Below, one piece after another: positions 1 to 64,000 of a stretch of DNA of 64,000 nt (its first letter is position 1; each line of letters opens with the position of its first letter). The notes beneath the pieces are model-generated. The model did not search any database and was not told where the DNA came from. It saw only the letters and a list, made by a program, of their open reading frames with translations. Origin of the DNA: a virus (taxonomy: Duplodnaviria; Caudoviricetes). The position numbers and the translations under genes were made by a program. The DNA lies in the IMG/VR virus record IMGVR_UViG_3300021387_000661, positions 224,001 to 288,000 of that record. One strand, written 5' to 3'.

Positions 1-1323
1 GAATGGCTCATTGACTACTTCCAGAAGAACTTCTTTGACCTCCCTCTCAATAGGGTTATGAAGGAATACAAGTTCACTATGAATATCCAGATTGGTGAAG
101 GAAATTATGATGTTGAACCAATTGAAAAACTCCACACCCTGGGTTATCTTCCTTTGGAAATCAATGCACTTCCTGAAGGTTCACTAGTGAATATGGGTGT
201 TCCTTGTATTGAAATTACAAATACAGTTGATGGGTTTGCTTGGTTAGTTCAGTGGATTGAATGTATCCTTCAGTCTGAACTCTGGAAAACCTCCAACCAT
301 GCTACAATTGGTCACATGTACTACAAACTGGCCAAGTACTGGTATGACAAGACTGTTGATGATGGTGTCGACCCGCGAAACGCATTCGCAGACTTTGGTA
401 TGAGGGGTATGAGTTGTATGAATGAGGCTGTCCGCTGTTCCGCTGCCTGGTTACTCTCATCCAACAAGACCAGTACCATTGCTGCCATCCCTTATCTGGA
501 TGAGTACTATGATGCGGACTGTTCCTTCAACCATATAGGTATTGGTGCAGTCTCCACTGAACACTCTGTAATGGGTGCCAACTTTGCTCTGGATGGAGAT
601 GAGAGAACCTTTGTCAAAAGACTCCTCACTGAACTCTATCCTAACTCCAGTTTCTCTATGGTGTCTGATACCTATGACTACTGGAATATGGTGGAGAACA
701 TCATCCCTTCACTCAAGAAGGAAATCCTGGAACATAAGGGTAAACTCCTTATCCGTCCTGACTCTGGTGACCAGTATGAGACCACTGTTGAAACCATTCA
801 GAAACTCTGGGATACCTTTGGTGGAACAGTCAATACCAAGGGTTACAAAGTCCTTGATTCCCATATTGGTGTCATCCTTGGTGATGGATGTACTCTCAAT
901 GTCCTTCGTAAGATCTGGAAGGAACTGGATAGAAGGGGATTTGCTGCCAACAATGCCATCTTTGGTGTAGGTGCTTTCTGCTTCACCGCAATCTTTGAGG
1001 GTGACAAGATGATTGTAAACACCAGGGACACATTTGGTTGTGCTTGTAAAGCAACCTATGGTGTATTTGGTGACAAGGAACTCAAAATCTATAAGGATCC
1101 AAAGACTGACACCTCCCATCTCAAGAAGTCTCATAAGGGACTGGTCTTTGTGGAGAAGGTGAATGGTGAATACATCTACAAGGATGATATGCTCCAGGCA
1201 GAATATGATGAGTATGCAAAGACTCACACATCTGCAATGAGGACTGTCTTCAAGGATGGTAAGATGCATAACCGTGAGACCTTCACCACCATCCGTGAGC
1301 GTCTTGCAAATGAAAAGGATTAA
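1..1323 (+). CDS. nadV: Nicotinamide/nicotinate phosphoribosyltransferase (NAMPT/NadV family), 5'-partial
   Basis: Frame open from base 1; motifs DFGMRG, STEHSVM, VSDTYD, IRPDSGD, KDPKTD...KKSHKG. Confidence 0.9.
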   Translation, partial: EWLIDYFQKNFFDLPLNRVMKEYKFTMNIQIGEGNYDVEPIEKLHTLGYLPLEINALPEGSLVNMGVPCIEITNTVDGFAWLVQWIECILQSELWKTSNHATIGHMYYKLAKYWYDKTVDDGVDPRNAFADFGMRGMSCMNEAVRCSAAWLLSSNKTSTIAAIPYLDEYYDADCSFNHIGIGAVSTEHSVMGANFALDGDERTFVKRLLTELYPNSSFSMVSDTYDYWNMVENIIPSLKKEILEHKGKLLIRPDSGDQYETTVETIQKLWDTFGGTVNTKGYKVLDSHIGVILGDGCTLNVLRKIWKELDRRGFAANNAIFGVGAFCFTAIFEGDKMIVNTRDTFGCACKATYGVFGDKELKIYKDPKTDTSHLKKSHKGLVFVEKVNGEYIYKDDMLQAEYDEYAKTHTSAMRTVFKDGKMHNRETFTTIRERLANEKD

Positions 1324-1326
1324 ATT

Positions 1327-1869
1327 ATGAATGACCGGAAACAAATTGACATTTACAAGGCCATCTTAAGACTTGATGGTATTGATGAACCATTCAGTGA
1401 ATTTGGACCAAATCATCCAAAGATTGGTGACTTTGTATCCCCAAGTATATATTTCTCCAGTAACTTCACTTATAAGTTGGAGAAACCAGGTTCAAGTAAT
1501 CTCACAAGAGATGAAGTGAAATCTTCTTACTGGGAATGTGTTGGAATCAGACATACTGAATATCATATGTTTATGAAGTTCAGGTCTGTTGATAAAATCA
1601 ATGGAAGAAGGAGATTCCTCACATATAGAGACCCTTGGAAATTCACAGCAGAGATTGTTGATATGCCAGAAAAGGCAAAACTCATCATCAGGTATAAAAA
1701 TGGGGAGTTCACCCTTCTTGAACTGTTGGAAATCTTCAAGGAAAAAGGATATTCTTCAAGAATCCATTTCAAGTCTATTCTGTTTGATATTTCTGGTGAT
1801 GAATATCTTCAGGCAATGACAGAACTCCTTGAAGAAAATTGGAAAGATATGCAAAATAAAAAGTATTAG
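1327..1869 (+). CDS. Hypothetical protein
   Basis: 180-aa ORF tightly packed in operon. Confidence 0.7.
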   Translation: MNDRKQIDIYKAILRLDGIDEPFSEFGPNHPKIGDFVSPSIYFSSNFTYKLEKPGSSNLTRDEVKSSYWECVGIRHTEYHMFMKFRSVDKINGRRRFLTYRDPWKFTAEIVDMPEKAKLIIRYKNGEFTLLELLEIFKEKGYSSRIHFKSILFDISGDEYLQAMTELLEENWKDMQNKKY

Positions 1870-1872
1870 GTT

Positions 1873-2373
1873 ATGATAAAAGAAGTAGATGGAAACCTTT
1901 TGACCTACCCTGGTCTCAAGGTTATTGCACACCAGGTCAATGCACTTGCTGTAATGGGAGCAGGTATTGCTAAACAAATCAAGGCAAGATGGCCAGAGGT
2001 ATTCAAAGAGTATTATGATTACTGTAAGTCATTCAGTGATGCTCATAACCTCCTCGGAAAATGTCAGGTAGTAAAGACTGATGACGGGAAGTACATTGCC
2101 AATCTCTTTGGTGAGTATTCTTTCTGCGAAAGTATCGCACCGTATGAAGATGGTGGAAAACCCAGGCATACTGATTATGATGCATTGAAAGAATGTCTTC
2201 ACAGACTCCATACCTGGATGGTCCTGAATGACATCAAGATTGGGGGTGTACCATTTAGACTTGGATCAGGCCTGGCTGGCGGTAACTGGGATGGTGTAGT
2301 CTATCCAATGATTAAGAATGAATTTGAGGAAGATGAGGACATCACTTTATACATTGTAAAATATAATGGATAG
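1873..2373 (+). CDS. Macrodomain (ADP-ribose processing) protein
   Basis: GNLL..IAHQVN...MGAGIAKQIK..WP and RLGSGLAGGNW motifs. Confidence 0.9.
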   Translation: MIKEVDGNLLTYPGLKVIAHQVNALAVMGAGIAKQIKARWPEVFKEYYDYCKSFSDAHNLLGKCQVVKTDDGKYIANLFGEYSFCESIAPYEDGGKPRHTDYDALKECLHRLHTWMVLNDIKIGGVPFRLGSGLAGGNWDGVVYPMIKNEFEEDEDITLYIVKYNG

Positions 2374-2375
2374 TT

Positions 2376-2783
2376 ATGGAATGTAATTTGAAATCTCCAT
2401 TTAAGGAGGCATTTGAAAGTGGTGACTCTATTGACTACAAGTTGGTACCAGGTGCAAAGAAGACGGATCATGATGTAGTTAAGGAGATGGGTTATAAAAT
2501 ACAGATGAACTCTGATTGTTCATTTACTGCATCTGGTCTTCCTGGTTTTAGTCTGTCCAGTTATGGAGACTGGGGTACATTCTTTGTTGACTGGGGTACT
2601 TATACTGAAAAGAAACTTTTCCTTGATATGTGTAATGAAGGAATCATCACACCTTGGAGGGTAAGAAAGTATGTGAGAGAAGGAAAGAATATTGTACCTT
2701 ATGACTATGATGAGAGGGGATGGACAAAGCACAGTGAAGAACTTGGAAAATGGGTATCAACTGAATCCCCTTATACAAAATAA
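2376..2783 (+). CDS. Hypothetical protein
   Basis: 135-aa ORF in operon. Confidence 0.65.
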   Translation: MECNLKSPFKEAFESGDSIDYKLVPGAKKTDHDVVKEMGYKIQMNSDCSFTASGLPGFSLSSYGDWGTFFVDWGTYTEKKLFLDMCNEGIITPWRVRKYVREGKNIVPYDYDERGWTKHSEELGKWVSTESPYTK

Positions 2784-2793
2784 GTAAACTGAT

Positions 2794-3552
2794 ATGAAAA
2801 GAGAATATACTTTTAATGTAGAACAAGTAACCAATGAATGTATCCAGTGGATCAGGAATTGGTTTGAGAAGAACGGTCCTGGATGTAATGCCATTATCGG
2901 TATTTCAGGTGGTAAGGATTCTACCATTGTGGCAAAGCTCTGTGTGGAGGCGCTTGGTGCTGACAGGGTGATTGGTGTTATGATGCCTAATGGAATTCAA
3001 AAAGACATTTCTGATTCAATCAAAGTTTGTGAATTTCTCGGTATTAAAAACTATACTATCAATATTGAGAATTCTGTAAATTCAATCCTCAAACAGATGG
3101 CTGAATCAGGTATTGAAATCACAGAACAGACAAAGACAAATCTTCCTGCAAGAATTAGGATGTCTACACTTTATGCAGTTAGTCAGTCAAATGTAGGTAG
3201 GGTTTCAAACAACTGCAACAGAAGTGAAAACTATGTTTCATATGAGACTAAATATGGTGACGGTGCGGGAGATTTCGCACCTATTGCAAACCTTACTGTA
3301 AGGGAACTTCTGAAAATTGGAGATTATCTTGGATTACCATATGAATTGGTACATAAGACCCCAATTGATGGACTCAATATAAACCCAGATGGTTCATATG
3401 TTACAGATGAGCAGGGACTTGGTTTCTCATATGCAGAACTTGATGATTATCTTCTTTATGGGATTAAACCAGAGTCAAAGAAGTTGGAAAAAATTGAGAG
3501 AATGCATCAGAGGGGGGTTGCAAAAAATCGGATGCTGAGTTTTGAATTTTAG
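2794..3552 (+). CDS. nadE: NH3-dependent NAD+ synthetase
   Basis: IGISGGKDS PP-loop, NLPARIRM, TKYGDGAGD, DEQGLGFSY. Confidence 0.93.
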   Translation: MKREYTFNVEQVTNECIQWIRNWFEKNGPGCNAIIGISGGKDSTIVAKLCVEALGADRVIGVMMPNGIQKDISDSIKVCEFLGIKNYTINIENSVNSILKQMAESGIEITEQTKTNLPARIRMSTLYAVSQSNVGRVSNNCNRSENYVSYETKYGDGAGDFAPIANLTVRELLKIGDYLGLPYELVHKTPIDGLNINPDGSYVTDEQGLGFSYAELDDYLLYGIKPESKKLEKIERMHQRGVAKNRMLSFEF

Positions 3553-3565
3553 AAAAGAGTGGTTG

Positions 3566-4807
3566 TTAATCAACCACTCTTTTTAATATATCATCTTTAT
3601 TTTCAATAACTTCATATGGATAATCAATTTTAAGATTTGAAAAATATATTAAAGTAACATTATGTTCATCACACAGTTTCTTTTTAAGTTTATCATTATT
3701 CCATATGTATTCAAAAGATGATTCACCACCAAAAAAATCACTATTTTCAAAATGTTGTCTGCCTTGACATTCTATTGCTATATTTTTTGATGGAATATAG
3801 AAATCCAAAGATTTAAGTCCTAACCAGTCAAACTTTTTTTGCTCTTCAAATATAATCTCATTATCTATTAAAAGTCTTTTTATTTCAAGTTCAAGATGAC
3901 TTTGGTTGCATTTGGGACACCCTCTTAAATGATGTGTAAAATTATAAAAAGTACAAGTTCTCCACTCCTGATGACATTTCAAACATTCTAATATAAGATA
4001 TGTTGATGATCCATACCATTCACATTCATTACCATTTTTATCACAATATCCTTTAAACTTATAATCTCTTTTTTCACAAAGTTCCAAAATAAGAGGTAAA
4101 CATTCTTCTTCTTTTCTTATATGGTTTTTACCATTTTGTTTGTTTGAACAATTTGGACATTTTGATTTTGAATAAACTGTATTAAGTGATTTTCTCCATA
4201 TATGTCCACAAATATTACATTTTAATAAAGCATATGTTCCCATTTCCCATTTAACATTGTGTTGATAATCATCTTGGTATTCCAAAATATCCCAGTTATT
4301 TTTTTCACACAATGACTTAAAATGATTGAACCTATTTTCTTTAAAATAACTTTTACAATTTGGACATTTTCTACCTCTTATGAAATTATCATATGAACAA
4401 GTATACCAAACATTACCACAATTATTGCATCTAATTGCAAGGTATGTATTAGCAACACCATTCCAAGTTGATGCATTATGTTCTTTATCACAAAAATATA
4501 AAAATGTGTAATTAAGTTCTGTACAAATTTTCAATATATTTTTCCTTGCAGATTCTTCACTCACCCTTTTACAATTAGGGCATTTTCCTCCTTGCATAAA
4601 ACGATTGTAAGTTGTTGATGTCCAAATTTTATTACACTTTGGGCAGTATAATTTTAAGTATGTCTGGTTATTCTTGTATTCACATTCATTACCATCCTTA
4701 TCACAGAAAGATAAGAAATCATATCCTCTCTCTTCACATAAGATTTTTACTCTTTTGATGACCTCATCATTTGTGAGATTGTAACAGGTTTCAAATTTTT
4801 GACTCAT
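3566..4807 (-). mobile_element. Putative free-standing homing endonuclease: repeated CxxC zinc ribbons plus C-terminal PD-(D/E)XK-like domain
   Basis: Four repeats of L.CxxC..W.....F..G..CP.C; C-terminal LDFYIPSKNIAIECQGRQH; opposite strand and more AT-rich than neighbours. Confidence 0.7.
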
Positions 4808-5308
4808 AATTTTATATCATCTCATCTACATTAAAGTAAAATAGATTAAAAGAAATTTGGTTATACTATATTTATGTAAATTTATTTTGATTTTATTTGA
4901 TTTTTTCATAAAAAATTGTTATCTTTGTATTAGGAAAATAATAGTATTATGATAGTTAAGGTAAATAAAGTGCAGTACAATCCGGAGACCAATGGTTATC
5001 TGGATGATCTTCATTATGATTTAGATATCCCGGATGATAAAATCATCAAGGGTATCACAACCACGACTCCAACTTACTGGTATGCATTGATAGATGGGAA
5101 TCTCTTCAAGTCTGACCAGAGGAAAGGACTTAAAAATATCTATTTCTCTTCCAAGGATGAACTGGAAGATGCTCTCTCCCAGGCACTTTATTGGAGACAG
5201 AAGTTGGTACCTGGTATTGGGTGTGGTATAGGTTACGATTGCGAAGACTTCTATCACAAACTGAAACAGACTCATAATATTGAATTCAAAAAAGTACAGT
5301 TCTAATAT

Positions 5309-7195
5309 ATGGATAAGAGAGAACTTTATGATAAGGCAAAGGAAGCTTATTACAATGGTGGAGAACCCATTATGACTGACCAGGAGTTTGACCAGTTGGA
5401 GGAAGAATTGGGATTAACTAACCAGGGTTATGTTGGTACTCATCACCAGAAGTCCTATACAGTGAAACATCCATTCATTATGGGTAGTCTCTCCAAGGTA
5501 CAAATCAAGGAAGATGATAACCATAATGTGAATTGGTCAGGATTTCAGGAGAAGGTGATGACCTATCTCCGTAAGTCCAATGGATATGGGAAAAATAAAT
5601 GGTTCTATGAGGTGACACCCAAATATGACGGGTGTTCCTGGGAAGCTGTCATTGACCATAAGGGAAATCTTGTGTCTGTATCCAGTAGAGGTGATGGACA
5701 GTTTGGTAAAGATATCAAGGTCTGGTTTGAGAATGAGTGGAAGACCAACTATGAACCTTATGTGATGGACTACTACAGGTCTGCACTGGATGAACAATCT
5801 TATTTCTTCCTTAAATACTTGGTAATCAGGGGAGAATGCTTGATAAAGAAGTCTGTCTTTATGGACAAATACTCACAGGAATTCACTCTTCCCAGAAGTT
5901 TTGTTTCCGGTGTCCTTGGTCAGGACTGGGAAGATTCTGACAAGCAGAAGGAGATGAGGGATGACCTGTCCTGGGTTGCATATGATTTCAGGACTGTTTA
6001 TGAAAATGGTACCATCATTGAAGAAGGATATACCAAGTTTGATGAACTCTCAAAATACACCCTGGGGAACAGACCTGACTTCATCATTACAGGTAACAGT
6101 TATAACTTCAACCTTGACCACCTTTATGGTATCTTCGAGAAGGTCAGGCAGAACAGTGAGTTTGCTCTTGATGGATTTGTGGTGAAGCCTGGCGCTCATT
6201 TCAGACTTTTGGATGGTGGAAGGACAAGACAGGAAGACTGTGTTGCCATCAAGTACCTCCCAGAGATTGTGGATGCTGAACTCATTGATGTTGAGTGGAA
6301 TGTGGGAAAGACTGGTGAGTATTATCCAACAGGTATCCTTGCTGATGTCATCCTTGGTGGAAAGAATGTGAACAGGGTCAGCCTCTCCAACTATGGAAAG
6401 ATTGTTGAGGACAAGATTGGAATTGGATCCCACCTGAAAATCTCACTTGCGGGAGACATCATACCATTCGTTTTTCAGGTTGTCTCTGGTGGTGAGCATC
6501 CAGTTCCTGTTCCTGAAGATTCTTATGTGGATGGTGTACATCTGATGAAGACTATGAGTGAGAAGGACAAGATGTACATCAGGTTCATCAACTCTGTCAA
6601 TGTCATCAAACCAGATGGAATTGGCGAGAAGGTGGCAACCAAGTTGTTTGAAATCTTCCCCACAGACAACATCCTGGACTTTATGATCAATGACAAGTGG
6701 AAGGAAAGTCTTGATGACAGTAAGTCTTCACAAAACATCATCAACTCTCTCAATGAAAGGAAAAAGACTCTTTCTATGACAAATCTCATCCAGTCAATGG
6801 GTTATGAGAACTGTGGAGAAAAGAACAGTGCCTGGTTGGCAGATAAGCTGTGTGGTCTAAACCCTGACACAAAAGGTATCCCCACAACCATCATTGAACT
6901 CTCTGAAAACTATGAGTTCAACAGCAAGGTCACCAACTATATGCTGGCAATGGATGTGAAACCTGTCAAGAAGGAAGACACATCTGGAAAGACACCTGTC
7001 ATCCTCACTGGTTCTCCAAAGGAATGTGGGTACAATACCAAAGCAGATTTCCTTGCGAAACATCCGCAGTTCGTAGAGACGACAAAATGGAATGAATGCA
7101 AGACTCTCATAACAGATGATTTAGACTCCACCAGTTCAAAAATGCAGAAGGCAAAGAAACTGGGAATTGAAATCAAAACATATTTGGATTTCTAA
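5309..7195 (+). CDS. ligA: NAD-dependent DNA ligase
   Basis: KYDG adenylation motif, SRGDG, RGE, DGFVVK, AIKY, GDIIP, C-terminal BRCT (SSKMQKAKKLGI). Confidence 0.92.
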   Translation: MDKRELYDKAKEAYYNGGEPIMTDQEFDQLEEELGLTNQGYVGTHHQKSYTVKHPFIMGSLSKVQIKEDDNHNVNWSGFQEKVMTYLRKSNGYGKNKWFYEVTPKYDGCSWEAVIDHKGNLVSVSSRGDGQFGKDIKVWFENEWKTNYEPYVMDYYRSALDEQSYFFLKYLVIRGECLIKKSVFMDKYSQEFTLPRSFVSGVLGQDWEDSDKQKEMRDDLSWVAYDFRTVYENGTIIEEGYTKFDELSKYTLGNRPDFIITGNSYNFNLDHLYGIFEKVRQNSEFALDGFVVKPGAHFRLLDGGRTRQEDCVAIKYLPEIVDAELIDVEWNVGKTGEYYPTGILADVILGGKNVNRVSLSNYGKIVEDKIGIGSHLKISLAGDIIPFVFQVVSGGEHPVPVPEDSYVDGVHLMKTMSEKDKMYIRFINSVNVIKPDGIGEKVATKLFEIFPTDNILDFMINDKWKESLDDSKSSQNIINSLNERKKTLSMTNLIQSMGYENCGEKNSAWLADKLCGLNPDTKGIPTTIIELSENYEFNSKVTNYMLAMDVKPVKKEDTSGKTPVILTGSPKECGYNTKADFLAKHPQFVETTKWNECKTLITDDLDSTSSKMQKAKKLGIEIKTYLDF

Positions 7196-7601
7196 AATAA
7201 AATCACTATCTTTGTAAAAAGAAAAGATATGAATATAACACTACTCAAAAGTTATGATGACTTTATGAATCTGATTAATGAGAATACAGGTAATCTTGGA
7301 TTCTATGGTAGGACTGTTACTATGCTTGACTCAAGTGATGACACCAGACCTACAAAGTATCCTTGTGTTGCAGTATGGAATATTGAAGAGGATTCAAATG
7401 GTCCATCTTATCTTGAATCTGTATTTGTTTATCTTGATGATTTTGAATAATTATGTTTATTTATTTTAACAATACAAGAACTCATTCCAGTTGGAGATTC
7501 ACCATTCTTCCAACCATCTTTATAGAAAAAGATTATGATTATGAGGAACTTATAGTTTCCATTGAATGGTTGTGCTGGTCATTAAATTTTGAATTCAGTT
7601 T

Positions 7602-8039
7602 ATGGAAAAGATTAAAAAGGTAACAGCAGCAATAGTTATCATTGACAAAAATGGAAACATCCTTGGTTGTCATGCCACCGGGAAACCAGATTATACTGGA
7701 TATGATTTTCCAAAAGGTTGTGTTGAACCAGGAGAATCAGATATTACTACTGCAATCAGAGAACTAAAAGAAGAGACTGGACTATTTGTCTCTGAATCTG
7801 ATTTGATTGATGCAGGTGTTCATCCTCATAACAAAGAGAAGGACATTCACCTTTTCATTTACAGGGTCAATGTGTTACCAAATACAACAACTCTGAAATG
7901 TACATCCTATTTTGAACTCCCTGATGGTAGGAAGTTACCAGAGATGAATGGTTTCAAAATCATCTCAAAATCAGAAAGGGATATGTTCAACAAAGTATTA
8001 CAGAATAAGTTTGAAATTATAGATTCATTCAACAAGTAA
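7602..8039 (+). CDS. NUDIX hydrolase
   Basis: PKGCVEPGESDITTAIRELKEETG Nudix box. Confidence 0.92.
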   Translation: MEKIKKVTAAIVIIDKNGNILGCHATGKPDYTGYDFPKGCVEPGESDITTAIRELKEETGLFVSESDLIDAGVHPHNKEKDIHLFIYRVNVLPNTTTLKCTSYFELPDGRKLPEMNGFKIISKSERDMFNKVLQNKFEIIDSFNK

Positions 8040-10165
8040 TGGAAGATTTCATCAAATCATTAAGAATTTTTGAGAAGTATTGTGATGATTATCACAAGAA
8101 ATACCCATTCTGCTGTGACCATGACATCATTGTGTTCAATGGTGCCGGAAAGAATGATGTGTCACTTGAAGACATTGCTGAATTACATGAACTTGGATGG
8201 GATCCTTATGAAGATTTTGGATTCTATTCATTTAGATATGGAAGTAATTAATATGAATATTAAAGAGATATATAATATAATCAAATTTATTAGGAAGAGT
8301 AATTCTTGCCTAATTCTCAGAAATGATTTACAGTTAGGTTCATTTGGTTATCTTGATGATACTATGATGAAATTTCATGATTATATTATGAAAACTTCAA
8401 TTAAAAAATAATGAAACACACTATCACAGAATTTAAGGAATGGCCAAATGGTCTTGAACTGTGTTATCATGACTGGGTGGTGAAAGCATCCAAGAATGAA
8501 ATCACAGAGAAACTGGGTTTTGGACCGACAAAGGTCTATGAAGATAAGGACTGCACCTATCAGTGGAATTGTCTTCTGAATGGTAAATACTATTTTACCT
8601 TGTATGATATGAGTTATGATGAGACTCCTGGTGATGATGATGTGATTGAGTATCATATAGGGTTTTCAGATAAGTATGATGACATACACCATTTCTTCCC
8701 AGATTCAATTGAAGCACTTGATATGATAGAATCTCTTAGAGAAAGAGATTTTGATGTTGACCATTCAGAAACCTGGAAGAATTTCCATAATGATGGGATA
8801 TTAGACCAGATAGAGAGTTATATCAAACAGCAAATGATATTGAAGTAATATGAACAATAGCAAGAATTTATTTGACCTGGCAATGGATTGGTACAGAAGT
8901 GGCGATTCTGGAAAGAAGGCAGCTGCTCTTGACCTGTTCCCGGAAAATATGCTCAAAAAAGAAATTGAGGTATACAGGAAAAGGGATGAGAAAAAAAGAG
9001 TCAAGTTGAGGGAAGAGAACCTACAGAAGATGCTTGAAAGATGTAAAAAACTTTTTCATATTGGTGATGTCATTCAAAGTGATGACGGTACAGATTATCT
9101 TCCCAATCTCATCATCAGTGAACCCAGGATTCAAAAAGTGGAATATCTTCCTTTCTGTGTTGAAAGCAGTTGGAGATATGAAGACTCTGAAAAGAAAACC
9201 ATTGTAGTTGATACTGTGAGACTTTATATGAATAAACCACTGGAAAGAAAAAGTAAGGTCTGTCTGGAACAACTTCTTTATTATATGGATAAGCCAAAGG
9301 ATGATGTGTTCAGGAAAAATGGATTCATTGATCTGAAAGAATATGCAAAGAAACAGATTGAAAAAAAGAATAACGAACTGAAGGACCTCAAGGCAAGGGA
9401 ACAAAGAGCGCAGAAAGATTTGAGTGATATTCAAATGGATATTGCAGTCCTTGAAGACTATGACCCCAATGAGTTGACTTCTAAAAAGATAAATGAGATT
9501 TTGAAAAATGTCACAGAGACTCATTAACATACTCCCAAAGATTCCACAATATGAAGACATTCCATATGCAGGTGATTTAGAATGTCCTAAATGTGGAAAG
9601 ACTGGATTCTTTGACTATAACTGGAATCCAAAGCATGAAAAACCCAAGCTGGTAGGATGGTGTGACACAAACATAGGAAAGATGGGTGTGTTTGAATGTA
9701 CCTGTGGTCAGAGATACAGATTTCATTGTACTATTGGGACCTGGATTGCAGATGATGATGAGTTTGATATGTATCTTTACTATAAGGCAAAGGAATGTAC
9801 CAACTGGGAAGAGATTAAAAACAACTTGGTAACTAATGGAAAGGATAATTGCAGCAGCATATAAACTCAAACCAGAATATATCTGTAAGAAGGGGTCTGT
9901 CCTGAAGATAGGTACAAGAGAACTGGATGACATCTACCTATGCAGGATTGGAAGACATCATGCAGAGATACTACACATCTTTGGTGACCAGGTTGACCAC
10001 AAAACATCTGGGTTCTACACATCCTATGGTAGATATGTTGACAGGAAGGAAGCAGCCAGGATTGCAATAGAATCAGGGCAAATACAGAAGTGTCATTATT
10101 TTGGAGGCGAACAACTTGATTCCAGTGATATCTTTGATTTGGATTATGATGGGAATATGTTATGA
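8039..10165 (+). CDS. Run of small hypothetical phage proteins (8039-8251, 8411-8848, 8850-9527, 9508-9864, 9836-10165)
   Basis: Abutting or overlapping + strand ORFs, no recognisable motifs. Confidence 0.6.
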
Positions 10166-10611
10166 AACTGATTGAATTTGGATCAAGACATTCTTTCTAT
10201 GAGTGGTTTCGCAGGTGTGACAGAAGTGACAACTATCCTTTGATCAATTTCAACTATATACATTGCTGGGAAGAAGACACACATATTTACAGGTGTGTTG
10301 AAAAGGGAAAGGATGTTGGTGTGATATTCATCTCCTGTTGTTATCCAGGTGAGATGTGGATTGATTTGTTTGAAGTCAAGAAAGGAAAGCACAGAACTGG
10401 TATTGGAACAAAGATGTTCAGACTCTTGATGGAGAAACACACACCACTTTATGTCAAACTTGAATGTGTTGAGGAAGAAGACAAAGAAAAAGAAGCGCAT
10501 CATTTCTGGAGAAAGATGGGATTTCATAAGACATATGACAGGACAGTATTGGGTGATGCATTTGTAAAGACATATACAAAGAAATATTGGAAGAATTATG
10601 ACAAACTATAG
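10162..10611 (+). CDS. GNAT acetyltransferase
   Basis: HRTGIGTKM acetyl-CoA motif A; AHHFWRKMGF motif B. Confidence 0.8.
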   Translation: MKLIEFGSRHSFYEWFRRCDRSDNYPLINFNYIHCWEEDTHIYRCVEKGKDVGVIFISCCYPGEMWIDLFEVKKGKHRTGIGTKMFRLLMEKHTPLYVKLECVEEEDKEKEAHHFWRKMGFHKTYDRTVLGDAFVKTYTKKYWKNYDKL

Positions 10612-11050
10612 CGAACATATATCTGAAGAACTGGCCAGGAAACTTCTTGACTGGGGTTATCCCCTATTAAGTTATGCTCCTGGTACATATGATGGCGCTC
10701 CTTGTTTTGATATTCCAGGACCTGATGAACCTGGTTGGGCAGATGGTGACAGATACCAGATTCCCACATATGGTGAGGTGTTTGACTGGTTCTCAAGGGT
10801 AAAAGGTATTGTCATCACCCTTGAACCATTCCACACTTTTGCATTAAAAGGTCAGATAGGATATACCTGGAAGATAAACTATGTAGACCCTGAATTTGGT
10901 CTTGTATTGAGGACAGAAGAAAATGAATACCAATCAGGAGATGGATTTGGTGGTTCATTTAAACTCACTGCTGACGAAGCGATAAAGTCCGCAATGACTC
11001 TTGGTAAAAAGAAAGAGGAATATATTGAAGTAAACATTGATGAATTATAG
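10598..11050 (+). CDS. Hypothetical protein (paralog of 46132-46599)
   Basis: Shared PTY.EV.DWF motif. Confidence 0.65.
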   Translation: MTNYSEHISEELARKLLDWGYPLLSYAPGTYDGAPCFDIPGPDEPGWADGDRYQIPTYGEVFDWFSRVKGIVITLEPFHTFALKGQIGYTWKINYVDPEFGLVLRTEENEYQSGDGFGGSFKLTADEAIKSAMTLGKKKEEYIEVNIDEL

Positions 11051-11382
11051 TTATGGAAATTATTAAAGACTTGAATCCAGAAACCAGGAAATACAAATTC
11101 ATTCACTGGGGGTGTTGTGAGTTTACAGCCCTTGAAAATGAATTCAAATGGACTGCTGGACAATATAATGAGACAACTGCAAGTGTAGTTTGTCCAAAGT
11201 GTGGGAAACAGTTTTATCAAGATCCAGAAGAGATTAAACCAGAAACACCATCATTTGATGATTGGCCAAAGGTAACAAACTGTCCAAAGAATTGTAAGAT
11301 ATGTCAAGCCAAATGTTTATACAGGAAGGAGAAGTATAATGATTATGTGTCTCCAAAAGATTAATTTTTTTGTTATATTTAA

Positions 11383-11427
11383 TTTACATAAATACTTTAG
11401 AAAGTCAAAAATCAATTTACATAAATA
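11383..11427 (+). promoter_or_regulatory. Tandem TTTACATAAATA boxes (T4-late-promoter-like) ahead of leader 1
   Basis: Two copies here and two at 18651-18687; resembles TATAAATA. Confidence 0.6.
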
Positions 11428-11431
11428 TAGT

Positions 11432-11503
11432 ATGATGACATTAAATAACATATCAAATAGGAAATCCGATTTAAGAAAATTGGATTCTTTTGGTGTGGTA
11501 TAA
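11432..11503 (+). CDS. Leader peptide 1 (MMTLNNISNRKSDLRKLDSFGVV)
   Basis: 23-codon uORF forming a long hairpin; its 3' end is complementary to the downstream terminator arm. Confidence 0.75.
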   Translation: MMTLNNISNRKSDLRKLDSFGVV

Positions 11504-11531
11504 TGTCAATAAGATAACAAGCATATCATCT

Positions 11532-11567
11532 AAAACCACACCTTTGAAAAAAGATGTGGTTTTTTTT
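11532..11567 (+). terminator. Attenuator terminator 1
   Basis: AAAACCACACCTT / AAGATGTGGTTTT stem followed by T-run. Confidence 0.8.
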
Positions 11568-11576
11568 GATAAAATA

Positions 11577-11608
11577 TTTGGAAGTTTAAAAAAAAGTTGT
11601 TATATTTG
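11577..11608 (+). promoter_or_regulatory. Bacteroidota primary-sigma promoter (-33 TTTG, -7 TATATTTG); further copies near 15010, 17255, 19374, 24785, 47308, 50490, 57182, 59480, 62021
   Basis: Matches the Bacteroides TTTG / TAnnTTTG consensus at about 20-nt spacing, always intergenic. Confidence 0.85.
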
Positions 11609-11757
11609 TAGTGTTGAAAGTTCATTAAAATAAAGCCAATCCGCCCAGTCGGAAAAGTAAGATTATGGAAACATCCATGTGGGATGGTTTACGAATCATC
11701 AACACCGTCGATTCGGGACTTCTGAAATAAAAAAGTGGTACTTGACTTAAATTGATT

Positions 11758-11830
11758 GCAACCTTGGCGCAGTGGCTAGCGCAACTGACTTTTAATCAGT
11801 GGGTCTCGGGTTCGAATCCCGAAGGTTGCA
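11758..11830 (+). tRNA. tRNA-Lys(TTT)
   Basis: Cloverleaf; ACTGA ctTTTaa TCAGT. Confidence 0.92.
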
Positions 11831-12027
11831 CACAAAACATAAATTTATTTTGATATTTGAAAAATTTATGTTATATTTGTAATACACGTACCCAGGTTGA
11901 GATAAATTTTGCAAGAATTTATAATATAATTACTGATTCCCTGGGTTTTAAAATCCACAATGGCAGATGCGCACAGTCCCGGAGTGGTTGAGTGAGGAGG
12001 ACTTGCAATAACCTCCAAACAAAAGGA

Positions 12028-12103
12028 AGTCTTGTAGTTTAATGGTAGAATGCCTGCCTCGAAAGCAGGAGATGGATGCAGGGTTCGAATCCCCCCAAGA
12101 CAA
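12028..12103 (+). tRNA. Atypical tRNA, anticodon CGA (Ser-like)
   Basis: CCTGC ctCGAaa GCAGG; GGTTCGAATCC; first pair mismatched, odd variable region. Confidence 0.6.
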
Positions 12104-12127
12104 CAAAGTTAGTTCATTGAAAATATT

Positions 12128-12293
12128 GCCCTGGTGGTGGAATGGTAGACACGAGGGACTTAATTAGCAGAGTAAACTGTCTTAAAAAATCTTGTTTGGA
12201 AAATATAGGAACTTTGACAGGTTCAAATCCTGTTTCCAGACCAATCCCTTGGCCTGCAAGGCCTTGCGGGTTCGACTCCCGCCCGGGGCACCA
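12128..12293 (+). tRNA. tRNA-Leu(TAA) interrupted by 79-nt insert (12164-12242)
   Basis: Leu-type D and variable arms; removing the insert gives AGGGA ctTAAaa TCCCT; encoded CCA. Confidence 0.85.
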
Positions 12294-12355
12294 ACATAGT
12301 TGATTCTGACTGTTGTCAGACTTGAGGTTAATGACAGGACCTTCAACTATTAAAT

Positions 12356-12434
12356 GCGGGTGTATCGCCACTGTCTTATACACAGTCATTAACAGCGTAA
12401 TTGGTGTATGGGGGTTCAAGTCCCTCCACCCGTA
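12356..12434 (+). tRNA. D-armless tRNA-Ile(TAT) with long variable region
   Basis: GCGGGTG/CACCCGT acceptor; ACTGT ctTATac ACAGT; normal T arm. Confidence 0.7.
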
Positions 12435-12629
12435 CAAGCTTATTTGAAACAGCACTGGTACAAGGATCCATACCAGTAAAGATGAGATGGTAGCGCTGAA
12501 GTCTACGAACCTTAACAGGAAGTATCCGGATTCAAACTCCTGTCCTGTGTTACGGAACCAGTCTGGGTCACCAGGGTTTAATTGGGATGGAAACACCCAA
12601 GGAAGAGAAACCACCTTATGCTGTTATAT

Positions 12630-12701
12630 GCTTCCATAGGTCAACGGATAGACTGACTCTCCCCTAAAGAGTAGATACATGTTCAATTCATGTTGGGAGT
12701 A
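12630..12701 (+). tRNA. tRNA-Arg(CCT)
   Basis: ACTCT ccCCTaa AGAGT (C33). Confidence 0.8.
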
Positions 12702-12713
12702 CAAAACATAAAT

Positions 12714-12787
12714 GGCCCCTTAGCTCAGCGGATCAGAGCAACAGCCTTCTAAGCTGTGGGTCCTGCGTTCGAATCGCAGAGGGGTCA
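12714..12787 (+). tRNA. tRNA-Arg(TCT)
   Basis: ACAGC ctTCTaa GCTGT. Confidence 0.92.
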
Positions 12788-12807
12788 CAAAAAAAGTTTA
12801 AAAGATA

Positions 12808-12834
12808 ATGAGACAGTATAAACATAAACAGTAG
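12808..12834 (+). CDS. Leader peptide 3 (MRQYKHKQ) upstream of two tRNA-Lys(TTT)
   Basis: A-rich initiation context, two AAA codons, followed by mutually exclusive helices. Confidence 0.6.
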   Translation: MRQYKHKQ

Positions 12835-12885
12835 TTGTGTTGGTATCATCCAGAAAGATGAGACCAACCAAGTCATATATGGAAA

Positions 12886-12960
12886 GGTCTCGTGGCGCAA
12901 CTGGATGAGCGCACCTGTCTTTTAAACAGGGTGTTATGGGTTCGAGTCCCATCGGGACCA
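12886..12960 (+). tRNA. tRNA-Lys(TTT)
   Basis: CCTGT ctTTTaa ACAGG. Confidence 0.9.
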
Positions 12961-12969
12961 CAAGGTATT

Positions 12970-13042
12970 GGCCTTGTAGCTTAGATGGTAGAGCACCACC
13001 CTTTTAAGGTGGGAGTCGTGGGTTCGAGCCCCACCGGGGTCA
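12970..13042 (+). tRNA. tRNA-Lys(TTT)
   Basis: CCACC ctTTTaa GGTGG. Confidence 0.9.
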
Positions 13043-13267
13043 CAAAGATTAAAGTTTGAAATATATGGGTGGCTTGCATGCAGTTCTTGATAAGTCAGAT
13101 ATAGTACTTACTGATACTGTCTTGAACCAGAGTAAAAAGACCGGTACCTGATTGCAATAAGTTCCCACCCACCCTTTACCTGACAGGTCGAGCGTGATAT
13201 GGTCGCCTGTATTCACCAGACGTGGAGAAGAGACATTGAAACTCTGTCAGGTTTTTAATAGATTATT

Positions 13268-13624
13268 ATGGAAAAGAAACCAAAGATAAAGTGGAAGAAT
13301 TTTAAAATCTGGATCAAAGACCAGTTCAAGAGGAAGACCTGGTTCAGAAACTTTTTCATCACTGGGAATGCCTGGGGAGGGTTCAGTATCAACTCTCACA
13401 TCAACCAACATACAGGTGAACCAAAGATAACATACAATCATCTTGAATCCGCCCAGAAGGCTGCTGACAAGATGGGACAGAAACACAACACACACTTCAG
13501 TGTTTACAAGTGTCTTTACTGTGATGGTTATCATATTGGAAAGAACAGGGAGAACAAGACAGATTATGACAAGAAGGTAGTTACAAATGTTGAAGTAAAA
13601 GACAAGACTTTAATACTTAAATAA
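13268..13624 (+). CDS. Hypothetical basic protein with YKCxxCxGYHIG zinc motif
   Basis: ORF translation. Confidence 0.7.
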   Translation: MEKKPKIKWKNFKIWIKDQFKRKTWFRNFFITGNAWGGFSINSHINQHTGEPKITYNHLESAQKAADKMGQKHNTHFSVYKCLYCDGYHIGKNRENKTDYDKKVVTNVEVKDKTLILK

Positions 13625-13625
13625 G

Positions 13626-14078
13626 ATGAACACACTTGAAAATACAATTCAGAAGGATCTGGTTCAGGCAATGAAGAACCATCAGGAACACACTGTTGCA
13701 GCATTGAGGTCTGTTAAGACTGCCATTATGGAAGTGAAGACCGCTGCCAATGGTAAGAAGGATTTGGAAGATGGTGACATTGTGAAGATCATCCAGAAGT
13801 TAGTTAAGCAAAGGAAGGAGAGTATGGACATCTATTCCCAGGCAGGTAGGCATGAACTTGCAGACAATGAGCAGCAGGAGATGTTTGTGTTGATGAACTA
13901 TCTTCCAAAGATGCTCACTGAATCAGAGGTGGAGGAAATTGTTGTGAAGACGATCGCAGACCTTGGTGCAACCTCAATGAAAGATATGGGAAAGGTGATG
14001 GGATTCATCAATAAGACTTATGCTGGACAGGTGGATGGTTCTATGGTATCAAGAATTGTTAAATCTAAATTAGGATAA
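13626..14078 (+). CDS. yqeY: GatB/YqeY domain protein
   Basis: AMK..LRSVK, KLVKQRKES..Y..AGR.ELA..E, YLPK, DMGKVMG. Confidence 0.9.
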   Translation: MNTLENTIQKDLVQAMKNHQEHTVAALRSVKTAIMEVKTAANGKKDLEDGDIVKIIQKLVKQRKESMDIYSQAGRHELADNEQQEMFVLMNYLPKMLTESEVEEIVVKTIADLGATSMKDMGKVMGFINKTYAGQVDGSMVSRIVKSKLG

Positions 14079-14491
14079 TATGGCAAAGTTTGTTGTTTAT
14101 GCTCATGACAAGACTGATGTAGAATCAAATCTCATCTATGTATGTACCTGTGACACCAAAAATATGGCAAAGAGTATTACAAGTGCTATGAGGTTCAGGG
14201 ATTCCGGTGGAAGGAATGATGGGTCGGGTTTATATGATTATTATGTTAGAAAAGAAGATTGGATAGTATGAAAACCTGGATTATAGTTTTAGCAATTGTA
14301 TTTGTTGTTTTAAAGTTAGTTCAGCGGTTTCTTGCAAACTATATCAGAAATGACAGATTGGAAAGTGTAAAATACTACTTTCTTGATGGTGCAACAACAC
14401 TTGGGGTGATACATGGACTTGTTTCTTTATTTTGTATATTGGTTGGTTGTACAGATTTGATTTTATTGTTTATTTATTTGTTGAATTTAGT

Positions 14492-14983
14492 ATGAAGAAT
14501 ATAGCATTGGTTGCCCATGATGGAAGAAAGAAAGAATTGATGGAGTGGGTAAGGTATAATTGGGAAACTCTTTCAAAGCATAATTTATATGCAACTGGTA
14601 CAACTGGAAAATTGATTAGTGGTATTGAAGTGGATCTTGGATTTGGTGGTGGAGAAGGAGTTTATAGGAGACAGATTGAGTATCCTTTGAGGAGTAAAGT
14701 AACATGTCTCAAATCTGGTCCACTTGGTGGAGATCAACAGATTGGAGCAATGATTGCAGAAGGAAAGATAGATGTATTGATATTTTTCTGTGACAATCTC
14801 ATTACACAAGGTCACCAGACAGATGTGTCTGCACTTACCAGACTTGCATCACTTTATAATATTGCATTTGCAACAAACAGGACAACTGCTGATATGATTC
14901 TTACATCACCATTGTTCAATGATGAAAATTATAAGATGATTGTTCCTGATGTGATTGAGAAATATAAAAACAGACAAATTTAA
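14492..14983 (+). CDS. mgsA: Methylglyoxal synthase
   Basis: IALVAHD, ATGTTG, SGPLGGDQQIG, H.TDV.AL.R, ATN.TAD. Confidence 0.95.
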   Translation: MKNIALVAHDGRKKELMEWVRYNWETLSKHNLYATGTTGKLISGIEVDLGFGGGEGVYRRQIEYPLRSKVTCLKSGPLGGDQQIGAMIAEGKIDVLIFFCDNLITQGHQTDVSALTRLASLYNIAFATNRTTADMILTSPLFNDENYKMIVPDVIEKYKNRQI

Positions 14984-15083
14984 TAAAAACATAAATATTT
15001 TTATCTGGGATTTGGAAAATAAAATATTTTTTGTTATATTTGTATTGTTATTCAGAAAGAGTTCTTTGAATTTAGAAATATAT

Positions 15084-15420
15084 AGGTCTTGTTGATGCTT
15101 TCAGGAAAGACTGTAGGACAAGGGTTCGAGTCCCTTCAGGTCCACAAATAAACACACTTAAGTCATCGGAGTACGCCTCTGTAATGATTGAGGAATTCAC
15201 TAAACGGTGTGGAAAATCAGGTTGAGTAGGCTTCGTATCTCAACCAACTTTGGGCCTGCCTGGTTTTGACTGCTTTTGAGTATGGAGAGTGGAGAGGTCT
15301 ATTGCCAATAACTGGCAAAAACAACGGTTTCTCTGTAAACTTTGGCCCTGTCGCACAGACAGCTACTCCAAAGGCTATGGTTGCTTTCGCTTAATTGCAG
15401 GCTTGAACATAGTAGATCTT
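15084..15420 (+). ncRNA. ssrA: Circularly permuted (two-piece) tmRNA; tag frame 15314-15394
   Basis: T-arm/acceptor 3' strand (GGAC..GGGTTCGAGTCCC..CAGGTCCA, ends 15144) precedes the 5' strand GGGCCTG..TTTTGAC (15252); G3.U70; resume context ATAACT-GGC; outer ends approximate. Confidence 0.85.
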
Positions 15421-15505
15421 TCACCAGGTGGATGATCCAGAGGGTTTCTCATTCCATCTTTCCAAATAAGATGGATACTTTGAAAGTTCTTTATAATAAA
15501 TATTT

Positions 15506-15681
15506 GGCCAGGTAGCTCAGCTGGTTTAGAGCAGCGGACTGTATAAGGAGTGGTTTACCGAAACAAACCAATCTGGTATAGTTTAATGGCAAAATGCCTC
15601 GGGTCGTAGATGATGGTGGTTCGATTCCACCTACCAGATCTAATCCGCGGGTCGTGGGTTCGAGTCCCTCCCTGGCCGCCA
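15506..15681 (+). tRNA. tRNA-Asn(GTT) interrupted by 98-nt insert (15543-15640) containing a tRNA-like fold
   Basis: Removing the insert gives GCGGA ctGTTaa TCCGC; G73; CCA. Confidence 0.85.
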
Positions 15682-15683
15682 AA

Positions 15684-15763
15684 GTACATAGGATGTAAGT
15701 GCACACATATGTTGGGTTCGGGTATGATTAACCCACAGAGGTTTGAGTCCTCTCTATGTACCA
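15684..15763 (+). ncRNA. tRNA-like RNA without a canonical anticodon loop
   Basis: GTACATAG/CTATGTAC stem, T-arm AGAGG tttgagt CCTCT. Confidence 0.5.
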
Positions 15764-15800
15764 AATATAAGTTCTTTGAAAAATAAAAACTTCATACAAT

Positions 15801-16071
15801 GGAGGAGTGGGAGAGTGGTTTATTCCAGCGGTCTTGTTAATTCGAGTGCTTCCAGAGGAATCTGGAAAGTAGAATTCCCCTAATTCGGTGGAACCTTAAC
15901 AGGTAATGCTGATGGTAATACCGAGCCAATGTTTAAAGACAGTGTGTAGAGACTTTACAGGGAACATCCAGAACGGATGAAGATAAAGTCCAGACCACAA
16001 TATGAAAGTAATGTGTGTAAGGAAAACCGCCGCTCCGAAAGGGGCCGTCGGTTCGAATCCGGCCTCCTCCG
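15801..16071 (+). tRNA. tRNA-Ser(TGA) with group I intron
   Basis: Spliced loop GCGGT ctTGAaa ACCGC; long variable arm; G73. Confidence 0.88.
15836..16021 (+). mobile_element. Group I intron (IC3-like, ORF-less, 186 nt)
   Basis: 5' exon ends in U, intron ends in G; P/Q/R/S-like AATTCGGTGGAAC, AATACCGAGC, GTAGAGACT, AAGATAAAGTCC. Confidence 0.88.
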
Positions 16072-16137
16072 CTAAATATACAAATTTCAAAAAAGTTTGT
16101 TATATTTATTAAGGTTTTGTTATGTGTTTGTTTGTTT

Positions 16138-16203
16138 AAAGATTCATACCGCAACAATTAAAAGCTCAAACTGATAATTTGATTACTTTCTTTTGAATCT
16201 TGT
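16138..16203 (+). repeat. AAAGAnnCATACCGCAACA...nnTCTTGT hairpin element (second copy 18481-18546)
   Basis: Two copies with compensatory closing stems (AAGATTC/GAATCTT; AAGAACC/GGTTCTT). Confidence 0.7.
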
Positions 16204-16259
16204 TTTCTTTAACAAACATAAATTTAACCAGGCTTTTATAAACAATTAATAATTAAAGT

Positions 16260-16886
16260 ATGAAGAAATTTTTAGTATTTCTTATGAGTATTATGCTCAT
16301 GATTGGTGTGAGTGCATGTACTTGCTCCCAGCAGAAGAAAACTTCTGAACTAAAGGCTGGTGAACTGGTTGTTGAGAATGTCATCTCCCTTGACCGTCAG
16401 GCAATGAACCTTGCACATGGTGGTAATTACAGGTGGTTTGAGACTGGTGTTCAGCTCAAGAACTTCCTTGATGAGGAAAATGATGGTACCATTGATTTGG
16501 TTGTCAATGTTTTCCAGGTAGTTGAGGAGTATGATTCTACAAGTTTTGATACCTTTGTTTACAAGTATCAGCACTTCTCTGATGGTTCATTTAATGAGGA
16601 AGGTGTTCATGGTTTCTGGGTTGAAGATTACCCTCTTGAGAATGAAGCAATCAAGGTAACCTTCAAGGAAGCTTTTGAAAAGGTCCAGGAAGTTAATCTC
16701 CCTAAACCTCACACCCGTCAGGTAGTATTGAGGAAGCAGGTTGGTCCTGTTGAGGCAAATCCTCAGTGGATTTTTGGTAACCTCCATTCACAGATTTATG
16801 TTGATGCTGTGACTGGTGCAGTTTCAAAGGACAATCCTGCATTCAATGGTCTCAATCTTGGTACACCTCTTGGTGAATGGCCTTAA
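16260..16886 (+). CDS. Putative lipoprotein
   Basis: Hydrophobic signal peptide with lipobox-like VSAC. Confidence 0.7.
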   Translation: MKKFLVFLMSIMLMIGVSACTCSQQKKTSELKAGELVVENVISLDRQAMNLAHGGNYRWFETGVQLKNFLDEENDGTIDLVVNVFQVVEEYDSTSFDTFVYKYQHFSDGSFNEEGVHGFWVEDYPLENEAIKVTFKEAFEKVQEVNLPKPHTRQVVLRKQVGPVEANPQWIFGNLHSQIYVDAVTGAVSKDNPAFNGLNLGTPLGEWP

Positions 16887-17097
16887 TAGAAATCGGTGAG
16901 GTAGTTAGTTTTGCACTCTCGTCATAAATAAAATGCAGACTTGGCAATCTGGAACAGACAGATATTACTATGATGTGACAAGGAAGTGGAATACTTGCGC
17001 CACGAGATAATATCAGATGGAGGAAAGAGGAAGGGTTCTTCGTAAAAGTTGCCCAATAGGGAATGGAGGTTCGAGTCCTCCCATCATAGCCAAACAT

Positions 17098-17172
17098 TGC
17101 GGGGTAGACTGGAGAGGTTCCAGCCCGGTCTCATAAGCCGGTCCACGTGGGTTCGAATCCCACCCACCGCTA
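17098..17172 (+). tRNA. tRNA-Met(CAT), initiator-like
   Basis: CCGGT ctCATaa GCCGG; 1:72 mismatch. Confidence 0.82.
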
Positions 17173-17321
17173 CTAAATGCCAGTATAAGACAGTATATAT
17201 GTAAGTTCAACTCTTACTATTGGCGCAAAAAAATACAAAATATTTTCATAAATATTTGGATATTTCAAATTTTTTTGTTATATTTGTATTGTTAAGTTCT
17301 TTGATAAATATTGTAAAAATA

Positions 17322-18395
17322 TAAGGGTGGGTTTCTCATCCTTCCTGTATCCTTCGGGAGAAAGGAGAAAGATAACCAGTGAATACATAAGCTGGGAAAG
17401 TCAGTGTGGCGCAATCTTGCCCCTGGCGGAGGAGTTTTCCTCTCTACAAGAAAACCAAGGCAGTCAGCATATCCTGGAATGGCAGGACACTGTGAAAGGG
17501 ATATGCGGGGGTTCTTACCAAGTCTCCTTGAGTGGTAACACTGACAAGTGCTGTTTTGCTTCCAGACAAGAAGATTACCAGTCTTATGGTTTGGATGACC
17601 AAAGTTTATTGATGTCCAAAAGGAATTACCAGATTCCTCTAACAGGTGGTGCTGAGATCAGAAATGGTTGGATGTTAGAATGAGTAGAATGAGTAACACA
17701 GCGGTGTGTGAAAATAGAAAGGCGATGTATCTAACCCTCTCAAAAGGAGGCAGGATAGCAAGGGCAACCTCGTCTTTCAAATGGTAGAGTGCTAAATGAT
17801 TCATTAAAGATTATGACCAAAATGATCAATAAAAAATTATTAAGCAAGCAAAAGTGTTGCCCACACTACAGGACAATATGGTTATGCTTCTGTGATATGA
17901 AGCCTTATGGAACTCGCAAGGTGAAGTAAGAGTATTGTAAGTAGGGACAATGCAAGAGGAGGCATCCTCTTAACTCGGCAGAGGTCTTTGGCTTGAACAC
18001 ATCTATATAATGTAGTGTAGTGACTGTGGTAGTCTTGGTGGAAACACCATAAATCCATCCATATCCTCCTTACCAGTAGCGATGCTGGTGTGTATAAACT
18101 CTGGGCGACCAGGGCTTGTCCTGAAAGGGAAGAGAACAGGAGGCGATTAGGGTCAACACTCAGCCCCAATCAAACAAAAATTTATTCAGTGTCAGTAACC
18201 AGTCTGGTATGGAAGAGCGAGACTTCCCCGAATAACAAAAGTCATTTCATAAAGGTACAGAACCTCTGCGAAATAGAACCACAAGGAGGGTTTTCCAAGG
18301 CCAGGGACTTGACTTGAAACATACTTTCTTGGGTTCTAAAGGAAGTTGAAGAGTGAGTTTGCATTCAGTCTATGAGTGGTTTTATCTCTTCATCC
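17322..18395 (+). ncRNA. Large structured ncRNA (about 1.07 kb), possibly GOLLD-like
   Basis: No credible ORF, raised GC, many short hairpins, own promoter plus boxA, abuts tRNA-Asp; family assigned from size and context only. Confidence 0.5.
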
Positions 18396-18397
18396 AT

Positions 18398-18472
18398 AGT
18401 GCGTTAGTTCAGCCTGGTTAGAATGCCACACTGTCACTGTGGAGGTCACGGGTCCGAATCCCGTACGCACTG
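18398..18472 (+). tRNA. tRNA-Asp(GTC)
   Basis: CCACA ctGTCac TGTGG. Confidence 0.92.
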
Positions 18473-18706
18473 CAAATGGTAAAGAACCATACCGCAACAT
18501 TTGAATGAAATACATTTTTGGGTTATGTAGCAATTTTGGTTCTTGTTTTTCCTTGTTTAGCAAAACAAGGTGGTGGAGTTGGGTGGAAACACTGTCCTCT
18601 GTGAGTGGTAATCTCACATAAATAACTTACCATTTATTTTGAAATTTTAATTTACATAAATATATTAGAAAGTAATTTACATAAATACTTTAAAAGAATA
18701 AAAATT

Positions 18707-18829
18707 ATGATGACATTGCATACACATATGGTATTTGCTGCTATTGCAGGTAAGCCAGGTTGCTACCGTTTTTGGGAACAACTCGGACAGAAGGGTGTGT
18801 GTATGTCATCTGAAAATGAAAAACAATAA
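18707..18829 (+). CDS. Leader peptide 2 (MMTLHTHMVFAAIAGKPGCYRFWEQLGQKGVCMSSENEKQ)
   Basis: 40-codon uORF; same ATG ATG ACA TT start and tandem upstream boxes as leader 1; alternative helices with the terminator. Confidence 0.75.
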   Translation: MMTLHTHMVFAAIAGKPGCYRFWEQLGQKGVCMSSENEKQ

Positions 18830-18883
18830 GTGGAGACCATTATAGGAGAAAGGTTAAAACTTAAACAAATATAGAAGAACGAC

Positions 18884-18923
18884 ATCTCACACAAATCACA
18901 AAAAGGTTTATGTGAGATTTTTT
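18884..18923 (+). terminator. Attenuator terminator 2
   Basis: ATCTCACA...TGTGAGAT stem plus T-run, 10 nt before tRNA-Pro. Confidence 0.78.
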
Positions 18924-18932
18924 AATTTATAT

Positions 18933-19008
18933 TGGGTAGTGCGGTAGTTGGTCACCGGCTGCATTTGGGATGCAGACATTCACGCAGGTTCGAGTCCTGT
19001 CTACCCAA
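18933..19008 (+). tRNA. tRNA-Pro(TGG)
   Basis: CTGCA ttTGGga TGCAG. Confidence 0.88.
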
Positions 19009-19018
19009 CAAAGTGAAT

Positions 19019-19093
19019 GGGCTGGGTAGTGTAATCTGGAAGCACATCACTCTGGCAGAGTGAAGGATGGGGTTCAAATCCCCCCTGTGTCCA
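19019..19093 (+). tRNA. tRNA-Ala(GGC), non-canonical acceptor stem
   Basis: TCACT ctGGCag AGTGA; G3.U70. Confidence 0.7.
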
Positions 19094-19115
19094 CAAAGAT
19101 AATAAAACAAAGTTT

Positions 19116-19358
19116 ATGGAGACACTCAAACAGATTGTAAAAGGTAGTGCAAAATTGGACTGCATCAAGAGTGGTGGTGTTGCTGAATACATCATTACAT
19201 CAGAAAGCAACAACAAATATATGTTGGAAATAGATTTATCTGATAAAGTTGATTGTGGAGAGAGTGCATCATTTATGCCTTTTTATGAGAAAGCTATAAT
19301 TCTTATGCGATGGATTCGTCGTGCGATGGATAAAGGTGAATTAATTGAACTTTGTTAA
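19116..19358 (+). CDS. Hypothetical protein
   Basis: 80-aa ORF with AT-rich leader. Confidence 0.7.
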   Translation: METLKQIVKGSAKLDCIKSGGVAEYIITSESNNKYMLEIDLSDKVDCGESASFMPFYEKAIILMRWIRRAMDKGELIELC

Positions 19359-19420
19359 AAAAATACTAAAAGATTTGGAAGTTTCAAATATTTTTGTTAT
19401 CTTTGCAGTAGAAAATAAAT

Positions 19421-19495
19421 GCTGGGATATCTGCTAGTGGTCCAGGCGATGTGCCTTTCAAGCATGTGACACGGGTTCGAATCCCGTTCCCAGTA
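19421..19495 (+). tRNA. tRNA-Glu(TTC), atypical
   Basis: TGTGC ctTTCaa GCATG. Confidence 0.72.
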
Positions 19496-19654
19496 CAAAG
19501 GAGTGAAGGGAAAATCCAACCAACACTTCACATAGAGCGAAACAGAACCTGATAATGATTCCTGCTGAAGGATAAGGCAAGGTGAAGATAGGGGTTCAAT
19601 GAGGTTGAAATGATGCATGCTCAAAGTAAACAATATATAATGCTCGACAATTAT

Positions 19655-19732
19655 GGAGCTGTCGTATAGGTGGTTATTGTACAATGGACTGAAAATCCAT
19701 AGGCAGTGGTTCAACTCCACTCGGCTCCACCA
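19655..19732 (+). tRNA. tRNA-Phe(GAA)
   Basis: ATGGA ctGAAaa TCCAT; CCA. Confidence 0.85.
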
Positions 19733-19940
19733 AGGTTTGGTGTAAGGTGACTTGCATTGATGAGAGTAAATGAAGATAGGATGAATGATCAACATCCAAA
19801 AAGAAATGAAATCATCTAAAGTCAAACCAATGAAATCATTACAGATACTAGTCAATGTAGTGAGGAAATTGCAGAGGCATTTAGCACACCTGTCTATGTC
19901 ACAGGTGATTCATAAGCAAGTAAAGTGAGACCTTGACCTC

Positions 19941-20022
19941 CGGGATGTGCTGGAACTGGTAGACAGACCAGACTAAGGATCTGGTGCTGCAAGGCGTGAG
20001 GGTTCGAGTCCCTCCATCCCGA
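19941..20022 (+). tRNA. tRNA-Leu(AAG)
   Basis: CCAGA ctAAGga TCTGG; Leu-type body. Confidence 0.85.
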
Positions 20023-20182
20023 CTTGATGTAAAAAGACGTTAAACCTTGTGGGAGTTAGTCTTCTCCCTTGTGGGATAATGGTGCCGGCATCATAGTAGA
20101 TTGCCAAGGAAACTGCCCGAGTCAGCGGGGTCTGAACAGTGGGGTTCGATACCCTGGGCACCATCAAAAAAGTTCTTTGATT

Positions 20183-20255
20183 GTCTCTGTAGCTCAATTG
20201 GTAGAGCACCTGACTCTTAATCAGGGGGTTCCGAGTTCGAGCCTCGGCAGGGACA
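20183..20255 (+). tRNA. tRNA-Lys(CTT)
   Basis: CCTGA ctCTTaa TCAGG. Confidence 0.92.
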
Positions 20256-20430
20256 CAAAACAAATGCCGGTTTATCACAGTATATTGGTGACTGTGGCTG
20301 CCCTGTACAGGTGGGTTTGACTTCAAGTGAAAGTATACAGCTCGAGACAATGTATATGAGTAAAGGTCAGATATGGGTTTGGTTCGATTCCCCCGATGGC
20401 ACAAAGTTCTTTGAATTGTTATATTTAAAT

Positions 20431-20507
20431 GGGCCGGGTAGTGTAAAGGTTTAGCACGTCACACTTGCACTGTGACAGAGGGGTTCGAATCCCACCTGTG
20501 TCCACCA
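20431..20507 (+). tRNA. tRNA-Ala(TGC), non-canonical acceptor stem
   Basis: TCACA ctTGCac TGTGA; G3.U70; CCA. Confidence 0.72.
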
Positions 20508-20608
20508 CTTATTACCATATTATCTTTCAGAGAAATGGTTGACTAAAACTCGCAGACTCATCCGGTAATTGGTTGTAAAAGTGCAGTTAAAGGTTAGATG
20601 AGTATTTT

Positions 20609-20682
20609 GGGCTTGCATGTACCAAGGTTGGCGGAACTCCCTTGCAAGGAGATCGTGGAGGGTTCGATTCCCTTCGGGTCCA
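20609..20682 (+). tRNA. tRNA-Ala(TGC), atypical D region
   Basis: CTCC ctTGCaa GGAG; G3.U70. Confidence 0.7.
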
Positions 20683-21118
20683 CAAAACAGGTGAAGTTGT
20701 CATACATATAAGCCTGTTTCACAAGTTCAGAAGGTGATGCATACACACTGACTTGTCGGCATATGAGAGTGTCGGAGACACACAGAAGTGGAAACCACAT
20801 TCAGGATTGAATTGAAGTGCAAATAGATTCTTTCTGTTAGGATGAAGGTCTGCCGGACACAAAGCTCGCCAGGAAGATTACCCTGGAAATACTTGGTTCG
20901 ACTCCAAGATATGCTACAAAATCACAGAGTGCCCAGAGCATTGAAGCATTGAAGGTATGATGCTTTTGAACAAGTTTGAACCCTGTAATCGAAAGAGGGC
21001 AATGCAGCAAGCAATACTTTGTGAGATAACAACTTTTCTATGGTATCATATAGAGGTTAGTATGGCGGTCATTCAGTGCTGCAACAGAGGTTCGATTCCT
21101 CTTACCATAGCAACATTT

Positions 21119-21210
21119 GGGTAGGTAACGGCGCTGGACTGTAAATCCAGTCTGAACACAAATTGTCGTATTGGCCTTGCAGTAAGGGGGTTCGAGTCCC
21201 TCCCTACCCA
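21119..21210 (+). tRNA. D-armless tRNA-Tyr(GTA) with long variable region
   Basis: GGGTAGG/CCTACCC; CTGGA ctGTAaa TCCAG. Confidence 0.7.
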
Positions 21211-21217
21211 CACAAAT

Positions 21218-21291
21218 GCGGAGTTAGTTCAACGGTAGAATGTCAGCCTTCCAAGCTGAATATGAGGGTTCGATTCCCTTACTCCGCTCCA
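21218..21291 (+). tRNA. tRNA-Gly(TCC)
   Basis: TCAGC ctTCCaa GCTGA; U73; CCA. Confidence 0.92.
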
Positions 21292-21376
21292 AACTGTGGG
21301 TGTAGTGTAATATTATAGATTCAGCACACAGGGGATACCCTGGAATGATGGTATGAAATCCATCCACTCATAACAT

Positions 21377-21451
21377 ACCGATGTAGCTCAGTTGGTGGAG
21401 AGCGACAGATTCATATCCTGTAGGTCATTGGTTCGAACCCAATCATCGGTA
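21377..21451 (+). tRNA. tRNA with CAT anticodon (Met or Ile2)
   Basis: ACAG a-ttCATat-c CTGT. Confidence 0.8.
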
Positions 21452-21464
21452 CATATAATTAAAA

Positions 21465-21635
21465 ATGATATTATGGATAACTGTGGGGCTAAAAGAGTAT
21501 CTGTTTAATGAGTGGAAATATAATGTACACAAAAGATACTTGAAATACTTTGATGAATGGTATGACAATCTTCTGGATTCCCAGAAAGAATTTTACAAGA
21601 GTTGGATGGAAGGGTATATGAGTCCATATCATTAG
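21465..21635 (+). CDS. Small hypothetical protein (56 aa, below ORF-track cut-off)
   Basis: MILWITVGLKEYLFNEWKYN...SPYH fills the gap between tRNAs. Confidence 0.55.
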   Translation: MILWITVGLKEYLFNEWKYNVHKRYLKYFDEWYDNLLDSQKEFYKSWMEGYMSPYH

Positions 21636-21664
21636 GTCTTTGAAATGTTGATTATGAATTATAT

Positions 21665-21755
21665 AGGTCGGTGGCCGAGTGGTTGAAGGCGGCGGTCTCC
21701 AAAACCGTTAGGATATTTTGAAAAATCCTCGAGGGTTCGAATCCTTCCCGGCCTG
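21665..21755 (+). tRNA. tRNA with CCA anticodon (Trp) and long variable arm
   Basis: GCGGT ctCCAaa ACCGT; AGGAT..ATCCT variable hairpin; G73. Confidence 0.8.
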
Positions 21756-21763
21756 CTTAAGAT

Positions 21764-21835
21764 TGAGGTATGGTGTAATGGCCAGCACCTTGGATTTTGG
21801 TTCCAATAGTCCAGGTTCGAATCCTGGTACCTCAA
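21764..21835 (+). tRNA. tRNA-Gln(TTG)
   Basis: TTGGA ttTTGgt TCCAA. Confidence 0.9.
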
Positions 21836-21843
21836 CAAAAAAT

Positions 21844-21917
21844 GTCGGGTTGGCCGAGCGGTCAGGTCCTGGTCTGCAAAACCAGTTAGATTGGTTCGAC
21901 TCCAATACCCGACTCCA
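21844..21917 (+). tRNA. tRNA-Cys(GCA)
   Basis: CTGGT ctGCAaa ACCAG; U73; CCA. Confidence 0.92.
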
Positions 21918-21920
21918 TTT

Positions 21921-21992
21921 GCCCCTGTAGTGTAATGGATCGCACACAGCACTACGGATGCTTTAGAGAGGGTTCGAGTCCTTCCAGGGGTA
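21921..21992 (+). tRNA. tRNA-Arg(ACG)
   Basis: AGCA ctACGga TGCT. Confidence 0.88.
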
Positions 21993-22113
21993 CAAAATTA
22001 TAAATATAATAGATGGTCTTTGACGAAAGAATCGTATCGCAGTTGAGCTTTGTCCTCACTGACAGAAACGTAAGTCTGGGGTGTACTACAAGCCTGTGAT
22101 TGTAGTATTTTTT

Positions 22114-22185
22114 GCGGCATTCGTATAATGGTTATTATACCAGCTTGCCATGCTGGGGACGGGAGTTCGATTCTCCCATGCCGCT
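22114..22185 (+). tRNA. tRNA-Gly(GCC)
   Basis: CCAGC ttGCCat GCTGG. Confidence 0.9.
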
Positions 22186-22193
22186 CTCAATAT

Positions 22194-22270
22194 GGTGACT
22201 GTGGCCGAGTGGTTTAGGCGCAACACTGTGGATGTTGTTTACGTCAGTTCGAGTCTGACCAGTCACCCCA
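22194..22270 (+). tRNA. tRNA-His(GTG) with encoded G-1
   Basis: CAACA ctGTGga TGTTG; G-1:C73; CCA. Confidence 0.92.
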
Positions 22271-22280
22271 AAAATAAAGT

Positions 22281-22988
22281 TATGGAAAAGGTAGTAAGAT
22301 TTTTTAAACAAGATAATAAGTGGTATGCAGATATTCCAAACCACACTCTTGAAGAGAATGAGATGGTAATGGGTGCAGATATTGCTCTTGAGTATCTTGC
22401 AGAAGAGAGGAAAGAGTTACACATCACATTCACAGATGAGAATCCAGGATGGAATGTTCCTCTGGCACTCACTCTGAAAGATCATGATGATGAGGGTGGA
22501 TACTATGATGTATCAGGAATTCTCTTTATGGATTTTATGCTCACTTATGGTAAAGAGTTCATTGGAGTCAAACCACAGGTTTGGATTTGTAATGTTACAC
22601 ATGATGTATTTGGTGAACATCCAGAACACATTTACATCACAAAGATTGAATCAAAACATTAGTTATGGACAAAGATTTTAAGAAGAGGTTCTTAATGAAC
22701 CGTGATGAGACAGGTAGGTTCATTGTCAAGTCAATGAAGACTGGTAAATCCTATTATGTTGAAGCAATTGATGGTGACGAAAGGACTATCTGGGGAGATG
22801 TGGATCCAGTAACAAAAAAGTTGACAGGTAGTTATGGTGACAAGTACAAGGGAAGTATCAGACCTGAACAGTCACTTATTACCAATGAGAATGGGTTTGA
22901 CAAGATTCATACTCTTGGTCCTGGGGAATCACCATTGGATTATATTAACAGGATTGATGATGAGTACTTTGAAAAGATGAGTAAATAG
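22281..22988 (+). CDS. Two hypothetical proteins (22281-22662, 22665-22988)
   Basis: First ORF most likely starts at MEKVVRFF, after tRNA-His. Confidence 0.65.
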
Positions 22989-22996
22989 TTTTTTGG

Positions 22997-23078
22997 GGGA
23001 GAGTCGCATAGTGGCAATTGCAAGGGACTGTAAATCCCTCGCCTTCGGGCTTCAGAGGTTCGAGTCCTCTCTCTCCCA
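22997..23078 (+). tRNA. tRNA-Tyr(GTA)
   Basis: AGGGA ctGTAaa TCCCT; long variable arm. Confidence 0.92.
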
Positions 23079-23193
23079 CAGCCTATCAACCAAGTTGTTG
23101 AAAAGGGTAACGGATGCGCAGCGATTGCGGATCTTGCAAGTTTTTCGCCAGGGTTTCCTTGGTCTCTTTGAGATGAATAAATCTTGGATTTAT

Positions 23194-23275
23194 GGGGGTG
23201 TGGTGGAATGTAGACACCCCAGACTTAGGATCTGGTGCCAGTAATGGCGTGAGGGTTCGAGTCCCTCCATCCCCA
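23194..23275 (+). tRNA. tRNA-Leu(TAG)
   Basis: CCAGA ctTAGga TCTGG. Confidence 0.9.
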
Positions 23276-23410
23276 CACTGACACTACTCTATGAGTAGAT
23301 GTCTTGGTTGGTCACAATACTGTAATTGTGATAGTCCTCTGGGACTTAAAAGAGTTGCAGTGATGCAATCTGTCAAGGTCAGTCTGGAACCAGTTAATCC
23401 AGACATTTAT

Positions 23411-23493
23411 GCAGCAGTGGTGGAATGGTAGACACGCTACTTTGAGGGGGTAGTCTGGGCAACTGGGTGTGAGTTCGAGTCTCACCTGCCGCA
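23411..23493 (+). tRNA. tRNA-Leu(GAG)
   Basis: CTACT ttGAGgg GGTAG. Confidence 0.88.
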
Positions 23494-23501
23494 CAAAACA
23501 T

Positions 23502-23574
23502 AGCGGTATAGCGCAATTGATAGAGCATCAGATTCTGGCTCTGAAGGTTGGGAGTTTGAACCTCTCTACCGCTA
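23502..23574 (+). tRNA. tRNA-Gln(CTG)
   Basis: TCAGA ttCTGgc TCTGA. Confidence 0.8.
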
Positions 23575-23676
23575 CAAACAAAAAAGGGTGGGTCAACCAG
23601 GTAAAGGCAGGGTAAGTCTCTGGTTCTTCTCTGATGATGGCGCAAGTAGTCAGAGTTTCTTAAATTACCCATATAT

Positions 23677-23751
23677 GGGTGTGTAACTCAGTTGGTACAG
23701 AGTACCTGTCTGATACACAGGAAGTCGATGGTTCAAGTCCATCCACACCCA
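23677..23751 (+). tRNA. tRNA-Ile(GAT)
   Basis: CCTGT ctGATac ACAGG. Confidence 0.88.
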
Positions 23752-23760
23752 CACAAATAT

Positions 23761-23835
23761 GGTCCTGTCGTCTAGTCTGGCCAAGGACATCACCCTCTCA
23801 AGGTGGAGACCCGGGTTCAAATCCCAGTGGGACTA
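23761..23835 (+). tRNA. tRNA-Glu(CTC)
   Basis: TCACC ctCTCaa GGTGG. Confidence 0.88.
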
Positions 23836-24400
23836 CAAAAAATATTTCAAATTTATTTTGAAATTAAAAATATTTTTGTTATATTTGTATTACAAAAAAG
23901 TTCATTGACATATAATAAGTGATGACTACATAGACATAATCAATGCCACAATGTTGAGCTCTTGAGAATATGGCAGATAAAAGTCTTTAGACAAACTCAA
24001 CTATGGTCATCACTAAATTATAAGAACAGCAAGATGGGGTACTGATAATCTTCACACAAGGAGTTCTAGATTGAGGGTGTGTGAAGGAAAGGTATAAATA
24101 TTGTTAAAGAGGAATACCTGACCCCTGTCCAATTGTGGCAAGTGGAGAAATATGGATTGTCTATCTGGGGTTCTCCTGTCCTCTGACAACAGTGACTACG
24201 GAAGTCTGTTGTGTTCTTTTATTATATTGAGAATCCAAGGTGGGTGCTTTTATAGAATACTCTCTTAAAATGGATAGAGAGGAAAGAAGTGTAATATAGG
24301 TGAAGTTTCTTAGTTGTTACACATCCTGGTGATGGGGAATGTCATCACGGTGAGACTTCAAGAAGGTGACTACGGAAATCCTTTTGTTCTCAATTTCTAT

Positions 24401-24483
24401 GCCCGAGTGGGGGAATGGTAGACCCAGCAGACTCAAAATCTGCCGTCTGCAAAGACGTGCGAGTTCGACTCTCGCCTCGGGCA
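24401..24483 (+). tRNA. tRNA-Leu(CAA)
   Basis: GCAGA ctCAAaa TCTGC. Confidence 0.92.
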
Positions 24484-24849
24484 CAACAGTCCATCCAGTA
24501 TTGAGGATAAGGTAAACTTGAAAGTACAGGAAAATTCACCTTGTTCAGCGGTTGCCGATACGCAATATATAAGGACCACACAAGTAGTACATTGCAGTTG
24601 AAACATTACCCGACATAGAGACTACATAAGAAATGTGCTTTATTGGATTTGAGACTGTAAAAGAAGGGTGAAGTACAAACCCTGTTCAGTTATGATGGAA
24701 TAACCAAAGTCCAATGGCAGGGAGGGATATAATGGTGTGAAGTTGCTATTCACCATATTTAAAATTAAAAAAAGATAAAACAAATTTGGATAATTCAAAA
24801 AAAGTTGTTATCTTTGTATTGAAAGTTCATTGATATTTGTTGTTTTATA

Positions 24850-25445
24850 TTTGGAAAGTTTCTGACCTGGATTAAACCCTCATTATTGGTAGGGGAATTA
24901 AGGGACTAAACCCAACCACAAGATAATGTCCTGATGTGACAGAAGTCCTGTAGTTTTTATCTCTGTGGGTAGGTTGGCTTTGTATAATAATACCACAGCA
25001 GAAATAAGTTTCTGGTCTTAAACAATCCATACGTTTTATGATGGGGTTCGTAAACCTAACCATTCGCATCTTTTGGAAAGATGTGTTACCGTGCCGTGAA
25101 ATTCGGAGGAGTCAATTCCACAGACCAACAGAAAGAATGTACACATTGCTTACAGTTGGTCAGTGCTGTGCCCACCCAGCGAGGTTGTTATGCAGTTTAT
25201 CAACAGGGTGTGGGAAAAGTGTATGAGAGAAGACTGAATGTTCCTGGACAATGGTGTTGGAATCTGGGATAAAACAAAGAGTAGGTTGGATCAAGAAGAG
25301 AACTGGTAGGAGTTACTGTGACTTTCTGATGTTTGTCCATCAGAAAACCAGGGAAGATAATGGACACCAATATGGCAAGAGATTTTTGATAGGGATTCAC
25401 AAATCAGTGAGGTGGCCATGCACCTATGACAACACTGATTTACTT
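24850..25445 (+). ncRNA. Large structured ncRNA (about 600 nt), possibly ROOL-like
   Basis: No credible ORF; many hairpins; own promoter and boxA; abuts tRNA-Glu; family assigned from size and context only. Confidence 0.45.
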
Positions 25446-25447
25446 AT

Positions 25448-25519
25448 GGCGGGTTCGTCTATCGGTGAGGACACCAGATTTTCATTCTGGGAAGAGGAGT
25501 TCGATTCTCCTACCCGCTA
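25448..25519 (+). tRNA. tRNA-Glu(TTC)
   Basis: CCAGA ttTTCat TCTGG. Confidence 0.9.
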
Positions 25520-25639
25520 CAAATAAAAGTTGAAATGGAAGAAGAGTAACATTCCATATCCACTTAATGATTGAGTTTGTAAGAAAGTACTTTGAGACTG
25601 ATGCTTCCTACTGTACAGATTTCAACTTTTTTAGAAAAT

Positions 25640-25743
25640 TGCGGGGGAGTGAAACGGATAGGAACTCCTGAAAGGGTTGTTCAAAAATCATATCAGGCCC
25701 ATAACCTGATGATACTGGCTTCGACTGCCAGACCCGCTACCAA
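25640..25743 (+). tRNA. tRNA-Met(CAT)-like with a hairpin inserted in the D loop
   Basis: TCAGG ccCATaa CCTGA; T arm CTGGC/GCCAG; CCA. Confidence 0.62.
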
Positions 25744-25769
25744 GTATTAATTTAAAAATAGGTTTAACA

Positions 25770-25910
25770 ATGGCAGTTATTAAGACAGGTTCAACCTCAA
25801 GGAGAGAGGTGAAACACAAGAAGCGCCCTGGTATTGTCTCCAAGTGTAAGACTTCAAGGAACAAGAATTCCAAGCACTATGTGAAACCTTACAGAGGTCA
25901 GGGCCGATAA
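25770..25910 (+). CDS. Small basic protein ending KPYRGQGR (46 aa)
   Basis: MAVIKTGSTSRREVKHKKRPGIVSKCKTSRNKNSKHYVKPYRGQGR; AT-rich leader. Confidence 0.7.
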   Translation: MAVIKTGSTSRREVKHKKRPGIVSKCKTSRNKNSKHYVKPYRGQGR

Positions 25911-26052
25911 AAATACAGGTTAGAAGGCGATGGTTATTCCATAATGGTTGTGTACAGACCGGTGGAGACCTTCTGTGAAAGTCAGACGTGAAAGTAAACG
26001 AAATGAGTTCTCAGGGCAGCTGTGCCGAAGGATTATAGAAAACAGCACTTAT

Positions 26053-26128
26053 CGGGGTGTAGCTCAGTTGGTAGAGCGGGTGGTTTGGGACCATCAGGTC
26101 GCACGTTCGAGTCGTGTCACCCCGACCA
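26053..26128 (+). tRNA. tRNA-Pro(TGG)
   Basis: GGTGG ttTGGga CCATC; CCA. Confidence 0.9.
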
Positions 26129-26325
26129 AAATATGGCCTGGTGGGCAAATGGTAAAGTCACCCCTGAATGATGGGGGAGGTGTGTAATAAGGGTTACCTG
26201 ACAGTGCGGAGTAACAGTGTCGCGAACTGCCAAAGGTTGGGTACAAGAATAAGCACAGGTCTGGAGGTATTCGCGATGCCAAAGGATGAATGCGGGTTCA
26301 ACTCCCGTTCGGGGCCACAAATTTT

Positions 26326-26400
26326 GGGAGGTTAGCTCAGTTGGGTCAGAGCATCTGGTTTACACCCAGAGGGTCATAGGTTCGAATCCTATATCTCCCA
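26326..26400 (+). tRNA. tRNA-Val(TAC)
   Basis: TCTGG ttTACac CCAGA. Confidence 0.92.
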
Positions 26401-26750
26401 CAAACAACTTTGAGTATGACAGTATATGATACATGTTAAAGGCTGGAGGAAAGAAGTTGTCAGAACCTATAGTGGTGAAGCAAAGGTGAGATTCCTTTGT
26501 GGAGAGTGGTCAAAACAATACCAGACGGTAGAGATGGGGAGTTCGAGTCTCCTTAGGTTCGCAAAGAGTGCAGTGTCAATCTCCCGTTGGGGCTGGGGTG
26601 AGACCTCTTAAAATAGAGTGAAAAAATGAATTAGCTCCACCAATACAGTTATTACTAATCTGTGAAAGTAATCGTCTTGAGTTGACGGTGATGGTTGAGT
26701 TTGAGGAAACGTTCCAGGTTCGAGTCCTGCAACCATAACAAAAAATACTT

Positions 26751-26905
26751 GCCGAGGTAGCTTTAATGGTAGAGCACCTGACTTCTACAGATTTATCCAC
26801 TGTGACGGATATTGGGTAATATGGGAGAAGAAGTCAACTTTTACGTCCGAAGCGTAAGTTATCCACGTAATCAGGGGGTTGCAGGTTCGACTCCTGTCCT
26901 CGGCT
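26751..26905 (+). tRNA. tRNA-Thr(TGT; CGT possible) interrupted by 82-nt insert (26785-26866)
   Basis: Removing the insert gives CCTGA ctTGTaa TCAGG; Thr-type GCC..GGC acceptor. Confidence 0.82.
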
Positions 26906-26960
26906 CAAACAAAGATTTTAGCCTGTTAGTTAAAATCTATATAAAATAACAATCAAATTT

Positions 26961-27581
26961 ATGTCAAAATTTATGAAAGAAGAAGACCGTGAGCAGCAGA
27001 TAAATGATTTGATGCTTGCAATTAGAAGGAACACACAGGGTTCCAAATGTATTGATGTTTTTGAAAATCTCTTGAGAGAGATTCCAGACAAGAATGTTGT
27101 AGATACAGTTATTGTTGATACACACCGTTTTATTACAGAGTTTTCCAGGTTGTGTAAAGATGTTGACAATATGAAAAATTTGGATTATATTGCCAGGATT
27201 CTTACATATGATTTCATTCAACCAAAAAGATATTTTTCAAAATCAAGGAAGAATGCACAATTGTATTTGATGATGAGTGATATGCTCACCACTAAATACA
27301 CACATCCAATCTTTGATGTTGAGAAAAAGATTCAACTTCCAAATGAAAATTTCATTGGGGATATTTATCATAAGGAGATTTTCTCTGCGAATGATATCGT
27401 AGAAGTATTTAAATACTTTGGAGATCTTTCTGGTTTGTCTGTTGAGAAAGTGAAGGAGAAGATGGAACTTGCAAGAAAGGTTGTCCTCCTTTACAATTAC
27501 CAACCTGCCATTGTGAAGGCACTCATCCAGACAAAGAGAAGGGGACTTAATCTGGATAAGAACTCAAAAATGTTTAAATAA
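26961..27581 (+). CDS. Hypothetical protein
   Basis: 206-aa ORF. Confidence 0.7.
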   Translation: MSKFMKEEDREQQINDLMLAIRRNTQGSKCIDVFENLLREIPDKNVVDTVIVDTHRFITEFSRLCKDVDNMKNLDYIARILTYDFIQPKRYFSKSRKNAQLYLMMSDMLTTKYTHPIFDVEKKIQLPNENFIGDIYHKEIFSANDIVEVFKYFGDLSGLSVEKVKEKMELARKVVLLYNYQPAIVKALIQTKRRGLNLDKNSKMFK

Positions 27582-27654
27582 TTAACAAACAATCAACTAA
27601 CAGGCAAAATTTTTGTTATATTTACATAAATAACCTAATGTTATTTGGAATAAT

Positions 27655-27727
27655 GGGGGATTAGCTTAGTTGGTAGAGCGCAGCCTTTGCACGGCTGAGG
27701 TCAGGGGTTCGAATCCCCTATCCTCCA
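27655..27727 (+). tRNA. tRNA-Ala(TGC), canonical
   Basis: CAGCC ttTGCac GGCTG; G3.U70. Confidence 0.93.
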
Positions 27728-27752
27728 CAAAATTGAGTTCTTTATATTCTAT

Positions 27753-27904
27753 GCCGGAGTAGCTTTAATGGTAGAGCATCTGACTTCTACAGAGTGGTTT
27801 CTGAAATAAACCTTGGGTAGAATGGGAGAATGATTATACAAACGTCCGAAGCGTTATCTACTCACGTAATCAGAGGGTTGTCGGTCCGAATCCGGCCTCC
27901 GGCT
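27753..27904 (+). tRNA. tRNA-Thr(TGT; CGT possible) interrupted by 79-nt insert (27787-27865)
   Basis: Removing the insert gives TCTGA ctTGTaa TCAGA. Confidence 0.82.
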
Positions 27905-27955
27905 CTTAATTGGATAGAAATCTTGTTAATTTCTGTCTTTTTTTTTATAACTATT

Positions 27956-28888
27956 ATGAAGTTTTTTAAAATATTTATTATTACAGTTTGTTTATTGTTT
28001 GGTGGTTTGGTTAAAACATATTCTCAAAATATTGAAACCATATCATCAACAGATGAGATTGTTGTAAACACAAGTAATTCCATCACAAATAAAAATTATG
28101 AAAGGTATGCTGATGAGATTGTTCCTATAATCAAAGATAATTCAAATAACATCTTACTGATTGGTCCTGTATCATCAGAGGGAAATAATAAAGTAAGTAT
28201 AAGAGATACTATCAAAATCAAAGATGTCATAGAAAAGATAGACATTGTATATACTAACAAGTCAATTGAAAAATCTTGTAACAAATTAGTATTCTCTCCA
28301 TATAACAACCTTATGACTGATCTCATCAAGACACCTGGAATTGGTCTTGAATTTTATTTTCATCAGATGAGTTTCTTTGTTGAGGGAAATTTTGCAAATA
28401 CGACATTAGCAGGAAAGAAATTCACATATGACCTCTGTCATACTGGATTCAGAAAATATTTCAATGATGATTATGATAAGATATTCATAGAAATATATGG
28501 AAGAACTGGATATTTTGATATGGATATTTTTGGTGAAAAACCTGGTAGGTTTGGTGTTCCTTTTGGTATAGGTCTTGGACTTGGTTGGAAATTCAGTCTT
28601 TGCTCACATATTAAATTATATCCTTTGGTAAGATTTGGATATGACCATATTAAGTTTATAGATTATTACTATACAGAAACTGGTGTTGGAAATATTGGTG
28701 TGACATTCAATCAATATACAGATTATAAAGACAATACTCCTGAAAATACAAATAGTTCTGTTGTTGAATACAGTCCAGAGAATAGATTTATAAACAGAGA
28801 ATTTTTTGAAAAGGCAAAAACACTCCATTGGTTCGGACCATCTTATGTTGGTTTAGTTATTCAATTGGATTTACATAATAAGAAATAA
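27956..28888 (+). CDS. Secreted outer-membrane beta-barrel protein (DUF3575-like)
   Basis: Signal peptide; NLMTDL..TPGIGLEF; GFRKYF; C-terminal HWFGPSYVGLVI. Confidence 0.6.
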   Translation: MKFFKIFIITVCLLFGGLVKTYSQNIETISSTDEIVVNTSNSITNKNYERYADEIVPIIKDNSNNILLIGPVSSEGNNKVSIRDTIKIKDVIEKIDIVYTNKSIEKSCNKLVFSPYNNLMTDLIKTPGIGLEFYFHQMSFFVEGNFANTTLAGKKFTYDLCHTGFRKYFNDDYDKIFIEIYGRTGYFDMDIFGEKPGRFGVPFGIGLGLGWKFSLCSHIKLYPLVRFGYDHIKFIDYYYTETGVGNIGVTFNQYTDYKDNTPENTNSSVVEYSPENRFINREFFEKAKTLHWFGPSYVGLVIQLDLHNKK

Positions 28889-28911
28889 TATAAATTTAAA
28901 AAGAAAAAGTT

Positions 28912-30492
28912 ATGAAAACATTAAAAAGATTTTTTATGATTATTGTTTCAGTTTTACTTCTCTTTGTGAGTTGTGCAAAGGTAGAAAATCCTTACAATAA
29001 TCAAGTCCCTGTAAATAGCAAGGGTGAATATGCTATTACATTTACAAAGATTCCTACTACAAAGGCAAGTGTTACTGCTTGGTCAACATTTGGTGGTTAT
29101 GACAAGTTCCAGCTCTTCACTTGGAATACAGATGAGGCAATTATGAATCCTTTCAAGGTTGAGGGAGAAGGTAGTGAATATAAGTATGAGGGTGTAGGCA
29201 CTCAGGCACTTCAATATTTCAAGAAGCAGTATGATGCTTACAATTTCATTGGTATTATTCCTGAAGATGCATCTGCTACATTGACAGATACAACTGTTAC
29301 TGTTACTGGTGTTGAGTCATTTGTAGTTGATGACAAGAGAGTTGAAACTGACATTGTTGCTGATTCTCCAAAGGAATTTCTTTATGCACAGACTACTGTA
29401 GCAAAAGCAGATTATGGTAATAATGTAACTCTTCCTTTCAAGCATGGTAATGCTCTTTTGAAGTTGAGTTTCAAGTCTGACAAGAGTGATACAGAACTTT
29501 TAGATTATACTCCTTACGATCCAGGCACTCCTGGAACTCCTGGAACTCCTGCATGGGATGAAGATGTTGTTACATATACTTATAGTGTAACTGGCAAACC
29601 TTTTGCTGCACAGGGTCCTGTATTTGCAACATCAGCAATTACTCAAGAAGACATTGATTATGTTAATTCTAAATATTCAACAACAGGTACATGGGCAACA
29701 TATTATAGTTCAAGTGTTGCTGTTAATGGTCCACTTAATGAGGATATGTGGAGTTATCTAACAAGTAAATATTCAACACTCGCATCTGAAGATTTAAAGC
29801 AGTGGGCATCTCAGGTAACAAACTCTAATATGAAACTTGTTCATATGGAAGTTATTTCTGGTAGTGGTGATAGTACCCTTGATGGTTGTATTAGAGGATG
29901 GTTTGTTAATATTGTGAATATGTCTAATAATCCACAGGAAGTTCATACAACAGTTCATCATGATGCAATCCCTGGTACACCTGGAACTCCTGCAACTGGA
30001 CTTGCTGGTATCAGAGTATTTTCAGCTGATTCAACTTCTACAGGATTTGTACATATTGCACACACACTTAATACAAAGGCTGTTGTAACTCCTGTTACAT
30101 TTACTTGGGAAGACAGAGCTACTGCAACTGATTCTATTCAGTTCTCACTTCCTGCAACAACAGTACTCGCATCAGAACAGTGGTCACCTACTACATTCTA
30201 TGCAATCCCTGGTGATACTAATTTGAATTACTTTGTTGTTAAGTTCAGTTACAAGTATAATGGCACAACAGTATATGATGTGAGAGTACCTCTTAAACTC
30301 CCTGTAGGTGGTCTTGTTGCTGGTAAGTACTATCATTATATCATCAATATCACTTCAACAGGTAATGGTACAAATGACCCAACTGAAGCAGAAGGTGATA
30401 AGGATGTGATTGACATTGTAGACAATCCTATTGTTGTTACTGTAAGTACAACAGATTACACAGAAGGTACTACTACAACAGTTACCATCTAA
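28912..30492 (+). CDS. Fimbrillin / type V pilin-like lipoprotein
   Basis: Lipobox FVSC, TKA processing-like site, LPFKHGNALLKL, L.AGKYYHYII.I, terminal beta strand. Confidence 0.7.
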   Translation: MKTLKRFFMIIVSVLLLFVSCAKVENPYNNQVPVNSKGEYAITFTKIPTTKASVTAWSTFGGYDKFQLFTWNTDEAIMNPFKVEGEGSEYKYEGVGTQALQYFKKQYDAYNFIGIIPEDASATLTDTTVTVTGVESFVVDDKRVETDIVADSPKEFLYAQTTVAKADYGNNVTLPFKHGNALLKLSFKSDKSDTELLDYTPYDPGTPGTPGTPAWDEDVVTYTYSVTGKPFAAQGPVFATSAITQEDIDYVNSKYSTTGTWATYYSSSVAVNGPLNEDMWSYLTSKYSTLASEDLKQWASQVTNSNMKLVHMEVISGSGDSTLDGCIRGWFVNIVNMSNNPQEVHTTVHHDAIPGTPGTPATGLAGIRVFSADSTSTGFVHIAHTLNTKAVVTPVTFTWEDRATATDSIQFSLPATTVLASEQWSPTTFYAIPGDTNLNYFVVKFSYKYNGTTVYDVRVPLKLPVGGLVAGKYYHYIINITSTGNGTNDPTEAEGDKDVIDIVDNPIVVTVSTTDYTEGTTTTVTI

Positions 30493-30622
30493 TAATTACT
30501 CAAATATGAGCAAACTATGAGGGGGTTGGTTACCCCCTCATTTTTATTGTCATAAATATTTTATCAAAAAGAATTTAAAAACTTTTTGTTATATTTAATT
30601 TATACAAAATAAAAGTTTTATT

Positions 30623-30958
30623 ATGACTGATCTCAATAAAAAAAATCTAAAAAATTTTGGTAAAGCTTTAGCTGTTGCTCTTCCTGTTTTTATTGCAATT
30701 ATTGCCTTTATGGGAATTCTTAATGGTGTGATTGTTAATAAGTTGGATTCTTTCTATGGTTGGATTGGTGGTATAAACTTTGTTATTGAAATTTTCTTGC
30801 TTTATAGATTGTATAAAAGTCTATTCAAGAAAGAAGATAAGGAAGTTAAACCTAATACCCCAGTTGTAAATCATCCAGTTGTGGTGAATCCAATAGAAGA
30901 ACCAATTGTATATGGTGATGATACTGAAGGTGATGAATATGACATATATAATTATTAA
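30623..30958 (+). CDS. Small membrane protein (2 TM)
   Basis: Two hydrophobic segments. Confidence 0.6.
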   Translation: MTDLNKKNLKNFGKALAVALPVFIAIIAFMGILNGVIVNKLDSFYGWIGGINFVIEIFLLYRLYKSLFKKEDKEVKPNTPVVNHPVVVNPIEEPIVYGDDTEGDEYDIYNY

Positions 30959-31022
30959 GCATTGACACTACTTAAAGAGATGATATCTTGGTTGACCACA
31001 TTACCATAAATGTGGTATATCT

Positions 31023-31109
31023 GGAGGGTTGCCGGAGAGGCTGAACGGGACTGCCTGCTAAGCAGTTGAGCCCTTATGGGTTCCAGAGGTTCGAATCCTC
31101 TACCCTCCG
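31023..31109 (+). tRNA. tRNA-Ser(GCT)
   Basis: ACTGC ctGCTaa GCAGT; long variable arm; G73. Confidence 0.92.
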
Positions 31110-31215
31110 CAAAATATACAATGTCTTTGGTCCAGAGGATTCCGGAACCTTTTGAGTGTTAGTAAAAGACACAAATGGATTGGAGACAGTTAAATACAAA
31201 ATAATTTAATAAAGT

Positions 31216-32025
31216 ATGTCTAACTATTTAACTACAGAGGTATTAGCTAAAATTGCTATTGCCAAAAATCTAATCAAGGAATACAAAAGTTCTGAATCTG
31301 ATAGAACTGTGTACCTCAATGATGGTACTGAATTCCAAATCTATCTCAAAAATCCATATCAAAATCATCTTGGTATTAAAATCTATGTCAACAACCAAGC
31401 AATTGGAGGTAATATGCTTGTATTAAGACCTGGACAAAGTTTCTGGCTTGACAGATTCTTGAATGATAATAAAAAATTCCTGTTCTCAACATATGATGTA
31501 GAGAATACTCAAGAAATGAGATATGCAATCAACAATAATGGAAAGGTCAAAATTGAATTCTACCATGAAAAAGAGGAGACTCCATATTTTACAACAGCAC
31601 CATTAAAAACAAATTTTGATTGGACAAATTACAATATTACTTGCAGTTCTGCAATATCATCCAATGTTCCAGCAAGTACTTTTTATTGCTCAACTGGTGA
31701 TATTGGTAATGTATCTGCAAGTGCTGCAACACATTCAAAATTAAGATCCACATCATATGTCACATCTGCAAGTACAACAAAGACAGATGATTTATCATTT
31801 GAAACTGGTAGAGTTGAAAAGGGTGGAGTATCAAGACAGGAATTTGAATATTGTGATATCAATTTTGATTATTATCCATTCAAGACTGAAAATATTTTGA
31901 TTCTTCCTGTATCACGAAAACAAATTCGTGCTGAAGAAACAAGAAGGAGATATTGTAGTCAGTGTGGTAAGAAAGTAAATCCAAAAGACAAATTCTGTTC
32001 TAATTGTGGTGCAAAGTTAAACTAA
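31216..32025 (+). CDS. Zinc-ribbon domain protein
   Basis: C-terminal YCSQCG...KFCSNCGAKL. Confidence 0.75.
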   Translation: MSNYLTTEVLAKIAIAKNLIKEYKSSESDRTVYLNDGTEFQIYLKNPYQNHLGIKIYVNNQAIGGNMLVLRPGQSFWLDRFLNDNKKFLFSTYDVENTQEMRYAINNNGKVKIEFYHEKEETPYFTTAPLKTNFDWTNYNITCSSAISSNVPASTFYCSTGDIGNVSASAATHSKLRSTSYVTSASTTKTDDLSFETGRVEKGGVSRQEFEYCDINFDYYPFKTENILILPVSRKQIRAEETRRRYCSQCGKKVNPKDKFCSNCGAKLN

Positions 32026-32388
32026 CCATTAAAAATAATAAATTATGTCTATTTTAATTATCATTGTGATTATTGTACTTTTGATTGGTGGTGCATTTGT
32101 AACATATAAAACAGCAGAAGTACATGAACTACACAAAATGAGAGCAACCTTTTCTGACATTAAAAGACACATAGAAATGGTCAAGTCAGAATATGAAAAA
32201 GGTAAGGATCAAGATGATTACACTGATGGTAAGTATGCTGGGGAACTTGAGGAGATTGATGAAGCCATTAATCTAATCAATGATGAACTTGATGAATTGA
32301 AGAGCTTTGATTTTGGGAACTCTGATTAAAATTGTGGGAGATTTTCTCCCACAATTTTTTATAAATACTTATATAGAAATGATTATAT

Positions 32389-32793
32389 ATGAAAAAATTA
32401 AGTTCAATATTTGAAGCATACAATAATATAGATATAAAATTTGGAGAGGAGATACAAATTGAAGACAAAGAAGCAGTTATGTTACCTGTTATTGTAAATG
32501 GTGTAGAGATGTCAACAGATGATATAAAATTCTCTATAACACCTGAATATCTTGACAATAAGGTTTGTTATAGACCTGACATATTCATTAAAGAAGAATT
32601 AAGAGGTAAAGGTATTGGATATAATATATACAAGGCATTCATACATGAATTTGGAAATGTAATCAGTCCAGATGCATTCAGGGAGAATGATGTTGAAATA
32701 CCAAAAATATATAATAGACTTGCAAAAGAACCAGATATTGTTGTTGAAAGAAAACCTGGTGGTTATTATGCATATTTGAAAGGTCAGAGATAA
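32389..32793 (+). CDS. GNAT-like protein
   Basis: EELRGKGIGY motif; TATAAATA upstream at 32360. Confidence 0.55.
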   Translation: MKKLSSIFEAYNNIDIKFGEEIQIEDKEAVMLPVIVNGVEMSTDDIKFSITPEYLDNKVCYRPDIFIKEELRGKGIGYNIYKAFIHEFGNVISPDAFRENDVEIPKIYNRLAKEPDIVVERKPGGYYAYLKGQR

Positions 32794-32844
32794 ATCTTTG
32801 ACCTTTTTTTGTTATATTTACTTATGGATTAAATTTATTTATAT

Positions 32845-33957
32845 ATGCAGATTATTGATAATGTACAACTTGATTTTTCAGATGTGTTAATCAAACCAAG
32901 AAGGTCAAGTATTGATTCAAGAAGTAAGGTAGATATTACCAGAGAGTATAAATTCAAATGGTGTCCTTATGTCATCAAGGGAACTGGTATTATGCAGGCC
33001 AATATGGGAACAATTGGAAACTTTGATGTGAGTAGAAGGATGTTGGACAATGGTTTATTCGCCTGTCTTCACAAGCATCACAAAGTAGAAGATCTCATAG
33101 AATTCTATAATGAACTTATTGATAAGGGTGATGATACCTGGAAGAGATGTCTTCTGTCTATTGGTCTCCGTGATAATGGTATTGAGAAGTTAAGAATGCT
33201 CAAAGAAAAACTTGGCATCCAGGTCGGTATCAAGTTTGATGTTCCTAATGGTTATATTCCCCAGGTAAAGGAAAGAGTCATTGAACTCAGGAAAGAGTTC
33301 CCAGAGATGTTCATTATGGTTGGTAATGTTGTCACTGGAGACATCACTGAAGACTTGATTCTATCAGGTGCAGACTGTGTTGCAATTGGAATTGGAAATG
33401 GGGCACAGTGCCTAACCAGGAGACAGACTGGATGTGGAAGACCACAATTCTCTGCCATTGTTGAATGTGCAGATGCTGCTCACCAGGTTGGAGGTATGGT
33501 TTGTTCTGATGGTGGGATAACCTGTCCTGGAGATTTGGGAAAGGCATTTGGTTCTGGTGCTGATTTTATTATGATTGGAAGTCTGTTTGCAGGTACTGAT
33601 GAGGCAGAAGGAGAAATCATCACAAAGCATATAATCACAAATGAATATGATATGATTCATGAGTGTCCTTGTCTTGAAAAAAAGAAGTTTAAACAGTTCT
33701 ATGGTATGAGTTCAACTCTGGCCCAGGAGAAGTTTGGAAATGGTAAACCCAGTTACCGTGCAAGTGAAGGTCGTGTTACTTTGATGCCTTATACTGGTCC
33801 AATCAATGATGTCATTGAAGAACTACTTGGTGGTTTGAGATCAACAATGACTTATATTGGAGCCTGGACACTGAAGAATATACCAAAACAATGTGTATTC
33901 TATAAGGTTAACCATCAGTTGAACCAGACATATGAAAGTAATACAATAGGTAAATAA
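32845..33957 (+). CDS. guaC: GMP reductase
   Basis: LDFSDVLIKP.RS, LHKH, GNVVTG, GIGNGAQCLTR, SDGG, FYGMSS, YRASEG. Confidence 0.93.
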   Translation: MQIIDNVQLDFSDVLIKPRRSSIDSRSKVDITREYKFKWCPYVIKGTGIMQANMGTIGNFDVSRRMLDNGLFACLHKHHKVEDLIEFYNELIDKGDDTWKRCLLSIGLRDNGIEKLRMLKEKLGIQVGIKFDVPNGYIPQVKERVIELRKEFPEMFIMVGNVVTGDITEDLILSGADCVAIGIGNGAQCLTRRQTGCGRPQFSAIVECADAAHQVGGMVCSDGGITCPGDLGKAFGSGADFIMIGSLFAGTDEAEGEIITKHIITNEYDMIHECPCLEKKKFKQFYGMSSTLAQEKFGNGKPSYRASEGRVTLMPYTGPINDVIEELLGGLRSTMTYIGAWTLKNIPKQCVFYKVNHQLNQTYESNTIGK

Positions 33958-33961
33958 AAAC

Positions 33962-33998
33962 AAAAAACCTGTCAGCTGGGAAACTGACAGGTTTTTTT
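33962..33998. terminator. Bidirectional intrinsic terminator
   Basis: AAAAAACCTGTCAG...CTGACAGGTTTTTTT. Confidence 0.85.
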
Positions 33999-35010
33999 GA
34001 CCACTTATTACATCGCTGCGACTGAGGAACCTCGGTTGTCTGGAGCATCCCATCCCCCAATGGGACTCTGTACGAGGATTACATTACCTTTGGGAACAAG
34101 TCCTTTACAAGGTTTTACCCACCTGTTGGCAAGGCGCATCTCTCAAGATTTATGAATTATATTCTTGAATACAAGTCTCATAGGCAACCTGACATCAATT
34201 CTTCCCGGGGCCAGTTTCATTTACCCTATTACCTACTTGGTAAGTTCCTTTCCCTATTAAAAGGATGAAGTGGATTTCATATTAAATATAACAACTTTTT
34301 GTTATTTTTATATTAAAACATTCAATAATATATATTAAACTACAGCAATATCATTTTAAACAACATAAATAAAATATGGGTAAAATATTAGATTTCTTTA
34401 AAAAAATTAAATGTTCTCATAATACAGAACTTGATTTGCAGCAAAACAGACCTGTTGCACTGGGAGTTAATACCTCAGCATCCAAACAATATGAATGTGC
34501 CATAGGTAAATACAACTTCCCCATAAAAAATCTCCTGTTTAGTGTGGGTAATGGATATGATAATGACAATAGAAGAAATTCTGTGGCAGTAATAGCAGAT
34601 CACCCATCTCTTTATATCTGGGGTATTGGTGAATATGATGGACAGAATACAGAGAATGCATTTGATTTGCGAACAGTACTTTCAAATTTGTTCATTAATT
34701 ATATCCAATCATATGGACCATGCTCAAAGAGAGAATTGGCCAAGAAATTAAAAATACCTGAAAGTGGTATAGATTTGTTGCTAAATGGAGGTACCAGATC
34801 TATCAGATTCCAATATAATGGATATATTCTAACATTCCCATATGCTGGTGGAGCAGTAATTGGTGATGAGGTAGATTCATATGCTATCTATGAATTGACA
34901 CCAACAGCAGGTAGTGTCATGGATATTTCCTATTATGGAACATTTATGATTCATAAAAATGAAAATGAAATTTATGATTGTAAATTCATTATAGATACAT
35001 ATAACTATTA

Positions 35011-35658
35011 ATGAAAACTATTGCAATTATAACAATGGGTGGAGTTGGACAAAGATTTAATTCACCTACACCCAAACAATATATGGAAATAAAGGGTTTC
35101 CAGGTATGGGAATACCCTTTAAAAACATTTATGGATTCTTCCAGGGTTGATTTCATTGTATTGGTTGTCGATTATCCCCATATTGATTTTGTCAAAGATA
35201 AAATCAAATCATTTCAAAACATTTCAGTTATTGAAGGCGGGGATACTGCAAATGAAAGTAGACTTAATGCATTGATATATCTAAAAAGTATCAACACATC
35301 AGATGAGGATATTATAATCATCCATGATGCTGTCAGACCTTACTTGAACAATAAAATTATCAATGACTGTGTAGAAACCTGCAAACAATATGATGTTGCC
35401 ATACCCATAATTCCCATAAATGATTGTCTACTGGAAACTACAGAAAAGTTACATGCAGTTCAAACACCCCAGGCATTTAGATTTAAAGATATATATTCAT
35501 CCCATATTAATATTGACTTAAGTACAACACATCTTCGGGCACCCTATGAAATCTGGAAAGAATACACAAAAAAAGATTATAAAACATATAATGGAGATCC
35601 CAGATGTTTGAAAATAACAAACCCAGAAGATATAAATTTAATTAATGGATTATGGTAA
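35011..35658 (+). CDS. IspD/TarI-family cytidylyltransferase
   Basis: GGVGQRF..PKQY, GGDT..ES, IHDAVRP, QTPQAF, KIT.PED. Confidence 0.88.
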   Translation: MKTIAIITMGGVGQRFNSPTPKQYMEIKGFQVWEYPLKTFMDSSRVDFIVLVVDYPHIDFVKDKIKSFQNISVIEGGDTANESRLNALIYLKSINTSDEDIIIIHDAVRPYLNNKIINDCVETCKQYDVAIPIIPINDCLLETTEKLHAVQTPQAFRFKDIYSSHINIDLSTTHLRAPYEIWKEYTKKDYKTYNGDPRCLKITNPEDINLINGLW

Positions 35659-36575
35659 AACTCAATATAAAACTTCCAGAAAACTTTTTTGATGAGGAAT
35701 ATATTCAAAAATATAATTACACAGTAACCAAGTTTCAAAAAGAAATCTGGGCGGTGGAATTGGATATTGCAGAACAAATATCAAACATATGTAAAAAATA
35801 TAATCTTAAATTATATGCAGATGGAGGAACACAATTGGGATGTATCCGACACAACAACTCCTTTGTCCCCTGGGATGATGATATTGATTTTGCAATGCTC
35901 AGGAAAGACTATGATATATTCAAGGAAGTTGCCAAAAAAGAATTAAAATATCCATATTTCTATCAAGACAGTTCTGTAGATGATGTAAGATTTCACTCCA
36001 TAAAAATCAGAAGAAGTGATACAACTGCAATACATCGAAATGTGCTAAATAAAATAGATGCATCTGCAAATTATGGAATTTTTGTAGATATTTTCCCCCT
36101 TGATGTCGTACCTGAAAACCTTGATAGTAGAGGTGAATTTAAAAAAGTTCTACAAAATATAAATAAAAAATGTCAAAGTAAAGATCAAAATATTGATAAA
36201 AAAGAATGGGACAAATATTATAATTGTACCTGTATATCTTTTAATAAATCAAGTTCCACATCTTTGGCCAACTTATCATTCCCAAGAGACATATACATAT
36301 ATAAACAACTATATCAATATGAAGAGGCAACACCTATTAAATTTTGTGGATTAATTGATATATATCTTCCAAAAGATTCTGAAGAAACACTTGAGTCTCA
36401 ATATGGTAACTGGTTAAAACCTATAATAAATGGTTCCAAGCACAGAGGTACAATCTATAATACAAATATTTCATATAAAGAAATACTATTGCATAAAGAA
36501 CAATTGATTATAAACAACCCGTTACATTTAGTAACTATTGATGATTATGATAATAATTATGATAAATATTATTAA
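35652..36575 (+). CDS. LicD-family phosphotransferase
   Basis: GGTQLGCIRH..FVPWDDDIDFAM.R.DY; VDIFPLD. Confidence 0.9.
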   Translation: MVKLNIKLPENFFDEEYIQKYNYTVTKFQKEIWAVELDIAEQISNICKKYNLKLYADGGTQLGCIRHNNSFVPWDDDIDFAMLRKDYDIFKEVAKKELKYPYFYQDSSVDDVRFHSIKIRRSDTTAIHRNVLNKIDASANYGIFVDIFPLDVVPENLDSRGEFKKVLQNINKKCQSKDQNIDKKEWDKYYNCTCISFNKSSSTSLANLSFPRDIYIYKQLYQYEEATPIKFCGLIDIYLPKDSEETLESQYGNWLKPIINGSKHRGTIYNTNISYKEILLHKEQLIINNPLHLVTIDDYDNNYDKYY

Positions 36576-36634
36576 AAAGTGACCTGAAAAACAGGTCACT
36601 TTTGTTATCTTTATATTGATAAAATTTTAGAAAT

Positions 36635-37222
36635 ATGAGCAGACCTAACAAATGTATTAAAGATGAGAATGGAAATGATGTATGGATTTCCAGAAGTACT
36701 GTTGTCATACCCATTGTGTTTAAGATGAATGAAGAGACTGGAGAAATATTTACCCTTGTGGAAAAGAGGGGACCAGCAGTATCACATCCTGGTGAATGGT
36801 GTTGCCCTTGTGGGTATATAGATTGGGATGAAACACTTGAAGAGGCATGCCAAAGAGAAGTGAGAGAAGAAACTGGTCTCACACTTGATATAAAAAATAT
36901 TATTTTCACTGATATTGATACTAATCCAAAATCAGCCAATCAATCTATTGACTTATGGTATATGTGCTGGGTAGAAGATGGTCAGGACTTTGATTTATCA
37001 AAAATAGAAACTACTGATGAAATTTTAGATGTAAAGTGGTTAAAGGTTGCCAAAGTATATTACAAAAGGGAACTGTTCTTCAAAAAAGTCTATATGAACA
37101 TCTTCAAGAAATCCATCTATAACAGTTATGGTACCTGGGCATTTAAGACTCATAAAAATAGAATCATAGAGATGCTGAAGATGACAGTTAAAGGAGGTAG
37201 AATAACTGAAGTAGATGAGTAA
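36635..37222 (+). CDS. NUDIX hydrolase
   Basis: [22 protein letters not shown]. Confidence 0.9.
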
Positions 37223-38699
37223 CAAAGGCAAATATAAAAATGAACTTGACCATGGATATTCCATCTGGTTACCTTTTGTTCTGAACTCACAGCAGAAAGA
37301 GGTCATCAAACAAATAGATGACTTCATTAACAGTCCTGATGAGTTTGCTATGACTATATCTGGTTGGGCTGGTACTGGTAAGACCACACTTATGGAGATT
37401 GTGAACAAGAGGTACTGGATGAGTCATACTGTCCACTTTGCTGCAACAACCCACAAGGCTGCTGGTGTTCTGAAGGAGAAGGTTGGTAAGAAAGTCTTCA
37501 CAGTGAACTCACTCTTTGGTATTATGATTGAAACAGATATGGAAGGAGAGACATATGATGTATCAAAGAAGGCAAGAAAACTTTCAGATGACAAGGTAAA
37601 ACCTAACTCTATCATAATCATTGATGAGGCATCTATGTTGTCCATCCAGAACTATATTGATGTTATCCTCAAGGCAAAGGAAAGAAAGTGTAAAATTATC
37701 TTCATAGGTGATTCTGCACAGCTCTCCCCGGTGAATGAAGATGACATCTCTATTGTGTTCAGGAATGTAGATCATAGGATAGTGGAACTCACTAAAGTGA
37801 TGAGGACAGATGACAATGCCATTCTTGATGAATCCACATCTGTGAGAATTAATGGTGGTTTTACTTATGTGACACATATCAATGAGAATGGAGATGGTGT
37901 GAAATACATTAACCATAATGACACAAAGGAAATTCTCAATGTCATAGACACACGCATTAGTGGCCTCAAAGATAATCCCAATTATTTCAGGGTACTCACC
38001 TATACCAATGCCAATGTGGAGAAACTGAATAGGGTTATCAGAAAGAAACTTGGATATGATGGTCTCAATCCTCAACCAGGAGAACCTCTTATGGCATACA
38101 ATAACTGGGGTTATGAAGGAATGGGTATCTCTGGTGCAGTCTATACCATTGTCAATTCAGAGGCATATATATGTAAGGACATCTTGGAAGAACATGATGA
38201 AGATGTGATGAATATGATTACCTACACCTCTGTGGATCCATTTGGAGATTATAAACTACACATCATTGAACTTAATGTGGAGGACTCTCTTGGTAAACCT
38301 ATCACTGTCCCTCTTATTGATGTGAAGAACAATCCTCACAACCGGGAGATTGTTGTTGCACTTGCATATGAAAAAGTAAATCAATGGAACAAGTATAGAC
38401 AGACAGAAGAGAAAACAGAAAAACTCAAATGTCTTGAGAAGATAAATGCCATAGATGATTTCCTTTTTGTGAATGACAATGTATATGATCAGTATGGAAC
38501 TCTCATCCAAGCAAAGGTCATTGACTATGGATATGCTCACACAATTCACAAAAGTCAGGGTAGTACATTCACACATGTATTGATAAATGATGATGACATA
38601 AGTAGATGTCAAGATAAAAATGTAAGAAGACAATTGAGATATGTTGCTGTCACAAGAGCGACTACATCTGCGAACATAATTACATCGCACAATGTTTAA
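37215..38699 (+). CDS. SF1B DNA helicase (Dda/RecD-like)
   Basis: [37 protein letters not shown]. Confidence 0.9.
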
Positions 38700-39342
38700 C
38701 AAATTATAAATATGGGTTACAGAATAAGTTTATACAGGTGTCCTAAAAAGGATGTTGACAAAATCAGGGACATCACAAATGAAGATGTTGAAAAGAGTGA
38801 GTATGGAATATTTGATGTGTTGGAAAAAGACCGAATAAAATATGATACCCTTGCACATGTGCTTGATACAGGAACAGAAGTAGAAGATGGTCTTTGCAGT
38901 AGAATCTTCACAAACAGATTGGATGCAGAGGATGATGAATCATTCTATACAATATCTAAAGAACAGCTCCTGAACATTATTGAATATATTAGAAAAAACA
39001 ATATATTTGATTATCAATGGTCTCATACTGTTGATTATGATAAGAAAATAATTGGAGAAGGTCTTACTGGGAGATTTGGAGAACCAGCCACTTGGGATGA
39101 GGCAGTCCGGAGTGTCTGTCTGGATGCAAGATTTGATGCAAGATTGTGGAATGATTACTGGACAGATGATGATGGTACAAAGCATTATATGAATATTGAT
39201 TTGTCTGACAACAAGTGGTGGATATCAGGAGGAATGTCATACAGATATGCCATTTTCAATTTCATTCATATCTTAAAGTGTTTTGATTGGGACAATGATT
39301 ACCTAGTCGCCATTGGTGGATAACAACTTACATAAATAAAGT

Positions 39343-39774
39343 ATGAAAAAATATAGAATGTACAGTTTGGTATTGAGACAGTTAAGTCCAATGCAGAAAG
39401 GAGTCCAATCTGCCCACTCTATTGTAGAGTATGGAAACAAATATCATAAGTTATCAGAATATATACAGTGGGTAAATGTGGATAAGACTATTATTGTCCT
39501 TGATGGTGGTACATATCCAGAACTCAAAGAATGTAGGGATAAACTTATGGAACTTGATGTACCTTTTGCATCTTTCTATGAAGAAGATCTTGGAAACATC
39601 CTTACATCAATTTCATTTTTAGTTGAAGACAAAGTTTGGGATCACAAGAGTTATCCATCATTTGAGGAAGAACTTGATGATGAATCTGAAAACCCAGTGT
39701 GGTTGATTACAATGGGTGGGAAACGAAATCTTGAATTCAGAAAATTCTTATCAAGTAAGAGATTATCAATGTAA
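39343..39774 (+). CDS. Peptidyl-tRNA hydrolase 2-like protein
   Basis: LVLRQLSPMQKGVQSAHS..EY, TIIVL, FYEEDL...LTSI pattern of phage Pth2-fold proteins. Confidence 0.6.
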   Translation: MKKYRMYSLVLRQLSPMQKGVQSAHSIVEYGNKYHKLSEYIQWVNVDKTIIVLDGGTYPELKECRDKLMELDVPFASFYEEDLGNILTSISFLVEDKVWDHKSYPSFEEELDDESENPVWLITMGGKRNLEFRKFLSSKRLSM

Positions 39775-41260
39775 GAGTGGTGAGTGAATCACCACTCTTT
39801 TTTGTTATATTTACATTGTATAATTTAATCTATTAATTATTATGAATACACATAAAGAATTTAACATTGATAAAGTAATATGTGACATTGATGTCAGGTA
39901 TTATGTTGACTGTTCTTTCTCAAAGGACAATGGCAAGACCTGGGAAGAAGATTTTGAAGATGATGACAATGCAGATGACTATGTGAAGTCACAACTCCCC
40001 TGTATGAAAGAGATGACTTACAAAAAGTATGGTATCTGGTCTAAAACAGAAACAACAATGACCAGAACAGATTGGTGTCCTGTTATTGATGTTAATGAAG
40101 GAAAGGTACTTGACTGGCCAGAAGGGTTCATTCTCAAAACCCACTTCAAAGTATGTGACCAGGGTGTCTATGTGTATTCCAATTATGATGAATCAGCACA
40201 GATAGTCTCAACAGACTGTGATGAGTATTATGTACCACGTTGGTTTAATATGAAAAATGGATATGGTGATTATCTCATTATGACTATCAATGGAGATGGT
40301 ACAATCCAAGACTGGGATAAGTTACAGAAGAAACTCATTGAGTATGCCAATGATTATTTGGATCCAGAAAAAGTAAAATCACATATAAACATTGAAGAGT
40401 ATGTCAGCTGATGAACTTTATCAATATATCTGCATGTATGTTGTAGATGATGTCTTCACATTTGAGGAAAGAAGAAGTATGGGTCTTGAATCTTTTCATC
40501 AATATGTGAAAGAACATTTTGTACCTATTCCAAAATCAGAACTTGTTGTTGGTCAGGAATACAATGGACATTGTAGAAATGCCAGTAGAGCAACCTGGAA
40601 TGGAAAAGTATTTCAGTATATGAGAAAGAAATTTGGTGGTGAATTTCTTGAAGAAATAAATCATTATGAGGATGATTATGACCCAGGTATAGATGTGTTT
40701 GTACCAGTAAAGGAGATTTGAATATGAAAATTTATAAAGAGAAATCTTTGTTTCACCCAGATACTGAAGAAAATGTTTATGTGCTTGAAACACTTGAGGA
40801 CTGGGATGAATATGAAAAGTATCTGAATGATAAAAACCCTGATTATATTCCACAATGTAATCCAAACTTTCACTCATTCAAAGAAGACTTCAAACAATAT
40901 ATTGGTAAAATTTGGCAGGATAAAAACCAATTAAGATACACATATAATAGTGTTCCTGTTTATGTTGAGTATAGGGTCATTGCTATAGAAGACAATGATG
41001 CTATGCTTGATTGGTATTGGATTGTTCAAAATGTTGATGATGATAGGGATATTAAATATATCCTTGCCAATGGTTATGATTTGATAAATGGAATAAAAAA
41101 ATAAAATAAATTATGAAAGTGTTTAGATATAAAATCATAAGGACCAAGACAGATATGGGTGAAACAAAACTCAATGAATTTGGTCGTCGAGGATATGAAC
41201 TCACAAGTGTTATTACTGATGAACATGGTTTCACATATTATTTCAAAACAGAGGTAGAAA

Positions 41261-41830
41261 ATGGGTAAACTCACATTTACATATGCTTGTATGGGCGCCG
41301 GAAAGACAACCCAGATGCTCACAATGTTTGACCAATATAAGAGAAGAAAGAAGAAACCTGTCATCATCAAACCACAGATGGATGTAAGGGAAGGTGTGTT
41401 CACAGGTTGGGGTATCACACGATCACGAATTGCGAAAAATGAAGAACCAACTTATTATTATAAAGACCTAAAGACAGAGCTGGAGAATCTTGAATTTGGT
41501 GTTCTCTTTGTTGATGAAGCACAGTTCTTATCCAGGGAAGATGTATTGGTGCTGTGTAATGTATGTGACAAACAGAACATAGATGTATATTGTTTTGGAT
41601 TAAAGACTGATGTGACAGGAAACCTCTTTGAAGGAAGTAAACATCTTCTTGCCTTGGCAGATGTCATAAATGAACTCCAGACACCATGTGAAATTGAAGG
41701 ATGTAACTGTAATGCAACCTGCCACATCAGATATGTTGATGGTATAAGAGAGGTAGATGGTAAATCTGTTGCTATTGAAACTGGAAATGTAACTTATAAA
41801 TCTGTATGCAGAAAACATTGGTTACTATAA
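41261..41830 (+). CDS. tdk: Thymidine kinase
   Basis: MGAGKT, VDEAQF, FGLKTD..G.LFEGS, YKSVCRKH. Confidence 0.93.
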   Translation: MGKLTFTYACMGAGKTTQMLTMFDQYKRRKKKPVIIKPQMDVREGVFTGWGITRSRIAKNEEPTYYYKDLKTELENLEFGVLFVDEAQFLSREDVLVLCNVCDKQNIDVYCFGLKTDVTGNLFEGSKHLLALADVINELQTPCEIEGCNCNATCHIRYVDGIREVDGKSVAIETGNVTYKSVCRKHWLL

Positions 41831-42491
41831 ATTTGGAATTGTAAATAAAAAACATTATATTTGTTATGACTTACAATGATTTTATAACTGAAATTTGGTT
41901 AAATGTAGATAATTGCCCTAAAGCATGGAGAAAAGGTCAAAAGGTATTCAATGTAATTGACAAATTATATGGTAATGTTGCCAGGGATGTTCAGTTCATT
42001 GATGGTGTTGACTGTTTCTATGATGACAGAGAAGAAACAATCAATCTCTTCATTGATAAGTGCTGGATCAGATTCATCTCAAACGCACATCCTATAACCC
42101 CAAGAGAGAAAAAGTAATATGAAAGTAAGTGAAATTATAATTGGTAAGAAAGTTTATTACCATCCTATCATTGGTGGTAAAGAAAAGAAAGAAGCAACCA
42201 TCACAAGTGATGTATTTGAAATTGGAGGTACACCCTGTTGTATGGTGGATTCTGTATCTGGGTGTGTTGACATTGAAGCATTAACAGAAAGATAATATGA
42301 CAGTAAAAAATTACAAGTAATCCTGAAATACTTTGAGATTGACCCAGATAGGCATGTAAGAATAACTGTTAAAAAAGCAGAATGTTTAATATCATTGTAA
42401 AAGTTGATAATGAACTATAAGAAAACTTAATCCACATATGTGAAGGGTAATAAGATTACTCTTCACAAATGTGTTATTAAAAACATCAAGA

Positions 42492-43364
42492 ATGGGTACA
42501 AGAGTAGATAATAAAAACAAAGACTTCAAATTCAGTGAAGAATTTATACAGATTGCACTCAATGGATTCTTTGCATACAACTCTGTCAAATATAATATAG
42601 ATGGGTTGTATGTGTTTGACTGGGAGTCTGATAAGTTACTTGAAACAAAATCTGGTTATATCTATGAGTTTGAAATAAAAATCTCAAAAGCAGATTATAA
42701 AAATGACTTCAAACATAAGAAGGACAAGCATATCATCCTTGCTGGTGAAGAAAGATATGGTGACAAGTATCTTCCAAGATATTATGAATTCCTGGAAGAA
42801 AATAGGAAAAGAGGAAACTGGTGTGAACAGAACTTTATAAAATCTGCATCAAATAATCCTTATTATTTAGTTGGAGGTCACAAAAGACCAAACTATTTTT
42901 ACTACACAGTACCAACAGACCTGATAACTGTTGATGAGGTTCCAGAATATGCAGGACTCATTTATGTTGATGAGAATAAGAACCTAACAATAAAAAAGAA
43001 GGCACCTTGTCTCCATAAAGAAAAATACAAGGACAGTGATCTCAATCTTGGTGAAAAGTTCTACTACAATATGGACAGTTGGAGAAGTAAATGTAAGAAA
43101 GCCTGGACAGAATCTAAAATGTGGAGAGAAAAACTTCTATCAGAGATTGAATCAAAGGGTCAAGGAAGAGCATATAAAGACTTGGAAAATGAACTTGAAG
43201 GATATGAGATAGCATATCATGATTTATCTAAATCAAAAGAGCAACTTCACAGAGACCTATATAGACAAAACAGAATGGTAACTTTACTTGCCAGAGAACT
43301 TCAGAAATACAATCCCGAATTCAATTTATTCACATTTGAAGAAGAACATTTTGGAAAACAATAA
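42492..43364 (+). CDS. PD-(D/E)XK (MmcB-like) domain protein with coiled-coil tail
   Basis: WESD..YEFEIKISKADY.ND.K; PNYFYY.VP; PEYAGLI. Confidence 0.6.
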   Translation: MGTRVDNKNKDFKFSEEFIQIALNGFFAYNSVKYNIDGLYVFDWESDKLLETKSGYIYEFEIKISKADYKNDFKHKKDKHIILAGEERYGDKYLPRYYEFLEENRKRGNWCEQNFIKSASNNPYYLVGGHKRPNYFYYTVPTDLITVDEVPEYAGLIYVDENKNLTIKKKAPCLHKEKYKDSDLNLGEKFYYNMDSWRSKCKKAWTESKMWREKLLSEIESKGQGRAYKDLENELEGYEIAYHDLSKSKEQLHRDLYRQNRMVTLLARELQKYNPEFNLFTFEEEHFGKQ

Positions 43365-46300
43365 TATGGAAAGAAAGAAAATTTGTGCATCATGTTTATA
43401 CTGGGAACCTGGAGACTTTTGGGGAACTGGTGAAGGAAACCATGGTGTCCTTGTTGAATCAAAGGGATGGTGTATGTCAAAGAAGGATAAGAATGGGAAC
43501 ATTGTAAAAAGAAAGAGATGGAACTATTGTCCTGCTTGTATATACTTTATGAAGAAGAAGATGACAGGCTTTATCTACAAGGGTGGTGGTGGAAATACTG
43601 TTTATGAAGATTTACAGAATATCGGTGAACTTATGAAAGAAACATTTGAAGACAATGAGTAAGAAAATATATTCAGATAAAAGGATGCCTTTCCCTATGT
43701 TTGGTTTGGAAATGGCAGATGGGTGGAAACCAATTGCAATGAAAGTTGTCAATGCAATACAGGAATATAATGACAATTCTCCAGAGAATAGTGTCATATA
43801 CATTGACCAGGTGAAAGAAAAATTTGCGGGTCTCAGAATTTATGTCACTTATGATAATGTTCCACAAGATGTTATAGATAAGATTGAAGGTCTCATTAAG
43901 GAAGCAGAGGTAGAAGCAGCCAACACATGTGAAGAGTGTGGCAGTAAGAAAAACATTGGTATGAGAATCAATGGTTGGTACACTGTAATGTGTGAAGATT
44001 GTACAAAGAAAATTGTTCAAAGTGATCCTGTTTACAAATACATCAAGTGGAAAAGAAAGAATGATGGTAAGGTGTTTATGATAACTAAAGAAGGTATGGA
44101 GGAATTAAATGATGGAAAATGACAACACACTTGATATGAGACATCTCATCAGATTGGCAGATGATAATCAAGAACCCAGTGGAGATTGGAAAGATTATTC
44201 TGAATCTACAACATCACTTGAGAGTATTATGGAAGAAAACTACTTAACTGGACAACAGAAAAGAAGATTAAGAAGATTACAAGAAAGGAAACTTAAAAAC
44301 AAATAGTTATGAAAAAATGGAGAATTAAAGAAGTAACCTATTATTCAGGTACAAAGTATGAAAGAAAAAAGTACTTTATTCAAAAACGATTTCTTGGATT
44401 TCTCTGGTGGTATGATCCATATGAGGATGGACTTTATAGTGATGGTGAGTGTAGTACATATGAAGAAGCATTAAAAATTGTAACCAGAGAACTCACCTAC
44501 AATAAAAAAACTAAAATAGTCTGGACAAATGAAGATTAAAATTTCACAAGAAGATTATGAGTTCCTGAAGAATATTCAGTATGAACTCAATGTACAGGAA
44601 CATGATGGTAATGCAGACCCAGTTTTCTGGGGTGTAGAAGAAACTGTTGAAGAATGTAGGGGTGGAGATGGTGAGTATGGTGGAGACCCTTATATCACAT
44701 TTGATTATGGTAAATTGTCTCTTGAAGAAGCAATTGAGGAAATTGAAGAAGCATTCAAGAATGAACCGGAAGAATATGATGATGACATCCAGGCAGTCTG
44801 GGAAGATGTTGATAAGACTTGTGCAGAAGATGTCTATGAATTTATGACAGACCATCTTGGGTGGTCAAATGTATGTGGTGTTGTTTATGTGGAAGATGTT
44901 AAAAGGGTGACTCCTTATACAGGAGCATTCATTACCAAGAAAGCATGCAAAGAATACATCAAAAAATATGGATACAACCATAATGATCCTCACACATATG
45001 CAATGACAGCATACAGGAACTTTGAACTTGAGAGACTCATCAATATCTTGAAGAATCTTAAATTTGAAGTATAATGGGACTGGACACACAAACCATCAAC
45101 AGATGGGACACATATGAAATGAGAGTAAAAAGGGCAGAAAGTGCCCTAAAATCAATTGAAAGTGATGGGATGAGAATTTGGTTGTCTGACATATTAAACG
45201 CTCTTAAAATGGGCAAATATGCAAGAATATGGACAAAATCAAAACACCTCATAGATGTGTCAGCAGTTGCTTATACATATGAGTATGCATCTTTCTTTGA
45301 TGTGTATAATCATATAGAAAAATTTGACACAACAATAAAACCTGTTATGGTTGAAAAATTAGAATATGCACTTATAAGTTATCATTATTAATTATGGTCT
45401 ATTATTTAGGATACACACCAAAAGATAAACAAAACACAAGGGGTTTTGTTATGTTTGATATTGAATATTATCAGGAGCAGTATAAAGAAGAATGGTACAG
45501 TGAGATATGTTGCCTTCCTTGTGTTGATGGTCTCACAAGATTTTTGAAAGATAAATTCAATGAGCCTGGATTTGATTATGAGCAGTTTATCAAAGATGCA
45601 AATGAAATTCAGGAAGTAAGGGGACTTTTGTATGAACATAAGTGGGAAGGTCAGGACAATTGCCCAAAATCCTCCAAAGATTCAGATAATTTTCATTACC
45701 ATATTTTTGGTAAAGTCATTGAAAAATTATTTGATGACTTCACAAAGAAATATGGAATGTGGATTAATATAGATTAATATATGAAAGAACAAGACATTAA
45801 AGAATTAAAACTATGGTTGCATGACCATAGTTATTATGTTGGAGACTCAAGTGTTGCAGACTCATTGAGGAAACTTGCAGATGAATATGATGATTAAAAT
45901 TTAAGATTATGTATAAAGCAGGAGATTTTCTTTATAAACTTGGTGATAAAGGTATTAAGAAAGAATCACAGAGGGTTTTTATTTATACTGGTTATATAAC
46001 TGGTGATGGTTATGGTGTCCTCATTGGATTTGATTCTGATGGTAAGCTCAGGAAATCAACAGGGTATGGAAACTACCAATATGGAAATGATGTCAGACTT
46101 GCAACAGAAGAAGAAATCAAAGCATTTGTAAATGAGGTATTCAACTATCAGGATCCAATCAGAGAATATGGAAGACCTTAAATTTTATACAGCAACTGTA
46201 CCTTTTGATGTTGCAGTTGAGTTAAAGCAGGCCGGATACTGGAAACCAAGATGCACTTATGAAACAAGTTACAATGGTCCATGTTACTTCATTCCAGGTA

Positions 46301-46595
46301 AACGATACTATGCAGAAGGCGTTATTGCCTCTTGGGATAAACTTGTTCCTGCACCAACATATGCAGAAGTCATTGACTGGTTTTTCAATAAAGAAATAAT
46401 ATTATGTGTTGATTATGAATCATTAAATCCATTAACTTGGACTTGGTGTATTCAGTGTATTGGTAACAGGAGAAATGATGCAAAAACAAGTGGTTACACT
46501 GGTTTAACTATAACAGAAGAACAGTTTGATTCTTTTTCTAACTGTGTAAATAGTGGTATCAAAGCAGTTATATCTTATTTTTTTCAAGATAAGTT

Positions 46596-47303
46596 ATGAA
46601 ACTAAAACATATTACATTTACTGGACTTGATGAACACACTGATATAGATGTGTTAAAGTCAATCAAACAGAAATATCCTTTTGTAGAATTTGGAGTACTG
46701 ATGTCAAAGAACTGGAATACTAATGGTAACCGCTATCCAAACCCTGACATTATTTCAAGATTCACAAACCAAGGACTTGATTTGTCTGCTCACCTTTGCG
46801 GATCATTCGCACGGGAGGCATATGCTGGAAACTTCAATAATATTTTAGATAAGTATCCTATCTTTATACACCAAGACTTCAAAAGAACCCAACTCAATGT
46901 TGCTCCATATGAGAACATCTTTGAGACTGCCGGTACACTTGAAACTACAATAAGGAAGGAGATTATCATTCAACAGCGGTCTCCAAGTATAAAAGACTCA
47001 CATGCCTTCACCAGGTTTGAATTAAAAAACCCCAATATAAATGTCACTCTATTGGTTGATCCATCTGGCGGTAGAGGAATTGATGAAGGTCTTGACATCA
47101 TTGCCACAAATTACAAGACTGGTTATGCTGGTGGTATCAATACAGATAATGTGGAAGACAAGTTAAAACACCTGATGGAGATGGAAACTGTTGGTGACTT
47201 CTGGATTGATATGGAATCTGGTGTGAGGACTGATGATTGGTTTGATGTCAATAAGGTGATAGACATCATTGAAAAATGTAATGATATTCTTAAAAAATAT
47301 TAA
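46596..47303 (+). CDS. TrpF-like TIM-barrel protein
   Basis: LLVDPSGGRG, GYAGGI..DNV, WIDMESGVR. Confidence 0.65.
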   Translation: MKLKHITFTGLDEHTDIDVLKSIKQKYPFVEFGVLMSKNWNTNGNRYPNPDIISRFTNQGLDLSAHLCGSFAREAYAGNFNNILDKYPIFIHQDFKRTQLNVAPYENIFETAGTLETTIRKEIIIQQRSPSIKDSHAFTRFELKNPNINVTLLVDPSGGRGIDEGLDIIATNYKTGYAGGINTDNVEDKLKHLMEMETVGDFWIDMESGVRTDDWFDVNKVIDIIEKCNDILKKY

Positions 47304-49931
47304 AAAATTTGGTTATTTAAAATATTTGTTGTATCTTTGTATCAGAAAGATTAACAAAGTACAACTATGTCTCTGAAAAAAATCAAAGAACTGAAGGTTG
47401 GTGACAAGTTTAAATTCAACAATGCTGTCATCATGAAAGGAACATATGTGAAGAAAACAAATTCATTCAAAGGGTATTGCATCATTGGTGATGTATCCCT
47501 TCCAGGTAATATGTTTGCATCTTCAGAAAACAACTTTGTAAATTCAATAGATGAATAACCATGAAAAATCAAACTATAAAAGAAATCAATAAGAAGAAAG
47601 AAGAGTGTAAAAATAACCCTTCCATTTCTCCAATTGATATTGTTGATGACATCCTTGATATCATCAACAAGTTTCCTGATGAAGAAACAATCCAAAAGAA
47701 AATTGACAAATGGTTACCTAAAAAAGAACACATTGATACACTCTTTAAAATTTACAACACCAGGCAACTAACAAGAGAAGACAAACTTGTTGTTCTGGAT
47801 ATTTACAACACATTCATAGAACTCCTTGGAGAACCCAGGGTTTAATTGTATATAGATATGATGATTAAAAAGAAACCAAACTTTAGAATTGTACATGTGG
47901 AGAATGACCCTAACTTTGGTTCATATTACAAAATTGAAATAAGGGAACTCTTCTGGTACAAGACTTATTATTTCAGAGTACCTAACTCTATTTTCTTTGA
48001 TCAGAATGAGTTCAGGTTTAAAAACTTTAAAGATGCAAAAGAAGAACTGGATCTGCTTGTCCAAGGAAAATCAAAATACAACTGCTTCAGTAAAGTTGTT
48101 TATGAAGCAAACCAGGGTACAATGGAACATAATATGCAATAAGATATGAAAAAAAACTTTAATTCAATCTACAGTATATTACTTGGGGTAATATTAGTAC
48201 TTTTCATCCTTGTTTCCTGTTGTGAATCAAATGACAACAGAGGTTATGGTTACCAGCAGACATCTACACAAAGTTCTGGAGATGAAGTTATAAACAAAAT
48301 AGCTTCAAGAAGGAGTGCAATCAAGATGTATCTCAAAGGAACAGATGGGGTTATCAGAAGTAGTTGTACTGTCTACAAGGGAGAATATGATGGTCACACC
48401 TGGTATGTCTTCTATGACAACCTGGCCTCACCATCTGTAGTGCATGATCCAAATTGTAAATGTCTTAACAAATAATAACTATGAGACAACTTACAGAAGA
48501 AGAAATCAAAAAGGGTTGGATAATTCATGATAAAATCAAGAACCATGATTTCAGAAAGCAACCTGAACTCTATCTTCTTGAGGAGTATGAAAATCTTGTC
48601 TATAAGCAATTGTATGAACTTGTTTGTGGATGGAGTGTAAAAGATATTGTTACCAATGAAAATGGTGAAAAGGTATATGAGTATGCCTTCCATAATCTTG
48701 AAGAGGAAACATGCAATGTTTCCTGGTCTAGTACACCACAAACTATCAGTATAGATGTGTGGTCCAATCCTAACATTGCACTCATTAATGATGCAATTCA
48801 TGACTTCAATGGTATCCGGTGGAGGTTGAGGTCAAGATGGAATAGTATGGGTATAGATGATCCTATCACACAAATCCTTCTTGGAAAATTCATTGAGACT
48901 GTTGAACTTATGCTTATGCTTTTTCATAGTCTTCTTGATGGTGTTGAAATCACAGAGGTGAAATATCCAAAGGATAACTCCAACAAAGATTCATATGTAC
49001 TATATAGATATGAGAGAAATCCCAGGTTCAACAACAACTGGACATATCCTTGCTTCAACAAGGAAGGATTTTATGTAAATGAATAAAGTAGAGTGGAACA
49101 AGGAACACTCCTGGAAAGTCACAAAGAAACTTTACAAGGATGGTATAGAACACTATCTTTCCTGGAATAATCTCATATGGTCTGAACATGGCAATGGGAA
49201 ATTTAATATGTCTGATTTTTGATTATAAAAATGACTCAACAATTATGAAGACAGTATACACAAACATTCATGACAGGAATGGTAACAGAGTACCTTACAA
49301 TGTCCCCATTGATTTTACCTGGTGGGAATATCCTGGATATGAATTGGAACTACATCTGGTGGCAAAGATAAGAAAAAGAAAGAGTGGTGACATATTTGAA
49401 TTTATAAAAGATGATAGAGGTAAGGATTGTCACTTCACACACAGACTTTCTGCCCTTAATTGGTGTGGTGATGATCTTGAACTTATTAAAGAAAATTAAT
49501 ATGTCAGAGGAAAAACTTATAGATAACATTTGTGAATATCTGGGTAAAAACTATCTCTTGAAAAGTAATAAGACTATGAGATGGACACCCATAAACAAGA
49601 TCAAAGAAGAGTTGTTTCAGTATTGTACACTCACCAAGATGGACAAGAAAAAATTTTATACTGATTTGTGTGAAAAACTCAATACACTCATACCCTGTAA
49701 GAATCAGGAAGATATTGATAAAATGATGAAACTTCTTCAGGATATGGTTGATTTTCCATCACAGGTAAACCCCCAGATTTATTGGGACAGAGAAGTATGG
49801 ATTGATTCTGGATTCAATGATGAGATTTGTATGAATATGCTCATCAAGACAGACAAACTTTATTTTGAACCATCTGATGATGTAAATGAGCACCCTGGTG
49901 TATGGGTAAAATATAAATGGATGAAAGAACA

Positions 49932-50468
49932 ATGAAAGAATACAAAAAAATAATTTTTCTTGACATTGATGGTGTAATGGCATCCATTCCTTATCTCTGT
50001 ACAGGTAAAGGATATGTTGATCCTTCCAAGTGTAAACTCCTGAACCAGTTGGAAGACATTGGCGCAGAAGTGGTCATCTCATCTTCCTGGGGGAATGATA
50101 ATGGAAGAACAGAGGAAACATTAAGGAAGTGTGGTTTAACACTTCCAATTATAGGTTATACACAGCACTACTATGAGGAATGGTTATGTAGAGGAAATGA
50201 AATTGAGAAATGGTTAAGAGATAACTTTGGAGGTATGTGTACCAAACATGGTTGCGATGACGATGGCGAACCATATTACAGGAAACACTATGATGATACT
50301 GACATTGATTATGAGTATGTTATCTTTGATGATGACAGTGACTTCCTTCTTGGTCAGAAAGACAACTTCATCCAGACAAATCAACAAACTGGTCTCACAC
50401 AAAGGAACATCAACAAGGCTATTAAAATTCTAACAAGAAATGATACACAAAACAGAAAGACAAGTTAG
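49932..50468 (+). CDS. HAD phosphatase (Swiss-Army-knife RNA-repair-like)
   Basis: IFLDIDGV, VVISSSW, RGNEI..W, YVIFDDD. Confidence 0.8.
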   Translation: MKEYKKIIFLDIDGVMASIPYLCTGKGYVDPSKCKLLNQLEDIGAEVVISSSWGNDNGRTEETLRKCGLTLPIIGYTQHYYEEWLCRGNEIEKWLRDNFGGMCTKHGCDDDGEPYYRKHYDDTDIDYEYVIFDDDSDFLLGQKDNFIQTNQQTGLTQRNINKAIKILTRNDTQNRKTS

Positions 50469-50541
50469 ATTATGATTAATGACCATTTAATTTGGAAATT
50501 GAAAAAATTATTATTATATTTGTATTAGAAAATAAAGTATT

Positions 50542-51342
50542 ATGGCACAAATAAAAGACAATGAACAAAAGGAAGTCATTACACCAAGTCAGTATTTTGA
50601 TTTCCTTAAAGGTGCAAAACAGAACATCACCACTGAAGCACTTAAGAATTCATATGATTCTTTTCTGACACTTGCAAGTAAGTATCAGAAACTTGGTCAG
50701 GTAGAATCTCTCAAGAAACTCTGTTTCCTGGCAGATACTCTTGTCAAGGAAGAAAAACTCATTGAAATGGGTATCACCACCTATGTGTATAAGGATACCA
50801 TTGAAGACTACATCACCAATGTGGCAGACAAGACTGTCAAAATCATTGAACTTTCCCGTTATATGAGAGAGATTCCTGATGAACTTGTTGATACAGTTGA
50901 GAAAACAAAGAATATATTTGATGAGTTCTATGTTGTTTTCACTGACTATACTGGAAAAGAGGAAAGAAAAATTGAGAAAGAAAGGAGAGACAAAGACCCT
51001 ATCCTCTTTGGTGTGTTCAAGAACCAGACCAATGTAGCAGACCGTTTCTACTTCCTTGGTGACTGGGTTGATGAATTCTGTGACCTTACCCTTGACAAAA
51101 TGATTGAACAGTATAAGAATAAGAAAGGATTTTCACCTACAAATGAAACTGAAATTCCTAAAACAAGTGAGGAACTTGTTGCAATTCTCAAGACATATAA
51201 GATTGATGAAAATAAACGGGAAGGAAGTTTTATAGAAATTAATAGTGTGCAATCACTCCCTGTTCAAACTTATAAACTTGATCCACAGATTGAAAAGAAG
51301 CAGGGATTCTTCTCCAAGATTCGCAGTGTATTTAAAAAATAA
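50542..51342 (+). CDS. Hypothetical protein
   Basis: 266-aa ORF downstream of a host-type promoter. Confidence 0.7.
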   Translation: MAQIKDNEQKEVITPSQYFDFLKGAKQNITTEALKNSYDSFLTLASKYQKLGQVESLKKLCFLADTLVKEEKLIEMGITTYVYKDTIEDYITNVADKTVKIIELSRYMREIPDELVDTVEKTKNIFDEFYVVFTDYTGKEERKIEKERRDKDPILFGVFKNQTNVADRFYFLGDWVDEFCDLTLDKMIEQYKNKKGFSPTNETEIPKTSEELVAILKTYKIDENKREGSFIEINSVQSLPVQTYKLDPQIEKKQGFFSKIRSVFKK

Positions 51343-52107
51343 TCAGATATGCTCCCATCAAACATTGACCTGACAGAAAGAGCAGACTTTGGTTATCCTT
51401 CTTTAATAGCAATGGATATACCTGTTGACTTGGATGACCTTTATACTAGAAATAATTTGTCAATTGATGAATATGATTATCTTGTTTGGTGGGAAAGTAT
51501 CTTTGGAAAAAAACATCGTAATCAAAAATGGAAATTATTTCCAAAAATAGGTGTAGATGTATCTTATGATTCAGATAAACTAAATTATTCACATTGTGTA
51601 AGATGTGGTAAAGAAATAAGAATTCCCTGGAAAAATTATTATGGACTTTGTTTTGAATGTAACAATAAAATAGAAACAACAGTTGAGGGTAAAATACCTT
51701 GGAATCATACTATGAATTTTTCTTCCAGAAATGATGAAAGAGGTTATAACTTATTTAACAGGAGATAAATTTATGAGTGTTTGGAATGACATAAGAAAAA
51801 GATCTAATGGTTCTGAAATTAAAAAAGAAGATGAATATCAAAATATTCAGGAATTTTCAGATATAGTAAACCCATTAATATATGTAGGAATTATTAATCA
51901 ATCAGCCATACCTTCTCATCCAGAGACTGGACAAATATATTATGTACAAGACACTGTATCTATCAATGGTATTACATTTCCTTCTGGGGGTATGATTCTT
52001 TTTGATGGAAATAATTGGTATAATATTGGTATTTTTCAAGAAACAAAAATAGACAGTAACATTGGATATTATCAGCCTGTAGATGCCCAATAATCTTCAA
52101 TAATTTA

Positions 52108-53424
52108 ATGAATATGAAACTCACATTAGAAAATATTACAATCAAAAACCACAAAATTTATGACCAGGATGGAAAATTCCGGGGAGAAATCTTGTATGAG
52201 TACATCCGAGGTTCTCAACTCTACCATACCAATGTAGCAACCTCTGATGAAGACCATGGTGGTATCTACATTATGCCCAATGATGCTCTTCTTGGACTTG
52301 GCCTTGATTATCAAAATGAGATTAAGGATAAGACCAATGACAAGTGTATCTGGGAACTGGGAAGATTTCTGGAATTGGCGCTCTCTTCCAATCCCACTGT
52401 TCTGGAAGCACTCTTTGTTCCTGATGACAAGGTTATCTATGAACATCCTGTCATTAAAGAAATCCGTTCTCACAGGGAAGAGTTCATTTCCAAGAAATGT
52501 TTTGCACCCTTTGGTGGTTATGCAGTGAGTCAGATTAAGAAGGCCCAAGGCCAAAACAAAAAAATTCACTGGGACATCAAGCAGATGGTAAGGAAGACAC
52601 CTATGGATTTCTGTTATACTTTCAAGAACCAGGGGAGTAGACCTATGCAGGAGTGGCTTGATGCAAGAGGTCTTGACCAGAGGAACTGTGGATTGGTCAA
52701 TGTCCCTAATATGCCTGACATCTATGGTGTGTATTATGACTGGGGTCAGCACATCAGACTTGCCTTTATCACAAAGGAATACTTCACAGATGAATCCAAT
52801 TACTCAAAAGACAAGTTCATCAGGACTATGGTTGACTGGTTCAAAGATGAAATCTATTATGATGATGCCAATCTAAATGATGTACTGAATTTTATTTGGG
52901 ACAAGCATTCTACTCCTCTTGGAGGATACTGTGGAATCATCTCCCCAGATGGTGACTCTAACACCATCAGGTTCTCATCTGTTGCAAAAGAAGACAAACC
53001 TATCTGCTTTATGTCCTACAATGGTAATGCTTATGCAACACATTGTAGAGAATACAAAGAGTATGAAGAATGGAAAAACACCAGAAATCCTGCCAGGTAT
53101 GAGTCCAACCTGGAAGGTGAAAAATCCGGCAATCCAGATTTGAAATATGATTCAAAGAATATGATGCATTGTTTCAGACTGATGGCGATGGCGAAAGAAA
53201 TCGCAGAAGGAAAGGGTGTAATTCTTGACAGAACTGGTATTGACCGGGACTTCCTCCTGGATGTGAGAAACAGGAAGTATGGTTACTCTGAACTCCAGAA
53301 AAGGATGCTTACACTCAAAGATGAAATGGATAAAGCAATTGTGAACTCCACCATCAAGGAAGAAATCGATGCAAGATTTGTAAATGATATCCTCCTGAAA
53401 GCCAGAAAAGAGTTTAATAATTAA
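52108..53424 (+). CDS. Pol-beta superfamily nucleotidyltransferase (RlaP/YcgL-like)
   Basis: GSQLY.TN...SDED..GIY, NPTVLEALF, YDSKNMMHCFRL. Confidence 0.8.
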   Translation: MNMKLTLENITIKNHKIYDQDGKFRGEILYEYIRGSQLYHTNVATSDEDHGGIYIMPNDALLGLGLDYQNEIKDKTNDKCIWELGRFLELALSSNPTVLEALFVPDDKVIYEHPVIKEIRSHREEFISKKCFAPFGGYAVSQIKKAQGQNKKIHWDIKQMVRKTPMDFCYTFKNQGSRPMQEWLDARGLDQRNCGLVNVPNMPDIYGVYYDWGQHIRLAFITKEYFTDESNYSKDKFIRTMVDWFKDEIYYDDANLNDVLNFIWDKHSTPLGGYCGIISPDGDSNTIRFSSVAKEDKPICFMSYNGNAYATHCREYKEYEEWKNTRNPARYESNLEGEKSGNPDLKYDSKNMMHCFRLMAMAKEIAEGKGVILDRTGIDRDFLLDVRNRKYGYSELQKRMLTLKDEMDKAIVNSTIKEEIDARFVNDILLKARKEFNN

Positions 53425-53714
53425 ATTATAAAATATGACTATTGGAATTATTTTAGCAATAACTGCAATTGTTTGTTGCTTAATTGGTTTTATTATTGAT
53501 GTTATCCATTCTGATGGGGGAAGTGCAATATGTATGCTTTTACTTGTTTTTCTTAATGCATACATACTGAAGTATAATCTTGATAAGCTTAATGAATCAC
53601 AAGAAATTCATACAACCATTGTAAAAGATATACAAGGATTTTCTGTTGACAGCACTCTCACTATTTCTGGTGCAGATACAACTAAAACATATACACTAAC
53701 TTATTGGAAATAAA

Positions 53715-54173
53715 ATGAACAGTAAAAACAGAGTAAAATTAAATAAGGCCATTAAAATCCTGAATGGTCTTCACTTCAAGAATGAAAACATTATGGTCAC
53801 AGGTAGTATCGCTCTTGATGCACAGGGATTGTTGACTAGTAGAATCGCCCATGATATTGATCTCATTATCAAGATGGATGAACAGGCCTGGAGATGTCTC
53901 AAACTTATTGAAGCCATTAACCTTATTGATGATAAAAATGAAAAGTTCAAAGATTATGATTCTCCAGCAAGAAAGAACACCATCTTTCTAAAAGTTGATG
54001 GTTTAGTACTGAACATCTGGAGATATGATGAGGGTTCTGACTGGTCTTGTATCAAAGATTCTGAAACAGGTGTGTATGTTGCCACTGTGAATCACATCAT
54101 TGAAGCAAAAAAGAAATATGCCCGTGATAAAGACTTCAAGGACATATATGAAATTATAAAGGGATTATTATGA
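53715..54173 (+). CDS. Minimal nucleotidyltransferase-like protein
   Basis: VTGS.AL...HDIDL; R.KD..DI. Confidence 0.6.
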   Translation: MNSKNRVKLNKAIKILNGLHFKNENIMVTGSIALDAQGLLTSRIAHDIDLIIKMDEQAWRCLKLIEAINLIDDKNEKFKDYDSPARKNTIFLKVDGLVLNIWRYDEGSDWSCIKDSETGVYVATVNHIIEAKKKYARDKDFKDIYEIIKGLL

Positions 54174-54397
54174 CATTCAAGTTCAATGGAGGTAGAGGTG
54201 CCATACTCTGTGAAAAGTGTGGAGTAATCCTAAAAGAAGGAAACCAGATTCCGGAATATGTCTGGGAAGCAGTAAGGAATGGCACGGTGAAAGACCTCCC
54301 TGGTATGTACTGTGAAGATAACTGTGAAAGGAGCAAGAGAATTCTTGGAGACCTCTACACAGGTGACGCCAAAGATGTTGAACAATAAATTAAGATT

Positions 54398-55234
54398 ATG
54401 CATTTCAAAACATTGAAAGATAAGTGCGAATTTTATCGTTCACTCACTGATTATAAACTGATGCCGAACTCTTATGTCTTGGCAATGGTAGATGGTCACT
54501 GTTTCAGCAAGCTCATCAAGAACAAGTTTGACAAGCCATTTGATGATTTGTTCATAAAGATGATGAATGAGACTGCCAAGTATCTGTGTGAGAACATCCA
54601 GGGTGCCAAGTTTGCTTACACACAATCTGATGAGATTAGTATCCTCATCACAGACTTTGACACACCAATGACTGATTCTTACTTCAGTTTCAGACTCTGT
54701 AAGATGCAGTCTCTCATTGCTGCAATGGCAACTGCAAAATTCAATCAGATGTATGCAAAACTGGCAAATGACTACAAGGGGTTTGGTCTCAAGAAGTTTG
54801 ATATGAAGGAATATCCTACCTGTACATTTGACTGTAAGGTCTGGACTGTTCCAAATGCCAATGATGCTTATGCCTGGTTCCTTTACAGACAAACAGACTG
54901 CATCAAGAACTCAAAGGCACAGACTGCACAGGCATATCTTTCCCACAAAGAACTGGTAGGTCTAACATCAGATGAGATGATTGCCAAACTTAAGAATGAG
55001 AAGAATATTGACTGGTATGACTTTGAGAGTGGTAAGAAATATGGCAGGGTCATCAAGAAGGTGGAGACTCCTATGGAGAAAGACCTCCCTGATGGAAAAC
55101 ACATCAAGTTCACCAGGAATGTATGGACACCTGTGGAGATAGATGACCTGAAAGAAGATGCTTCATCTGTCAGGGACTTGATACCTGTACTCCAGAGTCC
55201 AGGTTTGACACTTAATGATATTTTAGGTGAATAA
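54398..55234 (+). CDS. Thg1-like tRNA-His guanylyltransferase / 3'-5' polymerase
   Basis: VDGHCFS, KPFD, YTQSDEIS, TFDCK, WFLYRQ.D..KNS. Confidence 0.9.
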   Translation: MHFKTLKDKCEFYRSLTDYKLMPNSYVLAMVDGHCFSKLIKNKFDKPFDDLFIKMMNETAKYLCENIQGAKFAYTQSDEISILITDFDTPMTDSYFSFRLCKMQSLIAAMATAKFNQMYAKLANDYKGFGLKKFDMKEYPTCTFDCKVWTVPNANDAYAWFLYRQTDCIKNSKAQTAQAYLSHKELVGLTSDEMIAKLKNEKNIDWYDFESGKKYGRVIKKVETPMEKDLPDGKHIKFTRNVWTPVEIDDLKEDASSVRDLIPVLQSPGLTLNDILGE

Positions 55235-55398
55235 TGAATAAAACTGAATTATATAAATTACTAAAAGAGAACTTGTCAATCAAAACAAATGTTGGTTGGC
55301 AAGGTTATCAAAAAATATTGAGTGTAAAATTACTTTTTGACAATAAAGAAATATGTAAAAGTGAAGTTACACTTGAATTGGATGATGATTTTTAACAT

Positions 55399-55803
55399 AT
55401 GATTATAGCAATTGATTTTGATGGGACTTGTGTGAAGCATGCATATCCCAAGATTGGAGAGGACATAGGTGCAGTCCCTGTATTGAAAGAGATGGTCAAG
55501 AATGGTCATCAGCTTGTACTTAACACTATGAGATCTGGTAAACTTCTTGATGAGGCAGTAAACTGGTTTGAAAATAATGGTATCAAACTCTCTGGCGCAA
55601 ACCACACCCCCGGACAGGCAACCTGGACTTCATCTCCAAAAGTGTATGCCGATGTCTATATAGATGATGTCGCACTTGGCTGTCCAACAACAATGGATAA
55701 TAATGGAAACATTTATGTTGACTGGAAAATTGTTGCCAGGGCATTTGGTTATGATTATAATAAACTGATTGATAATGGAACAGAATCTATTGAAAACCGC
55801 TAA
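55399..55803 (+). CDS. HAD-like hydrolase
   Basis: IAIDFDGT, LNTMR, KVYADVYIDD. Confidence 0.85.
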   Translation: MIIAIDFDGTCVKHAYPKIGEDIGAVPVLKEMVKNGHQLVLNTMRSGKLLDEAVNWFENNGIKLSGANHTPGQATWTSSPKVYADVYIDDVALGCPTTMDNNGNIYVDWKIVARAFGYDYNKLIDNGTESIENR

Positions 55804-55925
55804 TAAACGGAATGCACAAATTCTCATTACTCAAATTAATGATGAGATTGAATATGTTGAAAGGTATCTTTCAAAACTGAAAGTTGAAATCAATGAATTG
55901 GAATCAATTATAAAAGATATTTAAT

Positions 55926-56558
55926 ATGACATTAGATAACAAATATTATAGATTGATGGTTGATGAAATTGATACCATCAAAGACATTGACAACAGGAAA
56001 TTTGCATTAATTCTATTAAGTAATGTACCTGATTATTTCTTCAGTGCACCTGCCAGTTCATCTGGAAAATATCACCCAAAGAATGATCTTGGTGAAGGTG
56101 GATTGGTTAGACACTCCATCAGTGTTGCAAGAATGTTAGACCATCTTCTTGAACCTTATGGATATTTTGATTTTAATGAAGAGCAGAAAGACCTTCTCAA
56201 AATTGCTGCACTATTCCATGACTGTATGAAGTCCGGGACACAGGAAGAATATGAAAAGGGTAAGCACACAAAGTTTCTTCATCCACTCTATGCTGCAAAC
56301 TTCATTATGACTGTGGCAATTACCAATTCATATTCTTATGAAAAGGCACTCTTCATCTATAATGCAGTAATTGCACATATGGGTCAGTGGAACACCAATG
56401 TAACTGGAAATCTTCCAACACCAAAGACACCAGACCAGAAAGTCTTACACCTGGCAGATTATCTTGCATCAAGGAAAGACATCAATATGGAACTTGATGA
56501 AGTGTACTTTGATAAAGAAAATAATGATGAAACACCAGCAAAGGAGGTAAAAGAATGA
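55926..56558 (+). CDS. HD-domain phosphohydrolase
   Basis: PASSSGKYH, GGLVRHS, LFHD, HP, AHMG, LHLADY. Confidence 0.85.
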   Translation: MTLDNKYYRLMVDEIDTIKDIDNRKFALILLSNVPDYFFSAPASSSGKYHPKNDLGEGGLVRHSISVARMLDHLLEPYGYFDFNEEQKDLLKIAALFHDCMKSGTQEEYEKGKHTKFLHPLYAANFIMTVAITNSYSYEKALFIYNAVIAHMGQWNTNVTGNLPTPKTPDQKVLHLADYLASRKDINMELDEVYFDKENNDETPAKEVKE

Positions 56559-56844
56559 AACCCAAATACTACCTTGCAAGAATCCTTGCTGGTTCAATGC
56601 AGTATTCATCAGATTATTACACATCATATGCCAAAGCAGATCAAGTAAGAAGGAGACAAGTCAACCCACAGCAGTGGATGATTATAGTCAATCCCATTTT
56701 CAATAAATCTCCATATAACATCAATATGGATGATGTTGAAAAGAACCAGTGGGGTAAATTGAAAGAGGCATATAAGATTCTCCAAGAATTTGTCCATTGA
56801 CGATTGCGACTTACGAAAAATGAGGATGAATTAACATCCTCATT

Positions 56845-57147
56845 TTAAGTTGATTGTTGAGACTCATCAATGATTCCGGAATCACCATTGTCTTCTTGAA
56901 CAGTGTTATCATCACCAGGTAATGGTGTCTTGAATCTTTTTTCAAACACACCAATACCTAAAAGTGCAAATGCTCCAATCATCAATGTGAGTACAGCTTC
57001 ACCAAGCCAGGTGCCTTCATACCCTGTAAATATGCATATGACTACGACTGTGAGTAATACAAGAAGAATGAACACACCAAGAACCCTTTTAGATGAAATC
57101 CTACCATTGGCACCAGTAAGCATTGTATCCCATTTATTCTTTTTCAT
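56845..57147 (-). CDS. Holin-like two-TM protein
   Basis: G..SSKR followed by two TM helices; CATAAATA box upstream on the minus strand (57168-57175). Confidence 0.5.
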   Translation of the reverse strand: MKKNKWDTMLTGANGRISSKRVLGVFILLVLLTVVVICIFTGYEGTWLGEAVLTLMIGAFALLGIGVFEKRFKTPLPGDDNTVQEDNGDSGIIDESQQST

Positions 57148-60100
57148 ATTGTTATTGTTGTTTTAAGTATTTATGATATGATTTGGATTTATCAAATTTT
57201 TCTTTTATATTTGTAATAGAAATCAAACACTAACATTATGAATCTAAAATTTAAGATTGGACAGTTTATTGTCATTAAGTGGAGACCTGTTGAGAGTATG
57301 ATGCCCACACCACTTGGGATTATATATTCATCCAAAAATGAACCCACATATGGTGTCTGGAAAATTGAACCATATAAGTTCGGGGGTATTGATTACAAGA
57401 TGCACCTGGTACCTGTTGGAGAGTCAGCAAAGATGTTCCTCCCTATGGACAGATACACTATGGACTATAATGACTTGAAGGATGAATTCATCTTTGAGAG
57501 TCAGTCTCTTGCTGAAAAGTTTGTAAAAGAATTTTTAATTGATTAAAAATATGAAAGTAGTAAATGCACATCTGAATCCTACACAGGAGATTAAAGAAGG
57601 TGTAATGGTAAGATGGTCAGAGTACCCTGATAGACTTTATTATGTGACCAAGACTGGTATCAACCACTGTGGTAGGAATGACTATTGTAGGATTGAAACC
57701 ATTGACCACAAAAGGATTGGTATTGTTCCTATCACAGATCTTGTCTGGGATGATGTTGATTATATTGAAATAGAATCTTAAAATTATGATAGCAACCATT
57801 TTTCTACTCATTTTATTATATTTTGCAATTGGATTATTTGCTACTGCGCCTTATGCAATAATTCATAATTGTGATTTTATATTTTCTCCCAGCAACACAG
57901 AAGATGAAAATAATATACTTCTTCTCATCTGGACATTCTGGCCATTTTATGCAATATACATAATCATCAAAGTAATTGTGTATTATTTCAAACATCTATA
58001 CATTGCCATAAAGGATATATCAAAAAAGTATATTAAATTCAACTAATATGAAGAAACTACTTATTTTACTTGTGTCTTTTTTGTGTATATATTCATGTGT
58101 ACCAACTAATAAAACTGTTTATGAATATACCATAACATATACAATTGCTGGTGCACAAATCACAGAGGTACACAGTATTGATATGCCCTCACAATATGTA
58201 CCTTCATATAGACTTGACCAAAATTCTCTCAAAATTATTGGATCATATGGAACATCATCTATGTCTTATACAACCATCTATAAAGGTTCATTGGATGTTA
58301 AGGTGATAGATTTTGACTACAAAACCATAAGGTATTACAAAGCATCCTCTTGGGATGGGCATGAAATTAAAAAAACACCTATTTGTTATTTTTAGATTAT
58401 GAAAGTATTTGTAGAATTTGACCTTGATTGACCTAATTATGAAAATGTAAGTGATGAACTCATATGGAATGGACAAACTATGACATTGAAATGCTCGAAG
58501 ACATCCTAAATGATATAAAACAAGATGTACATTATCCTGATCAGATAAAATATCTTGAAGGTCTTCTTGAAAAAGCAAAACAAAATGTAACTACTGATAA
58601 AAATTAAAAACTACATACAAGACAAGTTTGAAGACTTGATTATGTGTTATGTAAAATTCTCCAGGTAGGTATCTGCAAGGCAATAAAGAGAATGTAATTT
58701 TTGATAAACAATTATAAATTAAACTATTATGATTTTTGAATATGGCGCAATGAGTTCCAAATACTCAATTGAGGCAGAAAACAAACTGACTGCATATGCA
58801 GCGATGATTATTCATTTTGGTCCTAACTCGGCAAACCTTATTGCCATCTACTCACCAGAGGAATTGAGAAAGACTGATTCCTGGTTACTTGCATCTCCAC
58901 TTGAGAAAAGACTGGATGAGATTTTTGGTGGAGATGGTTCATTCTTCAAATATCTTGATAAACACCAGGATGAAATCAAGAAAGCATTGGATACCATCAA
59001 GCAACTTGTATAATGAAATATGTAATTTTTGAAGGTAATGGGTTGGTGCATCCTGTTGTCTTTGGTGAACACACAACCCATTCACAAATAACTGTTGCCG
59101 GGGCAAAACCAATTGCGGCAGGATTTGTAACCTTTGACAAATTTAGTTGTCCTCACTGTAATGGTGAATCTGATTCTCTGAAACTCAAATGTAGAGGAGA
59201 AATAGATGAGGACATCATCAGGAGAGCATACAATGACTGTGGAACTTATATGTTCATTGCTGATTTTTATACAGAAGAAAAATACAATCCAAAAGATAAA
59301 TGATATAAGACACAGAACTGACTACACCACCAGATTCAAATGTCCACATGAATGTTGTTGTCTGGAAATGGAACACTACATAGAAAATCTAATACTATAA
59401 CAACGATTACGAACTACGAAACTGTGAATCACTGATAACTCCAGACCAGATCATCAGTGGTAAAAAAATTAAAGAAATATTTGGAATTGTCATTTTTTTG
59501 TTGTATCTTTGTATCAAGAAACAAAAAACACAGGAATTATGACAGACAAAGAACTTTTTAATGAGGTGTTTAAAAACCTCTCTGCAAAAAACAGTAGGAT
59601 TTATATGTCTGGTACCATTGTGTGTTATAATGGTCGCCTGATGTTCAACACAGATGGTTACAATCTGGGATATAATCTCTTCAGGCTCACCAAACTCCTG
59701 AATGAAATTGGTGAATTTGATTAAACAACAACAATATGAAACTGATTTGTAAGAAAACTGATGGGGAAGTGAAATTCATCAACCCCAATTTTGTCAGAAG
59801 TGTAAAACAAACACATTCAGACATCAATGATGATTGGTGTATTGTCATTGAGATGGATGACCACAATGTAGAAACATTTCTATCCAAGACTGAAGAAGAA
59901 TCCAATTGTAAATTAATTGAGATCACAGAGGCAATGGAATATGATTCTAATAATTAGAGATATGAAAAAGATTATATAAATTATGAGAATAGAAACTATC
60001 AAAGAAAAAGTCAAGTTCCTTAAGATACATAGTGATGCATACATCAAAGATGTGCATGAGTATATGGTCAAGACCAACTGGGTTTGGTACAAAAGTGATC

Positions 60101-60470
60101 TTCCTCCAACAGAAGAAGAAATCAAGAAGACTTTCTTCTCAATACTTGATGAACTCAATTCAGTCACATCTTCACTCTCCACTGGTGGATTCTATGTCTG
60201 CATCAATGATGACCTTCACAGGATTGAGTGTTACTTTGGTGGAGATTCTATGAAGAAGGCGGGTATCAAACTTGTCTCTGATGAAAAGGGAAGTACCATC
60301 TATGACTTCATCAATGTTCTTTGTGCAGACTTCCCTATATTGAACAGGGATTATCTTCTTCAGAGATATAATCATTTGATATAATTTAATCTTTTCCATT
60401 TTTTTGATTTATTATGTATAATTTAAAAAGGTCTCGCTGTGAAGTGTGACCTTTTTGTTATTTTTATAGT

Positions 60471-61328
60471 ATGATAATACCTCCAATTAAAATACAGGGA
60501 AAGAAAACAAAGATTGTCTCAAAGATAATGGAAATTGCTGATGAACTCTTGAGTGAACATCCGGAGATTGATACCTGGGTGGAACCATTCCTGGGTTCTG
60601 GTGTTGTTGCATTCAACTGTCCAAGCAGAATCAAGAAGGTGATTGTAAATGACATCAATCCTCATATCATCAAGTTCTATCAAGGTATTGCAAATGATAT
60701 CGTCACAGCAGACTCAATAAGAGAAGTGTTTGATATTCATAATCAGAATCTTATCAAAGATGGATATGATTATTATAACCAAATCAAGGATAGGTTCAAC
60801 CAGTCATTTGACACAATGGACTTCCTCTTCCTCACCAGGACCGGTTTCAATGGTGTAATGAGGTTCAATAGTTCAGGGAAATGGAATGTCCCCTTCTGCA
60901 AACTCAACAACAGACTGTCAAAGAATGTGATTGATGACTTGGCACATTCTGTTGATGAATTATCCAGACTATTCAAGTCAAAGGACTTCACCTTCTATAA
61001 CAAATCCTTCGAATCTGTCATTGAATCAGCGCCAGACAACTCCATCTTCTATTGTGATCCTCCTTACTATGGTCTCCAGGTCCAGTACTTCAAGGGATGG
61101 GGTAAGGAAGATGAGGTGAGACTCAATGGGATGCTGAAAGACAAGGTGTTCATCTACTCCACTTGGTTGGAAGATGGAATCAGGGAGAATCCAATGATTG
61201 ATGAGTACTGGGGAGAGTATGAGATTGAAGGAAAGAGACACAAGTATAATGTAGCAGAGAAAGCAGAAAAAAGAAATCAGGTCACTGAAGGTCTCATCTA
61301 TCCAAAGACAAAAGGAATTTTATTTTAA
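60471..61328 (+). CDS. dam: Dam-family DNA adenine methyltransferase
   Basis: GKK, EPFLGSG, NDIN, GFNG.MR.N..G..NVPF, YCDPPY. Confidence 0.88.
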   Translation: MIIPPIKIQGKKTKIVSKIMEIADELLSEHPEIDTWVEPFLGSGVVAFNCPSRIKKVIVNDINPHIIKFYQGIANDIVTADSIREVFDIHNQNLIKDGYDYYNQIKDRFNQSFDTMDFLFLTRTGFNGVMRFNSSGKWNVPFCKLNNRLSKNVIDDLAHSVDELSRLFKSKDFTFYNKSFESVIESAPDNSIFYCDPPYYGLQVQYFKGWGKEDEVRLNGMLKDKVFIYSTWLEDGIRENPMIDEYWGEYEIEGKRHKYNVAEKAEKRNQVTEGLIYPKTKGILF

Positions 61329-61335
61329 TTGAGTT

Positions 61336-61962
61336 ATGAGTAGTCAGGGAAGTAATGCTGCCAAAAATGGGGCAGACTTTGAAAATTTAGTATATGCAGT
61401 TATGCATTATAAAATAAAAAAGAACTATCAAGTAAAATCAGAAATAAAAGATAATAAAGGTAAAACACCCATTTATTATGAATTATGGAAAGATGGTAAA
61501 TTATATTGCATCTATTCTGCACAGACTAGTTTCAAAAATACATTTCTTAAAAATTTTGACATCATTCCCAAAAAAGATAAAAGACCTGATGGTTTCTTCT
61601 ATTTTCCTGACACAAATAAATCAAATATACTTGAAATCAAAAATCAAAAATCACCTGGAAGTGTTGCTGAAAAACTTGGGTTTTGTGTATTCTTAAGAGA
61701 TCAAACATATGAAAAAATCCTCCGACCATTAAATTGTACAAGAGATATTTCATATGTATTATCAGACTATTTTGATGATGAAAGCAATGAGGATTACTTT
61801 GAATATATGGATAAAAATAATGTCAGATATAATTTTGGTATCAATTTTCCTTTGACAATGGTTGGTCTTGATGAAGAAATCCCAACATCAGAAGAAGAAA
61901 TAAACAAAATCATTGATGACCTCAACAAAAATTATGATGACCCATTATTTGATTTATTCTGA
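61336..61962 (+). CDS. Putative restriction-endonuclease-like PD-(D/E)XK protein
   Basis: G..FE, RPDG....ILEIKNQ..PGSV.EKL; adjacent to the methyltransferase. Confidence 0.65.
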   Translation: MSSQGSNAAKNGADFENLVYAVMHYKIKKNYQVKSEIKDNKGKTPIYYELWKDGKLYCIYSAQTSFKNTFLKNFDIIPKKDKRPDGFFYFPDTNKSNILEIKNQKSPGSVAEKLGFCVFLRDQTYEKILRPLNCTRDISYVLSDYFDDESNEDYFEYMDKNNVRYNFGINFPLTMVGLDEEIPTSEEEINKIIDDLNKNYDDPLFDLF

Positions 61963-62073
61963 CGACTGCGGTCTGCGAAAAGATGAATGATTGAAAAATC
62001 TTCATCTTTTTTCAATTTTATTTGGATAATTCAAAAAAAGATATTATCTTTGTAGTGAAATCAAGATAGATAT

Positions 62074-62394
62074 ATGAAATACACAATCTTACAACTTGAC
62101 ACAAACAACCTGAATGTACTAAGAGACCACAAGCTCTTTGAGTCTTGGGATATACTCAACAAGACTGCCGGATTCAATATCCATCAGTACAAGAAGGTTT
62201 ATGAAGGTGAGGTGGAAGACCAGGGAAGCATCCTGAAAACTCTTGACCATCTCTTTGAGAAGTTCAACCTCTATCACCCAGAAGACTTCAGGGGTCATTC
62301 CCTCTCTGTCTCTGATGTAATCAACCTGGATGGGGTAGATTACTACTGTGACTCCTACACCTGGGTGAACATTAAAGAAGACAAATCAATTTAA
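62074..62394 (+). CDS. YodL-like protein
   Basis: Y.KVYEG, LDHLFEKFN..HPEDFRGHSLSVSDV, YYCDS. Confidence 0.8.
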   Translation: MKYTILQLDTNNLNVLRDHKLFESWDILNKTAGFNIHQYKKVYEGEVEDQGSILKTLDHLFEKFNLYHPEDFRGHSLSVSDVINLDGVDYYCDSYTWVNIKEDKSI

Positions 62395-63070
62395 CAAAAA
62401 ATCAACAAATGAAATCAAACGAAGAATTGCTTGATGCAATCTATGCTCACTTTCCTGATTCCGAGGACAAGGATGAAACTATGTGTAACCTCATCACCGA
62501 CTGTATTGAAACTGGTATCACTTACTGGAACACCAAGTGGCCAAAGGTGTCCAATCCTGATGATGAGGAACACTTCTACAGTGAGAAGGTGTGGGAGGAT
62601 GTGAAGGCAGGAAAGACCCTCATCTTTGGTGATGAGGATGAAACAGGTGATCTCAACCTGGAAACCATTCTCAAGTCACTTGACACTCTGAAGAAAAATT
62701 CACCTGACACATATGCAAACATTCAGGAAGAGAACTGGGATGCCTACTCCTGTGATGAGTTCTTCCAGACTGCTGTCTTTGGTGAAATGGTGTTCAGTTA
62801 AACAATCAAGAATCATGGATAAAAATATTGAAATCATTGGTAAAATCGCCAACCGTGCTGTCGCCATCAATCCTGCTTATGACAAGACTACTGTGACAAT
62901 GGATCTCCTGGTCCTCTATGAGACTGGAGTGGAGATGAGATGGGAAGAGTTCCTCAATGCCCCTGTCTTTGACTTTATGCATGACATCAATGGTATCAAC
63001 CAGCACCTCAACAGGAACACCTACAAGCTTGAAGACTGTTTCTGGCCAAGGTATGCAAAATAAACACAAT

Positions 63071-63559
63071 ATGAAACACATAAAAACCTATCTGCTCTAT
63101 GCAGTTTTCTTCATCTCAATGATGACAAACTTTATCCTGGCAATCAAGGTCAACCATCCAAAGGGTAATACTTTCCTTACGGAAGAAACCGCAATCGCAC
63201 AGGACACTCTTTCTGACTGGGATGTATTCACCCTTGCACTGATGAAGGTTGAGTCAGAGTACAACAACAATGCAGTTTCTTCTGTCGGTGCAAAAGGATA
63301 TTTCCAGATGACTCCTATCTATGTAAAGGAAGTGAACAGAATTCACAAGACCAACTTCACATTTGACCAGGTAACTGACTTTGACAAGGCATATGAAATC
63401 TTTGACCTGATGCAGAAAGCTCACAATCCTGATTATAATATGGATAAGGCTCTTGAACTCCATAATGGTAAGCATGCTTGGTATAACAAAAGAGTATACC
63501 GGGAAATGAGAAACATCAGGATGTATGAAGATATGAGAAACAAAATTAAAAATATTTAA
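63071..63559 (+). CDS. Lytic transglycosylase (SLT-like) with N-terminal TM anchor
   Basis: VES.YN..AVS.VGAKGYFQMTP; HNG. Confidence 0.8.
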   Translation: MKHIKTYLLYAVFFISMMTNFILAIKVNHPKGNTFLTEETAIAQDTLSDWDVFTLALMKVESEYNNNAVSSVGAKGYFQMTPIYVKEVNRIHKTNFTFDQVTDFDKAYEIFDLMQKAHNPDYNMDKALELHNGKHAWYNKRVYREMRNIRMYEDMRNKIKNI

Positions 63560-63564
63560 CAATT

Positions 63565-64000
63565 ATGATTTATAAATTTATTATTGGATTGGTTCTTATT
63601 GCAACCATTATCTATTATTTTTTCTGTTTCCTGGAAATCTTCGGGTTGGTGAAATTCACTGAAAAGAATGTAACTGTGAAGATTCCACAGATGTTCATCC
63701 CCTTCTATTATCTCCTTGTTTCTGGAGAGGAAAAGGTTTATGAGTCTCTACCAAAAGATTCCAGAATCTCTGTCTTCATTGGTGATCGAAAATCCATTGA
63801 TGTAGGTCATAATATTGCTCAAGTATCCATTGCCATTACTGATGAATTCGACCATGGGTGGAAGATTGATCTCCCGGAGTGGGTAACTCTTGAAAACAAT
63901 GTCGGTCAGGGTTCCAAGTGTGTTGTCATCACAGTGAAAAAGAATTCAAGAAAGAATGCCAGAAATGGTATCATCACCATCACAGACCTTCTGACCGGAG
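63565..64000 (+). CDS. Membrane-anchored protein with BACON-like domain, 3'-partial
   Basis: N-terminal TM; W....PEWVTL....GQGS..V.ITV.KN....RNG.ITI. Confidence 0.6.
   Translation, partial: MIYKFIIGLVLIATIIYYFFCFLEIFGLVKFTEKNVTVKIPQMFIPFYYLLVSGEEKVYESLPKDSRISVFIGDRKSIDVGHNIAQVSIAITDEFDHGWKIDLPEWVTLENNVGQGSKCVVITVKKNSRKNARNGIITITDLLTG

Follow-up and report, generated by a model that had tools for sequence, protein, structure and literature searches.

Leader-peptide attenuation is a textbook mode of control for amino-acid operons. The leader of the ilvGMEDA operon carries Ile, Leu and Val codons, and that of the thr operon carries Thr and Ile codons. By analogy, these multivalent leaders of enterobacterial amino-acid operons appear to be the closest described systems to the locus that we report here. 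How phage tRNA arrays are regulated is, to our knowledge, largely unknown, and full-text literature searches returned no published account of attenuator control of tRNA genes or of phage tRNA arrays. We describe here a cassette in a large gut phage that is probably a codon-matched, ribosome-dependent transcription attenuator of the trp/ilv style gating the main tRNA block of the phage. The evidence is computational only and the regulation has not been shown by experiment.

The phage record comprises 344,746 bp (345 kb) with 35% G+C, and the window, the whole stretch of 64,000 nucleotides that was analysed, corresponds to its bases 224001-288000; all positions below are those of the window. Its tRNA genes, about 40 in number and in several cases interrupted by introns, lie together with a tmRNA at 11.7-31 kb, and every one of them is on the plus strand. 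The first block (block 1, 11758-18473, plus strand) lies 3' of a paralogous cassette and encodes tRNAs Lys-UUU, Asn, Arg-AGR, Ile-AUA, Leu-UUA, Asp and Ser; the identities Leu-UAA, Asn-GUU and Ile-UAU depend on intron placement or on odd-structure calls. The gated block (block 2, 18933-27905, plus strand) runs from tRNA-Pro(UGG) to tRNA-Thr(UGU) and holds about 29 tRNA genes with 24 distinct anticodons and small ORFs between them. This anticodon count takes in two intron-bearing Thr-UGU genes, an Ala-UGC-like gene and a Tyr-GUA gene missed by ARAGORN. Anticodon-loop insertions of 79-186 nt are seen in the tRNA genes at 12128-12293, 15506-15681, 15801-16072, 26751-26906 and 27753-27905, and the ARAGORN isotype call of such intron-bearing genes varies with intron placement. 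Judged by loop and variable arm, and with only a partial alignment to intron-less genes of the related IMG/VR phage G001, intron-bearing tRNA genes look like Leu-UAA and Asn-GUU. The stretch between tRNA-Asp and the cassette (18474-18625) is conserved and structured and is kept in G001 and several metagenome homologs. It includes a hairpin TGTGAG-tggtaat-CTCACA (18600-18619), and CTCACA/TGTGAG also occurs in the cassette terminator. The phage host is likely a member of the Bacteroidota, because a neighbouring gene encodes a DUF3575 domain, which we take to be typical of Bacteroidota, because the best matches of the tRNA-Pro gene are in crAss-like and Cellulophaga phages, and because promoter-like TTTG...TAnnTTTG motifs recur that we assume, from what is established for Bacteroides promoters, to be of host type.

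Ahead of block 2, the cassette at 18649-18924 is a real and conserved element. All its parts lie on the plus strand in the order two promoter boxes, an A-rich stretch, an ORF, a purine-rich spacer of about 50 nt, a terminator hairpin, six T and tRNA-Pro. The boxes are putative phage-type elements recognized by motif recurrence and homolog conservation: box 1 (AATTTACATAAATA) lies at 18649-18662, and a tandem copy, box 2, at 18674-18687 is found in most, not all, homologs. At least one box is present in all 11 cassettes of the promoter-region alignment. There are exactly five copies of the 14-nt box form in the window, and exactly ten of the 12-nt core TTTACATAAATA in the genome, or about 50 when one mismatch is allowed. 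Many core copies lie directly 3' of a hairpin and T run and shortly 5' of a start codon, and from this position we infer that the boxes act as a phage promoter element. A single box (TTTACATAAATA) is also located at 27612-27654, 23 nt 5' of tRNA-Ala(UGC), without a leader ORF and without a terminator; it would give an unregulated internal transcription entry into the end of block 2.

The leader ORF (18707-18829) starts with ATGATG and consists of 40 codons plus TAA, of which codons 3-29 form the proposed sensing part. Three segments that may pair alternatively surround it. Segment 1 (18709-18725), the 5' strand of helix 1:2 in the minimum-free-energy fold, contains the start codons; segment 2 (18795-18812), defined by folding and covariation, pairs with segment 1 or segment 3; and segment 3 (18876-18893), defined by pairing conservation, is the 3' strand of antiterminator 2:3 and overlaps the 5' arm of the terminator. 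The predicted intrinsic terminator (18884-18924) is composed of helix 3:4 (18884-18897 with 18905-18918; hairpin dG -12.8) and the T run at 18919-18924. It ends 8 nt 5' of tRNA-Pro (18933); a first-pass annotation of this DNA had rightly placed a terminator just before tRNA-Pro and was wrong only in giving the distance as 10 nt. A consensus scan found no promoter-like site between the ORF and tRNA-Pro, in agreement with the earlier statement that none separates the terminator from tRNA-Pro. The arrangement expected of an attenuator, an intrinsic terminator between leader ORF and regulated genes with no promoter between them, is thus met.

What sets this leader apart is its codon content. The 40 codons were initially described as covering 19 of the 20 amino acids with only Asp absent, and the ORF at 18707-18829 confirms this. 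Asp is also missing from block 2, as had been claimed, with tRNA-Asp located upstream at 18398 and outside the block. Ser, Asn and AAA are indeed confined to the distal tail, where they first occur at codons 34, 37 and 39. Their tRNAs belong to block 1, and a ribosome stalling this far along the ORF, within segment 2 or 3' of it, would not promote antitermination. The proposal that codons 1-30 can be read by block 2 was correct and too cautious, because cognate or wobble reading extends over codons 1-33. Within the sensing part, whose boundaries were picked after the sequence was seen, 27 of 27 codons are readable by block-2 tRNAs and 22 of the 24 block anticodons are addressed, with only Glu-CUC and Leu-UAG left out. 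Windows of 27 codons taken from the phage's own genes (29,130 in total) address 11-12 of these 24 anticodons at the mode and 20 at most. No window of the phage's own genes falls wholly into the strict block-2 codon set (0 of 86,701 with 28 codons, 0 of 85,690 with 31 codons). Base composition was considered as the cause of the match and is rejected, because among 26,276 open-frame mononucleotide shuffles of the leader, which preserve composition, none lies wholly in the strict set. A 2x2 Fisher test of leader by block, taking both cassettes together, gives p = 7e-6. Regulatory codons in or before segments 1 and 2 that relate to the regulated product are a hallmark of attenuators, and the leader has them. 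With one codon per tRNA and no codon runs, the stall signal should be weaker than in hisL or trpL.

Homologs of the cassette are few. A set of 5.8 billion proteins contains 14 clusters of peptide relatives of 34-41 aa, and a profile search of 1.84 billion representatives gave about six small 50%-identity clusters, all of 34-40 aa, and no larger or wider protein relatives. No Pfam family describes the leader peptide. Such a narrow family fits a local regulatory element. Thirteen distinct cassettes are available with their DNA, from the window, the IMG/VR phages G001 and G002, and metagenome contigs. Near and distant searches of the GenBank phage collection matched only the tRNA-Pro part, in the crAss-like and Cellulophaga phages already mentioned. 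A metagenome scan for a box followed by ATGATGA produced mostly chance matches, the real cassettes among the matches listed being L096, L114 and L134. In all 13 aligned homologs tRNA-Pro follows directly 3' of the cassette. Two further cassettes are more divergent, L159 lying ahead of tRNA-Ala(GGC) and L160 ahead of a tRNA with an Ala- or Cys-like anticodon loop (judged by eye, untyped), which argues that the cassette goes with the array and not specifically with tRNA-Pro. In G002, the gene that follows the cassette (L139, 1722-1790) has the loop TTTGAGA instead of TTTGGGA and is not called by ARAGORN; it may be a decayed or re-assigned tRNA-Pro. Two relatives that were found via the neighbouring 80-aa protein (L006 and L007) have no cassette upstream of the 80-aa gene. 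They share another motif (CACATAGGTTTCTAACCACAA; L006 2680-2700, L007 2885-2905) followed by a terminator-like hairpin, which may be a different leader element.

The homologs provide indirect evidence that the leader ORF is translated. It is open in all 13 (37-41 codons), and the distance from the ATG to the anchor CGTTTTTGG is 54, 60, 63 or 66 nt and hence divisible by three in every case. The anchor interval after CGTTTTTGG is 26 or 32 nt. The spacer 3' of the stop codon, in contrast, ranges from 54 to 64 nt and takes all three residue classes modulo three. Variable sites number 16, 18 and 26 at codon positions 1, 2 and 3, with a pooled pN/pS of 0.42. We conclude from the open frame, from length changes that occur only in frame, unlike in the spacer, and from the pN/pS value that the ORF is translated, as an attenuator demands; ribosome data are not available.

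Homolog leaders address 18-22 of the 24 block-2 anticodons. TTG, CAG, GAA and ATY change position and yet persist: TTG is found at codon 4 or 13/14 and occurs at least once in 12 of 13 leaders, CAG is found at codon 4, 23, 28/29 or 30, and two leaders in which codon 24 became GAG have GAA elsewhere. The central KPGCYRFWEQLG stretch behaves differently, with a conserved residue order that is more than a pure inventory would need. Conservation at the protein level rather than of the codon inventory had been named at the outset as an outcome that would refute the attenuator. The result is mixed, since the order in KPGCYRFWEQLG is kept, while the inventory survives positional turnover and the homologs of the paralogous leader reorder their residues. 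We consider that the codon-sensing reading stands nevertheless, because the codons of KPGCYRFWEQLG are mostly single-copy in the leader, the inventory survives turnover, and the paralogous leaders keep their codon set through reordering. In some homologs the sensing part does contain codons of the block-1 type (AAC at codon 3 in three leaders; AGC, GAT and AAA once each), and P0016 and P0017 have Ser there. Judging by these leaders, Asn, Asp, Ser and AAA are not strictly kept out of the sensing part.

The RNA of the cassette folds far better than shuffled versions (z = -4.2), with the long helix 1:2 and the terminator hairpin both formed. Helix 1:2, which had been predicted from the sequence before, is recovered as 18709-18725 with 18795-18810 in the minimum-free-energy fold. 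Duplex energies of -22.6 (1:2), -14.6 (2:3) and -14.7 kcal/mol (3:4) follow the classical attenuator order. The suggested antiterminator (18795-18807 with 18881-18892) also keeps its coordinates: once segment 1 is masked, 18796-18811 of the nascent transcript pairs with 18876-18893 and thereby uses up the 5' arm of the terminator. Antiterminator 2:3 would thus be mutually exclusive with both helix 1:2 and the terminator, as an attenuator requires. Equilibrium folding alone was rejected as the source of the antiterminator, because the full-length RNA still folds the terminator when segment 1 is masked. Since the terminator wins at equilibrium even then, antitermination must be kinetic. The stop codon is located 16 nt 3' of segment 2, so a terminating ribosome would leave segment 2 uncovered and termination would rely on helix 1:2 re-forming.

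Pairing is well kept among the 13 homologs. The terminator helix is paired in 100% of cells and nearly invariant including its loop, with one U-G to U-A change that is consistent with the helix. Helix 1:2 is 83% paired as a whole, and its inner 8 bp are almost invariant. Antiterminator 2:3 is paired in 93.9% of cells and has three pairs with double, compensatory changes, a count reached in 7 of 500 shuffles. In L139, GACAU, AUGUC and GACAU of segments 1, 2 and 3 have become GACGC, ACGUC and GACGU, a change at the same position in all strands, and in L009 AUGUC/GACAU has become AUGCC/GGCAU. Coordinated changes in segments 1, 2 and 3 are what one would predict for a segment 2 that pairs with segments 1 and 3 in turn.

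A second, paralogous cassette ('attenuator 1'; 11381-11571, plus strand) precedes block 1. It has two boxes, a 23-codon leader (11432-11503), alternative helices and a terminator (11532-11571). Over 96 nt its 5' part shows 74% identity to cassette 2, and both cassettes have the boxes and the initial 11 nt of the ORF in common. The duplex energies (1:2 -16.2, 2:3 -15.0, 3:4 -10.6 kcal/mol) point to the same helix logic. The sensing codons are another set, AAT, AAC, ATA, TCA, AGG, AAA, GAT, TTA and AGA, which mirrors the tRNAs of block 1: 13 of 15 are readable by block-1 tRNAs, and 8 of the 9 block-1 anticodons are addressed (P = 0.0018 in gene windows). In its homologs L146, L147 and L134 the residues are reordered and AGG, AGA, ATA, TTA, AAA, AAY, GAY and TCN are kept. 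Within this family, a change of the stop codon from UAA to UGA covaries with UUA to UCA in segment 3. Both cassettes and the same two-block split of the tRNA genes are kept in G001 and G002. Unlike cassette 2, the paralog has, just 3' of its terminator, a promoter motif of host type (Bacteroidota-like), TTTG-N20-TATATTTG (11576-11610), a motif of about 50 nt that recurs at many sites in G001 and G002. Thus, block 1 has a second entry and attenuation is not the sole route to its transcription.

The same design recurs in an unrelated phage. G005 is a complete 357-kb phage that has only a 47%-identical small protein in common with the phage studied here. It gives 65 tRNA matches, most in arrays sorted by amino acid, and four of its arrays are each headed by a small ORF with a strong terminator, which lies 10-30 nt 5' of the first tRNA. 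A leader MRNLVHIQPQHQPPQVERGYYV, including HIQPQHQPPQ, precedes a Pro/His/Gln array, MKKMLDILVVLSVAVLLWDDAAEEKLHEVG an Asp/Glu/Val/Leu/Ala/Trp array and ...TYYYTKKSYKK... a Lys/Tyr array, and a fourth leader rich in Thr, Ser, Asn, Gly, Ile, Cys and Phe precedes a matching array. These leaders address 6 of 6, 12 of 13, 3 of 3 and 11 of 11 anticodons of their own arrays. In each of them a 3' piece of the ORF is complementary to the 5' arm of the terminator; for arrays D and E the best duplex does not clearly stand out from those obtained with a shuffled segment 3 (27 of 300 and 13 of 300). The G005 leaders share no motif, and yet each mirrors its own array. With unrelated sequences and another partition of the tRNA genes, they indicate that the design recurs. 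G005 also encodes a tRNA with anticodon CUA, an amber suppressor (L155, 16907-16981), which hints at TAG recoding in this phage.

Could the locus be something else? The small ORF might be a micropeptide gene that forms its own transcription unit, with a promoter and a leaky terminator from which the tRNA genes receive constitutive read-through, the codon match being a by-product of the peptide's composition and the helices acting on mRNA stability or on how the peptide itself is translated. The conserved residue order and mostly synonymous change in KPGCYRFWEQLG, two conserved Cys together with a hydrophobic N-terminal half, and start codons buried in helix 1:2 would all suit such a gene. However, the peptide belongs to a tiny family without wider protein relatives and is never seen apart from the terminator and tRNA array, and compensatory changes back specifically the helix that competes with the terminator. 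A composition by-product would moreover leave unexplained why the paralog mirrors the other block and why four unrelated G005 leaders mirror their own arrays, and we regard a micropeptide gene as unlikely. Even less credit can be given to a translation-independent riboregulator, in which a protein, small molecule or tRNA bound to the loop between segments 1 and 2 chooses between helices 1:2 and 2:3 and the ORF is incidental. The very high central DNA identity, including many third codon positions, and the significantly stable fold speak for it, but the ORF changes length strictly in multiples of three, unlike the spacer, its start and frame are kept in 13 homologs, and there is no meaningful Rfam match, T-box included. 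At gathering score Rfam reports only tRNAs in the whole window, and for the cassette at E <= 10 it gives only weak matches to a snoRNA family and an RNA-thermometer family (E = 3.2 and 10). A T-box riboswitch, which should show a stem I, specifier loop and T-box, was rejected in the absence of a T-box Rfam model match and in view of the coding-constrained ORF. Least convincing is a nascent-peptide arrest attenuator of the TnaC/SecM type, in which a CYRFWEQLG motif would stall the ribosome on a ligand or factor instead of tRNA supply: F22, W23, E24, Q25 and G27 are invariant and aromatic and Gly-rich motifs are typical of arrest peptides, yet this leaves the codon-to-anticodon inventory and its preservation through positional turnover unexplained and sits badly with reordered residues in the attenuator-1 homologs and with G005 leaders that lack a common motif and each mirror their own array.

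We therefore return to the codon-matched attenuator. Transcription would start at one or two of the phage-type promoter boxes, and the 40-codon leader would be translated while the RNA is still being made. When ribosomes move fast over codons 3-29, segment 2 would be covered or back-paired with segment 1, the 3:4 terminator would form, and transcription would end before reaching tRNA-Pro. A ribosome stalled in the sensing part would mask segment 1 or prevent it from closing around the ribosome; segment 2 would then be free to pair with the emerging segment 3, block the terminator and let the polymerase enter the tRNA block. With about one codon per tRNA species in the sensing part, the switch would report the shortage of any of them and provide feedback on the phage's own tRNA supply. 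A ribosome-mediated attenuator that lists the codons of its own block is what the first-pass annotation had proposed, and every part open to computation (ORF, terminator, antiterminator, codon match, paralog and G005) has held up. Comparison of sequences shows the ORF to be translated and bears out the terminator, the alternative helices and the match between codons and tRNAs. The promoter role of the boxes, the coupling of transcription and translation and the actual read-through response to stalling are inferred; no expression, 3'-end or ribosome data are available.

A further step, which we offer only tentatively, is that the one-of-each-codon leader serves as a surveillance switch for the whole tRNA pool, and its paralog likewise for the set of A-rich codons. 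If any single host tRNA were depleted or cleaved during infection, for example by an anticodon-nuclease defence or a phage-induced shut-off, the leader ribosome would stall and the phage's entire replacement set of tRNAs would be turned on. If this were true, both cassettes together would make up a phage-encoded sensor of decoding capacity derived from a classical attenuator. Should the attenuator itself be real, giant phages would gauge how fast each codon is decoded and tune their own supply of tRNAs. It could then supply the regulatory side of the argument about whether phages carry tRNAs for codon compensation or to replace host tRNAs that have been depleted, and it would be a compact natural part with a single transcriptional output that reflects how available about 22 different tRNAs are. 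The case offers comparative depth, with 13 homologs bearing coding and covariation signatures, a paralog pair that divides the codon table and an extreme "pangram" leader.

How does the cassette compare with described systems? Like the T-box, it is a terminator/antiterminator switch that reports tRNA status ahead of translation-related genes. The T-box, however, binds uncharged tRNA directly and without translation, whereas the phage ORF is coding-constrained and the element has no Rfam match. The pheM leader of E. coli pheST is likewise a leader-peptide attenuator acting on a component of the translation apparatus and not on biosynthesis, but pheST encodes a synthetase, and its leader uses Phe codons only, with no tRNA genes and no codon inventory. 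Closer are the ilvGMEDA and thr leaders. They share with the predicted phage switch a short translated leader, mutually exclusive helices 1:2, 2:3 and 3:4 and an intrinsic terminator at the end, and in both one ribosome reads several regulatory codons, so that shortage of any of the charged tRNAs leads to read-through. In contrast to these operons, which encode biosynthetic enzymes, the phage cassette would regulate tRNA genes, and instead of codon runs for two or three amino acids its leader probes about 22 tRNA species, each through roughly one codon. It is also found in a phage of a probable Bacteroidota host, with the stop codon beyond segment 2. With trpL and hisL it has the mechanism and the hierarchy of helix stabilities in common, and as in these systems leader translation must be co-transcriptional, because helix 1:2 hides the start region. 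Different from trpL, the terminating ribosome would not cover segment 2. While trpL and hisL sense a single amino acid by tandem codons, the output of the phage cassette is tRNA itself, and hence the loop would sense decoding capacity and not amino-acid supply.
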